Shown here: positions 1 through 64,000 of the stretch, piece by piece
Layout of the letters: each line of letters begins with the position of its first letter
How positions within the stretch are numbered: the stretch's first letter is position 1
Notes under the pieces: model-generated
Database searches by the model: none
What the model was told of the DNA's origin: nothing
What the model saw: only the letters and a program-made list of their open reading frames with translations
Position numbers and translations under genes: made by a program
Assembly (NCBI GenBank): GCA_030390025.1
Contig: CM059432.1
Location: 68,884,001-68,948,000, forward strand
DNA from: Squalus acanthias
Taxonomy: Eukaryota
DNA: 64,000 nucleotides
Reading direction: 5' to 3'

Positions 1-233
1 GCTTGTGAGAGATTTAAAATTACTGAAATATTTTAAATTTATTATCAACAGTAAATTACTGCACATAAATGTGGATGATAATATTTGTGTAGCTCGGTAG
101 TAAAGTCCTACTATTTGCGCATTCTTTTCCAACTTACTGCAATCTCCTCTCTGTCCTCTCTTCAAGGAGCTGATGGTCAGCTAGGGTACAGTTCTTAAGG
201 AATGATTGGGGAACTAAACAGAAGATAGAAGAG

Positions 234-734
234 TTGTGTGGTGTCGTGGTCGCTGTTCGCAGCAAATTACCCAGCTGTCAGGAGAACAGCGACCACGACA
301 CCACACAACCCTGCCACGGCAACCTCTGCAAGACATGCCAGATCATGAACACAGATACCGTCATCACACGTGAGGACACTACCCACCAGGTACATGGTAC
401 ATACTCATGTGACTCGGCCAACGTTGTCTACCTGATACGTTGCAGGAAAGGATGCCCCAGAGCATGGTACATCGGCGAGACCATACAAACACTGAGACAA
501 CGTATGAACGGACACCGCGCAACAATCGCCAGGCAGGAGTATTCCCTCCCAGTCGGGGAACACTTCAGCAGTCAAGGACATTCAGCCTCCGATCTTCGGG
601 TAAGCGTTCTCCAAGGCGGCCTTTGAGACACACGACAACGCAAAATCATCGAGCAGAAACTGATAGCCAAGTTCCGCACCCATGAGGACGGCCTCAATAG
701 GGATATCGGGTTCATGTCACGCTACAGAACGTGA
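234..734 (+). pseudogene. GIY-YIG endonuclease C-terminal fragment of a Penelope-like ORF
   Basis: ORF 234-626 stops at TGA (probably CGA>TGA). The same frame continues DTRQRKIIEQKLIAKFRTHEDGLNRDIGFMSRYRT* to 734, including the conserved E and GLN motifs. Confidence 0.85.
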
Positions 735-978
735 CTCGACATCGTTGTCTGTCTTTCCAGTTTTTAAAAAAAACACAAAAAAAACAAACACAAAAAAAAC
801 ACAAAAAAAAACTGCAGACAGCAGGATTTGACATGTTGGACCCCCTGTGACACATCTCATTGTCTTGGCTGTGCTCTTGGTGTGTCTTTGATGTAAGGAC
901 ACCTTCCCTGAAAGATTGTATCTCTGCAGTTTCTGTGTTTATATACTGTGAAATATTGTAGATTCACTCATTGTAACT

Positions 979-1016
979 TTACCTGAGGAAGGGGCGACAG
1001 CTCCGAAAGCTTGTAA
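979..1016 (+). ncRNA. Minimal type I hammerhead ribozyme motif
   Basis: UUAC-CUGAGGA-A-GGGGC-GACA-GCUCC-GAAA-GC-UU-GUAA: conserved core boxes, 5-bp stem II, stem I UUAC/GUAA and palindromic AAGCUU in place of stem III. It sits in the Penelope 3' end. Confidence 0.75.
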
Positions 1017-1068
1017 TTTTAAATAAATCTGTTGGACTATAACCTGGTGTTGTGCGACTTCTCATTTT

Positions 1069-1505
1069 TGAGTCAGAAGGTTGTGGGTTCAAGTCCTGCT
1101 CCAGAGACTTGAGCACACAAATCTAGGCTGACACTCCAGTGCAGTACTGAGGGAGCGCTGCACTGTCAGAGGTGCTGTCTTTTGGATGAGACGTTAAACC
1201 GAGGCCCAGTCTGCTCTCTCAGGTGGACGTAAAAGATCCCATGGCACTATTTCGAAGAAGAACAGGGGAGTTATCTCCAGTGTCCTGGCCAATACTTATC
1301 CCTCAATCAACATCACTAAAACAGATTATCTGGTCATTATCACATTGCTGTTTGTGGGAGCTTGCTGTGCGCAAATTGGCTGCCTCGTTTCCTACATTAC
1401 AACAGTGACTACACTTTAAAAAGTACTTCATTGGCTGTAAAGCGCTTTGAGATGTCTAGTGGTTGTGAAAGGCGCTGTAGAAATGCAAGTCTTCCTTCCT
1501 TCTTC
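1069..1505 (+). mobile_element. Deu-domain SINE (SacSINE1/AmnSINE-like), head partly truncated
   Basis: B-box GGTTCAAGTCC, central GCAGTACTGAGGGAG..GATGAGACGTTAAACCGAGG..GATCCCATGGCACTATT core and L2-like tail. Near-identical copies recur at 29946, 31162 and 52311. Confidence 0.8.
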
Positions 1506-2716
1506 CATTGTAGAACACATTTCAGGTAACAATTGTATTCAAAATGACTGCAGCTAGAGACTGGAATCCTGGATTACAGCACAAAGTAGAATTGTAGATT
1601 TTTTTTGAGAATTGCACCTCAAGATATCTTACCCTGAACTGTATAATTTCCTCAATTAATAAACACTATAACTGATTTTGTAAGATAATGACAGTAAGAT
1701 TTTTTTTTAATTTGCTCTGAGCTTTTCAGAACTCCCCAATGTAAAAAATGTTTCCTTAACAAAGTTAACATTTCTTGTGAGGATAATGAAGAAAGCTGTC
1801 ACCAGTCTGTTTCCTTGATTCTGTGCATTGCACAGGCCAATTTTTGGAACATTGACGCAACAGCATTTTGCAATAACATCAGTTTTTTCCTGTTTGACGT
1901 GGAAGAACTAATTCCACTACAATGACTCATTCACTCATGGGCCAAATTAGTGAATTAAATCTACTTTCTGTGGCATTCCTGACTTAATTACTTTAACAGT
2001 TGCATTTACTTAGCAAAATATTTCACAAGAGAAGCAAGCAGATTGATGTGCAAGTCTGGGCATTGTTCAAGACAATGAATAGATTTGATTTCAACCCAGT
2101 CCTAGGGTACTAATTATTTGAAGTTACTTCAGAAATAGAAAAATTAGCTCATGCCAATTGGACTAGTATGTAACATCTGATCTGATCCTTCACGTAGTTA
2201 CCTGTTTCCTCTCTGCTGGCTGACTGACTATAATGTAAGATGGGAAATAATAAAAATATAAAATGACCCATTTTATTCTCCATTTTATCTTATTTTCCTG
2301 TCTATGATTTTTACTCTCCAAATTTCTGAAGGCAGTGAGTTATGCTGGAACATGGTTACACGAGTGCTAACAGCCATCATGGCCAAATGGCCTGTCTTCA
2401 TTTCAGCCCATTAAGTCTGTGCTAGTGTTTTTTCCACATGAGCCACCTAATCCCACTCTCCTGCTTGTTGCCATATCCTTAAATATTCCTCTTTTCAACT
2501 AATGGCAGAGGCCATAAGATGCCCTGCTACAGCACAATTTGGCCCAGTAACTTTTCAGTCTTTATAGATGCATTTAAATATAGATTATTTTTATTGGGAT
2601 TGAGACTTCGTTATGTGAGGCAGAACTGTTTATTGATATTAGTGTTGATATTAATGCAGGTGCTCATTGCTATCTGCTGCCCAAAGTCTCTGTTCTGTAC
2701 AGTACAGCAATGATAT

Positions 2717-3498
2717 GGGCCAGAATTTGCTGTAGCAGGGCATCTAATGGCATCTGCTGTTAGTTAGACTTGCCCCTGCACCCTTCAGCTCAATTTTATT
2801 TTTGCCCACTAAGTTGCTGGAAGTGTGAGCTGATAATGGCACAATGAGGGAATCAGGGCATCTGGGACCTGAGTGAACAGGGCAACCAACAGGGTATCTC
2901 CTTAACCAATTACATTTAAGGACTGGGAAATAAATATTGGAAGGACTGAAAAGGAGGGTGAGTTAAAGGGGGTGAATTCAATGTCAACTCAGGTAGAGAA
3001 AGAGAAATAAAGAGAGGGAAAGAAGGATTGGACTGAGAGAAAAAAGAGACAGAAAGGAAAAGTAAGAATTACTTTTTTTTTTGGCATTTTTAAAATCTTC
3101 TAAAACAATTCACAACCAAAAGGAAGGAGACTACACAATTGTAATAGTTCATTGTCAGTGCCAGAGAAGTTGATTGGCAGTCATAAACACTTATTACGTC
3201 GTTAAAAGGGTACTTACACTTGTAATTACTAGCCTTAAATCTCTGCGGCAAGTTTAGTTTGTATCAACCACGAAAACACAGCAATTTCATGACATTCAAT
3301 GCATTTCCATGCTGAGGCAGACAGCGAGATGCTGTTTTTGCAAAGCTAACAGTGGAGCAGCACAACTCAGACAGCAACTTTTGGATTTCTGCGTTTAAAC
3401 GTGCGTCTGCCCCTGGACTGAAGTTGCTGTACCATTTATGCATAAATAATGATGAGCGCCATTAGCCTCACTGTTATTTTGACAGCAAAATATGGTCC
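2717..3498. mobile_element. Non-autonomous Harbinger-type MITE
   Basis: Imperfect TIRs GGGCCAGAATTTGCTGT / GGACCATATTTTGCTGT (rc). No coding capacity. Flanks TAT/ATT are not a clean TSD. Confidence 0.6.
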
Positions 3499-4321
3499 AT
3501 TATGTGTAACCAGATAAGTATAAATGATCATTGTCAGAGTCCTGACTGCATATCCCACTGGTTCTTAAAGAGACCAGTCTCCCATCCCATCTCCAATCAG
3601 GATAAAGGAATGTTACAATTGCCACAGATGCTGTCTGGAATGTTTGGCCAATTGGAGCCAGGAATTCTTTCTCTATGGCACATCTCAAGGTGGTGCAAAA
3701 ATTGAAAAATGGAGGCATACCACTTCAGCTATGCCACTGTCAAAGTGTTCTTTGTGGCAATGCAAGGACGAAATCTGTCTGATGACAAAATCTGTCTGAC
3801 ACTGAAGGTGGAAAAGAATTCCTTTGGTGCCACATAAATGCAAATGTATTGTCTCCCTCAACAGTACAGAGTTGAAATATCGCTCATGGGAGGCATAAAG
3901 AAACTGATTGATTTTCTCTGCTGCCACCACAATTTCTTTCAGTTCTTTTTTCTTAAAACCACACATTATGCTGTCAAGGTACACATGGAATAATGGCTAA
4001 CATTATTCTGAACAGATTTACAATATTGGGTTCCACCTCTCTCACATGCATGTCAGGGGCACTGCACCAGAAGCTCACTGAAAATAAATCAATAAAAATA
4101 TAACTCTGAAACCATTTGCAAAGAGGCTCCCAACAAAAATGAATGAGTGATGTACCAACATTTTTTTTATCTTCCTTAGTATAAATAATCGTCTTAAAAA
4201 TATCTTTTAACTAACTTAGAGCCTTGTAAAATGTATACAGCAAAACAGTTATTCCTATTGAATTGCACAAAAAAGCTAATTTTTTGAATTGATTTCTCTC
4301 CCTGTGTGAAGAAGAGAGAAA

Positions 4322-4465
4322 GAACTTGCATCTATATAGCACCTAAGGATATATCAAAGCATTTCACAGCCAATTAATTACTTCTTTGAAGTATAGACAC
4401 TGTCATAGTGTAGGCAAATGCAGTAGCCAAGGTCCCACAAATAGGAAATGAGATAAATGACCAGT
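4322..4465 (-). mobile_element. Deu-SINE 3' tail fragment
   Basis: Reverse-complement similarity to the tail of the SINE at 1069-1505. Confidence 0.65.
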
Positions 4466-4977
4466 CAAAAGCAAAATACTGCAGATGCTGGAAATCTGAA
4501 ATAAAAACAGAAAATGCTGGAAATACTCAGCAGGTCAGGCAGCATCTGTGGAGAGAGAAACAGAGTTAACGTTTCAGGTCGATGACCCTTTGTCAGAACT
4601 GGAAAAAGCTGGAGATGGAACAGGTTTTTAAGCAAGTGTAGGGGCAGGGAAAGGGGGGAGGGGAGGAAAGAACAAAAGGGAAGGTCTGTGATAGGATGGA
4701 ACGCAGGAGAGATTAAGAGACAAAAGGGATGATGGTGCAAGGCAAAAGGAGATGGTAATGGGGCAAGTTAAGAAACAAAAGATGGCTCTAGCTGAAGTGT
4801 AAATGGCAATGGCAGAATGATCGACAGCTGCCATGTGAGAGAGAGAGAAAAAATGGAAAAAAAAGATAGGAGCAGAGGTTATGGTCTGAAATTGTTGAAC
4901 TCAATGTTGAGTCCAGAAGGCTGTAAAGTGCCTAATTGAAAGATGAGGTGCTATTCCTCGAGCTTACGTTGAGCTCA
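4466..4977 (-). mobile_element. Penelope-like element 3' end (second family)
   Basis: The minus strand encodes RKLEE*HLIFQLGTLQPSGLNIEFNNFR (GIY-YIG C-terminus), homologous to 48720-48800. The terminal repeat sequence is shared with 30440, 43265, 52250, 56950 and 61795. Confidence 0.8.
4564..4600 (-). ncRNA. Hammerhead ribozyme motif, core-mutated
   Basis: Minus strand reads AGUU-CUGACAA-A-GGGUC-AUC-GACCU-GAAA-CG-UU-AACU. All stems are present but G8 is A (CpG decay). Confidence 0.65.
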
Positions 4978-4998
4978 ACTCAGTAGAGAGAGAACTAT

Positions 4999-6751
4999 GG
5001 CCGTGATCTTGCTGGCGCTCAGAGTGTGGGTTTGGAGGCGGGTCTGCTGTCAAAATCGAAATGTTTGACAGCGGGTTGGGGGTCCGCTCCGAACCCGCCT
5101 CCATGTAAGTTTCCAAAGTGTCGGGTCTGTGATTTCAGAACAGACCTGACACCAAGCGGCGGGGGAGGCATTTAAGATAGTTAAATACTTGTTAAATGCT
5201 TGTTAACGACTATTTTGCCAGCCTATTTCTAATTTACCACTTTTTTAACGAGGTTCACGTCGTTCGGAGATCACGTCAGGTAAGTAGGTCGGGTTCTCTA
5301 TGTCTCCCCATTGCTGTGAATAGGTGACAGCTGCAAAGGTGGTCTGAAAGCTACCATTTCACAGCTGGTCACTTTCCAATGTAAGAAGCTTGAGCCTTCA
5401 GGATTGGAAGACACTTTTGAGCTGTATGCAGTTTGGAAGTGTTTGGAGTAAACTCTCTATCCACTCTCACCTCCTTGGAGCAAGCTCTCTCACCATTGAC
5501 AGATCACTTCTGTCATCTCAACTTCAGCTGCCATCTATTCCAGCAACATCAGTGCCCTTGAAAAAATCTCACCATGCTCCTCTGAATCCCTCCACAATCA
5601 GTTCCAACACCAACATCGCCAGTCACACCAACATCACCAACAACACCAACCTTCTCCGCAATCACCTGATGCTGCACAGGACACAGGACATCAGCACCCG
5701 ACCACATTGCTGCCCGGGAGGCCAGTGATGGTAACACCATGGCCAGATTTACTTCATTTGATGCTGTACAACCCTGGCTCCAGGTTGACACCACCCCACA
5801 CCAGCACCATAAAGCATCCCTACAATGTCCAAGCCATTCATTTCACACTCATCACAATTGGGGGTGGGGGGAGGGAAAATTATGTCTCAACATTCACTGG
5901 AACTCACTAAGACACTGCCAAAAGTGAGCACAGATCTGTCCAATAAGGTAAAGTGTTGAAAATATAGATTTCAATGTTTGACAACACATTAACAGAAACT
6001 TCACATGAACATTGGCTAAACCACCCAGGTGCCTATCCTTGTGTGTTGTAGCTCATATGCTTGCAGTAGGTTGAGGGTGAGTGTGAGGGGTGGCTAGTGA
6101 GATGGGGAAGTGATAATGTAGATAGAGAGGGATGGGTGGAGGTGCAAGTTGAGTTGGTGTGAGTAAGGATGTGCAGGAGTAGGGTAGGGAAGGCAGAGTG
6201 ATGGGGATGTGATGAGTGGCACAGCAGGATGAGGTTGAGTGTGGCTTTGCAGTAACGTTTCATGATCTACTGAGATCATTGAAAGGTTTGCGCCATTGCA
6301 GCCGGGTCCTCCTGATGACATACCTGCTTTTGCCCTCCTGTGCAATGTGCAACCAGGCTGCGTTGATCTCCTGGGGAGGTCTCTTCCACCAATGGGAAGG
6401 GAAGAGAACCTCCCTGTGTGTTGTGACTCCCTCCATAAGCATATGGTTGGGAGTCATGGGAGAGCCTGGGTGCAGCTGTGCACCTCTGTGCAGTGATTGT
6501 CAGTGTTTGTAGCACCTCAATGCTGTAGAATACTGACAGCACAACTGTCGAGATCAATTTGGACATGCATCAGCAAATGACGTCATCAGATCTGCTTCTT
6601 ATTAATTGGCCGGGAACCTCGCAGGGCGGGCTTAACAAGCCCAATCAACGAAAAATCGCTTGGAGAGTGCGGGCTGCAGTAGGCAGCGGGCTGGGACCGC
6701 GACACCGACCCAGGCTGCCCCCAACCCGTTTTGATCGGCAAAATCGAGGCC
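4999..6751. mobile_element. Internally deleted PIF/Harbinger element (non-autonomous)
   Basis: TIRs GGCCGTGATCTTGC / GGCCTCGATTTTGC (rc) and perfect TAT TSD (4996-4998, 6752-6754). Contains a Myb-like exon remnant on minus (~6260-6500) and a transposase C-terminus-like remnant (AAREASDGNTMARF, ~5708-5750). Inverted homolog at 43788-46385. Confidence 0.88.
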
Positions 6752-7275
6752 TATCAACTAAGCCAAGCTATCACTATGTAACTTGCCTTGTGACACTTCT
6801 CAGATTAATAAAGTGAGCAGATAACCTGCTCTTGGACTTCCAGCAGTTCTCCTCTAGAACCAGTACTTTCCCAAGCGTCACTGTGGGAGGTGGCTAATTT
6901 CTAAAATACCTGCTAGGGAACAGGTCAAGAGCAACCTAACTTATGGGCAAAGAATGAAAAGTAGCTTAGGAAGACTAAAAAATGGACTACAAGTTAATTC
7001 TAAATAGTTATGATGGGAGAACTGGTAGGACACTGTCCTTTCGCCTACAGGATTAGATCTGAATCCGACTCAGACAGATGGGATATCAAATATAAAGGTC
7101 CTATATGAAAAAATCCAGTTCCTAGTGTGTATGGATTTTGTTTTTGCTCTGAAACATACAGAAACTATCAACATGGTTCACAACACAATAGTCTTCAAAC
7201 CAAATTGCTGAGAAATTAAATAAGTAGAGCTTCTGTTACCCCAATATTAATTGCACACTCGCCCCAAAACATATA

Positions 7276-8665
7276 GGCCTAGAATCTCGATTGCGGCCAA
7301 ATATGGGCTTGCAGGGAGCAGGGCATACATTGCACTCACCTGTTAGTGTTGCCGCAGGCAGTATGTAATAATCGTGCTGCCTGCTCATTATCATGAGTCA
7401 GGTGTGCAGCCAATGCCCCCCGTGCTATTCATTGGCTGCACAGCTGTTTGGGGGAGCTGACTATTGGGCATCTCTGACACCACTTAAAGGCAGCCAGCAC
7501 CTTTTATAGTGGAGGTGCACTCTGGCTGCAGAAAACAGGGAAACCTTGCAAAAAGAAAAATGGCTGCAAGACCTGTAATTCAGGTCCCCAGGTTCTCAAA
7601 TGTTGCCTTGAAGGCCCCGGTGCAGGCAGTGTACAGTTGGAGGGAGATCCTCTTCCTCCAGGGGTCAGACAGCCCTCCAGGCAACAACTCCACCACTAGT
7701 GTGAAGTGGTCGCTGAGTAAGTCAATGCCAGGAGCTTAGCACCAAGGGCATGGCTGCAATACTACAAAAAGTTCAATGACCGCACCAAAATTATCAAGGT
7801 AAGAATACTACTCTCTTACTCTCTGCTCACATCTTCATCATCCCCAGCCTCACTACTCACAATACTCCCTTCCCCCGCTTCCCGTCACTCTCCTATAATC
7901 ACTGCACCACACTTCACTCCATCTCCTTCTCCTCATAATCACACACTCGCCACATTTGCAACCCTTACTTCCCCACATCTCACATCTTATAAACTGTATA
8001 CCAGCTATTCCACCATGCTAGGCACATTCTCTAAACACCTCACAAGACTGTCACTAACACACTCCTTTCTTTCTTGCATGAGAAGGTCTCACACAACTCC
8101 TGACAGCACGCTGTCAGTGGAAGAGACCGAGCCTGCCTGCACATGCTCTCCCCCCTCAAAGAATCCATGCTGGCCATCATGGGCAGGGTCAGAGTCATGG
8201 CCATGGTGAGTGGCAATGCTGGAGGAGACTCATGCAGGGTGTCTTCACACCTAATCCTCGTTTCCCTTGTTACTTCTATCTCACCCTACACACTATGCAT
8301 GACAAACTGCAGATGCCTTCACTACCCACCTCTCTCTGCTCTCCTTTCATACTAAAAGCTAACCCTTGTCCTCCTCTTTCATTTCAGGTGCTGAAGAAGT
8401 GGACATACCTCTGCCACTTTAGGAAGAGGAGGCCAGCCTTCCTGATGATGCAGCATCCCTTGATCTCACCCTCGCAAGTACCAGCTTAGATACTGGCACC
8501 ATGCATACTTTAGAGGCTAGGCTAGAGGAGGGGTCTTCACGAGGTGAATCACCGGCCACAATTGTGCAGGAGCTAGGGCAGGGGGAGAGGATGCCTCAGG
8601 TACCAGCTCATTGGAGGGCGAGATCACATACTAGCTAGACTGTAGTGGACTCAGATACTGACTTC
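7276..8665 (+). mobile_element. Truncated Harbinger element with degenerate Myb/SANT-like gene
   Basis: Starts GGCCTAGAATCT. Encodes MAARPVIQVPRFSNVALKA...REILF and KKFND..KIIK|gtaag, with decayed exon 2/3 homologs. No right TIR seen. Confidence 0.7.
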
Positions 8666-10089
8666 GGTACAAGTGGGTTAAGCATTTGTACAGTAACAAC
8701 ACCAACAGTAATTCCTAGCTTAATATTTCTTAATTCCCATTGTTCCATGAATGCACTCAAACTATTCCACTTTAATTAGGTTTTTATTTGGCTGACATTC
8801 TCAAAGGGTTAAAAGGAAAGAAAATAGCATGCGAGCCAAACACTGAGATTGAAATGGCAGAGAGTTCCAAGTTTCAGAGAAACCGATTGAAATCCAGGTG
8901 ACCTTCAGTCCAGGTGGGATCATTGCTTCATATTTAATCACTTGCTACTAGAATTTCAATAAATTCATCAATTTAATTTGAAAAGTTTTATTTACCACAA
9001 AGAGCTTTAAAACATGTTTGTGATTCCATTCAGCCAACTGGTTGCTTTATAACTCATGATAAATCAAGTCGTAAGCACCACCCAATCTGAATTCGGTATT
9101 GGCGGTGCGAGACGACCTGTTATTCAGCGAGGAAACTGGCATTCTGAACAGCTAATTCCTTAGTTTCTCACCTCATGCAGTGCTTGACTGGCACATTAAA
9201 AAAAACACACAAGTAATAAAAAGCCTTGATTTATAGTTCTCTATTTATATATGGAATAATGATAACTATGAACAAGTTATATGGCTCTTTTCAGGTTGAG
9301 AGATTCAAATGGCATGTATAAACTGTGAGGGCAAAATGTTAGTCATCCAAAGCCTGATATTAGATTACAAACTTGACTTCTTCTGTATCATGTTATATAC
9401 TGCTTATTTTGGTAGTTACAGCTTTGTAAGTATGGGGCAAAATGCATTGGAGGGCCAAAATGTGGTGTCCTGAGTTTCTCCATGCCGCTTAATTCCTGAT
9501 TTCAGATGCAATGCTGTGCGGAGTCTTTGAACAGAGTTCAAGAGTCTCCACACGGAGGGCTGAATAAAAAGCAGGGTCATCCCAAGACCACTTTAATGCA
9601 CCTCCTAGCAGTCAACCAAGAGAGGTATTGACAAAGGTTTGAGAGCGTTCAGGTTCCATGTCCTCTTAACCACAGGAGGTGGAACGCCTCAGGAAAATAA
9701 ATTTAAAATGATCATTAATGAGAAAATCTAACGGTCCACTTTTTCTGATTGATGTTACTTAAATGCCAATGGTGACCTATTGAAATATCTCAGATTGGAA
9801 AAATCTAGGCCTAGAAATTGAATAAGGCCAGAAAACGGGCGGGGAACATAGCGCTTCACGCTGTTCAAAGTGGTGCAGGCAGCACACAAAATTCATGCAG
9901 CCTGGTCATTACCATGATTGCAGCGCTGATCTCAGCGCTAAACGTGCTGCTGATTGGCTTAGTGCTGAACAAGTGGGCCAATATCGGGTGTAGTCTACTG
10001 GCCAATAAAGTTTGGCCTAGGCTCTCTGCACTACTTAAAGGGGAAGTGCTTTGTAGCAGAAGCACCTCATTGTCATTTTGTAGAAACCC

Positions 10090-11876
10090 ATGGCCCAACA
10101 GCCAAGAGAAAGGGTGAGGAGATTTTCAGATGTGGCACTGGAGGTTCAAAAACACCGTCAGGGGCAGGAGGCTTTCAAGGCAGAACAGCAGAAGGCTGTG
10201 GGAGGAGATTGCTGAAGCCGTCAGTGCGATGAGTCTTGTCCCCAGAACGTGGATCCAGTGCTGCAAAAAGTTTAATGACCTCACACGAGTGGTCAAGGTC
10301 ACTCACCTACCAACAATCTCTACCTATCACCACTCATACTTCATAATCATGGCTTCACTTCACCCTCACAACCTTACCAATGCTGCAACACTCACATCTC
10401 ACATCTTGCACACACTGACAGCTATTCAACTATGGCAGGCACATCACCCAAACACATTGCACTAAACTCACGGACACACTTCCCTTTCAGTTGCAGGCAA
10501 AGGTGGCACATAACAGGAGGGAGCAACAGCAGACGGGAGGCAGCCAAGCCACAATACAGAACCTCATTAACCTGGAGATATTGGTTCTTGAAATTATTGG
10601 AGGGGCAGTGACGGAGTCTGTAGCCAGCAGAGAAGTTGAAAGCATTGCTAATGACGATGGTATGGTTATACCTAATCTTTCTTCTCACATCCCACTTCCC
10701 CCTCATCCTACAATCTCTTCTCAATTATAAGCTGCTGATGGTGTCTGCATGGATGTCTTGTTTTCCCCCCTCCCTTCACCACAACCTGATCCTTGTGCCT
10801 TTCTGCTTTCAGATAGCCAAGAACTGCCAGCAGGTCAGCCTGTCCTGCATCTTGAGCAAACAGAAGGAGGAGATGAACAAGAAGAAGAAGAAGAAGAGAC
10901 ACCGGCGCTGCATTTGACACTCGCAGACACCAGCTCAGAAAATGGAATTTAGAGGGTAGTACAGAGGCGGGACCTGCACATGGTGAGTCACCGGGCACAA
11001 GTGGGCTGCAGCCAGGCCTGGGGAAAGGGTAGCTCGGGTACCAGCTCTGCTCCATATGACTCAGATGATGACCTCGATGGGGCGGCCTTCAGAAGAAGGG
11101 TGATGGGCATGCACACAGAAATGCTAGGTGCAATGGCAAGCCTGCCAGAGAGCCTCTTGTCAGTGTCAAGGAGCATGGAGGAGTCCGGCTCTAACATTGG
11201 ACAGGGCTTTACGCAGAGCTTGGAGCCCATGATTTCCAGGATGGAAATGATAGACAACTCCAGGAGAGACCTTGTGGTCCCAGCCAAGATGTTGCATGTG
11301 ATGGGCAATGTTGCGGCTTCCATTGCAGCACAGGCAGAAGCGACCCAACATCTCAGTGCTACAGTGGAAGTACAGACTGCTCTACTGCAGGCTCAGCTTG
11401 CTGCCACGCAAGCTCTGACTGCTGCCATCTTCGCTGGGCTTATGAGTGTCGAAAGGGGCTTGCAGGGTGTTGCAGAAGGTCAGCAGTCTGTCCTCCAACA
11501 GATTACTAGGAATGCTGAGGCGCCACCCCTGGGTAGTGGCAGTGGGTCTGTGGAGCAAGAACCTGCTGTCCTCTCTCAGGATGACAGCATTCCTACTCCC
11601 ACCACTGCCACTCCACTATTGCCCTTGCCGCTGCCTATCAGCCAGCCAGCCCAGACTGCTGCCGCCCATGCCGAGGTGATGCAGTCTACAGCCTGGCCTT
11701 CTGGGTCCACAGCTGGTCAAGATCGTTGTTCAAGGCCATCTGTAGTCTCCCCCACCGAAAATCAGCAGCCTTCCACCAGCTGTTCAGCAGCCACAGGGGG
11801 AGCACTGTGTAGGAGCACTAGAATAGGAAAAGGCACACAAAAGACAGTTACTAAGGCAATGCACACGGGTGAATAG
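10090..11876 (+). pseudogene. Three-exon Myb/SANT-like Harbinger accessory gene, frameshifted (exons 10090-10297, 10497-10659, 10813-11876)
   Basis: MAQQPRERVRRFSDVALE...LWEEIAEAVSAMSLVPRTWIQCCKKFNDLTRVVK|gt; ag|AKVAHNRREQQQTGG; 163-nt exon 2. Exon 3 is homologous to 21456-22435. Frameshifts in exons 1 and 3. Confidence 0.85.
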
Positions 11877-12049
11877 TTGATATTGTAATTTTGTTTGCAT
11901 TCGGATAAATTTATGATTTTTGTTTGGAATGTGTGTTTTGTGGTGGCTCATTTCAGCTTTGTGCCCAGGAGGACGCTGTGATGTTCGTGACAGAGGGATG
12001 TTATCTTGGGGAAGTGGTGAGCAATGGGGATCTAGGGTTTCATTCACTA

Positions 12050-12385
12050 GAATCAGAGTCTGAAGAAGCACTCATGGACAGCCCATCTGGAACGGGGATT
12101 TGCTGCCTGCCTCCCCCCTCCCCCCTCCCTCCTCTTCCTTTTCCTCCTCCTTGTCCTTGTCCTTGTCCTCTTCCTCATCCTCTTCCTCCTCTTCTCCCTC
12201 CTCCTCCTGGTGGCAAGGGCTGCGCCCTCATGATGGCCAAGTTGTAGAACATGCAGCAGACCACCACGAAATGGGACACCCACTCTGACGAGTACTGGAG
12301 GGCTCCTCCTGAGTGGTCAAGGCAGCGGAACCGTTGCTTAAGCACCCCGATGGTCTGCTCGATAATGACATCTCCTGCATGGCCA
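12050..12385 (-). pseudogene. Harbinger transposase C-terminal remnant
   Basis: Minus strand IEQTIGVLKQRFRCLDHSGGALQYS...CMFYNLAIMRAQPLPPG plus an acidic run matches the C-terminus of the ORF at 20001-21161. Confidence 0.88.
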
Positions 12386-12539
12386 TGGTCATGGCCTGGA
12401 TAGACTCATTTGAGAGCCGTGCTTGAAGCTCCATCATTTAGTCGTGGCAAAGTCACAATCTTGACAATCACCATACTCAGTCTTCTCATAGGTCAGTCAT
12501 TGATGAAATAAAGTCAGCATATGTGTGTCAGAGATATTT

Positions 12540-13453
12540 GTAATTCTGTCACCACCTATCTGTGAGCTCCCTGTCTCTCCATCTCCGACTGAGAGGGACG
12601 CAGATATGCCACTATCTCCAGTGCCTCCTCCTCTGCATCTATAAGCTGGACTATTTGTGGCAGGCCACCGCCAGTCCTATCCCGCGCCCTTGCATTTTGC
12701 GCTCTGTTCTCGTACAAAGGGCGAAAAATCAGACCTGAGAGTGAGTGAAGGTCAAGTATTCACCCCATACATGCAGTGCATTCGGTGAGGGTGACTATGA
12801 GACAGATGCATTGCATAAGTATTAGGGTGAGTGGCAACAGTGGATGGATACACGGGGAGGTGATGAAGTGCATAGAAAGTGAAGGCTGGATGCTGCTGAA
12901 AGTTGAGTGGGTGTGAGGGGTGATGTGCTGGAGTATGCTTGGCAAGTCAGAGTGAAAGGGGGTGGGGGCTTAAAGTACAGATGTAGGTGAATCAGCAAAT
13001 GTACTCACTTTTCCTGAGCTGGTTAGGTTATTAAACCGCATGCTACATTGCATTCAAGACCTGGGCACAACATTCCTGCTGCTCACCTGCTCAGCTATCT
13101 CCAACCACACCTTCTTGGTGTGAGCCACAGGTTCATCCTCCCATTGCTGGGGGAAAATATTTGCTCCTGCTCCTGACTGCACCCAGCAGTAATACCAGTG
13201 ATAGATCATATAATCTGGGTGCTTTCCTTGCTCTATGTGTACCATCCATCATGAAGACCTCCAATTTTCATCTTTGCATTTCCCTTTAGCTGAGATCACG
13301 CCCACTGTGCAACTGGGAGACGCGAAACCCGGAAGTCAAAATTAATTGCTTCAATGCAGTTGCGATCGCAGATTCCGACTTGCTAAATTGACCTCTGGGT
13401 TTCACCCCCGCAATTCCAACCCCCCCCCCCCTGCTCAGATTAATATCGGGGCC
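12540..13453 (-). mobile_element. Harbinger remnant with Myb-like exons 1-2
   Basis: Minus strand KKVWLEIAEQVSSRNVVPRS..RFNNLTSSGK|gtgagt. Terminus rc GGCCCCGATATT. Homologous to 15320-16373. Confidence 0.7.
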
Positions 13454-14480
13454 TATGTGTCTTAAAGTTGTACTTGTTTTAAAATTGCAAAACCCATTTA
13501 TCTACAGTATACTAATTATTTTATGTCAAATTATCTAAGCTTTAAATATATCAGCCCTTAGTATCTTTATTCAGATTAGAGATCATTAATAAATTAGTTT
13601 CTTCAATAAATGTAATCACTCTTTACCCATACAAGATAGCTGATGCAAATAGCCTATGGCATTACATCATGCTCCATATGACATATGGTTTACATCTTCG
13701 ACAGGTCAAAGGACACAGAGTCAAACAATTTTGTCATATGATGCCTCTTAGTCATATCTTAGTCAGATGATAATCTTCTTTTTACTGTTATCTGGAGCCA
13801 CTCAGGTACAGTTTGGTAAAGTTACCAAGATAAGAATCCTTGCAACCCTATTTAAATACTTCAATGAGCAAACTCAGATAATGAAGAGTGCACCATCCAT
13901 GTTCCGTGGATTTAACAGAGTTTAAGTGGTTTCAAGGCAACACGAGGTCTATGGGCTAGGTCTGATTTGCCTTTCTATTTGACCACTGCTTCAAATAGAA
14001 GTGGCTCCGTAATATGCAGGAATTGCTGCTGTTGTAGAACTCCCCCATTTACATCACAGGCCAGATTCCATAGCAACTGCAGCAAAAGACAAGCAATTCT
14101 GAATACGCAGTTTTTGCAGTTATGAATTATGATTTTTCATTTCCGGTGACAGGCTTTTCCTACTAGCATTAGATGGCTGGTACAGGCCACCAAATGGCCT
14201 GTACAACTGGGCTGAAAATTTGAAATGGCAGCTGACATCAGGAGAATTTACATTTATCACCAGCAGAGCTGTTGTTCCAGAGGAGCATGGGAAACCATTT
14301 CTTGAGATGGCTGTTTGATCCTCTGGTGACAGCAGTGTTGTGCACACCACCTTTACAGTCTTGCTACCTAAGCTGGGGTTGCTGTTAAGGGTATGAATTA
14401 CAGTATAAAAGAGGTGTTATATTGCCTTTATTCAGTTGTATCAGCTCCTGGGTTCGCTATTAATCTGATTTAGAATCAGA

Positions 14481-14845
14481 GAGGTAGAAATTGGACAGCC
14501 CCCGAAACTGGCCGTCATTGTGATTCAGAACGGAGAGGTCAAATGTCCATCCTAACTCGGTCCTCGGGCCTCATCATCGGAGACTAACCAATTTTGGCTG
14601 CAGTTGAGACCCTGAACAGGTAGGTCCAGAAGGGGAGTTGGGGCAATCAGGAGGCGGGGGGGGGGGGGGCGGCGGCATGGAGGGGGGGGGGGTGGGTTGA
14701 GCATGGGCCGGCAACAGTTTGCAGTTGTTTTGTGGAGTCAGGAGGAGTACTCCTGCTCCTTCTGACTCCACAAAATACAAAATATCAAATGTCAAAGTAT
14801 TAGGGCCCTTTTTTGAGCAGCCTCCAGCGATCACATTAAGGACTA
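14481..14845. mobile_element. Probable Harbinger-type terminal fragment
   Basis: Begins GAGGTAGAAATTGG like the other termini. Shares a GGAGTCAG(G)AGGAG...CTCC(A)CA..AA block with 41669-42245. Confidence 0.4.
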
Positions 14846-14867
14846 TGAGGAAGATAGTAATAGTGAT

Positions 14868-15269
14868 AGTAATAGACTTCAAGAAGACATAGACAGGCTG
14901 GTGGAATGGGTAGTAACACGGCAGATGAAATTCAACGCAGAGACGTGCGAGGTGATACATTTTGGTAGGAAGAATGAGGAGAGACCATACACCCTAAATG
15001 GTACAATTTTAAAGGGGGTGCAAAAACAGAGGGACCTGGTGCACAAATCTTTGAAGGTGGCAGGTCAGGTTAACAAAGCAGTTAATAAAGCATATGGGAT
15101 CCTGAGCTTCATAAATAGAGGTATAGAGTACAAAAGCCAGGAAATTATGCTAAGCCTATATAAAACACTGGTTCGCCCCCAGCAGGAGTATTGTGTTCAA
15201 TTCTGGGCACCACACTTTAGGAAGGATGTGAAGGCTTTGGAGAGGCTGCAGAAGATATTTACTAGAATG
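14868..15269 (+). mobile_element. CR1 LINE reverse-transcriptase fragment
   Basis: QMKFNAETCEVIHFGRKNE...LYKTLVRPQQEYCVQFWAPHFRKDVKALERLQ, typical of the CR1 ORF2 C-terminus. Confidence 0.9.
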
Positions 15270-15319
15270 CTGACATCAAGTCACCATGAGTGACTGTTGT
15301 ATGCCATGTAGCTGTATGA

Positions 15320-16373
15320 TATTTAATTCTGTCACCAGGTAGCTGGGAGCTCCCCCCCTCTCCATCTCCCACCACCAGCTACTCCACAACATGGCTCAGT
15401 TCCATGGCCTCCTCCTCTGCTGAAGTCAGCGGTGTGGTTACAGGTGGGCCATCGCCGGTTCGCTGCCTCTCCTGGGCGTTCTGCGCTCTGTTCTCCTCCA
15501 AGGAGGGAAACAAGAGACCTTTAAGTGAGAGTGATGGAATGAGTGTAAGGGATGAATGGACAACATCTGTTGAAAGTGACTATGAGGAAGAAGCGTAACA
15601 TTGCATTAAGATGAGGGTGAGTGTCAGTGGTGGATGGTCAGATGGGGATGTGAGTAAGTGCATAGTCAGTGAGGGATGGGTGCACCTGCAAGGTAGGTTG
15701 GTGTGAGGAGTGATGTGCAGGAGTAGGATTGGGAAGGCAGCGTGAGGGGGTTTGGGGTGACACACACATTAGGATGAAGTGCAATGTGGCATTGTACTCA
15801 TCTTTCCTGACCTCATGAGGTCATTAAAATGTTTCCTACTCTGGATCCCTGTCCTTTGAACAACACTCCTGCTGCTCACTTCCTCTGCAATCTCCAGCCA
15901 TGCAGGTTTGGTCAGTGCCGTTGGCCTCTTCCTCCCATCAGCAGGGTACAAGATGTCCCTGCAGGCCCTCACTCCTTGGAGTAATATCCACAAGGAAGCA
16001 TCACTAAACCTGGGGGCTGCTTTCTGCCTTTTACTCTGCATAATTAAGGATTTAGTATTGTCAAAGTGTTATAGTGCAAACAATTCCTCTCTGTCACAAC
16101 CTGACTTCCACCTCCACCAGCCTTCAAGTGACCTCGGTCCATTGCTCCTTTAAATATCTCAGGTGAAGTCAAGTCATCCGTGATGTCATTGGACCCGCTC
16201 CAGTTAATTGGTCAGGGAAAGCCGGATGTCTGATTCAATTGCAGTGGCTTCGTTAAAAAGCCACTGCAAAACGCGCCTCTCTAACTTCCGGGTTCCCGAC
16301 ACGATCCACAGCAGCCCCCCCCCCCCCCAACCCCCGCCGCTTCCATCGCGACTCCAAGGTAAAAATTCAGCCC
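15320..16373 (-). mobile_element. Harbinger remnant with Myb-like exons 1-2
   Basis: ORF 15769-16041 reads MQSKRQKAAPRFSDASL..WLEIAEEVSSRSVVQRTGIQSRKHFNDL. Terminus rc GGGCTGAATTTT. Confidence 0.8.
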
Positions 16374-16809
16374 TATGATTCTATAATTGCTGATTAGGCT
16401 GCTCAAGACCCTGAAATACTAGTCGAAGTTTGCACAACTAGTCAACCAAATTTAGGAATCCAAATTGGAAATGGGCACAGGAGCTTCGTTTCAATATTGA
16501 AATGAGGCCTGTGCTCATTTCAGACTTTCACCAGGGGCACCTAAAAGAAGGCCCCAACCACTTTAGCAGTAGCCCAAACAAACGCCCGTGCAATTCTGGT
16601 GCAAAATGGACGTAACAATGTTGAATTTATGCCCCATAGAAATTGCAACACAGAAAAAGCCATTTGCCCCATTGACTGTACTGGTACTAGCTTTTCAACT
16701 GGAGCTGACTGATAGATATTTGAAGCAGAGAAGGTACAAGGCTATGGGGAGAGCAGGGAAGTAAGATTAATTTTGCATTGCTCTAGCAAAGAGCTGGCTC
16801 AGACACAAT

Positions 16810-17275
16810 GGCCTGGAAATTCATTGGTGCCTGATTTTGGCCACAAACCGAGCTGTGATGACAACCAGCACGCCTAACCAGAAGGGCGAGAGGACCATAC
16901 AATATTGGTCCTCTTGCATCATCAGGAGGTAACCAGTGTACTGCGGGCACTAGTCGCTTTACAAGAAAATTGTCTCCTCCTGGCTCTACAATCAGGTAGG
17001 TTTTAAAAGCTTACCTTTGTGTTTCTTCTGCGGCCTCTAGTGCTCCCTTTAAGGGCCGTTGGTTGGGCCACTTTAGAAACAAAATTCCTGCCGGACCTTG
17101 CGCAGTGCAATCTCAAATGTGTTTTTGCCCAATATGGCAGAAGGGTCCTTCAAAAGGCGAAGGACCCTTCTGCCATTTTTTAATTGTGATGCGGAGATGC
17201 CGGTGTTGGACTGGGGTGGACAAAAGTGAGAAGTCGCACAACACCACTTGTGGTAAAACATTTTGGGATTAAGTT
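16810..17275. mobile_element. Probable Harbinger-type non-autonomous fragment
   Basis: Begins GGCCTGGAAATT with a GC-rich interior. Right end not identified. Confidence 0.4.
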
Positions 17276-18271
17276 ACCGTGGGGGTTCTCCCAATCGTCT
17301 GCCATAACTTCAGAGCCAGGAGCTGAAGAACAGCATAACAGCCTTATAAATACAAGTTGTTGTTGTTATACTATTAAGCTCTGGAAGAATGGCACGCAAG
17401 GTGAGACCAAGCACCAGTTTTTCTTTTCGTGTACCAACATACTTGTGCTGCATAGGGACCCAGGGAAGGGTTTGATTTCAACACCATTGGAGGTGTGCTG
17501 TTTGCCACCTTTACCATTATATTGTGCCATGAAAGGTGGGAATCTGACACCTATGGCATGCTATCAATGTAATAGTGACTTAATATAATGGGATAAAAAA
17601 AGCACTGCAGAACTCAGGAGCTATTGATTACTACAAAACAGGTTACACTTCCCAGTTCTCCATTCTAGTTATCTACAGTTAGTCGAATTTCTCGTGTCAG
17701 AGCCCAAACAATGGTGCCACAGTGTAACATCTCCACACAACCCATCTCCGCGGAAGTTGCTGTTAAGTCTCCATTGCTGCATCTATTTAGAACACAGCAG
17801 GCTATTTTCTTATCACCTCAGTCTGTGAACTACAAAGTATTATTTCTCAGCTATTCTAAGGGATTTCAACACCTGCTTGAGAGTTCACATGTACTTGAAT
17901 GGTTTGTTTTTTAACATTAAGCTGGTGAAGGGAGCTTCCCAGCTATAATCTAACTTTAAGACCAACAGTTATGGTGACAAGGCCAAATTTGGGACGAAAC
18001 TCAGACCATCAGCTTCTTGCGTGCAAAAACGGGCCTAAACTACTTACTCCCCCCAAAATCAGAAACAGTCATTATTTTAGCATTCTTCTTATTCACAAGT
18101 TTGTAATCAAACTGTGGACTAAAGGTAACGCACATAAGAAAGACTTAAATGGATTTCAGATGAAAAACGTTGCTGTGGGTTGTTGTTTTAATTAAGTTTT
18201 TGATGGCTAGATTTGCAAATCTGATTCTTCTAAAGATACAATACACAGGAAATTTATAACATTAACATTAA

Positions 18272-19170
18272 GGCTGATGACACCCAGCTCTACCTCACCA
18301 ACAGCTCTCTCGACCCTTCCACTATCTCTAAATTGTTTGACTGCTTGTCCGACATGAGCAGAAATTTCCTCCAACTAAATATTGGAAAGACTGAAGCCAT
18401 TTTCTTCGGTCCCTGCCACAAACTCCATTACCTAGCCACCGACTCCATCACTCTCCCTGACAACTGTCTGAGGCTGAACCAGACTGTTCGCATCCTTGGT
18501 GTCAGACTTGACCTGAGATGAGCTTCTGACCACACATCAGTAAGACTGCCTACTTCCACCTCCGGAACATCGCCCAACTCTGCCCCTGCCTCAGCTCAAC
18601 TGCTGCTAAAACCTTCATCCATGCCTTTGTAACCTCTAGACTTGACTATTCCAAAGCACTCCTAGCTTGCATCTATCTTCCATCCTCCATAAGCTTGAGG
18701 CCATCCAAAACTCTGCTGCCCGTATCCTGACTCGCACCAAGTCCCGTTCACCCATCACGCCTGTGCCTGCTGACCTACATTGGCTCCCGGTTGAGCAATG
18801 GTTCGATTTTAAAATTCTTATCCTTCTTTTCAAATGCCTCCATGGCCTCACCCCTCCCTATCTCTGTAGTCTCCTCCAGCCCTGCAACCCTCTGAGATAT
18901 CTGTGCTCCTCCAATTCTGGATCTTGCACATCCCTGATTTTAATCGCTCCACCGGCCTTCAGCTGCCAAGGGCCAAAGCTCTGGAACTCCCTCCCTAAAC
19001 CTTTCCCCCTCTCTACCTCTCTTTCCTCCTTTAAGACACTCCTTAAAACCTGCCTCGTCTGCCCTAATATCTCCTTATGTGGCTCGGTGTCAAATTCTGT
19101 TTGATAACGCTGCTTGGGATGTTTTAATACGTTCAAGGTGCTATACAAATACAAGTTGTTGTTGTTGTTA
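18272..19170 (+). mobile_element. L2 LINE 3' fragment
   Basis: ADDTQLY, FLQLNIGKTE, IQNSAARILTRTK..PITPV.ADLHWLPV motifs and a (GTT)n tail. Confidence 0.9.
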
Positions 19171-19797
19171 TTAACAATTATACCTGGATAAGTAACCAAC
19201 ATATGTAAATGGTAGAACCGTTAATTAATTTTTATCAAGGTTATATTATGCACAATGACGTGTGTTACTTATGCTATCATATCATGTATTTATAAACAAA
19301 AGTAGGTTTCCTCAGACACAGGTAATTTTGGACTTTCTGAAATAGTGTGAAACGCGTGATAGCAAATCGGCTGCCCATTTTACACCCTTCCGATTTTAAT
19401 TTCCGAATAGCAGTTAATGAAAACAATAATTGCTGTAATAATTAGGGTTAATCCTATTTGAATAAGCATGATTACATTTGTCTCTTTGGGGTAAAAATTC
19501 ACTTGGTTGCGCCTCCCGTTAGCGCCTTAAGAGGGCGCTAATGGGGCGTTAAGCCGCTAACGCCCGGGCGCAGCGCTGTTTGCGCCGCTCGAGAACTTAA
19601 CTTGAGATTGTGCGGCGGCGCTAAAACTTACCGCTGCGACCACCTGCGCGCGCAGATTGTGACGTCATTCCATGGTGCAACGCCCTTGGGGCGCCCCGGA
19701 GCGGAAATTGAGTGGCGCCCCCTGCCTTACCGCCTGGCGCTTCCAACGACCGGAAGACTGGAACGTTATCAATCGGTGTGGGGCTGGGGGGGGGCGC

Positions 19798-19806
19798 TAT
19801 TTAAAG
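19798..19806 (+). promoter_or_regulatory. Candidate TATA-like box for the transposase gene
   Basis: TATTTAAAG about 200 bp upstream of the ATG, at the inner edge of the GC-rich subterminus. Similar (C/T)TTAAAG motifs precede the Myb genes of several copies. Confidence 0.35.
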
Positions 19807-20000
19807 GGGGCCTCTTCCTGTCTTTTTCTGTGGTCGACATTTATGCACCACTCGTTCTGAGAGAGAGAGAGAGATTCGGAGAGAGAGAGAGGGAGACTTC
19901 TACATTGACTCAACGCTTTGTGAGGTAGTTTTGCCTAGTTCATCCTAACTTTGTTGCTACTTTAGTTGCTGTACCTCATTACTTTTCTGGCAAAGAGAAT

Positions 20001-21161
20001 ATGGGGGCTGCAATGATTGGGGGCGTCGTCCTGCTCCAGCTGAATCGGAGGATAGTGAGACGCAGACAGAGAGTGGCAATGATGGCCAGACGGAGGAGGG
20101 CCATCAGGCGCATGTACAGGAGAGCTTACCCTCCCAGGGTATATCGTGAACAGCTCTCCTACATCCATATGTCCGAGGAGCTGTGTTTGCGAAGGCTGCG
20201 ATTCAGCAAGGAGGTGGTCACTGAGCTCTACCACCTGCTGCAGCCAGATCTGCAGCCTCAGCTGAGGTCCAGGACGTCTCTGTCGGTGGCAGTGAAGGTC
20301 ACAGTGGCTTTGAACTTCTACGCCACTGGCTCATTCCAAGCTGCTGTTGGGGACCTCGCCAATATCTCCCAGTTTGCGGTGCATTGCTGCATCCGGCAGG
20401 TCACCAATGCCCTCTTCAGAAGGAGACGAGACTTCATCTCTTTCCCTATGACCCCAGACAAGCAGCATGACTGTGCTATGGGCTTTGCGAGGGTAGCGGG
20501 CTTCCCCATGGTGCAGGGCGCCATTGACTGCACGCATGTGGCTTTGCGTGCTCCGCGAGAGAATGCAGAGGAATTCAGGAACAGAAAGGGGTTCCATTCC
20601 TTGAATGTGCAGTTGGTCTGTGACCACAGACAGGTGATACTCGCTGTCAATGCCCACTATCCGGGCAGCTGCCACGATGCTTTCATCCTGCGCCAGACTA
20701 CTGTGGCAGAACTTTTCGAGGCACCGCATCAGCCAGTTGGTTGGCTTCTGGGGGACAAGGGGTACGCATTGAGCACCTGGCTGATGACACCGCTCCGTAC
20801 GCCAAACACCCCTGCTGAGCTGCGGTACAATGAAAGCCATCAAGCAACCAGGAACATTATTGAGCGCACAATCGGCGTGCTGAAACAACGGTTCCACTGT
20901 CTGGACCATTCCGGAGGAGCCCTGCAGTACTCGCCTGAGCAAGTTTCGAACTTCGTAGTCGTGTGCTGCATGTTGCACAACATGGCAATCCTCAGGACCC
21001 AGCCAATGCCACCAGGCCTTGTAGCACCACCAGAGGAGGAGGAGGAAGAGGAGGAACAGGACGAGGACGATGATCATCAGCAGCACCAAGGCGGGAGGGC
21101 GGCCCACAATGGTCAAACTGCAAGGGCCGTCCGTCAACGACTAATAGCAAGCCGCTTCTAG
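20001..21161 (+). CDS. PIF/Harbinger DDE transposase (HARBI1-like family), 386 aa, intact ORF
   Basis: RLRFSKE and ALNFYATGSFQ..GDL..ISQ HTH region. Catalytic motifs GAIDCTHV, NRKGFHSLNVQLVCD, PGSCHD, LLGDKGY and RNIIERTIGVLKQRF. No stops or frameshifts. Confidence 0.95.
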   Translation: MGAAMIGGVVLLQLNRRIVRRRQRVAMMARRRRAIRRMYRRAYPPRVYREQLSYIHMSEELCLRRLRFSKEVVTELYHLLQPDLQPQLRSRTSLSVAVKVTVALNFYATGSFQAAVGDLANISQFAVHCCIRQVTNALFRRRRDFISFPMTPDKQHDCAMGFARVAGFPMVQGAIDCTHVALRAPRENAEEFRNRKGFHSLNVQLVCDHRQVILAVNAHYPGSCHDAFILRQTTVAELFEAPHQPVGWLLGDKGYALSTWLMTPLRTPNTPAELRYNESHQATRNIIERTIGVLKQRFHCLDHSGGALQYSPEQVSNFVVVCCMLHNMAILRTQPMPPGLVAPPEEEEEEEEQDEDDDHQQHQGGRAAHNGQTARAVRQRLIASRF

Positions 21162-21455
21162 GGCCCCTGCCATTGCTACAAACACGAATCAACCCAGCAC
21201 GCAACCCCTAAGCCGGCCAAGGCACCAATAATTCCAACCACCAGCCATGTATATTTTGAATACAGAAACTTATTTATTTTACAAACTCTGTGTGTGTCAA
21301 TTCCTCATGACAAACTCATAGAAATAAACACAAAAAAACAGTCAATAACATAACTGGTTCTCACAACCTGGAGATAATGTCCAAAACACTAAACAAAAGT
21401 TGGACCATGAACCTCGGCCTTTAATAAAAAAATGACCAGCATTTTGGCACACCTC

Positions 21456-22435
21456 CTACTTTTTGCCCTTCGAGGGTGATCTCCTTCCCTTGCGCACTTC
21501 CCCCCTTCTAACCCTACTGCTCCTCCATAATGGGACCTCAGTGGCTGCAGCAAGGCTGGTGGAAGGCTGCTGCTCGTCAGACCCTGACACTGCAGATGCC
21601 CCTGAAGGACGGCCTCGACCACTTCTGGGCCTGGAGGGCCCGGCTGCAGACTGCACCAACTCTGCATGGGCGGCAGCAGTCTGTCCTACAGGCGGTGGCA
21701 AGTGCAGTGGAGAAGTGACAGTGTTGGCAGCAGGAATGCTGTCATCGTGAGAGAGGACAGCAACTCCCTGCTCGCCCGACACACTGGCACTCCCACGGGG
21801 CAGCACTTCAGCATCCGGAGCAATTTACCGGAGAACAGATTGCTGGCCTGCTGCGGCGCGGTGACAGCCCCGGGGACATGTGCACGAACCATCGAGGATG
21901 GCAGCAGTCAGTGCTCGCGTGGCCTCAATCTGAGTCTGCATGAGAGCAGTCTCAGATGGGTTCCTGGCAGCCAGTGACTGAATTGCAGCACTAAGCTTTA
22001 GTGTGGCATCCGCCTGTGCTACAGCGAAGTGCTCCACACTCCTTGCCAGTGACTCAATGCATTCGGGCACCCTTCCCACTGCACCCATGAGCTCAGTGTG
22101 CATGCCCACCGCCTGGCTGTTCATTTCTGCAATCAGCCGCTCCTCCTCTGCGTCCATTGCAGTAGGAGTAACTGGCATACTCTCCCTCTGGGGAGAAGGC
22201 TCCCGTTCTTCCCTCCACCCCCCATGGCGTTGCTGCAGCCCGCTGGGTCCTGGAGCTTCACCATCATCAGCCCCTTCCCCCCTGCTCCCCTCCGGGGAAG
22301 GCGTGTTCCCAGTGTGGGCATGGGCTTCCTCGGGAGAGGGTGGCACTGATGCTCCGGCTTCCTCTTCCTCCTCAGCTGCAGCATCACTCCCAGTGGCAGC
22401 TTCAGGGCCCGTCTCCTCAGCTGGTGAATCACCAT
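21456..22435 (-). pseudogene. Myb/SANT-like protein, exon 3, with one in-frame TAA at 21825-21827
   Basis: Acceptor CTTTCAG. ORFs 21825-22346 and 21456-21806 are in the same frame, joined as SVLR*IAPDAEVLP, where the paralog reads SVLQQITRNAEAPP. Confidence 0.85.
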
Positions 22436-22594
22436 CTGAAAGCAGGGAGGTACAAGAGTGGCTTTAGCGTGAGGACAGGGTGGCAGTAAGGGAGGAATAA
22501 GTGCAGCGAGTTAGCAAGTTGGATTGAAAGTGTCAAAGGCTGGTATTGTGAGGGACAAGTGGAAGGACAGAGGACAAAAAGGTGATGACCTTAC

Positions 22595-22757
22595 CATTGC
22601 TGTCCACAACGGGGTCGGCGTCCCCAGTGGCGACGGGACCGATCACCCGGCTTGCCACAATCCTGTGGACGCGCTCCTCCAGATCGCTGAGGGGTTGCAG
22701 CTGAAGCCGCCCTCCACCCGTCCGTTGCTGCTGTCTCCGATTATGAGCCAGCTTAGC
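22595..22757 (-). CDS. Myb/SANT-like protein, exon 2 (163 nt)
   Basis: Acceptor TTCTTGCAG, AKLAHNRRQQQRTGGG..LSDLEERV, donor GTAAG (phase 1). Same length as exon 2 of the copy at 10497-10659. Confidence 0.85.
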
Positions 22758-22785
22758 CTGCAAGAAAAAGGACAGCATCTGAGTA

Positions 22786-22893
22786 AATATACAGCCATGG
22801 TCTTGCCTGATGTGCCTCCCATAGGTGAATAGCCCTTACAATATGCAGCCATGGTCTTGCCTGATGTGCCTCCCATAGGTGAATAGCCCTTAC
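22786..22893. repeat. 54-bp tandem duplication in Myb intron 1
   Basis: Two near-identical units containing CAGCCATGGTCTTGCCTGATGTGCCTCCCATAGGTGAATAGCCCTTAC. Confidence 0.9.
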
Positions 22894-23041
22894 TGTATGC
22901 AAAGTGTGGAATGTGTGTGTGTGTTTGATGAAAGGGCCATAGGTGTTGCATGAGTGTTGTGCATTGGGGTTTTAAGACCCTCTGGCCATAGAGTGAGGTT
23001 GAGATGGAGGGATGGAGAGGTATTGAGAAAAAGCCACTCAC

Positions 23042-23278
23042 CCTGACGACCCGAGTGAGGTCGTTGAACTTTTTGCGGCACTGAACATGGGTCCTGGGCA
23101 CCATGCTCCTGGAGGAGACGCTCTGAGCCACCTCCCTCCACACTCTTCTGAACTCGCGTGGCAAAGGCCTCCTGCCACTCTCCGGGAACAGCATGCATCG
23201 TCTGCGCTCCACTGCGTCAACCAGAGCATCCAAGGCCCGCTCGGTGAAGCGATGAGCGCGTTCTCTCACCCTCTCCAT
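23042..23278 (-). CDS. Myb/SANT-like DNA-binding protein, exon 1 (79 codons)
   Basis: MERVRERAHRFTERALDALVDAVERRRCMLF...VWREVAQSVSSRSMVPRTHVQCRKKFNDLTRVVR, followed by the donor GTGAGT (phase 0). Confidence 0.9.
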
Positions 23279-24579
23279 GCTTGGCAGCAAAATGGATTAC
23301 AGGTCTCTCCAGGCTGAGATTCAAGGCTGCAATGAGCAGGGTGTGGCTGGGGAGCAAGTGGCCCCCCCCGCTTTAAGAAGTGTCCGGCGCCAGTGTGTCT
23401 GTGTTCCCTCGCTAACTGGCAGCAGCTGCGCTGCGCTCGTGCGCTGAGGTAGCGCCTCACTCCTTGGCCTTTGCGCCTTAAGAGAGGTGTGCAGCACCTA
23501 ATTTAGCGCTCCACTCACCTCCCGGGGCGGTAAAAGTGAAGTTTCCTGTCAGTGCCAATAATTAGCGCCAGGCGCTAATATTTGCGCCCGGACGATATTT
23601 GCGCCCCAAATGGGGCGCGACCTAATTTCTACCCCTTTGTGTTTTACTTAATGCTGTTTTTATATTATAGAACTGCTTTGTAATATTGTCTTAGGCTCTC
23701 AGAACTTTGGAATCCACCTGATTATATTGTGGGGCAGATTTCATAGCACTGGAGCAACAGATAAACAACTATAGCATATTCACAGTTGTTTTGATGTTGT
23801 GGCTCTCCACTTTGTATTCTGGCCACCAGGCCTTTCCCAGTTGTTGGTGAACTAGCCAAAGAGCAAAAAATTGCATCATTGCACAGGTGGTCTGAACCAC
23901 AGGCAGATGGAAAGTTCGGTGGCGTTTATCTCTGGTGCCAATTCTATTTCATCACTGAGTCAGCACTGCCTCTGGAGGCATTGGCGAAGCTCTCCCTTCA
24001 GTAGGGCTCAGCTCCTCTAGAGGCCTCATTTACTTTATAGTACTACAGCCAGGATGGTTTTTCAGGGGAGGTAGAGGAAGAAACTCGTTTTTTCTTAAAA
24101 TAGGAGATCACAGAGGGTGATTAGTGGTGTGAGGCTATGATCAAATAATCATGCATGATCTTTGGATGGAGCAGGCTTGATGGGCCAAATGGCCTTTCTT
24201 GCTCTGGGGCTTTCTCATTCTTATGTTCATTGGGGCAAAACCCTATTGGAAACAAGATGTAATGCCTTCCATTAACTTATACTGATACTTGCATGCAGAT
24301 TTTTTTGTGTAATATTAATTTATTGTTCCCTCAGTGAATAGGCCAATATGCGCAATTCTGCCCACTTTTCTTTGCAAACAAGCTCAAGTAGTCCAATTGA
24401 GCCATTTTGGGTTTTCCATTTAATTGAAGGCTCATCTCTACCAGTACAACTGTGGTGCATTACATTTACACAGAGGCTAGCAAATAGCTTTGCTGTTCAC
24501 TTTGATTCACTCAAGCCCATCAAATCTAACCCTGACCTGATCTGAACCGCATATCGTACTCCTCCAGCTTAATTATAAT

Positions 24580-25341
24580 GGCCCGTATTTTCCGGTCGCA
24601 GGCCTCCCGCGGGCGGAGGCCTGTGATCTGGAAAAATCTACGCCCTTACCTGAGGGCTCCCGGGACGCACACGCTTCCGATCCTGGGCCTCACCAAACTG
24701 CAAGTGCGCAGGGCCCACGTATCCCAGAGGCGCATGTAGTTCGCAGCGTCCCTGGGATCACGTGGGCCATGGGGAGCCAATCACAGAAGGGAATCTCCCT
24801 TCATACACTTGACAGGAAGACCTGTCAAATATATGAATGGAGATCACCCCAAAAACATAGTAAAACTTTAAATAATTTTTTTTAAAAAATCACATTTTTA
24901 AAATGACTTGAAATTACAATAAATTAAGTATTTTAAACAAAAATTTAATTTTTTGAAAAATATAATTATAGTTTTTTACAGGGCTAAAAATAAACTTACC
25001 TTTTTTTAAAGTATTTTTAAATGATAAATCAGTGAAAAAATTTTTTTTTTTTTTACTTTTTTCAACTCTTATCCTGGTAAAAGCAGGCCTTACACCTGCT
25101 TTTACCAGCCGTAAGAATTGTAAGGGTTTTCTGCAGGCGGAGGGTCTCCAAAAAGCAGAACTCTCCGCCCACAGAGGCCCTTCTCCAGGGCAGCCGGAGA
25201 ATCTGTCAAGAGTATTCTTGACAGATCGGAAATGCCGGTTTTCAGCGCATGCACTGTGCATGCCTGAAACCGGCATTTCCGATGTCCTTACGGGTGGGTA
25301 CACAGCGCGTACCCACCCGTAGGGATCGGAATATCTGGGCC
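24580..25341. mobile_element. Harbinger-type MITE (762 bp), hairpin-rich
   Basis: TIRs GGCCCGTATTTTCCGGTC / GGCCCAGATATTCCGATC (rc) and AAT TSD on both sides. Inverted homolog at 46486-47058. Confidence 0.85.
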
Positions 25342-26384
25342 AATATAAATTTCAATGTCAGTGTTAAAAAATCCAAACCCTTTAATACAAACTAAAGAAA
25401 GCTTGTTTTTCATTCAACCTGACCACACTGGAGGGAAGGTCAGGTTTTCACTGCTGAGGAGTCATTACCCTGACTTTACACAGCAGGTTTCACCAAGCCA
25501 TCGAGTCTGGTCAAGACCAAAACTTGCAGTATAAGCTGGGCTGTATGTTCACATCTCTGCAAATACGCCCTACGCTGGTAAGGTATGATCCTATATGGTA
25601 TCTGTTTTCTTGAACATATCCACTAAGGGAGGGAGAGGCTTGTTATTCTATAGTCTATGCCTATTAACAACTCTTTTTTTTCTGTTCAGTTTTCTCTCCT
25701 TTTCTTCTGAAGGTCCTGAATCATGCTGTGATACAGTTGCACATGTGTCAGTTGTCCTTTGATACCTCACTCAAGTGACCAGTCTTCATGTGTGACCCTT
25801 GATTGTGTAAGGGTAGGCTATGTGATCATGGGACCATCTGATACAGTCCTTATCTGATGACCACCCACAGATATAAGCACTTTCCAGACACTGTTACTAG
25901 AACAATGATTGACCACAGGAATTCTGCAAAGTCCCTCACCAGACCACACTGACATATTTCAAAATTTCTGTCCACTTCCTATCCCGGGGCACTGAGGCCA
26001 ATGATAACACTCCTACAGCTGAGGCAACTGTGCTGCAAAAATTGTATGTGTTTCAAAGAAACAAGTGCCCTCAGATACAGCTCACATGCCATAGTTATTC
26101 TGAGACTATAATATGGGTTCTGTATTTCCATAGAACAAGGTTTGATTGAGTGGCCCTACTAGTTAGTCAGCGACCTGTCAGTGTGACAGCTCAATAACAC
26201 ATTTGCTTTCTTTTCATCCACTCTTGAAGTTAGTCATTCATGCTAGAGTACAGTTATAGAGACCCATCAGCACTGTTTTTGTCCAAGTGGCTGTTGCCAA
26301 GAACTGGTATCTTCCATCTTCAGAGCAATATTTGCTTAAGTCCCTACCTCTCTCCCACCATTAGCCAAACCCTGATCTATGCCT

Positions 26385-26740
26385 TTATCACCTGAGGATT
26401 GACTTTACAAATGTTCTCTTTGTTGGCATCTCTGCCTCTGCCACAAACATCAGTTAATCCAGAACTCTGCGGACCACATCCTCTCCTCTCAGATCCATCA
26501 GCTTTGTCCTTGACAAGCTCCACTGGCTCCCTGTGTCATAGCAGATCAAAACCCTTGTTCTAATCTTTAAATCCTTCCGCAGCCTCAATCCATCCTATCT
26601 GAGTGAACTACCCTCTGCTCCACTCTTGGAGGTTAATTATTCACTCACCATATCCCAAAACTCTTGAATTCTCTCTCAAAATGCTACCTCCTTCCTTGCT
26701 TTTAAAAGCCTTCTCAAAACACTTTCTTTGACTGTGATTT
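26385..26740 (+). mobile_element. Old, degenerate L2 fragment
   Basis: ATCCAGAACTCTGC..., CTCCACTGGCTCCCTGT (LHWLP) and TTTAAAAGCCTTCTCAAAAC blocks collinear with 18600-19050. Confidence 0.6.
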
Positions 26741-28886
26741 CAGGTTTTCCTTGTAAACTTCTTAGGTGTTCTGAGATCTTCTTGAGCAGATAATGTAGGT
26801 CGACACATTAATGCATGTTCTTTTTGTTTGAGATTGGACAGTGTTTGACCATGCAAGCCAGATATAAATATTAATATAAAGCTCAGCTATAGCTGACTTG
26901 CACACATACTTCAAGAGGTAGCTGGATCTGAATCAGAACCAGGAAGCCTGGTAAAGAATGACCACTTAGGCGAGGTACCAAAGGGCACTGGCACTTGTCA
27001 TTTAGCACCTCTTCAGAAGAACAGTTGAGAAAATTGAAGAAAAAATAAGACTTGTCAAATGCATAGCCTATAGAATAACAAGACCCCGTAGCCCAGGGAT
27101 CTGGAGGTAAATTGTAGTGTAGAATCTTCCTGACCTGCATGGTTTACTATTACACCATATGGTGCATGCACCCACTAAGCCAGCAAATGTGCTGAAAACT
27201 ATGTTTCTTTTAAATCTAGTTGGAAGTAAGAAAGGATAGTAGGTGGAATATAATGCCTGTAGCATTCAGCAACATGATGTAGGGTTGAACTGGAAAAGTT
27301 AGTGGTGGTAACAAAGGAGTATATGGTCTTGAGCCCATCGCCAAGTCACACCGGCATATTTTAAAATAACCGATGCTGTTGAAACCAATGCCCAAGGTGG
27401 GTAGTTTACATTTGCATTCATTCCGAGTACAGAAATCAGCTTGAGTATATTGAAATCAGATTACAGACAATTTTAGATCTGTTCCAACTCTTGAAACATA
27501 GAGTAACCAAATTCTTCATGGTTTCTAAAGAAACATTTTTACACAAATCACATTGATACAGGTGTAAAATTTTGGTATAGCTCTTCTTCTGAACTGACTT
27601 ATGTTAAATTTTTTCCACTCCACATGACTCAGATGAAATGTTAACTGTGTAGTCCAGACTTTTGGTTCAACGATAACAAGATTTGCTTGTGCCGGGGGTT
27701 TGCTTGCCTCAGGTTCCTGATAAGCAAATAGTTTTAAGCCCTGAAGTGATGTCACTGGGGAAAGCTTGTTTTGATGAATTCCCTAATTCCTTCTTGCATA
27801 GGTCTTGGCTTTTATTCTTGTTACAAACCTATAGACAACTTTGCAACAACAATTTTTTTGTCTAGTTTTGATTTGTTTTTTTTGTTTCTGTGCTTGATGT
27901 TCTATCAGCAACGTACAAGTTTTGTTATTTTTCCTGTAATGTTTGTTGGAACGCAGCTGTAGTTTATTTTTCTTCTGAAGTGGCAGGAAGGGAAATCTGG
28001 AAAAATATAGCTCATATGTCATTAGCAATTACTTGGCCGGTATGCGTGGTATCGGTGTGATGACAGTTTAACGTATGTTCAGGTTAACTTTCTGAGTAAC
28101 AAGTCTTTGCCCGAGGAAATAGCTAAACAAACCAACGTTTGCTACCCTATATGACAGGCAAAGGCAAGATGTCCTGAACTTGACCATTCATTTCACCTTC
28201 TTCCTCTGACTAAATGTGTAAGGAAACAACACACCCTAAGGAGGAGACTGCTCCATTTGACTAAAAAAAAATCCCTTTGAAAGATCTGCCTCCAAAAAAG
28301 GGAGAGGGACATTAAATTTACAGTACTCTAATTGAAGTTCTAATGCCTGTGCCAAAGAATGAAGTGTGTGATCTAATTACAGAATGCCTACTTAATCGGC
28401 TCGCTTTAACTCTCCAAACAGTACTGCGGCTGAGCCCATGGTGCAGTCAGAAGCTGGTTCATGTAAACTGATGAAACAAAAATAAATTATGTAAAATAGC
28501 ACAGTTACTGTGCAGGCCACATAATGTGATTAACAGTTAAAAGAATCATTTGCTTAGTGTTCTCACTTTTAGAATGACTACTTTTATTTGCTGTTGGAAC
28601 CAGTATGATAGACTTGATGACCAAAGTCAGATTGGTGACCAATCAAATGACAAGCATGCACAGCCACAAGGCTACTTTTGATCAAAGGAATACTTTTGAT
28701 GTACTGCTGTAGCCAGCTAGTGCCAATTTTGATGCCAATCTGAAGGAAAGTGGTATCAGAAAACAAGGACAAAGGAACACTAAATCAAAGTAACATCAAA
28801 TGGAAATATGGTACTTCAGTTCAATGGAGGGGGATTGGAGTTTCATGCTCAATGTCAATGTGCTGTTGTCTAGAGCTGGTTGTTAT

Positions 28887-29190
28887 AGAAACATAGAAGA
28901 TAGGAGCAGGAGTAGGAGTAGGCCATTCGGCCCCTCTAGCCTGCTCCACCATTCAATGCGATCATGGCTGATCATCCAAATTCAGAACCCTGTCCCTGCT
29001 TTCTCCCCATATCCCTTGATCCCTTTAGCCTTAAGAAATATATCCAACTCCTTCTTGAATATATTTAATGAATTGGCCTCTACTGCCTTCTGTGGTAGAG
29101 AATTCCACAGGTTCACCACTCTCTGGGTGAAGAAATTCCTCCTCATTTCTGTCCTAAATGGCTTACCCCTTATCCTTAGACTGTGACCCC
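28887..29190 (-). mobile_element. CR1 LINE 3' end
   Basis: rc encodes RRNFFTQRVVNLWNSLP plus the CR1 3'UTR and tail. Confidence 0.85.
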
Positions 29191-29945
29191 TTATTAGGAA
29201 TAACCTTGCATTTTTGATATGGATGTTTTGGAGGGTGATCCAGGAATGTAGTGGAAGAAAAAGGCAGGCAACACATTTGCAAAGTCTTCAGCCTTGTCTT
29301 TTCTACTCACATGCTGGGCTCTACCACAGTTGATCTTGGCATGTTCATGGAGCGTTCACCTCCTGTCAGTTGCCTGGTTGTCCACCACCATTGTCATTGG
29401 GATGTGGTAGGGCTACAGAACTTTTCTCTGATTCACTAGATAAAGAAATCTAGCCCCTTGGTTGCTGACTGTGCCCTGCTGTGCTCTAGATGTTGATTTC
29501 TAGCTATTGGTGTCTAAGGATTTATTTGGTAAGCAACAGGTTGTTAGCAGACCTAAATTACACTGCCATCCATAGGTGCCTCCCCACCCAAAAGAAAATG
29601 GAACTGTTTGCATACATATGCAGAGCTCTGCTCCTTGGTTCCAAATACAGATTTAAAATGTTATGTTCGTAGAAGGTTGATATTCCTGTCAGATCTCTGT
29701 TAACACTAGAAAGACTCAAAATTAAGTTTAAAGGCTGTATTTTTATTAGCGCCGTTCCAAACTTGGATTCTGGAAGACAGGTATCCATGAACCAGCTCCT
29801 GTCATTCCTGTTGCTAAATCTGGCTCCCATATGTCAGCAACAATCCCGTAGACTCAAAAATATGAGTCTGCTTCCAGCTTAAAGGAGAACGATTTAGATG
29901 GGGGCCAGTTCACAGACAATGATCCCAGGGACTCTGAATTAAAAT

Positions 29946-30341
29946 GAAAGAAAGAAAAACTTGCATTTCTATAGCACCTTTCACAATCTCAGGATGTCCC
30001 AAAGTGCTTTACAACCAATGAAGTACTTTTGAAGTGTAGTCACTGTTGTAATGTAGGAAACGCGGCAGCCAATTTGTGCATAGCAAGCTCCCACAAACAG
30101 CAATGTGATAATGACTAGATGATCTGTTTTTTAGTGATATTGATTGGGGGATAAATATTGGCTGGGACACCGTGGATAATTCCTCAGCTCTTCTTCGAAA
30201 TAGTGCCATGGAATCTTTTACGTCCATCTGAGAGAGGGGCCTTAGTTTAACATCTCATCCAAAAGACGGCACCTCCAACAGTGCAGCACTCCCTCAGTAC
30301 TGCACTGGAGTGTCAGCCTAGAATTATGTGCTCAAGTCTCT
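29946..30341 (-). mobile_element. Deu-domain SINE
   Basis: Reverse complement of 1085-1500. Confidence 0.85.
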
Positions 30342-30439
30342 GGGTGCAAATATAAAAGTGGTTGAAGAGTTCCTATCTACCCAAATGGACCAACTGTGGG
30401 CATTTTAATGTTGGCTTTGCACCAAACAGCTGTCGTTAT

Positions 30440-30530
30440 ATGAAAGGTCATCGACCTGAAACGTCAACTCTCTTTCTCTCTCCACGGATGCTGCCTGGCC
30501 TGCTGAGTTTTTCCAGCGTTTTCTGTTGTT
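30440..30530 (+). mobile_element. Short Penelope terminal fragment beginning inside the hammerhead core
   Basis: TGAAAGGTCATCGACCTGAAACGTCAACTC...GATGCTGCCTGGCCTGCTGAGTTTTTCCAGC matches the rc of 4505-4590. Confidence 0.75.
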
Positions 30531-31161
30531 ATGTCGTTATATTACAGTGGGTGCAAAGTCCAAGTAGTGTCCACCTGCTTTTTGATTGCACAAGACTGCG
30601 CTAGTGTGGCTGAAGCACAGGTTTTGTACAGCTGACTGCAAGCCGAATGCAAAACTATTGGGACTTACTATGAGCTGCAGCCTGGAAACCAGTTTTTAGT
30701 GGATTTCTCTGCCACGAGGTCTGAACAATTCTTGCCAGCTTTACATTTGGTTTGAAGAAGACCTTCACTTTGGAAACAGAGCACTATAGGGCAGGTCTCA
30801 CGCAATCTAAAAGCAGCTTGAAACTACTTACAAAAGGCAGTTTCACACCTCTTATTTTAAGTGTATTTCAGGTGACCTCAGGTGAAACATTTCATGTGAA
30901 ATTACACCACACTGTTTGCTGAAACTGTTTCACATTGATGCAAACTATGCAGTATAATTAGTTTATTGCTTTCAGTGTATAGCTTCCTAGCTGCTGGTGT
31001 CCAGCTGCTGAAGGATGACAATTGGTCTTAGTTGCACTAATGTGCCAAATAGATACTGTCAACGATGTTGAATTCTATGCCAGGTATCACTTCAGATGTA
31101 ATCAAATTTTTAATCTCATATTTATGCTTCTTTTGCAGGCAGGTTATCTGAGATGAAAGTG

Positions 31162-31617
31162 TTAGCCGTGGCTCAGTTGGTGGCACACTCGCCTCTGAGT
31201 GAGCAGGTTGTGGATTTAAGTCTCACTCTGTGAGATTTAAGCACATAATCTAGGCTGACACTTCAGTGCAGTACTGAGGGAGTGTTGCACTATCAGAGGT
31301 TCTGTCTTTTGGATGAGACGTTAAACCGAGGCTCCTTCTCAGGTGATGTAAAAGATTTCATAGCACTATTGGAAGAAGAGCAGGGAATTTCTCCCGGTGT
31401 CTTGGCCGATATTTATCCCTCAACCGACATCACTAAAGTAAATTATCTGGTCATTATCATAGTGCTGTTTGTGGGAACTTGCTGTGCGCAAATTGGCTGC
31501 CGCGTTTCCTACATTATAACAATGGCTACACTTCAAAAGTACTTCATTGGCTGTAAAGCACTTTGGGACGTTCTGAGATGATGAGAGGCACTATATAAAT
31601 GAAAGTCTTTCTTTCTG
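31162..31617 (+). mobile_element. Full-length Deu-domain SINE with tRNA-derived head
   Basis: A-box TGGCTCAGTTGG (31169-31180), degenerate B-box, Deu core and L2-like tail. Confidence 0.85.
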
Positions 31618-32411
31618 TGGTCCTGTCCTGTTCCACTTGAAGTTTTCTGTACAGTTGTACTGTTTACCACAGACACAGAGCAAACTCATTTTGAATGGAC
31701 TCTGACACTTCTAACGAACATACATACATTCCTTCATCAGTCCAATAATTACACTCATGCGACCATCATTATGTTTCAACTCTCCATATAGAGTATAAGG
31801 TTTCAACAGACACAGTTTTTCTTAATGCCAACATAATTGCACAGTTTTGGTATATACCTCCCCATATGTTAGTCTCTTTGAAAAAGATATTTGACAGAAC
31901 CACGTGGATTAACAACTAAAATAAAATTCAAGCAAGTTTAATTACTTTTTTCTTTTCTTCATTATTTTGTATTGCGACAAGACATCAATTTTCTTCAAGC
32001 ATGTAACTGATGGATGGGTTTTAGAAGATTTTATTTTCATGATATACTGGCTTATTCATTATTCTGGATAGCAACATTACAAACAATAAAACATTTTATT
32101 TTAATGATATATTGGTTTATTCATTATGCACAATTACAGCATTACAAACAATAAAACATGAACTTTACTAACTGACATTTTCTTGACAGCACTTGTTGCT
32201 AATGACCTGATTACCCACAAAAAAAACCCCACTACTATAGAAATGTATTTATTTTTCATCAGGTTCTCTCTGCTCCTGAAGGCGTTGATTCTTGCTAGCC
32301 TTAGTCCCACAGGCACTGGCTGTCCTCCAGTAGCTTCACCCAAATGGTCAGTTTTCATGCAGGAGCTAAGATAGTGAAAAGGCTGGGGCCTAGGCAACCC
32401 TCCCCTTTCCA

Positions 32412-33150
32412 ACAACAACTTGTATTTTTATAGCGCCTTTAACATCGTAAAACGTCCCAAGGCATTTCACAGGAGCGTTATAAAACAAAATTTGACACCG
32501 AGCTACATAAGGAGAAATTAGGGCAGGTCAAAGAGGTAGGTTTTAAGGAGTGTCTTAAAGGAGGAAAGAGAGGTAGAGAGGCAGAGAGGTTTAGGCAGGG
32601 AATTCCAGAGCTTAGGGCCTAGGCAACAGAAGGCACGGCCACCAATGGTTGAGGGATTAAAATCAGGGATGCTCAAGAGGCCAGAATTAGAGGAGTGCAG
32701 ATATCTCGGGGGGTTGAGGAGATTACAGAGATAGGGAGGGACAAGACCAAGGAGGGATTTGAAAACAAGGATGAGAATTTTAAAATCAAGGCGTTGCTTA
32801 ACCGGGAGCCAATGCAGGTCAACAAGCACAGGAGTTGATGGATGAACGTGACTTGGTGTGAGTTAGGACACGGGCAGCCGAGTTTTGGATGACCTCAAGT
32901 TTTGTGGAGGGTAGAATGTGGGAGGCCAGCCAGGAGTGTGTTGGAATAGTCAAGTCTAGAGGTAACAAAGGCATGGATGAGGGTTTCAACAGCAGATGAG
33001 CTGAGGCAAGGGCCGAGTCGGGCGATGTTATTGACGTGGAAATAGGCGGTCTTAGTTATGGCGCGGATATGTGGTCAGAAGCTAATTTCAGGGTCAAATA
33101 TAACACCAAGGTTGCGAACCATCTGGTTCAGCCTCAGACAACTGCTAGCG
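32412..33150 (-). mobile_element. L2 LINE 3' fragment
   Basis: ORF 32518-32829 reads DLHWLPVKQRLDFKILILVFKSL..GPKLWNSLP..FKTLLKTYLF, plus tail. Confidence 0.9.
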
Positions 33151-33154
33151 AGAG

Positions 33155-35535
33155 ATCCGGCTGCCTGGGGTAGGTGAGTGCCAGAGATGCTCCTCCAGTG
33201 GCACTAGCACAGCCTGCCTCATGCAAATTAAGTGCCTTCCCTTTAGACCCACAAACCAGGTCAACACTAATCTTGCCAACCTCCTTTCCGTCCTACTCAC
33301 CCCTCCCAGTGCTGACCCTGTGAATCAGCTAGCACCACCTCTCTCTGCATCTCCCTCCAGAATATCCGTTCACTTGTAAACAAGCCATCCATGAGCTTAT
33401 TGTGGATGATTACATGATATCATGGCCTTGTCGGAGACTTGGCTGACGGGTAATGATCCTTCCCCCTTAATGAAGCCTCCACATCTGGCGATACCTTCCA
33501 CCACTTTCTCTGTCCAGACCGGCATGGTGGCAGTGTGGCCTTTATCAACAAATTGCATCTTGGTCTATCCCCCTGCTCCTCTGGCACCTTCTCCGCCTTT
33601 GAGCTTCTCACCTTGTTCCACCCCACTCACCTCTTCTTTAAAATCTCATTCTCTGCCACCCACCCAAGTACCTCGCCAGTTACTCACTGAAATAGCTTCA
33701 CTGCTTTCCTCCCTCAGCCTCTGCACTGAGCCACATCTCATCCTCGGTGATTTCAATCTCCATCTCAACTCATCATGCCCTCTCTCCTCTTCGTTTACTG
33801 CCCTCCTATCCTCCCTGAATCTTTCCCTCCATATAAACTCCCCATATTGACGGCCACCCCTTGACCTTGCCATCTCACATAGCCTCGCTACACACATCGG
33901 TCAATCACAGATAAGGCCATCTCTGATCAGTTCCTTTTATCCCTCTCCACTCACATCCCCCTTCCCCCTCCCAACCCCACTTCTTTCTGTATCTTCCGCT
34001 GGAAAAAACTCTCCTCCAAGTCACTTACAACGGCACTTTCAAATTCCCAACTGTCTAGCCTTTAGGCTTCCATTCACTACGAGATTTCTGCAGTTACCGA
34101 ACTGCTCAATCACACCCTCTCCTCCTCCTTTGATGCCGTTGTCCCCACTAAAACCATTACCCCCTCTCACCCTGGTCATTTCACCTGGTACGGCCCGCTT
34201 CTCCACCCAGTTAAGTCCAAGGGATGCAGATTTGAATGTTTATGGCGCACAACAGCTTTAGCCATTCATCGCCAGATCCGGCTGGACTACATAAAGTACT
34301 ATCGGGCCCTGCACTCCTCGACCAAAACGTGTCACTGTTCCAGGATTATCCTGGAATGCAAAGATACCCCCTGGCTTCTCTTCTCCACTACAAACCATCT
34401 TCTGAAACTCCTCTCCCCTGCCTCCTCCACCCTCACCTCCAATAACAAGTGCGAGGAGCTCATGGACTTCTTTGTCATAAGAGTAAAGCCATCTGTTCAG
34501 CTGCATCTGCTGCTTTTTCCTTTCCCCTAGCCCAGCAAGCCAAACTTCCACTAAGGTTCCCCCCGTCCAAGCCCTGAACTCGCATCTTTCTCTAGTTTGT
34601 CTCTTATCTCCCCTCATGCCCTCTCTGAACACATCTTGTCCATGAGACCCACCTCCTGCTCCCTCGACCCTATTCCCACCAAACTGTTGACCACCCAACT
34701 TCCCCTCCTGGCCCCCATGTTAGCTGATATTGTTAATGGTTCCCTCTCCTCAGGTACTGTCCTCCTCCCCTTTAATTCTGCAGTCATCATCCCCTCCTCA
34801 AAAAAAACACATTTGACCCTCTGTCCTTGAAAACTACTGCCCCATCCCTAACCTCCCTTTCCTCTCCAAAGTGCTTGAACGTGTTGTCACATCCCAAATC
34901 CATGCCCATCTTTCCCGCAACTCCATGTTTTACCCTACCAATCAGGTTTCTGCCCCCGTCACAGTACCGAAACGGCCCTCATCAAAGTCACAAATGACAT
35001 CCTCTGTGACTGTGATTGTGGTAAACTGCCCCTCGCGACATCATCCGAAAACACAACATCAGGTTCCACATGTACACTTACGACACCCAGCTCTACCTCA
35101 CCACCACTTTTCTCAACCCCTCCACTGTCTCTGATTTGTCATGTTGCTTGTCCAACATCCAGTCCTAGATAAGCAGAAATTTCCTCCAACTAAATATTGG
35201 GAAGATCAAAGACATTGTCTTCGGCATCCACAACAAACTCTGTTCCCTAGCCACTGATTCCATCCCTCTCCCTGGTCACTGTCTGAGGCTGAACCAGACT
35301 GTTCGCAACCTTGACGTCATATTTGACACTGAGATGAGCTTCTGACCACATATCTGCTCCAACACCAATACCACCAACTTCCATCTCCATAACATCAGCC
35401 GTCTCCTCCCCTACCTCAGCTGATCTGTTGCTGAAACCCTCATCTATGTCTTTGTTACCTCTAGACTTGACTATTCCAGTGCTCCCCTGGCCGGCATCCC
35501 ATCTTCCACACTCCATAAAGTTGAACTCATCCAAA
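33155..35535 (+). mobile_element. Degenerate L2 LINE ORF2 (AP endonuclease plus RT)
   Basis: ALSETWL, LILGDFNLH, SCSLDPIPTKLL, IVNGSLSSG and SKVLERVV motifs across several frames, with many frameshifts. Confidence 0.9.
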
Positions 35536-35551
35536 GGGTGAGTTGTTGTTG

Positions 35552-38460
35552 TTACCAAAAACTTGGTCAAAGGGGTTGGTTTTAAGGAGCGTCTTAAAGG
35601 AGGAAAGAGAGATAGAGAGGTGGAGAAATTTAGGAAGGGAATTCCAGAGCTTAGGGCCTTGGCAGCCGAAGGCACGGCCGGCAATGGTGGAGCGATTAAA
35701 ATCAGGGATGCTCAAGAGGAGCGCAGATATCTCGGAGGGTTGCAGGGCTGGAGGCAATTACAGAGATAGGGAGGGGTGAGGCCATGGAGGGACTTGAAAA
35801 CAAGGTTGAGAATATTAAAATCGAGGCGTTGCTTAACCGGGAGCCAATGTAGGTCAGCGAGCACAGGAGTTGATAGATGAATGGGACTTGGTGTAAGTTA
35901 GGACATGTGCAGCAGAGTTTTGGATGACCTCAAGTTTACGGAGGGTAGAATGTGGGAGGACAGGCATTGGAATAGTCAAGTCTAGAGGCAACAAAGGCAT
36001 GGATGAGTACGTTCTTGATCAGTATGTTTCCAGTCCAATGAGGAAGGAGGCATTGCTGGATCTGGTTCTGGGGAATGAGGTGGGTCAAGTAGAGCAAGTG
36101 TCAGTAGGGAAACATTTAGGGAACAGTGATCATAGTATCATAAGGTTTAGATTAACTATGGAAAAGGACAGGGCGCAATCTAGAGTAAAAATACTTAATT
36201 GGAGGAAGGCAAATTTCAGTGGGTTGAGAACGGATCTGGCCAGCGTAAATTGGAATCGATGATTGGCAGGCAAAACTGTAATCAAACAATGGGCTGCCTT
36301 TAAAGAGGAGATAATTCGGGTACAGTCGAGGTACATTCCCACGAGGGGGAAAGGTAGGGCAACTAAAGCCAGAGCTCCCTGGATGACAAAAGAGATAGAG
36401 AGTAAGATGAAGCAGAAAAAGAGCACGTATGACAGATGTCAGGTTGAGAATACAAGTGAGAATCAGGCTGAATATAGAAAATTAAGAGTGGAAGTGAAAA
36501 AGAAAAAAAAAGGGGCAAATAGAGTGTCTGAAAATAGATTGGCAGCTAACATAAAAGGGAATCCAAAAGTCTTCTATAGACATATAAATAATAAATGGGT
36601 AGTAAGAGGAGGGGTGGGGCCAATTAAGGACCAAATAGGAGACCTACGCATGAAGACAGAGGGCATGGCTGAGGTACTAAACAAATACTTTGCATCTGTC
36701 TTCACCAAGGAAGAGGAGGTAGTGGAGATACTGGATGAGATAAAAATTGATAAAGATGAGGTACTAGAAAGGCTGGCTGTACTTAAAGTTGATAAGTCAC
36801 CAGGACCGGATGGGATGCATCCTAGGATGCTGAGGGAGGTTAAGGAGGAAATTGTGGAGGTACTCACCATAATCTTGCAATCCTCCTTAGAGGACTGGAG
36901 AATTGCAAATGTTACATCCTTGTTCAAAAATGGGTGTAAGGATAAACCTAGCAACTACAGGCCAGTCAGTTTAACCTCGGTAGTGGTGTAGGGGGTGGGG
37001 AAGCTTTTAGAAATGATAATCAGGGACAAAGTTAACAGTCACTTGGACAAGTGTGGATTAATTAAGGAAAGGCAGCACGGATTTGTGAAAGGCAAATCGT
37101 GTTTAACTAACTTGATCGAGTTTTTTGATGAGGTAACAGAGAGAGTTGATGAGAGCAATGCGGTTAACGTGGTGCATATGGATTTCCAAAAGGCATTTAA
37201 TAAAGTGCCACATAATAGGCTTGCCAGCAAAGTTGAAGCCCATGGAATAAAAGGGACAGTGGCAGCATGGATACGAAATTGGCTAAGTGACAGGAAACAG
37301 AGAGTAGTGGTGAACGGTTGTTTTTCGGACTGGAGGAAGGCATACAGTGGTGTTCCCCTGGGGTCTGTACTAGGACCACTGCTTTTCTTGATATATATTA
37401 ATGACTTGGACTTGGGTGTACAGGGCACCATTTCAAAATTTGCAGATGGCACAAAACTTGAAAGTATAGTGAACAGTGTAGAGGATAGTGATAGACTTCA
37501 AGAGGACATAAACAGGCTGGTGAAATGGGCGGACACATGGCAGATGAAATTTAACACAGAAAAGTGCGAAGTAATACATTTTGGTAGGAAAAATGAGGAG
37601 AGGCAATATAAACTAAAGGGTACAATCCTAAATTGTATATGTGCACAAATCGTTGAAGGTGGCAGGGCAAGTTGAGAAAGTGGTTAAAAATGCATACAGG
37701 ATAAATAGAGGCATAGAGTACAAAAGCAAGGAAGTTATGATGAACCTTTATAAAACACTGGTTCGGCCTCAACTGGAGTATTGTGTCCAATTCTGGGCAC
37801 TGCACTTTAGGAAGGATGTGAAGGCCTTAGAGAGGGTGCAGAAAAGATTTACAAGAATGATTTCAGGAATGAGGGACTTCAGTTATGTGGATAGACTGGA
37901 GAAGCTGGGGTTGTTCTCCTTAGAGCAGAGAAGGTTGAAAGGAGATTTGATAGAGGTATTCAAAATCATGAGGGGTCTAGACAGAGTAAGTAGAGAGAAA
38001 CTGTTCTCATTGGTGAAGGGTTGAAAACCAGAGGACACAGATTCAAGGTGATTGGCAAAAGAGCCAAATGCAACATGAGGAAAAAAATTTTACGCCGTGA
38101 GTGGTTAGGATCTGGAATGCACTGCCTGAAAGGATGGTGGAGGCAGACTCAATCGTGGCTTTCAAAAGGGATTGGATAAGTACCTCAAAGAAAAAAAATT
38201 GCAGGGCTACGGGGAAAGGTCGGGGGAGTGGGACTAACTGAAATGCTCTTGGAGAGAGCCAGCACGGGCTTGACGGGCCGAATAGCCTCCTTCTGTGCTG
38301 TAATCATTCTATGATTCTATGAGGGTTTCAGCCTTTGCTGGCCTAATATCTCCTTATGTGGCTCGGTGTCAAATTTAGTTTGATAACGTTTCTGTGAAGT
38401 GCCTTGGGACGTTTTAATATGTTAAAAGCGCTATATAAATGCAAGTTGTTTTTGTTGTTG
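35552..38460. mobile_element. L2 3' end with inverted upstream segment (minus 35552-36007 plus 38324-38332; plus-strand tail 38341-38460), interrupted by CR1
   Basis: The minus segment matches 32525-32990. GGCATGGATGAG|GGTTTCAGC is split by the CR1. The tail matches 19063-19170. Confidence 0.75.
36008..38318 (+). mobile_element. CR1 LINE, 5'-truncated, 2.3 kb (EN end, RT, 3'UTR)
   Basis: LLDLVL..LGNSDH, KSPGPDGMHPR, NYRPVSLTSV, QHGFVKGKSCLTNL, SGVPLGSVLGPLLF and KFADGTK motifs. (ATTCTATG)n tail. ATGAG duplicated at 36003-36007 and 38319-38323. Confidence 0.95.
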
Positions 38461-38462
38461 CT

Positions 38463-38625
38463 GTTATCACATTGCTGTTTGTGGGAGCTTGCTGTGCGCA
38501 AATTGGCTGCCACGTTTCTTACACAATAACAGTGACTACACTTCAAAAGTAAATCATTGGCTGTAAAGCGCTTTGAGATGTCCTGAGGTTGTGAAAGGCG
38601 CTATATAAATGCAAGTTCTTTCTTT
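38463..38625 (+). mobile_element. Deu-SINE 3' part
   Basis: Near-identical to 1337-1495. Confidence 0.8.
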
Positions 38626-39231
38626 GTTTACACTTTGTAGCCCAAGGTTTGCTGCAAAAAAATTGGCCACTGGACTTTAAGTTACATAGCTCCATACCAC
38701 ACCAGCACAGTTCCTTGTTCAGTGCTGAAAGGATCCAATTGCAATAAAACTGTTAACCAGTTCACTTTCCAGTTTGCATATCTCATGATGCATTCACGCA
38801 ATGAAATGATATAATTACCTTGCTGCATTCAGGGAAACCTGTGCATACACCCTAAAGTTTTATTTTTTTTAGTGCAGAGAATATATTTTCCTGTTTTAAT
38901 ATACCTGGAACAGAACTCAAACCATTCAACTCAGGAACAGGTAAACAAAGGTATTATGGCTGGATCTGCATTTCTATAACCTGCTGGTCTTTATATAAAA
39001 TAGAACAATTTTAATTACTAATTCAGCAATCCAATAAAAACAAACCAATAGAACATCCTGGTGACACGGTGGCTTGGCTCTAATGTAGTGTTACTTAATG
39101 CTAGGGCAAAGATTTGTGTCCACAATTCATCTAGTTGTGAGTTCCAAAGTTTGGCTAGGTCATGGTCACCTTCTATACAGAATGAGGCAAAATAGACAGA
39201 TCATAACTTGAATCTGGTCACTTAGCTGTGT

Positions 39232-39660
39232 GTCAGCTTGGCTCAATTAGTAGCACTGTTCCTCTGAGGCAAAAGGTTCTGGGTATGAGCTACACACCAG
39301 ACCTTGAGTATCTAATCTAAGCTGACCATCCATTGCAGTACTGACCGAGTGCTGCACTGTCAGAAGTGTTGTCCTTTGAATGAGATGCTAAAATGAAGTT
39401 GTGGTTCAGGTGGACGTTAAAGATCCCATGGCATTGTTGAAGAGCAGAGAGCTCTCCTCGTATCCTGGTCAACATTGCTCCCTCAACACCAGCCAAAAAC
39501 AAATTAGCTAGTCATTCATTTCATGGGTGTTTGAGGGGTGTTGGTACCACAGAATTGGCGCCTAATTTTTCTACATAACAGCAGTGCTACTTAAACATGA
39601 ATTCTTTGTATGAAGTGGTTTGAGATGTTTAATGTGATCAGGTGCTATGCAACTGTAAAT
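39232..39660 (+). mobile_element. Diverged Deu-domain SINE
   Basis: TGGCTCAATTAG head, GCAGTACTGA..GTGCTGCACTGTCAGA and GATCCCATGGCA core. Confidence 0.7.
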
Positions 39661-41194
39661 AGATAGTATTACCTGCCCTGCTAACACTTCATTTATATTG
39701 TGAAGCTGTGTACATTCCAGCTTTGGGCTCCTGCTGGTAAAACCAGCCTGTTTACATTGGAAAAAGCTCTGACCAAAAATACATGGCAACTGTTGCACAG
39801 CTGCTCACCTCAAGCTCTATCACTCCTCCCCATGTTACACTGAAGCTCTTTTGGGGACACTTACTGCCATCATAGCTCCTTTTATTCAAAAAGAGTTCTG
39901 GTGATTAAGATGTGGGAAGCCAATGCTGGGAAACTTTTCCACATCAGACACCCTAGGGTATATTTTAGTCTTCACTGCCTGGGCAGGAATCTGGCAGGGC
40001 AGATTGGATGTCCTTTACAGAAGATAATGGAACCTTGCCTTTCATTCCATTCATTTCCATAGAATGAATATCAGGTGGGTTTTGTACAGGGCATGCAATC
40101 TGCCCCGCCAGATTAGCATCAAGCACGCTTAGTTCAACTTAAGCAAAATATTGCACCGACGGATAAACATGCTAAGCAAGGTCTGCTATAAGGGTTATTG
40201 AAATGATTGTCCTTGATTTATAGTCCTGTGTAATAGGAGACCTTGAATTGCAGAGCAACAGATCCATGCTACATATGATACATTCCTTGTCACAAAGTGC
40301 ACGTAGCTGTTGTTGTTGTAACTACCAAACAAACCTGATGCTGTTTGGACTTCTGACTTCCCCATTCAACTCCTTATAAACAGGAGCTTCTGGGTGTGCA
40401 CTGATAGATCTGAGGCTGATGTTATTTTATTTACTTTAATTTCCACTTGGCGGTGGGAATGCACATTTCATGCAGATGTAACTTTATGCCCTAAGCAGAT
40501 AGGGAGTAATAATGATGAGTGAATAATGAGACTTAATTCTGAGAAAGTGTTTACAAACTACTTGAATAATAAAGAGCTGCCTGTTTCTATTGTTGGGAGG
40601 GAATACCTGACAGTGTCTCTTTAGACAGTTACCTTTATACGCAAGATCAGCTTTCCAATGCCCCCTTTGAACTTTGAGAATAGTTCCCTAAATATCATGC
40701 TGTAACTTAGTGTACTGTGGAGTTTTTATAACATGCATACTCTGTTGGTATGGATTCCTGAAATACGATTGTGCTATGAGAATGTTGCATCTCTGTACAA
40801 CATCAAGTATAGAAACTCATTGCTGGTGCAGACAGATATTGAAGGAGAGTGATATGTACCATGATATGAACAAACCCTAGTACAGAAGCTGAAAGTCCTG
40901 AGGCATGATTTTGCAGTACAGCGACCGTGGGCTGGGCATTGTCACCTCCAAGTCTTCAGGTGAAATGTTTGAGGAATCCTGTCAACAAGTGATGAAAATG
41001 AGGCCAAAAGACGTGATTAATGACTGAATTTTAATTTGATTCAATTATGACTACAATTTTGTTCTAAATTACTGATAATATTTCAACATATATGCTACAT
41101 AATAACAGTACAGTACTGTAATTATACTTGGAATGGAAGTAAGCTTGGTGCTGTGGAAGATCAGAGTTACAGATTCACATATTTAATGGCAATA

Positions 41195-41665
41195 TCTCAG
41201 ATTGACAAGGCTGTAAAAAAGTTTCATTCTAGCTTTTATCACTAGAGGTATAGAATATAAAAGCCAAGAGATAACGATGAACCTATATAAAACCTTAAAA
41301 CCTGAGTTAGGGTACTGTGTGCAGTATTAGCTCCACATTATAGGAAAGGTAATGAAGCTTTGGAGAGTGTACAATACAGGTTTACTAGGATATTGGCTGT
41401 TATGAGGAAAAACAAATATGAAGAAAGACTTGTAAAATTGGGGCTGTTTTCATTAGAACAACACAGATTACAGGGTGATATGATAAAAATGTTTAAAATT
41501 TTGAAAGGAAGAGACAGGGTAGACAGAAGCAGACTGTTCCCAATAGTTGAGGGGTCTAGAACAAGGGCCCATAGATATAAAATTAAATGTAAAAGATTTA
41601 GATCAGAGAGCAAGAGAAACCTCTTTACATAGAGAATTCTGAAGCTGTGGAATTCACTCCCAGTG
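41195..41665 (+). mobile_element. Diverged CR1 fragment
   Basis: ESVQYRFTRI..YEERLVKLGLFSLEQHRLQGDMI. Confidence 0.85.
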
Positions 41666-41668
41666 TTA

Positions 41669-42245
41669 GGGGTGGAAATTCCTTTAGGCCCATTTTCGCA
41701 CACGGAACACGCGCCAAATCGGGAGGCCGTATACCAGTCCGTAATTGGACCTCGGACTTCATTAACATTATTTGGGTGAGCTAGTGGCACCTGTAAGCCT
41801 CCATAGGCCGTTCGCCCATTTTAAGAAGACATATGTCGGTCCACTTGCCTTGGAGGCAGCGGCTCCAGGGTATGTCCTGGAAGGGGGCTGGAGCAGCAAC
41901 AGGGAGGGGGTGATTGGGAGTACTATGGAGTCAGAGGAGCACACCTGTTTCTCTTGGCTCCACAGGGCCAAGTTTTAAAAGCTTACCGCCTGCCAACATT
42001 CCCTCTAAGCTACCGGTCCCGCGCAGCCCGAGACCGGCTTTTCCAATGTGAAATTTTGTGCATGTGCGAAACTTTGAACGGGCCGCGTAGCCTGTTAAAG
42101 GGACCGCGCACTCAAATTTAAAATTGGGGGAACATTCCCGCCGCTGGAAAATCCGGATCCGTCATGACTGTTCTGCTCATGTCTATGTCAGTCTCAGCAC
42201 CTAGAATCCACATGCAGTGGCTGCATTTGTTTTTTTTAATATGCC
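41669..42245. mobile_element. Probable Harbinger-type non-autonomous fragment
   Basis: Starts GGGGTGGAAATT immediately after TTA, truncating the CR1. GC/CpG-rich. Right TIR not found. Confidence 0.5.
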
Positions 42246-42450
42246 GGGAGCAAGTGGTAGCCAAGCGCAAACAGCGGACGGAGCGCACGTCAACCCAAGC
42301 ACCCCACCCACCACCCCCCTTCAACCACCGTCTGCCCCACCTGTGACAGAGACTGTAGGTCCCGCATTGGACTCATCAGTCACCTGAGAACTCATTTTTA
42401 GTGTGGAAGCAAGTCATCCTCGGTTCCGAGGGACTGCCTAAGAAGAGAAG
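42246..42450 (+). mobile_element. RTE-clade LINE 3' end
   Basis: AKRKQR.. then TVCPTCDRDCRSRIGLISHLRTH (C-terminal CCHH motif of RTE ORFs), a short 3'UTR and an (AAG)-like tail. Confidence 0.7.
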
Positions 42451-43264
42451 GTGCTAATCTTTGGTCCAATTTGTGACCAGACTAAATAATTCCACACTGC
42501 TTTCAAGAATACCAGCTACAAATTTCTGACAAATGAAGGTTTGCAGCTATTAACAATTTAAAATGGAGCCAAATTACAACTCACACCCATGCAAGTCTTT
42601 CTTTCTCGGTACATGGGATGTGCCTTTGCAGTGATAAGGTCAAGAGGCTGATGAGTCAGTTCTATTGTATTTATGCAAACTTTATGTCAATACTACCTGG
42701 TGGAGGTCAGTCCAGTATAATACAATGGGGCTAAGTATATTTAATGAGATGGAAATTAGCCCCTGATAGCAATGCCTAGATTAGAGATTGATTGAAGTCT
42801 CACCTAGGAACAATCCTAATTGGCATATATTCTATAGAAAACTTTTGGGCTGCTTCATAGCTTTTCATGTAATCAGCATGGTAACACTTTCAGTAACAGG
42901 AATAGTACTCTAAAAAAAGGTGTCTTTCATCTTCAAAAGATCAATTTACACAAAATGCGATAGAGACATTCTGTGTGGCTTCATTGCACTTACATTAATG
43001 TTTGAATCCCGCCATGTTTATACAACAATAATCAAAGTATTGCTCCACACAGGATAGAGTGTGATAGTATGATTTCACTATTGCAATAATGCCCCCATGG
43101 ACTGAGTGTAAAATGCAAACATCAAAAAGTGAATTTTAATGTTTGCACAGTATTGAACCTTCAGTCACTCTGGAATCAATGGTCCTTCAGCAAAGGGAAG
43201 TACCAACTCTGGGATTTAATGGGATAGCATTTCCTTTAAAAAAAGTGTTAGATCAACCTTTTTA

Positions 43265-43410
43265 AAAATAAAAACAGAAAATGCTGGAAATACACAGCAG
43301 ATCGGGTGAGTAACCTTCAGAACACACCTGAGATGTTATTACCTGTTGTTTCTCTTTACAAATGTTAACTGAGTTGCAGTGTGTTTCCAGCATTTTCTGT
43401 GTTTATTACA
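43265..43410. repeat. Inverted pair of Penelope terminal fragments
   Basis: ACAGAAAATGCTGGAAATACAC ... GTGTTTCCAGCATTTTCTGT. Confidence 0.65.
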
Positions 43411-43787
43411 GAATTTTGGCATTTGCAAATTTTCCTTTTTATACACTTTTTTGTTTGGAATTGCAGAAGAGCTGGAAGATCTTAAACAAAAAATGTGCGA
43501 ATGCTGAAAAAACTGGTTATGTGAGCCGAGAAAGCCTCTTAGAGGGCAAATGACAAAGAAGGTTGGAGGCAAACAGACTGGTAGCACATGAGTTTTATTA
43601 ATGCTGCAGCAGATAATTATTCAATGATGACTGTTTACATACTGGAAATTTTCCACAAAATAAAAAAAAATAGTTTTTCAGCAGCAGTGTGATGGTGCAT
43701 TTTATTGGAGTATCAATGGGACAGGAACAAAGCAACACAGCAACACCATGGAGTTTTAGAAGGAAGTTTTAGATCAGTGAAAGCACT

Positions 43788-46385
43788 GGCCGGGATTTTC
43801 CTTACCTCGGCGGGTCCAGGGCGGGCGATGTCGGTGGCGGTTTGTGACCCCGCTGCTGGCTCCATCTCTCTGTCTGAAATAAATTTCCGTTGATTGGGCT
43901 TGTTAAGCCCGCCCAGCGCGTTTCCCAGGCCAATTAGAGGAAGTGGATCTGGTGACATCATTAATGACGCGTCATCAGCCGGTTTCCTTAAAGGGACCAT
44001 GACCAGCTTTATTTTGACATTTGTGCTGTCAGTGTTCTACAGCATTGAAATGCTATAAACACTGACAATGACTACACAGAGGCAGAGGGCTGTACCCAGG
44101 TTCTCCAATGATATGGAGGGTGTCAGAGTACGCAGGGAGATCCTCTTCCCTTCCGATGGGCGGAAGACACCTCCCCAGGAGCCCAACACAGCCTGGTTGC
44201 ACATTGCACAGGAGGGCACAAGCAGGCATGTGGTCAGGAGAACCTGGGTTCAGTGGCACAAACATTTCAATGATCTCAGTAGATCACAAAATGTTAGTAC
44301 AAAGCCACACTCAACCTCATCCTGCTGTGCCTCTCATCACATCCCCATCACTCTGCCTTCCCTACCCTACTCCTGCACATCCTTATTCACACCAACATAC
44401 CTTGCACCTCCGCCCATCCCTCTCTATCTACATTATCACATCTCCATCTCACTAGCCACCCCTCACACTCACCCTCATCCTTGTGCAATCATGCCAACTA
44501 ACAGCACACAAAGGTAGCCACTTGGGTGTTTTATCCAATGTTTATGTGAAGTTTCTGTTAATGTGCTGTCAAACATTGAAATCTTTATTTTCAACACTTT
44601 GGTGGTGATTTTGCCAATGGGGACGTGATGGAGGCGGGACTGCTGCTTGTCGGGTTTCAGTCCCGCCTCCATCAACGTCCGGCCAGCCCATGCAATTTTC
44701 CCTTGATTGACCTTGTTAAGCCCGTCCAGCGGGTTTAGCCGGCCAATTAAGGGAAAGCCGGTGACAGAGAACGTCAGCGTATGACGTTTCATCTGTCAAA
44801 AATTTTTGACAGATGAATTGTCATCGTTTGACAGCTTTGAGAACCTGTCAAACACTGACAGTCTCTGTTGTTTGGTGAGTTCTTGTACGCAAGACTCACA
44901 AAACCTATTTTCTGAGCAGAAAGCAGATGACTGTTGCATCGGAGAATGCAGCAGCCATTCTGTCATCTCTGCCGGTGAAATGCTGGAGCCTCCGGATCCC
45001 CAACGATTGAAGCCTGCAGGAAGAAACAAAGGTAAGTAAACTTTTTCTATCACTTTTCACTCACCTCACATACTTACCTCTCCACACTTGCACCCATCAC
45101 TCACCTCCACAGCGCACTTTTCGACCCCTCCGACCCCCGCAGACCCACTGCTCGCCTCGCTGACCCTGGCGGGGTTTCCTGACATCGGGAAGCCCGCACT
45201 TCTGTTGGAAAAATGGGGATAATCCTCTTAACTGCCTGTTAACTACCTGTTAACAGGCAGTTAAGTGGCTGTAATCCCCTTCCCGCCTCGAGGAGACGGG
45301 ACCCGGCGCAGGTCGGGTACCCGCCTCCTGGGAAGATGGCACGGAGGTGGGTTGGGGGCAGGATGGATACCTGCCCCCAGTTTCTGCCATTTTCCCGGCA
45401 GTCCCACCTCCAAACCCGCCTACCCAGGGCTGGCAAAATCACCCCCTTTGTGTTCTTGGACAGATTTGTGTGCACCTTTGGAAGTGGCTTAGTGAGTTGC
45501 AGTGAATGGTGAGACATAATGGTACCCTCCGCAATGGTGATGAGTGTGAAAGGAATGGCTTGCTTTATGATGTTGGTGTGGGGTGGTGCCAACCTGGTGC
45601 ATCATGTGGCAGCCACATGGGTGTACAGCGTAAAGTGAAGTAAATCTGGCCATGGTGAGGCCATCCCTGGCCTCCCAGGCAGCAATGTGCTCGGGTGCTG
45701 ATGCCCTGTGTCCTGTGCAGCATCAGGTGATTGCGGAGAAGGTTGGTGTTGTTGTTGGTGCTGTTGGTGTGCCTGGTGCTTCTGGTGTTGGGGCTCATCG
45801 TGGTCTGATTCTGAGGACCAAGGTGAGACAGTATAAATGGCACCCATACTGATGGAATAGATGGCAAGTGAAGTACAGATGACAGAAGCGATCTGTCAAT
45901 GGAGAGAGAGGTAGTGAGGTGAGACTAGATGGAGACTTCTTGTGGAAAGACTTGCAGCAGGGTGAACCTGTTGTGGAAATGCAGTGAGGAACAGCTTGTG
46001 GCTGAGGAAAGTGATCTCTGTCAGGTGGGAGCTTTTACTGTACATTTGAAGCTGTCAATTAATCAGCTGGAGCAATGGCCACTGGCCTCCCGCCTCAGGT
46101 TGACAGCCGTGGTCCCCGAACAGCGTGGTTCCCGTGGCCATGAAGTTAGAGTTAAAAAGTAAGGTAAAAAAAGCCTGTTAAGGGTCTGGTAAGTATATTA
46201 TAATTAGTTTAATTGGGTCGCCCGCCGCTGCCTGTCGGGTCTGCTCAGCGCTGACAGACCCGACATTGGGAAAGGCACGCTGCAGCGGGTTGACAGCGGG
46301 TTCCTGACCCGCTGTCAAAAAAAACCCACTTTCCCACCCAACCCGCCTCCAATCCTGCCCGCTGACACCCTGGAAAATTTCGGTC
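43788..46385. mobile_element. Internally deleted Harbinger element (same family as 4999-6751, inverted), with nested MITE
   Basis: TIRs GGCCGGGATTTTCC / GACCGAAATTTTCC (rc), flanks ACT/TCT. Myb exon 1 remnant 44068-44290 (AWLHIAQEGTSRHVVRRTWVQWHKHFNDLSR). Confidence 0.85.
44601..45446. mobile_element. Nested Harbinger-type MITE (846 bp)
   Basis: TIRs GGTGGTGATTTTGCCA / GGGGGTGATTTTGCCA (15/16) and TTT TSD. Absent from the paralogous site near 5950. Confidence 0.92.
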
Positions 46386-46485
46386 TCTGACTTTAGAAAA
46401 TGCAACATAAGTGAGGCCAGGTGAATTTTGATTATTCTGACTGTCATGATATGTTTCTGGTGGTAAACAGAAAGTGAACCACATT

Positions 46486-47058
46486 GGCCCATATTTTCCG
46501 ACCCCCACAGGTGCGTACGAGATGCGTACACACCCATAGGGACCGTAAGAGCTGCTTTTACCAGAATAAAGTTTAAAAAAATAGAAAAATAAGATTTTAT
46601 CACTCACTTATAAATTAAAAACCCGGTCCAATAAGGTAAGTTTGTATTAAGCCCCGTTAAAACATGTTAAAAAAAATTCAAAAAATTCAATTTTTGTTTA
46701 ACATATGAAACATTTTAATTCATTTTATATATGTAATGGTTTTTATTTATTTATTTCAGTGTGTTGGCGCATTTTTGTAGTCATCCCCATTCATACTTTT
46801 GAAAGTTCCGTGCGTACAGAACTGTCAAAAGTATGAAGGGGAATCCCCTTCTTCCATTGGTTGAGCTGGCCAACGTGATCCCAGGGGCGCTTGTGAACTG
46901 CATGCGCCCCTGGGATACGTGGGCCTCTGTGCATTTCCAAGAGGAGAGGCCCAGGATCGCAAGCCTCCGTATCTCCGGGACCAGCAGGTAGGTTCGTAGA
47001 TTTTTTGCTGATCGGAGGCATCCGCCCACAGGAAGCCTCCGATCGGAAATTCAGGGCC
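46486..47058. mobile_element. Harbinger-type MITE (573 bp), shorter relative of 24580-25341
   Basis: TIRs GGCCCATATTTTCCGA / GGCCCTGAATTTCCGA (rc), flanks ATT/ATA. Shared CACGTATCCCAG..CCTGGGATCACGT block in reverse orientation. Confidence 0.82.
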
Positions 47059-47811
47059 ATTAACTTGGTTGTTGATTTGGCTCCTCTTGTTTACCACAAG
47101 CAAGGTTTAAGTATAAGATAATGGGGCTGTAAGCTGTATAGGATCAGCAGGGAATGCTACTAAACTTACTGTCATGTTCGGCAGGTTGTATTTTGTTTAT
47201 GCCTTTGTCCCACCACAGTGTGGTTCTGAGTCTATCTGTCATGTAGAAGAGTAAAATTAAAAGATCTAAATTTACAGTTTTCAGCACAGTATATGCAAAT
47301 GTTGACTCCTAAATGTAGCTGAAGAATATAATAAAGAAATATTGTGCATTTATATAGTGCCTTTCACTACATTCCAAAGCGCTTCAAACCAGAAGCTTTT
47401 TCCTCAGCTGAGAATTCTCCTCAACCATGGTAAACAGGGCCTTCAACTGTATTCATCCCATTTCCTGCACTTCCGCCCTTACCCCTTCTCCTCCCTCCCA
47501 GAACCATGATATTGTGTCCCATGTCCTCACCTTCCACCCCAGCAGCATTTGCATTCAATGGATAATACTTTACCACTTCCGCCACCTCCAATGTGATCCC
47601 ACAACCATTCTGAAGGGACTGTTCCCTCCATGACACCCTGGTCCACTCTTCCATCATCTCTAACACCTGCACTCCTTCCCACGACACCTTCTGATGTAAG
47701 CGTAGAACATACAACACCCGCCCTTTGACTTCCTCCTATAGCACTGTCCAGTGCCCCAAACACACCTTCCGGGTGAGACAGAGATTTACTTGTACTTTTT
47801 CCAACCTAATA

Positions 47812-47982
47812 TATTATCTGGTCATTATCTCATAGCTGTTTGTGGGACCTTGTGTGCAAATTGTCTGCCGCATTTCCTGCATTACAACAATGATTCCACT
47901 TCAAAAGTACTTCATTAGCTGTAAAGCAATTTGGGACATTCTGAGGTTGTGAAAGGTGCTATATAAATGCAAGTTCTTTCTT
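47812..47982 (+). mobile_element. Deu-SINE 3' part nested in Penelope
   Basis: Matches 1325-1495. Confidence 0.8.
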
Positions 47983-48180
47983 TCACTATGTTCGCTGCTC
48001 TCGATGCTGTCTCCTCTACATCAGGGAGACTAAATGTATATTGGGTGATTGCTTTGGCGAGCACCTCTGTTCTGTCCGCATGTGCAAGCTTGAGCTTCCG
48101 GTCGCTTGCCACTTTAGTTCTTTGTCGCACTCTCACTCTGACCACTCTATCCTTGGCCTCCTACATTGTTCCAATGAAGC

Positions 48181-48719
48181 TCAAGGCACAAGTAAGGAGT
48201 GAGATGGAATACTCTCCACTTGCCTGGATGAGTGCAGCTGCAACAACACTCAAGAAGCTCGACACCGTCCAGGACAAAGCAGCCCACTTGATTGGCACCC
48301 CATCCACCACCTTAAACATTCACTCCCTCCACCACCGGCGTACCGTGGCTGCAGTGTGTACCGTCTACAAGATGCACTGCAGCAACTCACCAAGGCTTCT
48401 TCGGCAGCACTTCCCAAACCTGCGACCTCTACCACCTAGAAGGACAAGGGCAGTAGGCGCATGGGAACACCACCACCTCCAAGTTCCCCTCCAAGTCACA
48501 CACCACCCTGACTTAGAAGTATATCGCTGTTTCTTCATTGTCGCTGGGTCAAAATCCTGGAACTCCCTCCCTAACAGCACTGTGGGAGTACCTTCACCAC
48601 ACGGATTGCAGTGGTTCAAGATGGCGGCTCACCACCACCTTCTCAAGGGCAACTAGGGATGGGCAATAAATGCTGGCATTGCCAGCGATGCCCAGATCCC
48701 ATAAGCGAATAAAAAAAAA
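48181..48719 (+). mobile_element. LINE 3' end (CR1/L2 group, different family) nested in Penelope
   Basis: KAQVRSEMEYSPLAW..LKKLDTVQDKAAHLI..SLHHRRTVAA..KSWNSLP, then AATAAA and an oligo-A tail. Confidence 0.75.
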
Positions 48720-49509
48720 GTAAGCTCGAGGAGCAGCACCTCATCTTTTTACTAGGTGCTTTACAACCCTCTGGCCTTAACATCGACTTTAACAATTTCA
48801 AATCTTGGCCACAGCTCCCATTTTCACTCAGATAGCAGGTGCTGGTAACGTGGGATATGTGCACCAGCACTTCCAGAAATGGGGGAGCTTGTGAGCTGGC
48901 TTTGGAATGGGGGAATCTCCTATCAGTACATGGATTGAAAATGATCTGCACCCCTGGTGTCACTTGCCTTTTTCTTCCGCTACACTCCTGAGACACTGCA
49001 GTATTCTCAGCTTTGCAAGATTTTCCATGCTTCGCTCCCCCTCTGTAACCATTTGCACATCCTCTGGGTATCAAATACATTATTTTATACCTCCCTATAA
49101 GCTATTCATCTGTAAGATCTCCTGGTTCTGATGAAAGATCATTGACCTTAAACGCTAATCCTGATATGTATGGTACTTGCACATTGTTAAGTGAACACTG
49201 ATGGGAGTAAGCATATTGTAACAATTACACGCCAAGGTATCTTTTGTATTGTTTATGTTATTCTTTGACAAAATATTTCAGGGGATCTGGAAATAAAATC
49301 AGCTAGTTATTATCCCACCAGTCTGAGTATTGATTCAGACATAACAGTGGCTACGAGAATATTATTAAAAAGATTGAATATTGGACATCTCTGTTTCTTA
49401 AGTCGTGGTCTACCTTGCCACTGAAATTATGTTATCATCTCAGCATTAGTTGGAAAAATCGGACAGTATTGAATGGGATCGAGCAGGAATGGGTATGTAG
49501 AAAGACTGA

Positions 49510-50176
49510 GGGGGGAAAATTAGCTTGCGCCCCCTATGGAGCGATAACTTCGTCGGGAAAGTTAGCGCCCCCGTGCCCGAAATTCAATGGTAGTGCCCCA
49601 AGCAGGAGGCAGGGCGCTACTGGAAGCGCTCCCCCTCCCTCTTGGGGCACTCCCATAGCGTGGCGCTATGTGCAGCAGCGCCATGCGCGTCAGCATGTAG
49701 CGCCGCGGTACTGCAGGCCTCCCACCCCTGATTAAAGGGGAGGGGCCTAGCGCAGTGTGCACCAGGGCCCTGCTGGCCCACCAGGGAGCGGGGTGCCAAC
49801 AAAAGAGCCCGGCACGGATCACATCCCGCAGCAGGAGGCCAGAGGGGGCAGGTGCTGGCAGGCGACCCAAAAGAAAATGGCCGCCCGGCACCTGCCCTTT
49901 AATTATCGCCGCCCCGGCCGCAAAAACGCCCCCTTGACCCTGTCGGACATAGCGTCTGGCGATAGGTCAGGGGGCGTGAGCCAAGTTTGTGGCCGGGGCG
50001 CGAGCGGGGCGCTGCCCACAGCAATGACGTCATCGCGACGGGGCACTATCGGCTACCACCGCCACTAACCTCCCACTGAATTTCACGGGAGGCATTAGCA
50101 GCGCCGCGCCCTGGCGCTAGTTGCTTTGCGCCTCAGGGCGTTAATGGGAGGCGCAAAGCAACCAAATTTTTCCCCC
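49510..50176. mobile_element. Harbinger MITE (667 bp) related to the ends of 19488-23635
   Basis: TIRs GGGGGGAAAATT / GGGGGAAAAATT, TSD TGA/TTA. Subterminal GCGCCTCCC(G/A)TTA(G/A)CGCC is shared with the autonomous element. Removing it restores the gag frame. Confidence 0.88.
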
Positions 50177-50589
50177 TTAATTTTTATTTTGAGGCAAATG
50201 AACTTGCAATAGAAGCCAAAAAGAGAGCAGTTTTACTTACTAACTGCAAACCTGCAACATATACATTGGTTCAGAATCTGATTGGTCCTGCCCAGCCTAA
50301 AGGCAAAACATATGAGGAGTTAGTCGAAGTAGTCAAAGAACATCTGAGCACAAAGCTATTCATTATTGCGGAATAGTTCAAGTTTAAACAGAGGAGGCAA
50401 AGGGATGATAAAAATATTTCTTAGTTCGTGGCAGAACTGAGGAAACTCTCTGAACCATGTGACTGGTGAATTTCTTGATGATTATAATAAGAGACGCTTT
50501 GTCTGCAAATTGAAGGAAACTTTGATACAGAGGAAACTGTTTCGAGAAGACAGACTCATGTCTGCTAGAGCTCTTGAAAAAGCACTTGA

Positions 50590-51674
50590 ATTACATAGGA
50601 TTACATAGAATATACAGCACAGAAACAGGCTATTTTGCCCAACCAGTCCATGCCGGCATTTATGCTTCACTCAAGCCTCTTCCTGTCTTTCCTTATCGAG
50701 CTCTATCAGTATAGCCCTCTATTCCCTTCTCCCTCATATGCTTATCTATCCTCCCCTTAAATGCATCTACACTTTTTGCCTCAACCACTCCCTGTGGCAG
50801 CGAGTTCCACATTCTCACCACGCTCTGAGTAAAGAAGTTTCTCCTGAATTTCCTATTGGATTTCTTGGTGACTATCTTATATTGATGGCCTCTAGTTTTG
50901 CTCTTCCCCACAAGTGGAAACACTCTCTCTGTGTCGACTCTATCAAGACTTTTCAGAATTTTAAAGACCTCTATTAGGTCACCCCTCAGCCTTCCCTTTT
51001 CAAGAGAAAAGAGATCCAGCCTGTTCATCCTTTCCTGATAGGTATACCCTCGCATTTCTGGTACCATCCTTGTAAATCTTTTTTGCACCCTCTCCAGTGC
51101 CTCTATATACAGTACTCCAAGTGCGGTCTAACCAAGGTTCGATACAAGTTTAGCATAACTTTTCTACATTTCTTCTATCCCTCTAGAAATAAACCCTAGT
51201 GCTTGGTTTGCTTTTTTTAATAGTCTTATTAACCTGCGTCACTACTTTTAGTGATGTGTGTATTTGTACTCCGAGATCCTTTTGTTCCTCTGCTCCATTT
51301 AGATTCTTATTTTCTAAGTAATATGTGATCTCTTTATTTTTCTTACCAAAATGTAATACCTCACACTTATCTGTGTAGAAATTTATTTGTCACTTATATG
51401 CTCATTCTGCAAGTTTATTAATGTTTTCTTGTAATTTGTTGCAGTCCTCCTCAGTATTGACTATCCCCCCAATTTGTTGTCATCCGCAAATTTAGAAATC
51501 ATGCTTTTGATTCCAAACTCGTTAATACAAGTTGTGAACAACATTGGTCCCAGCACTGATCCTTGTGGGACCCCACTTTCCACCTTCCGCCACTCTGAAT
51601 AGCTACCTTTTACCCCTACTCTCGGCATTCTGTCTTGAAGCCAGCTAGCTCTCCATTCTGCTACTTGTCCCCTG
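50590..51674 (-). mobile_element. CR1 LINE 3' fragment nested in gag
   Basis: ORF 50693-51088 is the CR1 C-terminus. ACTTGA is duplicated at 50584-50589 and 51675-51680. Confidence 0.9.
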
Positions 51675-54600
51675 ACTTGAGATGGAGACTGCTGCCAGGC
51701 ATGCTAGCGAGTTACAGGCCCCAGGGTCCAGCAGTTCTGGAGTGAACAGAGTCACTCAACCATGTTGGAGGTGTGGTAAAAATAATCATCATCCAGACCA
51801 ATGTTTTTGTAAGAAAGTTAAATCATAACTGCATAGAATTGGGCCATTTTGCTGGAAGCCAGGAGGTACTGCTGCATAGGAGGTAGGGAGAAGAAAAGAA
51901 GGCCCAAAGTCATATCATAGCGCTGTGTGGAATCAACAGAAGAAAAGACAAAAATCCAGTGTCCATTATGTCAATTCTGACGAGGAACCTGAGAAAGAAA
52001 GCACAGCACAAGGTTAAGACGGATGAAAGCAAGACACATTTTGGAGAAAGTGTTATGTATGATACTTGCATATTGCTAACTGAACATTAGATGGCCTCCT
52101 GATGGGATGAACATTGTAACGATTACAGTCCAAGGTATCTCCTGTATTTTTGTTGTTCTTTGATGGAATATTCCAGAGGGTCTAGAAATAAAAGCAGCTT
52201 GTTGTTACCCCACCAATTTGGGTGGTTATTCAGATATAAAAAAAACTACTTTCCTCTCTCTACAGATCCTGCCTGACCGGCTGAGTGTTTCCAGTATTTT
52301 CTGTTTTTATCACAGCCAATGAGCTTTTTTGAAATGTAGTAACTGTTATAATATAGGGAATCGCGGCAGCCAATGTGCACACACCAGCAATGAAATAACT
52401 GACTAGATAATCTGTTTGGGTGGTGTTGCCTTTGGGATAACTGTTGGCCAGGACAACTCCCTGCTCTTCTTCAAAATAGTACCATGGGATCTTTTTGTTC
52501 ACCTGAGAGGGCAGCTAGAGTCACAGTTTAATGTTTTATCCAAAAGGCAACACCTCTGACAGTGTAGCACACCTTAAAGTGTCAGCCTAGATTATGTGCT
52601 CAAATCTTTGGAGTAGGACTTGAACTTACAAACATTTGTGTCAGAGGCATATGTGCTATCACTGAGCCATTTCACAGACCTATTCTTGGACTCCACTACT
52701 CCATTTGCAAATTCTGGGGGTGTTTTTCCACTTGGACATCAAACGGGCATGATATCGACAGTGTGCCCGCAGTGCCCACCCAATTTAACAGTCATGAGGC
52801 CCGAACCATTTTCAGGTTCGGACCTCATTAACATTTTTCCAGTGATCTGCAGGTGTTAAACAGGCACTCCTGCTGTAGCTCACAGCTGTCCTGTGGTAGA
52901 AAGTTGGCCAGATGTAGCATGCAGCCAGCTGGCAGGTAAGGCCAGATGGGAGACGTGAAAGGTCTTGATTTGCATATTTAAACAACCTCCCACCTGTTTT
53001 GGGTGGGAATGCTGGGTGCTCATTTAAAGGCCCTGTCTGAAAATTGATTCTTATGGGCAAATAGGCGTTTGAGGTTCTCACCAGTTCTTCAGTTGAGACG
53101 TGTACGGCCAGCACTTGAATATCCCATGCTCTGTTGCTCCTGTTCTGCACTCTGCAATGATCAATCTTCCTACAGAATATTTTCAGGTTGTATCTGAAAC
53201 AGCAACATGATTCTTGACAGAATGTCTTGATTTGTTTTAAGCAAATGATGGTAATCTTAAACTGTTAATGGAATCATGCTGCCTCCATATCTCACAACAA
53301 GATAATATACATCTTTTAAATTGCAATTCAGTCATTGGTGTCATATTGAAATTAATGTAAAGCATGAATCTACCTGAGTTAGTCCAAGTTGAAATCTGGT
53401 TAAACTCCAGGGTAAAACCTATAGAGTAAACAAATTCATAAAATGACCTTTGGCATTGGGGTGACATTACTGTTAATTTGCTAATTTGGTATGAACATAA
53501 TCTGCAGTGACCTCTAAGTTCTCCATTACACTTAACTGTATCATTAGATAATAGGGAAAGCGAATGGAGTGACAGGACATTACTACATTGCTGTCAATCC
53601 TCATTATTAGTGTGTGTAGATTTCTCAGGTAAAAGCTTCTGACTGTGACTCTTTCCTCAGTGTTACCACATATAATCTGTTCACTTGGGTTTGTAGATGC
53701 AAGTGCACACCAAGCTCTAATACCATGTCTATGTTGGTGCAAAGAGAAACTCTGGTAGGCTCACACTGGGTGTCAGTCTGAGGTTTCCAGCATACAGCTA
53801 GCTGCTGACTGTAGACTTTTGAATTTAGCTGCACACATGGCGAAAATGGATGGCACTGTGGCAACTTGAATCACTGCTCAGACATTTCTTGTTACCTGGA
53901 GACACATTCAAAGGATCCCCCCAGCATGAAATCAGGACTCTTTACACTATGCTGATCAAACAGGTATAGAACTCACACCTGTGGGAGAACTAATACTGCC
54001 AGGCTCCATCTGGAATGTGATCCAAACTTAAAAGGCATTGTAATGATACTCAGGTCTTTCAGAAAGACACAAGTAAGCAAAGAACAATCTCCTCCTAGAA
54101 CTCAGTTTAAATGGTACTAACTTGTCTTTTACAAAGCCTACACTCCAATATGAATTGCTGTGATGCAAGTACCTGAAACAAAATGCTTTGTGAAAGCTGA
54201 ACAGTGAATGTAAGCAAGATATTTCAGCATGGGGAATATCACATCTGAACCCAATATTGACCTCACCCAACATCCACACACACGTGCGTATACACACACA
54301 TACATTCTAACTGGATCACAATGAGGAGTGGGAATCTAGTCTAATTTTTGCCCTCCCTCCCCAGTGAGGTCTGTTGGAATGCTCCCATCATTGCACTGAT
54401 TGAGCTCAACTAACTCAGTACAGACCAGGGACTGATCCGGAGACTTTCTTAATCTATTTATCTTGGTGGCATGCCAAGTGGAGGATTTGCCCATTGATGC
54501 ATCATGGGAGTCTTTGTGCTAAGTCTTATTTATACATAGAGCTGCCGTATGTAAATGCAATGTAACCAGGGCTCAGCAGGATCTGATCAGTACAGGAACT

Positions 54601-56906
54601 AGACTCAAGAGACTGGTATGAGTCCTAGTCAATAATATAGACAAGCTTTCAAGGGGTTGAGAGACTGGTGTGGAACCAAGAGTTAGACTTAGACAGATGG
54701 CAAAACTCAGGTCGACAGCATTATTGGCGAACACAGGAGTCAGTCCAGAGAAAACATGCATGTGCCCAAAGTGCTACCAGTGGTACTTTTCCTCAGGCAA
54801 TAGTGGTATTTCCAATATGACAGTACAGTCATTTGTCTCAAGCTCCTGCACAAGTTATTAATTCTGCTGTCAATTAATTCAACAACACTTCAATTTGACA
54901 CAGAAGTGAGAGCAGTTGAGTCAGCTGGAGTATTTGTTGTATTTACTTCATTAATGTTAGCTTACTGTACATTTATTGGTTTAGGAGCGCAGACAATTGT
55001 GAGCCCTATATACATAAAACAAAGCCCCTACCAGAGTGAAACCAGTACGATACAAACCCAGAACAAAGATTGAATGCTGAGCTCTTCTGACTGACATTGG
55101 CACGGGGACTCATTCCTCCAAAGGGACCTTGATGTCAGTGCTCTCTGGGTCGCAATCAAAAATCTCTACCCCAGCATGCTTTGCTATTCACTGCCAACAC
55201 AGGTGCTAGCAGAATGACATTGCCATGTATGATGCCGCACTAATGGTGCCAAGCCAGTTCATAACTACACTCATATCACTATTGACAACTTTTCCATTGT
55301 GTTTGTATTCTAAATTGCACAATCGGCTCTATTAATTATTTATACAACATCCAGAGTGACCTTTACTAGATTCACTCTGGGAACTAGTTTAAATGTAGTT
55401 TTCCTGACCTGCTTTGAAGATCTATTTGTTGACAGATTGGATAGGCTCTAGTTGATAATGTGCTGTAAGACCACTGGATCAGATACTGTCGCATTGTTTG
55501 TATGCAAATCTCCACCTTTTGGAAACACTCATCCTGTTTATCAAGTTTGTGGCGACATAAGATTTTTTTTCCACAGATTTTTGCTCTGTAATAAATCAAC
55601 CTTTCTGTTCATTGCTGTAATATAGAAACAGGTAACGCCCACTTTATTGTTCACAAGGATATTTTTCAGACTGAAACAAAGCTGTTTTGATCCAACTACA
55701 AACATGTCAATGTCTGTGTGACATAAGAGTCTTATATAGTTTAACAGGGATTAAGGGAGCCTCACCATAGAAAGAGACGGCTTTGCAGCTCCTTTACCTA
55801 TTTCTCATCTTTGTATGGGACTGAGGCAACCACTAAAATTATTTCTAAACCCTTTTAACCAAAGGTGATAAAGCATCCTATTTTCACCTAATTTATAGAA
55901 ACAAACCAATCACTTGTACTTCTCCCAAAAAACATCCACTATTACTTCTTCTTGTCATTACTATGGATGTAAAGTATTGCAAAGTACAATCTACCAAGAT
56001 CATTTGTCAATTAGAGTGCTAATATAACCTATTAGCACTCTACAATTTGTAGGCTGCCAGTATTGACTGTGTAAAAGATCCACAGTCAGAAGTATGCCAT
56101 AGCTTTTTGTGATTTAACTAATATGCACAATCAAGATGCTAATATTTTTGCGCCCTTTCACTGTTGTATTTAAATAAATGCATTATATGTGAATATTCAC
56201 AGAAAACTTTAAAATTCTTAACCAAACCATCCACACATGGATTTCAGATCAGTTTCAGAAATTCTAAATCAACTAACCACTGACCTTTTACATGCCATGT
56301 TAACGAAAAAGTTGGATTATTAGCAAATTGCTGGTAAGATGAACACTTCACCATGTTTTGTGTTTTTTTTCCTTCAGTTTTCTTGCCTCTCCGAAAGGCT
56401 CAGGCTCATGCAGTTCTATGATTCAATGAATATTCTGCAATTTTATTTGATTACCTTTTGGGGTCAGAAAATATTTATTCCTTCAAGCGATTAAATGGGT
56501 GGGACAGAATCCATGATGGCACATGGGCTGTGAAAGAAGTGGACCTCACAACAGTCTTCTGATACCTCCTCTAACTGGACATTCTTTGCATCTGAGCCTT
56601 AAAAGTGAATGCCAATAGGCTATTTTATTGTGGGACACAACACAAGCAATCCAAGTCCTGTCCTTGCCTGGATAGTAATCAGAAAATGGAACCCTGGTTA
56701 ATTTTCCTCTCTCTTGCTGGAGGGCACTAAAAAGCATTTTGGAGCTCGCACCGCTACCTTGGCTGAGATCACTAAGCAGCAGTCCAATATGGTGTGCATT
56801 TTAATATAGTAGATATATACCTGACTCAAGCACTTCCAAAAGTTTTAATAACAGCTGCATTTAACCAAGACATCAGGAAAACTCCCTGCTCTTTGAATAG
56901 TGCCAT

Positions 56907-57139
56907 GGGGCAGATTTTCATCTTCATCGCCTAGACAGCAATCTGGCGGAAATAAAAACAGAAAATATTGGAAATACTCAGCAGGTCAGGCAGTATCTGT
57001 GGAGAGAGAAACAGAGTTAACGTTTCAAGTTGATGACCTTTCGTCAGTAATCTGGCGGGTCAGATCGCCTGGCCATTATAGAACCTGCCTAATATTCATC
57101 CAACGGACTGTCCAGGCGGTGAAGATGAAAATCCACCTC
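56907..57139. mobile_element. Short TIR element (MITE) inside a SINE remnant, carrying a Penelope terminal insert
   Basis: TIRs GGGGCAGATTTTCATCTTCATCGCCT / GAGGTGGATTTTCATCTTCACCGCCT (rc). Confidence 0.75.
56950..57048 (-). mobile_element. 99-bp Penelope terminal fragment with hammerhead core
   Basis: Flanked by the AATCTGGCGG direct repeat (56940-56949, 57049-57058). rc reads CUGACGA-A-AGGUC-AUC-AACUU-GAAA-CG-UU-AACU. Confidence 0.8.
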
Positions 57140-57651
57140 ATGAGCTTTTTAACACTCTCTTGAACTATCAAAATAGTGCCTTGATTTAATGCTTCATCTG
57201 AAGGATGACAACTCCAACAGAGCTGCACTGAAGCACTAGCCTAGCTTATGTGCTGGAAGGTGCATAAGGTCAAGCTGTTATGAACTATGACATTCATTTT
57301 AAAGGTGTCAGAAATTTATAGGTGATAAACCTATATTTTTACATTTCAATGATTAAAAAGTAAAGAAAAAGTTATTGTTGCTATCTGCTATTTCTGGAAC
57401 AAAGCCAGGGGAGGATAATAGGGAATTTCCTATCTGATAGGCATCTTTGTCAAGCCACTTCTCAAAACCTTGGCTCCATCCTGGTCACCTTTAAACATAA
57501 AAGATTTGGATTTTCTTTGATGTAATTCCCGATAATTTCAGTCAGACAGCAACAGTTATTTGATCATATCTATCAAAATATTTATGTTCTTATTGGCTGA
57601 TGCTTGTCCATTTAAAATATATTGAGGAAACCTCCGCAGAACATGTGAACA

Positions 57652-58095
57652 GAAACATAGGAACAGGAGTAGGACATTCAGCCCTTCGAGCCTGTTCCGC
57701 CATTCAATGAGATCAGGGCTGATCTGCGACCTAACTGCATATAACTGCCTTTGGTCCATATCCCTTAATATCTTTGGTTAACAAAATGCTAACAATCTCA
57801 GATTTAAAATTAACAATTGATCTAGCATCAATTGCCGTTTATGGAAGAGAGTTCCAAACTTCTACCTCCCTTTGTGTGTAGAAGTGTTTCCTAATTTCAC
57901 TCCTGAAAGGTCTGGCTCTAATTTTTAGAATATACCCCCAGTCCTAGAATCCCCAACCAGCGGAAATAGTTTCTCTCTATCTACCCTATCTGTGCCCCTT
58001 AATATCTTGAAAACTTTGATTAGATCACCCCTTAACCGTCAAAATTCTAGGGAATACAACCCTAATTTGTGTAATCTCTCCTCATAACTAAACCC
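57652..58095 (-). mobile_element. CR1 LINE 3' end
   Basis: rc encodes YEERLHKLGLYSLEF*RLRGDLIKVFKI plus the CR1 3'UTR. Confidence 0.85.
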
Positions 58096-58272
58096 TCGAT
58101 AAATAAACATTGATAAAATTATTGTCTTGTTCTTTTGTGGAATTTGAGAGTGAAATTTTATCAGGAAATGAGAATAGTAGGATAAATGAACGACTCAGCT
58201 TATCCTTTTGATCAACCAAATGGTCCTCAATTTCTCAATGTAGTTAACCTTTATAAAGAACATTAACGCAAG

Positions 58273-60012
58273 AATCAGTGCTTGGGCCTCAGCTATTTAC
58301 AATCTATATTAATGAATTAGATGAGGGGACCGATTGTAATGTAGCCAAGTTTGCTGACGATACAAAGTTATGTTGGAAAGTAAACTGTGAGGGGGACGCA
58401 AGGAGGCTGCAAAGGGATTTAGACAGGTTAAGTGAATGGGCAAGGACGTGGCAGATGGAATATAATGTGGAGAAGTGAAGTGAAGTTATCCACTTTGGTA
58501 GGTAAAATAGAAAAGCAGAAGGTGCATGAACAGAGAGACCGGGGGGTATATGTGCACAAATCGTTGAAGGTGGCAGGGCAGGTTGAGAAAGCGATTAAAA
58601 AAGCATACAGGATCCTGGGCTTCAGTGTACAAAAGCAAAGAAGTTATGATGATCCTTTATAAAACACTGGTTCAGTATTGTGTCCAATTCTGGGCACTGC
58701 ACTTTAGGAAGGATGTGATGGTCTTAGAGAGGGTGCAGAAAAGATTACCGAGAATGGTTCCAGGGATGAGGAACTTCAGTTATGTGGATGGATAGAGAAG
58801 CTGGGGTTGTTCTCCTTGGAGCAGAGAAGGTTGAGAGGAGATTTGATAGAGGTGTTCAAAATCATGAGGGGCCTAGACAGAGTAGATAGAGAGAAACTGT
58901 TTCCATTGGTGGAAGGGCCGAGAACCAGAGGACACAGATTTAAGGTGATTAGCAAAAGAACCAAAGGCGACATGAGGAAAAACTTTTTTACGCAGCGAGT
59001 GGTTATGATCTGGAATGCACTGCCTGCAAGGGTGGTGGAGGCAGACTCAATCATGGCTTTCAAAACAGAATTGGATAGTATCTGAAGGGAAAAAATTCGT
59101 AGGGCTATGGGGAAAGAGCCGGGGGGGGGCGAGGAGTGGGACTAGCTGAAGTGCTCTTGCAGAAAGCCTGCACCGGTTCGATGGGCCGAATGGCCTCCTT
59201 CTGTGCTGTACCGTTCGATGATTCTATGATTCAATGAGAATATTTTTTAAATGGTGAGAGACTGGAAAGTGTTGGTATTCAGAGGGACCTGGGTGTCCTT
59301 GTACATGAATCACAGAAAAGTTAACATGCAGGTATAGCAAGCAATTAGAAAAGCAAATGGTAGATTAGCATTTATTACAAGGAATTAGAGTATAAGAGTA
59401 AAGAAGTCTTACTGCAATTATATAGGGCCTTGGTGAGACCACACCTGGAGTACTGAGTACAGTTTTGGAATCCTTACCTAAGGAAGGATACACTTACCTT
59501 AGAAAAAGTGCAACATAGGTTTACTAGACTGATTCCTGGGATGGGGGGATTGTCCTATGAGGAGAGATTGAGTAGACTAGGCCTATATTCTCTAGAGTTT
59601 AGAAGAATGAGAGGTGATCTCATTGAAACATATAAAATTCTTACATGGCTTGACAGAGTAGATGCTGGGAGGATGTTTCCCTTGACTGGGGTGTCTAGAA
59701 TTAAGGCTCACAGTCTCAGAATAAGGGGTTGGCCATATAGGACTGAGATGAGGAGAAATTTCTTCACTCAAAGGGTTGTGAATCTTTGGAATTCTCTACC
59801 CTAAAGAGCTGTGGATGCTCAATCGTTGAGTATATTAAAGACAGAGACCGATAGATTTTTGGATACTAAGGGATTCAAGGGATATGGGGATAGTGCGGGA
59901 AGGTGGAGTTGAGGTAGAAGATCTACCATGATGTTATGGAATGGCAGAGCAGGCTTGAAGGGTCGAAGGGTCGAATTGCCTACTCCTGCTCCTATTTCTT
60001 AAGTTCTTATGT
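58273..60012 (+). mobile_element. CR1 LINE (RT to 3'UTR) interrupted by a second CR1
   Basis: SVLGPQLFTIYINEL..KFADDTKL. Resumes at ~59240 (TATTTTTTAAATGGTGAGAG) through RRNFFTQRVVNLWNSLP. Confidence 0.9.
58521..59236 (+). mobile_element. Nested CR1 3' fragment (same family as 36008-38318)
   Basis: Highly similar to 37635-38318, with an ATTCTATG tail and AGAA on both flanks. Confidence 0.85.
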
Positions 60013-60208
60013 TCTGTTGAGAAAAGGCCATATGGGCCATCAAATTCACTTCATTCATAGCCCATTTACAGACATGGGCCTAAAAATTGGATATGGCCAC
60101 AAAACGGGCAGTGTTAAGGTCCAACTATGTTAAGATGCTCAAGTTCAAAATGGTCTAGGTAGCACGCAAAATTCTTGCTCAGTCCTCATTAACACGATTA
60201 TAGTATTG

Positions 60209-62374
60209 GGGGAAGAAATTCGTGTTAGCCAGTAAAGTTGCCGGTGTCACTGGCAACTGGAGTTAAGGGCCGCTGAAAATGGCTGCAACGCTAACGGGGC
60301 AAAATTCGTCTGGGGGGTTGGAGATTGTTGGCGCAGTTCTTACCTTCTGTGCAATGCTGTCCTGTTGGTGTTGCTGGAGGCATCTGACCTGTTGTTCCTG
60401 TGGAAGTGAGGCTGTGGAGCTCATAAGGAATTGTGGGCAATGAAAAGGCCTGTGAATTAAAGGGGCCATGCACTCTGAAGTAATACAAATTAAAATGCAG
60501 TGAAACAAGGCAGTTTTAAGCCCTTTCTGCCTTTTAAAAAAATATTTAGCATTAAAAAGAAGTCCTAAATGTGAATATTCAGCTCTTAAAGCGGAATTAC
60601 CTTCCTAACATCAAAAAATGGGAAAACTGCCTCGGCACTAACACAAATGGCTCAGCAAGCCAGGGAAGAGGCACCCAGGGTCTCGTATGCAGCACTCCAG
60701 CTTTGTGCAGGGGGTCAACACTGCAAGAGAGGTCCTCTACCCACAGGGGCCAGGAGGCCCTCCAGAAAGAATGATGTGGGAGTACATCACCGAGGTCGTC
60801 AATGCCAGCAGTATAGTCCCCAACACCTGGCTCTAGTGCCCAAAGAAGCTTCATGACCTCAGACCATTAGTCAAGGTCAGTGAATGCATCTTCAAAAGCT
60901 GTCTCCTACCAACTGCACCACTAGCCTTACACTGCTCAATGCACGACTCCCGCCCCCAATCACTCACCTACCAACAATCTGCACCAATCACGAGGCACAT
61001 CTCCCATTCCTAGCCTCACCTCACCCCCTTGGAGGAGACGGTGCCGGCCATTCTTGGCAGGAGCATGGCTGAGCCCTTGGCCAGCGGCGAGGCTGAAAGG
61101 ATACAAGATGCTGGTATCCTCGTACGTTATCCTCCTTCTTACATGCACCTCATGCTTTCCCGCCCTCCTGTCACCACAATTCCACGCTTGTGCCTTCCTC
61201 ATTTAACTCACCCAAGAAATGCAGCCTGCTCAGCCAGTGGGTGACCAAGAAGAGGGAAAGGAGAGTAAAGAAGAAGAAGAAGAAGAAGAAGATTGATTTG
61301 ACACTCCTAGCCACCAGCGCCTCTCGGTCAACCATCAGGGCCATTTGCAGTGTCCCCCACTGAAAGCCAGCAGCCTTCCACCAGCCATGCTGCAGCAACT
61401 GGGGTAGCACTGCATGACATCAGTAGGATAGGCAAAGGCACAAACAAGACAGTCACTAAGAGAATGCATCTGGGTGATGAGTTGATTTCTTGATGTCACA
61501 TTAGATGGATAGATGTATATATGCAGTTGGATTGGAAAGTTTGCTTTATGGTGGCTTTGATTTCAGCATCATGGCCAAAAGGATGTTGTGATGGTCAGTA
61601 ACAGATGGAAGATAAGGTGTGGGACTAATATTGAAAGGGGAATTGGGGCTGTGGTCACTGGGGCTGCAGGCGGATGATTCCATCCCAGATATCCTGGCCG
61701 GGATGCATCCTTCCATCTGCTTCCTCCTCTTCTGCTTCCTCCTCTTTGGCTTCCTCCTCTGCTGTGTCTTCCTCTTCCCTCTGAGAGCGGATGCTGTAAA
61801 TCTGAAATGACAGCATAAAGTGCTAGGAATACTCAGCTGGTCAGGCAGCATCTCGATCTGAGATGTGAACTCTGTTTCTCTCTCCACAGATGTTGCCTGA
61901 CCTGCTGAGTATTTGCAGCATTTTCTGTCTTCTCAAAGGCCTTAATCTACCATCCGAGCCCTTGCAAGTATCCAGCAGCACTCCCTGCACACTTAAAAAC
62001 TTTTCACATCTATTGCAGCAAGCTGCCACTTCAATAAAATCAAAAAAAAACAGTCCAAAAGCTTAAATACAAACCTATCTGAACGATGTGTATGTCCCTT
62101 TAAGAGGAGCTGACATCGCCACTATCAGCCTGCTTGCAGGACCCAGCGCTGAATTCAATGCTAGGGTTGAAGTTTGCGTTTGTGACATTAATTCGGCGTT
62201 GCACGCTGATTGACGTCACAACACCACCATTTTGTTCGAGATGGCGCTGCCAGTTACCGGCAGTGCAAAGGTGGGGACGAAAATGGCGGCCACCGTGGGA
62301 ACCGCCGGCAGCTATCATTTTAGCGCCATTAAATGGCGCTACAGAGTGGCACTAAGGCCACAAATTTCGCACCC
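60209..62374. mobile_element. Nested deleted Harbinger derivative with Myb remnant
   Basis: Termini GGGGAAGAAATTCGTG / GGGTGCGAAATTTGTG (rc). MAQQAREEAPRVS..VPNTWL*CPKKLHDL. Acidic transposase-tail-like remnant on minus ~61650-61790. TSD unclear. Confidence 0.72.
61795..61930. repeat. Inverted pair of Penelope terminal fragments
   Basis: AATACTCAGCTGGTCAGGCAGCATCT ... AGATGTTGCCTGACCTGCTGAGTATT. Confidence 0.7.
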
Positions 62375-62668
62375 TCACTGCTAAAACCACTGCTCATTGA
62401 CTTACTGCTCAACAGGTGGGCCAATATCAGGTCCAGTCTAATTCCCAGTCATGTTTGGCACAGGCTTTATTCAGTACATAGAGGGGAGGTGCATTTATGC
62501 TACAGCATCTCATAGTCAATCCAGTTCCAACTTCACCTGGAAGCAGACAGCAGTGAATGCAGATGGCAGAGCCTCAGCACAGGGAGAGAGCCCACAGATT
62601 CTCAGATGCGGCTCTTGAGGCACTGCTGGTGGCCGTGGAGAGGAGGTGGGCTGTCCTCTTCCCGCAGA

Positions 62669-62756
62669 CTGGCAGGAGATAGCCACCTATGTGACGGCCA
62701 GCACATACATCTCGAAGGCTCTGGCAGGAGATAGCCACCTATGTGACGGCCAGCAC
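62669..62756. repeat. Perfect 36-bp direct repeat in decayed Myb exon 1
   Basis: CTGGCAGGAGATAGCCACCTATGTGACGGCCAGCAC at 62669-62704 and 62721-62756. Confidence 0.9.
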
Positions 62757-64000
62757 TGTGGTCCCAGGTCGGCAATCCAGTGCCAAAAGAAGTTTAATGA
62801 CCTCACACAGCAGGTCAAGGTGAGTGAAGGCTTCAGCAAATGCCATATCCCACCATCTGCACCACAAGCCGCACACACTGCTCAATGCACCGCACCCCCA
62901 TCACTCACCTACCAACAATCTCTACCTATCACCACTCAGACCTCAATCAGAGCTTCACTTAACACTCACAACCTTACCACTGCTGCAACACTCACACCCA
63001 CATCTCACACCTTGCCCACACTGATAGCTATTCAACTCTGGCAGTCACATCACCCAAACACATTGCACCGCACTCACTCACACTCATTCCACAATCTTTT
63101 CTCACTTTCAAGCTGCTGATGCTGTATGCATGCATATCTTGCTTTCTCTCTCCTTGCCTCACCATAACTTGACTCTTGTGCCTTTCTGCTTTCAGCTAAT
63201 CAAGAATAAGCACCAGACCAGCCTGTCCCCAAGGTGCTGCAGGAGAGTGAGGGGGCAGAAGAGGAAGAAGAAGACACAGCGTCACTGCATCTCTCACTCG
63301 CAGACACCAGCTCAGAAACTGGCACTGCACATACTTTAGAGGCTAGTGTAGAAGCTTAATCTGCACATGGCGAGGCACCGGGCATGAGTGGGCTGCAGCA
63401 AGGCCAGGGGGAAAGGGTAGCTCGGGGGCCAGAGGGCGAGTTCGCGCGTGAGTTCTGCTGCACAGGACTCAGATGAGGACCTCAATGGGGCGCCCTTCAG
63501 ACGGATTGCTAGGTGCAATGGCAAGCCTGCCAGAGACCCTCTTGGCAATGTCAAGCAGCATGGAGGAGTCCGCCTCCAACATTGCACTGGGCTCTGTGCA
63601 GAGGTTGGAGCGCAGGATTTCCAGGCTGGAACTGAGGAGAGCTTTGGGTTGACAATCTTCCCACCAGTTTATACGAACTGGAATCTGAACCTATCCAAAT
63701 CAGCATCAGTACCAGAGCCACTGCTGAAATTTGTCTTGTTTACGCTGGCATTGATTGAGAACCAATACTTCAGGTTATTAATAGTAGTAAGTGAAGGTGA
63801 GATATCAGGGCAAATCCAATCATATTTTGCCATGACTGCCTGATACGTACGTTGTCTGACACATACACTGACTTGTGATACCAACTAGAAATACTGGGAT
63901 CTCAATCAGACAGGTTACACCAGACTGATTTAAATTGATTTATTTTTCAAACAGTTTTAAACTAGTGTCTCAAAGTGGGATTTTTAATTTCAGTCCAAGC

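Follow-up and report, generated by a model that had tools for sequence, protein, structure and literature searches.

Does the 4,148-bp segment at 19488..23635 of the window (the whole 64,000-nucleotide stretch of Squalus acanthias DNA analysed here) represent a transposon of a recently mobile family, and can this copy still move by itself? A sequence-only reading had described it as a near-intact, apparently young PIF/Harbinger element, about one base away from a complete cut-and-paste system usable as a gene-transfer tool. The follow-up analysis points with good confidence to a full-length, partly decayed and most likely non-autonomous copy of a young, high-copy, two-component elasmobranch Harbinger family, whose insertion at this locus is polymorphic.

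Anatomy and boundaries of the element

The proposed two-component anatomy of a PIF/Harbinger (PHIS) element is borne out. The features of the superfamily are all present: a DDE transposase gene, a convergent second gene with a Myb/SANT domain, terminal inverted repeats (TIRs) and a duplication of the target site (TSD) that is 3 bp long. The coordinates are collected in Table 1.

Table 1. Features of the element and its target site duplication, in window positions
Feature	Position	Strand	Remarks
TTT at left flank	19485..19487	.	TSD copy, from the sequence and the empty site that keeps one TTT
Left TIR	19488..19499	+	12 bp, starts GGGGTAAAAATT; 11/12 identical to right TIR
Left subterminal region	19500..19790	+	CpG-rich; 11 GCGCC/GGCGC motifs in 303 bp, candidate Myb-binding sites
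DDE transposase	20001..21161	+	ATG 20001, stop 21161; 386 aa, open reading frame without a stop
Transposase acidic residues	D176 (20526), D226 (20676), D252 (20754), E288 (20862)
AT-rich spacer	21162..21455	.	Convergent genes on either side; candidate poly(A) signals AATAAA on the plus (21323, 21423) and minus (21273) strands
Myb-like exon 3	21456..22435	-	Encodes an acidic low-complexity part, a conserved helical part and, from residue 437, a basic tail
Premature in-frame TAA	21825..21827	-	Codon 337 of 459; 123 C-terminal residues lost, including the basic tail
Myb-like exon 2	22595..22757	-	GT-AG sites; same motif in relatives P0122, P0123, P0129
54-bp tandem duplication	22786..22893	.	Within Myb intron 1
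Myb-like exon 1	23042..23278	-	ATG at 23278; Myb/SANT trihelix domain
Right subterminal region	23335..23623	-	9 GCGCC/GGCGC motifs in 301 bp
Right TIR	23624..23635	-	Starts at 23635 (minus) with GGGGTAGAAATT
TTT at right flank	23636..23638	.	TSD copy; GTGTTT then follows, to 23644

The TIRs are present as claimed, and the chance of at least 11 matches in 12 at given ends is 2e-6; since the sequences diverge beyond this match, the TIR is short and imperfect. The perfect TTT TSD is likewise confirmed, with TTT on both sides of the element and a single TTT at an empty site. This empty site was found in X2, another sample of the best-matching organism, in which a contig (record 17; 1,304 nt, depth 7.8) joins 19149-19483 to 23635-24600 with the element absent, and thereby proves the element boundaries and the 3-bp duplication.

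The subterminal arrays stand out from the element interior and the flanks, where GCGCC/GGCGC motifs occur at 1.5 and 0.3 per kb, respectively, and the 12-mer GCGCCTTAAGAG at 19522 occurs again at 23473. The ends had also been described as CpG-dense and undecayed; this holds for the left end (o/e 1.14) and in part for the right (0.71), compared with 0.39-0.56 in the interior. CpG density is nevertheless a weak marker of age, and was downgraded as a proof of it, because an o/e of 0.67 is still seen in the 1-kb bin into which the greater part of an older MITE relative falls, one that resembles the left end at only 62%. Several older relics lie in the same 64-kb window.

On the model of the homologous Harbinger3_DR and Ping/Pong systems, the Myb-like protein would bind the element ends, likely at the GCGCC-rich subterminal arrays, and the N-terminus of the transposase, which it would bring into the nucleus. 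The DDE transposase would excise the element and insert it into a 15-bp target of partly fixed sequence, AAA(C/G)AC-NNN-GT(C/G)TTT, with duplication of the central 3 bp; both the protein roles and this target preference are putative for the present element.

The empty allele and the age of the family

The empty-site contig differs from the window flanks by 6 substitutions and 1 gap in 1,301 nt (0.46%). Its depth, set against 8.7-9.3 for single-copy flank in X2, identifies it as the predominant form of this locus there rather than an extra paralogue. The sequence-only reading had suggested looking for empty-site polymorphism; the insertion is present on the haplotype of the window and absent on another, which probably belongs to the same species but may derive from a sister species instead. 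Precise excision, described as usual for the superfamily (PMC2836001), leaves an identical empty sequence. If the rate of 7e-10 per generation obtained for a different shark species is applied, the flank divergence allows coalescence 1.2-7.2 million generations ago. Given the slow mutation rate of sharks, an insertion called “young” could be as much as millions of generations old.

Depth and differences from the window copy were surveyed in the contigs of 4 of the 21 runs, with 40 of the 209 difference rows listed. In X2 the depth over the element interior is 0.32-0.85 million, as compared to ~8.6 for single-copy sequence, which gives a rough lower bound of 1,200-2,600 long copies (the depth ratio divided by 31 for overlapping contigs; not a true copy number). 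Among the X2 contigs, 14,067 of 115,090 are at least 99% alike. Long contigs of two further runs differ from the window copy by only 1.1-2.0%, with 32 differences in 2,329 positions in X9 and 56 in 2,747 in X10 (27 in 2,359 when two pieces at 7-8% are set aside). The high repeat number, these small differences and the empty site bear out the recent activity that had been claimed for the family. Four of the 40 listed rows carry another letter in more than 90% of the depth, and are near-private to the window copy.

It is possible, if doubtful, that the family is transposing today, that intact master copies exist and that this insertion is very recent. The empty allele and the share of nearly identical X2 contigs are in line with this, as is an interior depth about half that of the ends, by which long copies are numerous; X18, a run guessed to be RNA, moreover covers the whole element. 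The near-private letters, however, point to time elapsed since the last replication of the window copy, or to a dead parent, and the flank divergence permits the old coalescence given above. The X18 contigs also span the Myb intron boundaries unspliced, no splice joint of a Myb mRNA appears among the 15 joints listed of 251, and the coverage by X18 was not counted as evidence of expression.

Coding capacity of the window copy

The transposase belongs to DDE_Tnp_4 (Pfam PF13359, E 2.3e-39), of the IS5-like type. It is stop-free with all D/D/E motifs, as had been stated, and its acidic residues are the majority residues among the 60 best of 120 homologues listed (D176 in 48/60, D226 in 43/58, D252 in 47/60 and E288 in 35/59). 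The predicted model has a confident fold (pLDDT 89.7); a Foldseek search with it matched DDE transposases and integrases, none at E <= 0.001. Two near-private changes of the CpG type affect conserved arginines, R158C (20472) and R299H (20896). The arginine base accounts for 99% of the X2 depth at the first position and 97% at the second. Arg299 sits in a conserved LKxRFRCL motif and is retained in 40 of 59 homologues, and arginine occupies position 158 in 36 of 59.

The convergent, spliced Myb-like gene is recovered as a model of three exons with GT-AG introns and 459 codons, now seen to contain one in-frame stop. Exon 1 encodes a Myb_DNA-bind_5 domain (PF13873, E 1.1e-9). Of 7 aligned relatives, 6 show conservation of the region beyond the premature stop, and at the stop itself an older relic within the window has Gln. 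The contigs of two runs end their match at 21825, exactly where the stop codon has its third base; this suggests a difference of more than one base from the codon usual there. A truncated 336-aa protein, with its trihelix domain retained, might remain functional.

In the 54-bp tandem duplication, single-unit letters make up 68% of the X2 depth at rows 22840-41, and the majority of copies in the family apparently have a single unit. The Myb protein lacks ~45 residues at 22023 that are full in 5 of 7 aligned relatives; this gap was rejected as a private lesion, as contigs of X9, X10 and X18 run colinear for 20-25 nt across 22023. A word-index search with exon 3 found 0 matches among 8,000 candidates and the full HMMER search found 11, while exon 1 gave 1 match to longer proteins among 158 candidates. 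A PDB sequence search returned 5 matches, every one in the low-complexity tail (best E 0.21). Complex modelling of the transposase (residues 1-340) together with a 120-residue piece from Myb exon 3, run without alignments, scored 0.00 and counts neither way.

The copy has begun to decay, through the nonsense codon, which removes the last 123 Myb residues, and the two missense changes in the transposase. With TAA at Myb codon 337 the two open reading frames are not both intact, and the three lesions together make the copy most likely non-autonomous; at best it may be mobilised by other copies, or lend its transposase to them, in trans. The converse, that the window copy is functional or one base from functional, is unlikely. 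It would accord with the open transposase, its acidic motifs and confident fold, the single stop in the Myb gene and the presence of both ends, and some annotated homologues do carry His at 299 (9/59) or Cys at 158 (4/59). Many of these homologues are, however, probably decayed copies themselves, the near-private changes hit conserved arginines, and the match ending at 21825 hints at more than one changed base in the stop codon. The description as one base from a tool-ready system is not supported: the transposase carries R158C and R299H besides the Myb stop, and the listed joints include no spliced Myb transcript.

Relatives, target site and significance

The closest sequences come from sharks (sawshark, sevengill shark, horn shark) and rays, and are either proteins annotated as “putative nuclease HARBI1” or Myb-like gene models that are uncharacterised. 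The best transposase is 65% identical among the matches listed, and the Myb-like models are 32-51% identical to the Myb partner. Most of the transposase homologues (best 120 of 370 listed) are chondrichthyan. In a quick tree of the window protein and 43 hand-picked homologues of these 120, it falls within a 13-row shark/ray set with support 95. No relative in the collection exceeds ~67% identity, and the family itself is thus not represented there.

Horizontal transfer of the family to, or its common occurrence in, the organisms coded B-G, whose runs hold 32-47% of the words, is very improbable. Runs of these six other organism codes do contain part of the stretch, and contigs of X9 and X10 share 98-99% identity with the window copy. 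In X9 and X10, however, the element has a depth of ~12-170, the adjoining end of a shark LINE is similar and the unique flanks are near 0, a pattern expected of shark DNA present in traces, or of a relative covered so thinly that nothing but high-copy repeats assembles; organism D moreover has another sample with almost no words of the stretch. For organisms D and E transfer was rejected, trace DNA being the probable source. It is scarcely credible that the element is old and fixed, or domesticated in the manner of HARBI1 or NAIF1, with the empty site a distant orthologue or an artefact: the best homologues carry the HARBI1 annotation and elasmobranchs have conserved cross-species clades of such proteins, but domesticated HARBI1/NAIF1/MSANTD genes are single-copy, without TIR or TSD, at conserved orthologous sites, whereas here there are TIRs, a perfect TSD, a large high-copy family, empty-site flanks 99.5% identical, a nonsense codon in the partner gene and a protein to which no other species contributes a near neighbour in the tree (nearest path 0.75). 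The empty-site contig already contradicts this reading.

The element, read as a partly decayed copy of a young family, resembles zebrafish Harbinger3_DR in its DDE transposase, Myb-like gene and 3-bp TSD. Harbinger3_DR is a reconstructed element (Sinzelle et al. 2008, as cited in PMC2836001, PMC9392472 and PMC3016246); the present element differs in its TIR of only 12 imperfect bp and in being a natural high-copy family with an empty allele. Of the 15-bp Harbinger3_DR target, AAACACCWGGTCTTT, the right half is matched perfectly by GTGTTT (6/6), the other half at 1/6 and the whole at 8/15. The perfect half-site was found at both sites examined, that of the element and that of a related MITE at 49510-50176 (TSD TTA/TGA), against a background of 0.13% of 15-mers each. 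The centre is CWG in Harbinger3_DR and TTT here.

In PMC4482050, the PHIS groups are given TSDs of TWA, CWG, TNA and ANT, none of which TTT fits. At this single site the TSD departs both from TWA of the PIF/Harbinger group sensu Han et al. 2015 and from CWG of the NuwaI/Harbinger3_DR type. The same paper describes NuwaI as animal elements of ~4.4 kb with DDE and Myb/SANT open reading frames and TIRs of 12-61 bp starting GGG. The GGG start is shared; for the extended target AAACAC-N3-GTCTTT a perfect half-site occurs at 2/2 sites, with only 1/6 in the other half at this element; and the predicted model would place D, D and E alike in the secondary structure; the NuwaI TSD is nonetheless CWG by definition, as opposed to TTT here and TTA/TGA in the related MITE.

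Similar elements are already known from other vertebrates. Harbinger-Snek of sea kraits, according to PMC8437027, is likewise a high-copy, two-gene vertebrate Harbinger with non-autonomous derivatives and single-ORF copies; it came by horizontal transfer, whereas the present family sits in a chondrichthyan clade. With 269 fully intact Harbinger-Snek copies in L. colubrina (PMC8437027) and 11 animal NuwaI families with both ORFs intact (PMC4482050) reported, the contrast drawn earlier with a vertebrate model rebuilt from inactive copies overstated the uniqueness of the element. Better-established natural tool candidates exist in the sea krait. As a source of tools, the family merits a search for intact copies that occur naturally, but the window copy itself is not special.

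Sharks are described as having slow-evolving, LINE-dominated genomes. PHIS elements were reported absent from sharks in a 2015 survey (PMC4482050), elephant shark yielded none in a study of 2022 that called for the examination of other cartilaginous fish, and two shark genome papers list PIF-Harbinger merely as a repeat class. We put forward only tentatively that a natural two-component Harbinger family is still transposing in a shark genome, where it would have long copies in the thousands, segregating insertions and a Harbinger3_DR-type 15-bp target whose centre is A/T-rich rather than CWG. If so, intact master copies could directly serve as a sequence-preferring vertebrate transposon system that needs no reconstruction, and the insertions would be polymorphic markers in a slow-evolving lineage. 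The common target half-site with a different centre bears on the evolution of Harbinger target choice and on TSD-based groups, and the high-copy family together with the empty allele indicates recent cut-and-paste mobility in the shark lineage.

Empty site, ends and target of the element

The boundaries of the two-gene PIF/Harbinger (PHIS) element were confirmed by a contig from which it is absent. Contigs of 4 of 21 listed public sequencing runs were compared over 18600-24600, and the DNA runs of organism A, which we infer to be the window's own species, gave the best matches to the window (0.75-0.82 of words). In X2, a run from this organism, a single 1,304-nt contig (record 17) covers 19149-19483 and 23635-24600, and its junction consists of the left flank, one TTT and the right flank; this establishes the boundaries, the TSD and the empty site that the sequence-only reading had proposed to look for. 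An extra paralogue was rejected as the source of record 17, since its depth (7.8) makes up nearly all of the single-copy flank depth (8.7-9.3). Record 17 differs from the element's flanks in the window by 6 substitutions and 1 gap over 1,301 nt (0.46%). With the mutation rate of 7e-10 per generation reported for the epaulette shark, a species other than the window's (PMC10587355), the filled and empty haplotypes coalesced 1.2-7.2 million generations ago, a maximum age for the insertion, or else for a precise excision, which is described as usual in the Harbinger superfamily (PMC2836001).

Features of the element and of related or neighbouring repeats in the window
Feature	Position	Strand	Remarks
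Harbinger element, 4,148 bp	19488-23635		sequence reading and empty-site junction
DDE transposase ORF, 386 aa, no stop	20001-21161	+	PF13359, E 2.3e-39
Myb-like gene, three exons, 459 codons		-	one in-frame TAA at codon 337
MITE-like relative, 667 bp, non-coding	49510-50176	-	ends GGGGG(G/A)AAAATT
Older Harbinger relics	about 10100-12370, 44059-44517, 60800-63600, 7700-7790		
Relic Myb exons, open 307-aa frame	10953-11876		
Relic transposase 3' fragment	12208-12366		
High-copy LINE-like 3' end, left of element	18450-19165		repeated at 32410-33154

The element termini, GGGGTAAAAATT on the left and GGGGTAGAAATT on the right (minus strand), are identical at 11/12 positions, diverge beyond, and are flanked by TTT on either side. 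GCGCC/GGCGC motifs number 11 in the left and 9 in the right subterminal 300 bp, 5 in the 3,401-bp interior and 1 per 3.4-kb flank on both sides, and CpG o/e is 1.14 at the left end, 0.71 at the right end and 0.39-0.56 in the interior. Upstream of the transposase gene lies an interrupted (GA)n tract (19855-19896), followed by a candidate short 5'-UTR intron whose donor would lie near 19925 and whose acceptor near 19966. The features read from the sequence at the outset, namely the TIRs, TTT TSD, open 386-aa transposase, D/D/E residues, CpG-rich ends and convergent Myb-like gene, all proved real.

On the minus strand, the sequence of the empty site is AAACAC-AAA-GAGACA. It matches the target preference reported for Harbinger3_DR, the reconstructed zebrafish element (AAACACCWGGTCTTT; PMC3016246), at 6/6 positions in one half and 8/15 overall; among window 15-mers, a perfect half-site occurs at 0.13% and a match of at least 8/15 at 4.5%. 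The flanks of the related MITE (AAAGAC-TGA and TTA-ATTTTT), examined after the half-site at the element had been noticed, hold a perfect half, AAAGAC, and a duplicated centre TGA/TTA. From these two sites an extended target of the Harbinger3_DR type, its centre A/T-rich, is suggested rather than established. TTT matches none of the TSD definitions of PHIS groups in PMC4482050 (TWA, CWG, TNA, ANT), and the element is therefore assigned to the PHIS superfamily and to no TSD-defined group. A contig of another insertion (record 1 of run X10) matches 6 nt of the left flank (19482-19487, including TTT) and then diverges over 36 nt, a weak hint that a TTT-centred target recurs.

Likeness of the MITE to the element is 62% at the left end and 71% over the final 65 bp of the right end. 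Relics elsewhere in the window include further Myb-like fragments. Reverse-transcriptase frames (PF00078, E 1e-25) occur at 36263-37675, and a presumably Penelope-like GIY-YIG fragment (E 8e-4) at 174-626.

Transposase and Myb-like partner

All of the catalytic residues, D176, D226, D252 and E288, are preserved, and most of the top 60 of 120 listed homologues have the same residue at each position. In the confident AlphaFold model (pLDDT 89.7), D176 lies within a strand, D252 follows one and E288 belongs to a long helix, a predicted arrangement that agrees with the description of PHIS transposases in PMC4482050. At E <= 1e-20 the search returned 370 homologues; of these, 120 were listed, and most are gene models from sharks or rays that carry the name 'putative nuclease HARBI1'. 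The top relative among them has 65% identity across 90% of the query. A quick tree built from 43 of these 120 plus the window protein places the latter among 13 shark/ray rows (support 95) and gives it no close partner. The same tree contains five tight cross-species HARBI1 clades (P0032/P0033/P0070; P0008/P0015/P0016/P0020/P0022/P0030; P0041/P0043; P0010/P0013; P0004/P0005) with support 100 and short branches, which span distant sharks and rays and are candidate elasmobranch-specific domesticated Harbinger transposases.

The Myb-like protein has relatives among sawshark, sevengill-shark, horn-shark and ray models, which together with the transposase homologues point to an elasmobranch host. 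Its stop deletes 123 residues, a stretch conserved in 6/7 aligned relatives, and the basic tail lost with it is plausibly a nuclear-localisation signal. Where the window copy has QQSVLRXI at its stop, one of the older relics has QQSVLQQI. X9 and X2 contigs both cease matching at 21824, leaving 4-5 loose letters, which suggests that the codon is different in other copies, probably by two bases. Contigs of X18 run unspliced over the Myb intron boundaries, and no splice joint was found among the 15 of 251 joints listed; X18 is only guessed to be RNA, and neither observation is informative on expression. A sawshark model, P0123, fuses a PML-like RING/B-box/coiled-coil N-terminus to Harbinger Myb-partner exons 2-3, through either exon capture or an annotation artefact.

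Harbinger3_DR transposition requires both proteins together; its Myb-like protein binds the TIRs and the transposase N-terminus and imports the transposase into the nucleus (PMC9392472, PMC2836001). By analogy, the Myb-like partner of the present family would act in the same way, and the subterminal GCGCC arrays are its putative binding sites. The window copy would rely on a helper protein supplied in trans; PMC13668399 describes such a supply in a Harbinger family from a nematode.

Family size and decay of the window copy

Summed X2 contig depth over the element interior is 0.32-0.85 million. Scaled to the single-copy depth and corrected for contig overlap by a factor of 31, it gives a rough lower bound of 1,200-2,600 long family copies; contig depth is an unreliable guide to true copy number. 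By likeness to the window copy, the 115,090 X2 contigs aligned to the region divide into 14,067 at >=99%, 31,239 at 95-99%, 58,252 at 90-95% and 11,532 lower, a spread that implies several subfamilies. The long contigs listed differ from the window copy at 32/2,329 in X9, 56/2,747 in X10 (27/2,359 without two pieces at 7-8%) and 43/1,816 in X18. Were all these differences private to the window copy, 16-34 million generations would be needed, which exceeds the flank limit; most are therefore subfamily variants, and about 4-21 private differences are expected. Differences from the dominant X9/X10/X18 sequence cluster at 21952-21997 and 20557-20577, each within 14-20 nt, possibly as a mosaic between subfamilies.

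Among 40 of 209 difference rows listed, the share of another letter in X2 exceeds 90% at four positions (20472, 20896, 20577 and 23496). Those at 20472 and 20896 are CpG-type transitions, by which conserved arginines become C158 and H299; arginine is found at 158 in 36/59 homologues and at 299, inside the LKxRFRCL motif, in 40/59. The copy had been judged about one base away from a complete system. That estimate is not supported: with the Myb stop, C158 and H299, the copy stands more than one lesion from the family's usual sequence.

Harbinger elements in sharks and other vertebrates

Natural intact vertebrate Harbingers are already published, as Laticauda colubrina is reported to hold 269 fully intact Harbinger-Snek copies; in L. 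laticaudata, RNA reads map on an intact copy (PMC8437027). Across eukaryotes, 88 PIF/Harbinger, 11 NuwaI and 22 NuwaII families are given as having two intact ORFs (PMC4482050), and species-restricted PIF-Harbinger insertions are described in Malawi cichlids (bioRxiv 10.1101/2025.10.13.682009). For sharks, PMC4482050 reports the absence of PHIS and PMC9179366 found none in the elephant shark; the PIF-Harbinger class is mentioned briefly in the genome papers on the whale shark and the grey reef shark. No publication devoted to elasmobranch Harbinger families was found in the literature searched, most subscription papers, supplements and Repbase/Dfam lying outside it; the supplementary family tables of PMC4482050 and of the shark genome papers may affect how novel the family is.

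The sequence-only reading had held the family to be recently or still active. The empty site and the abundance of the family bear out recent activity; that the family transposes still and contains natural intact masters is a tentative proposition, on balance rather unlikely. The window element is real, young and polymorphic; it belongs to an abundant shark family of Harbingers and has already begun to decay.
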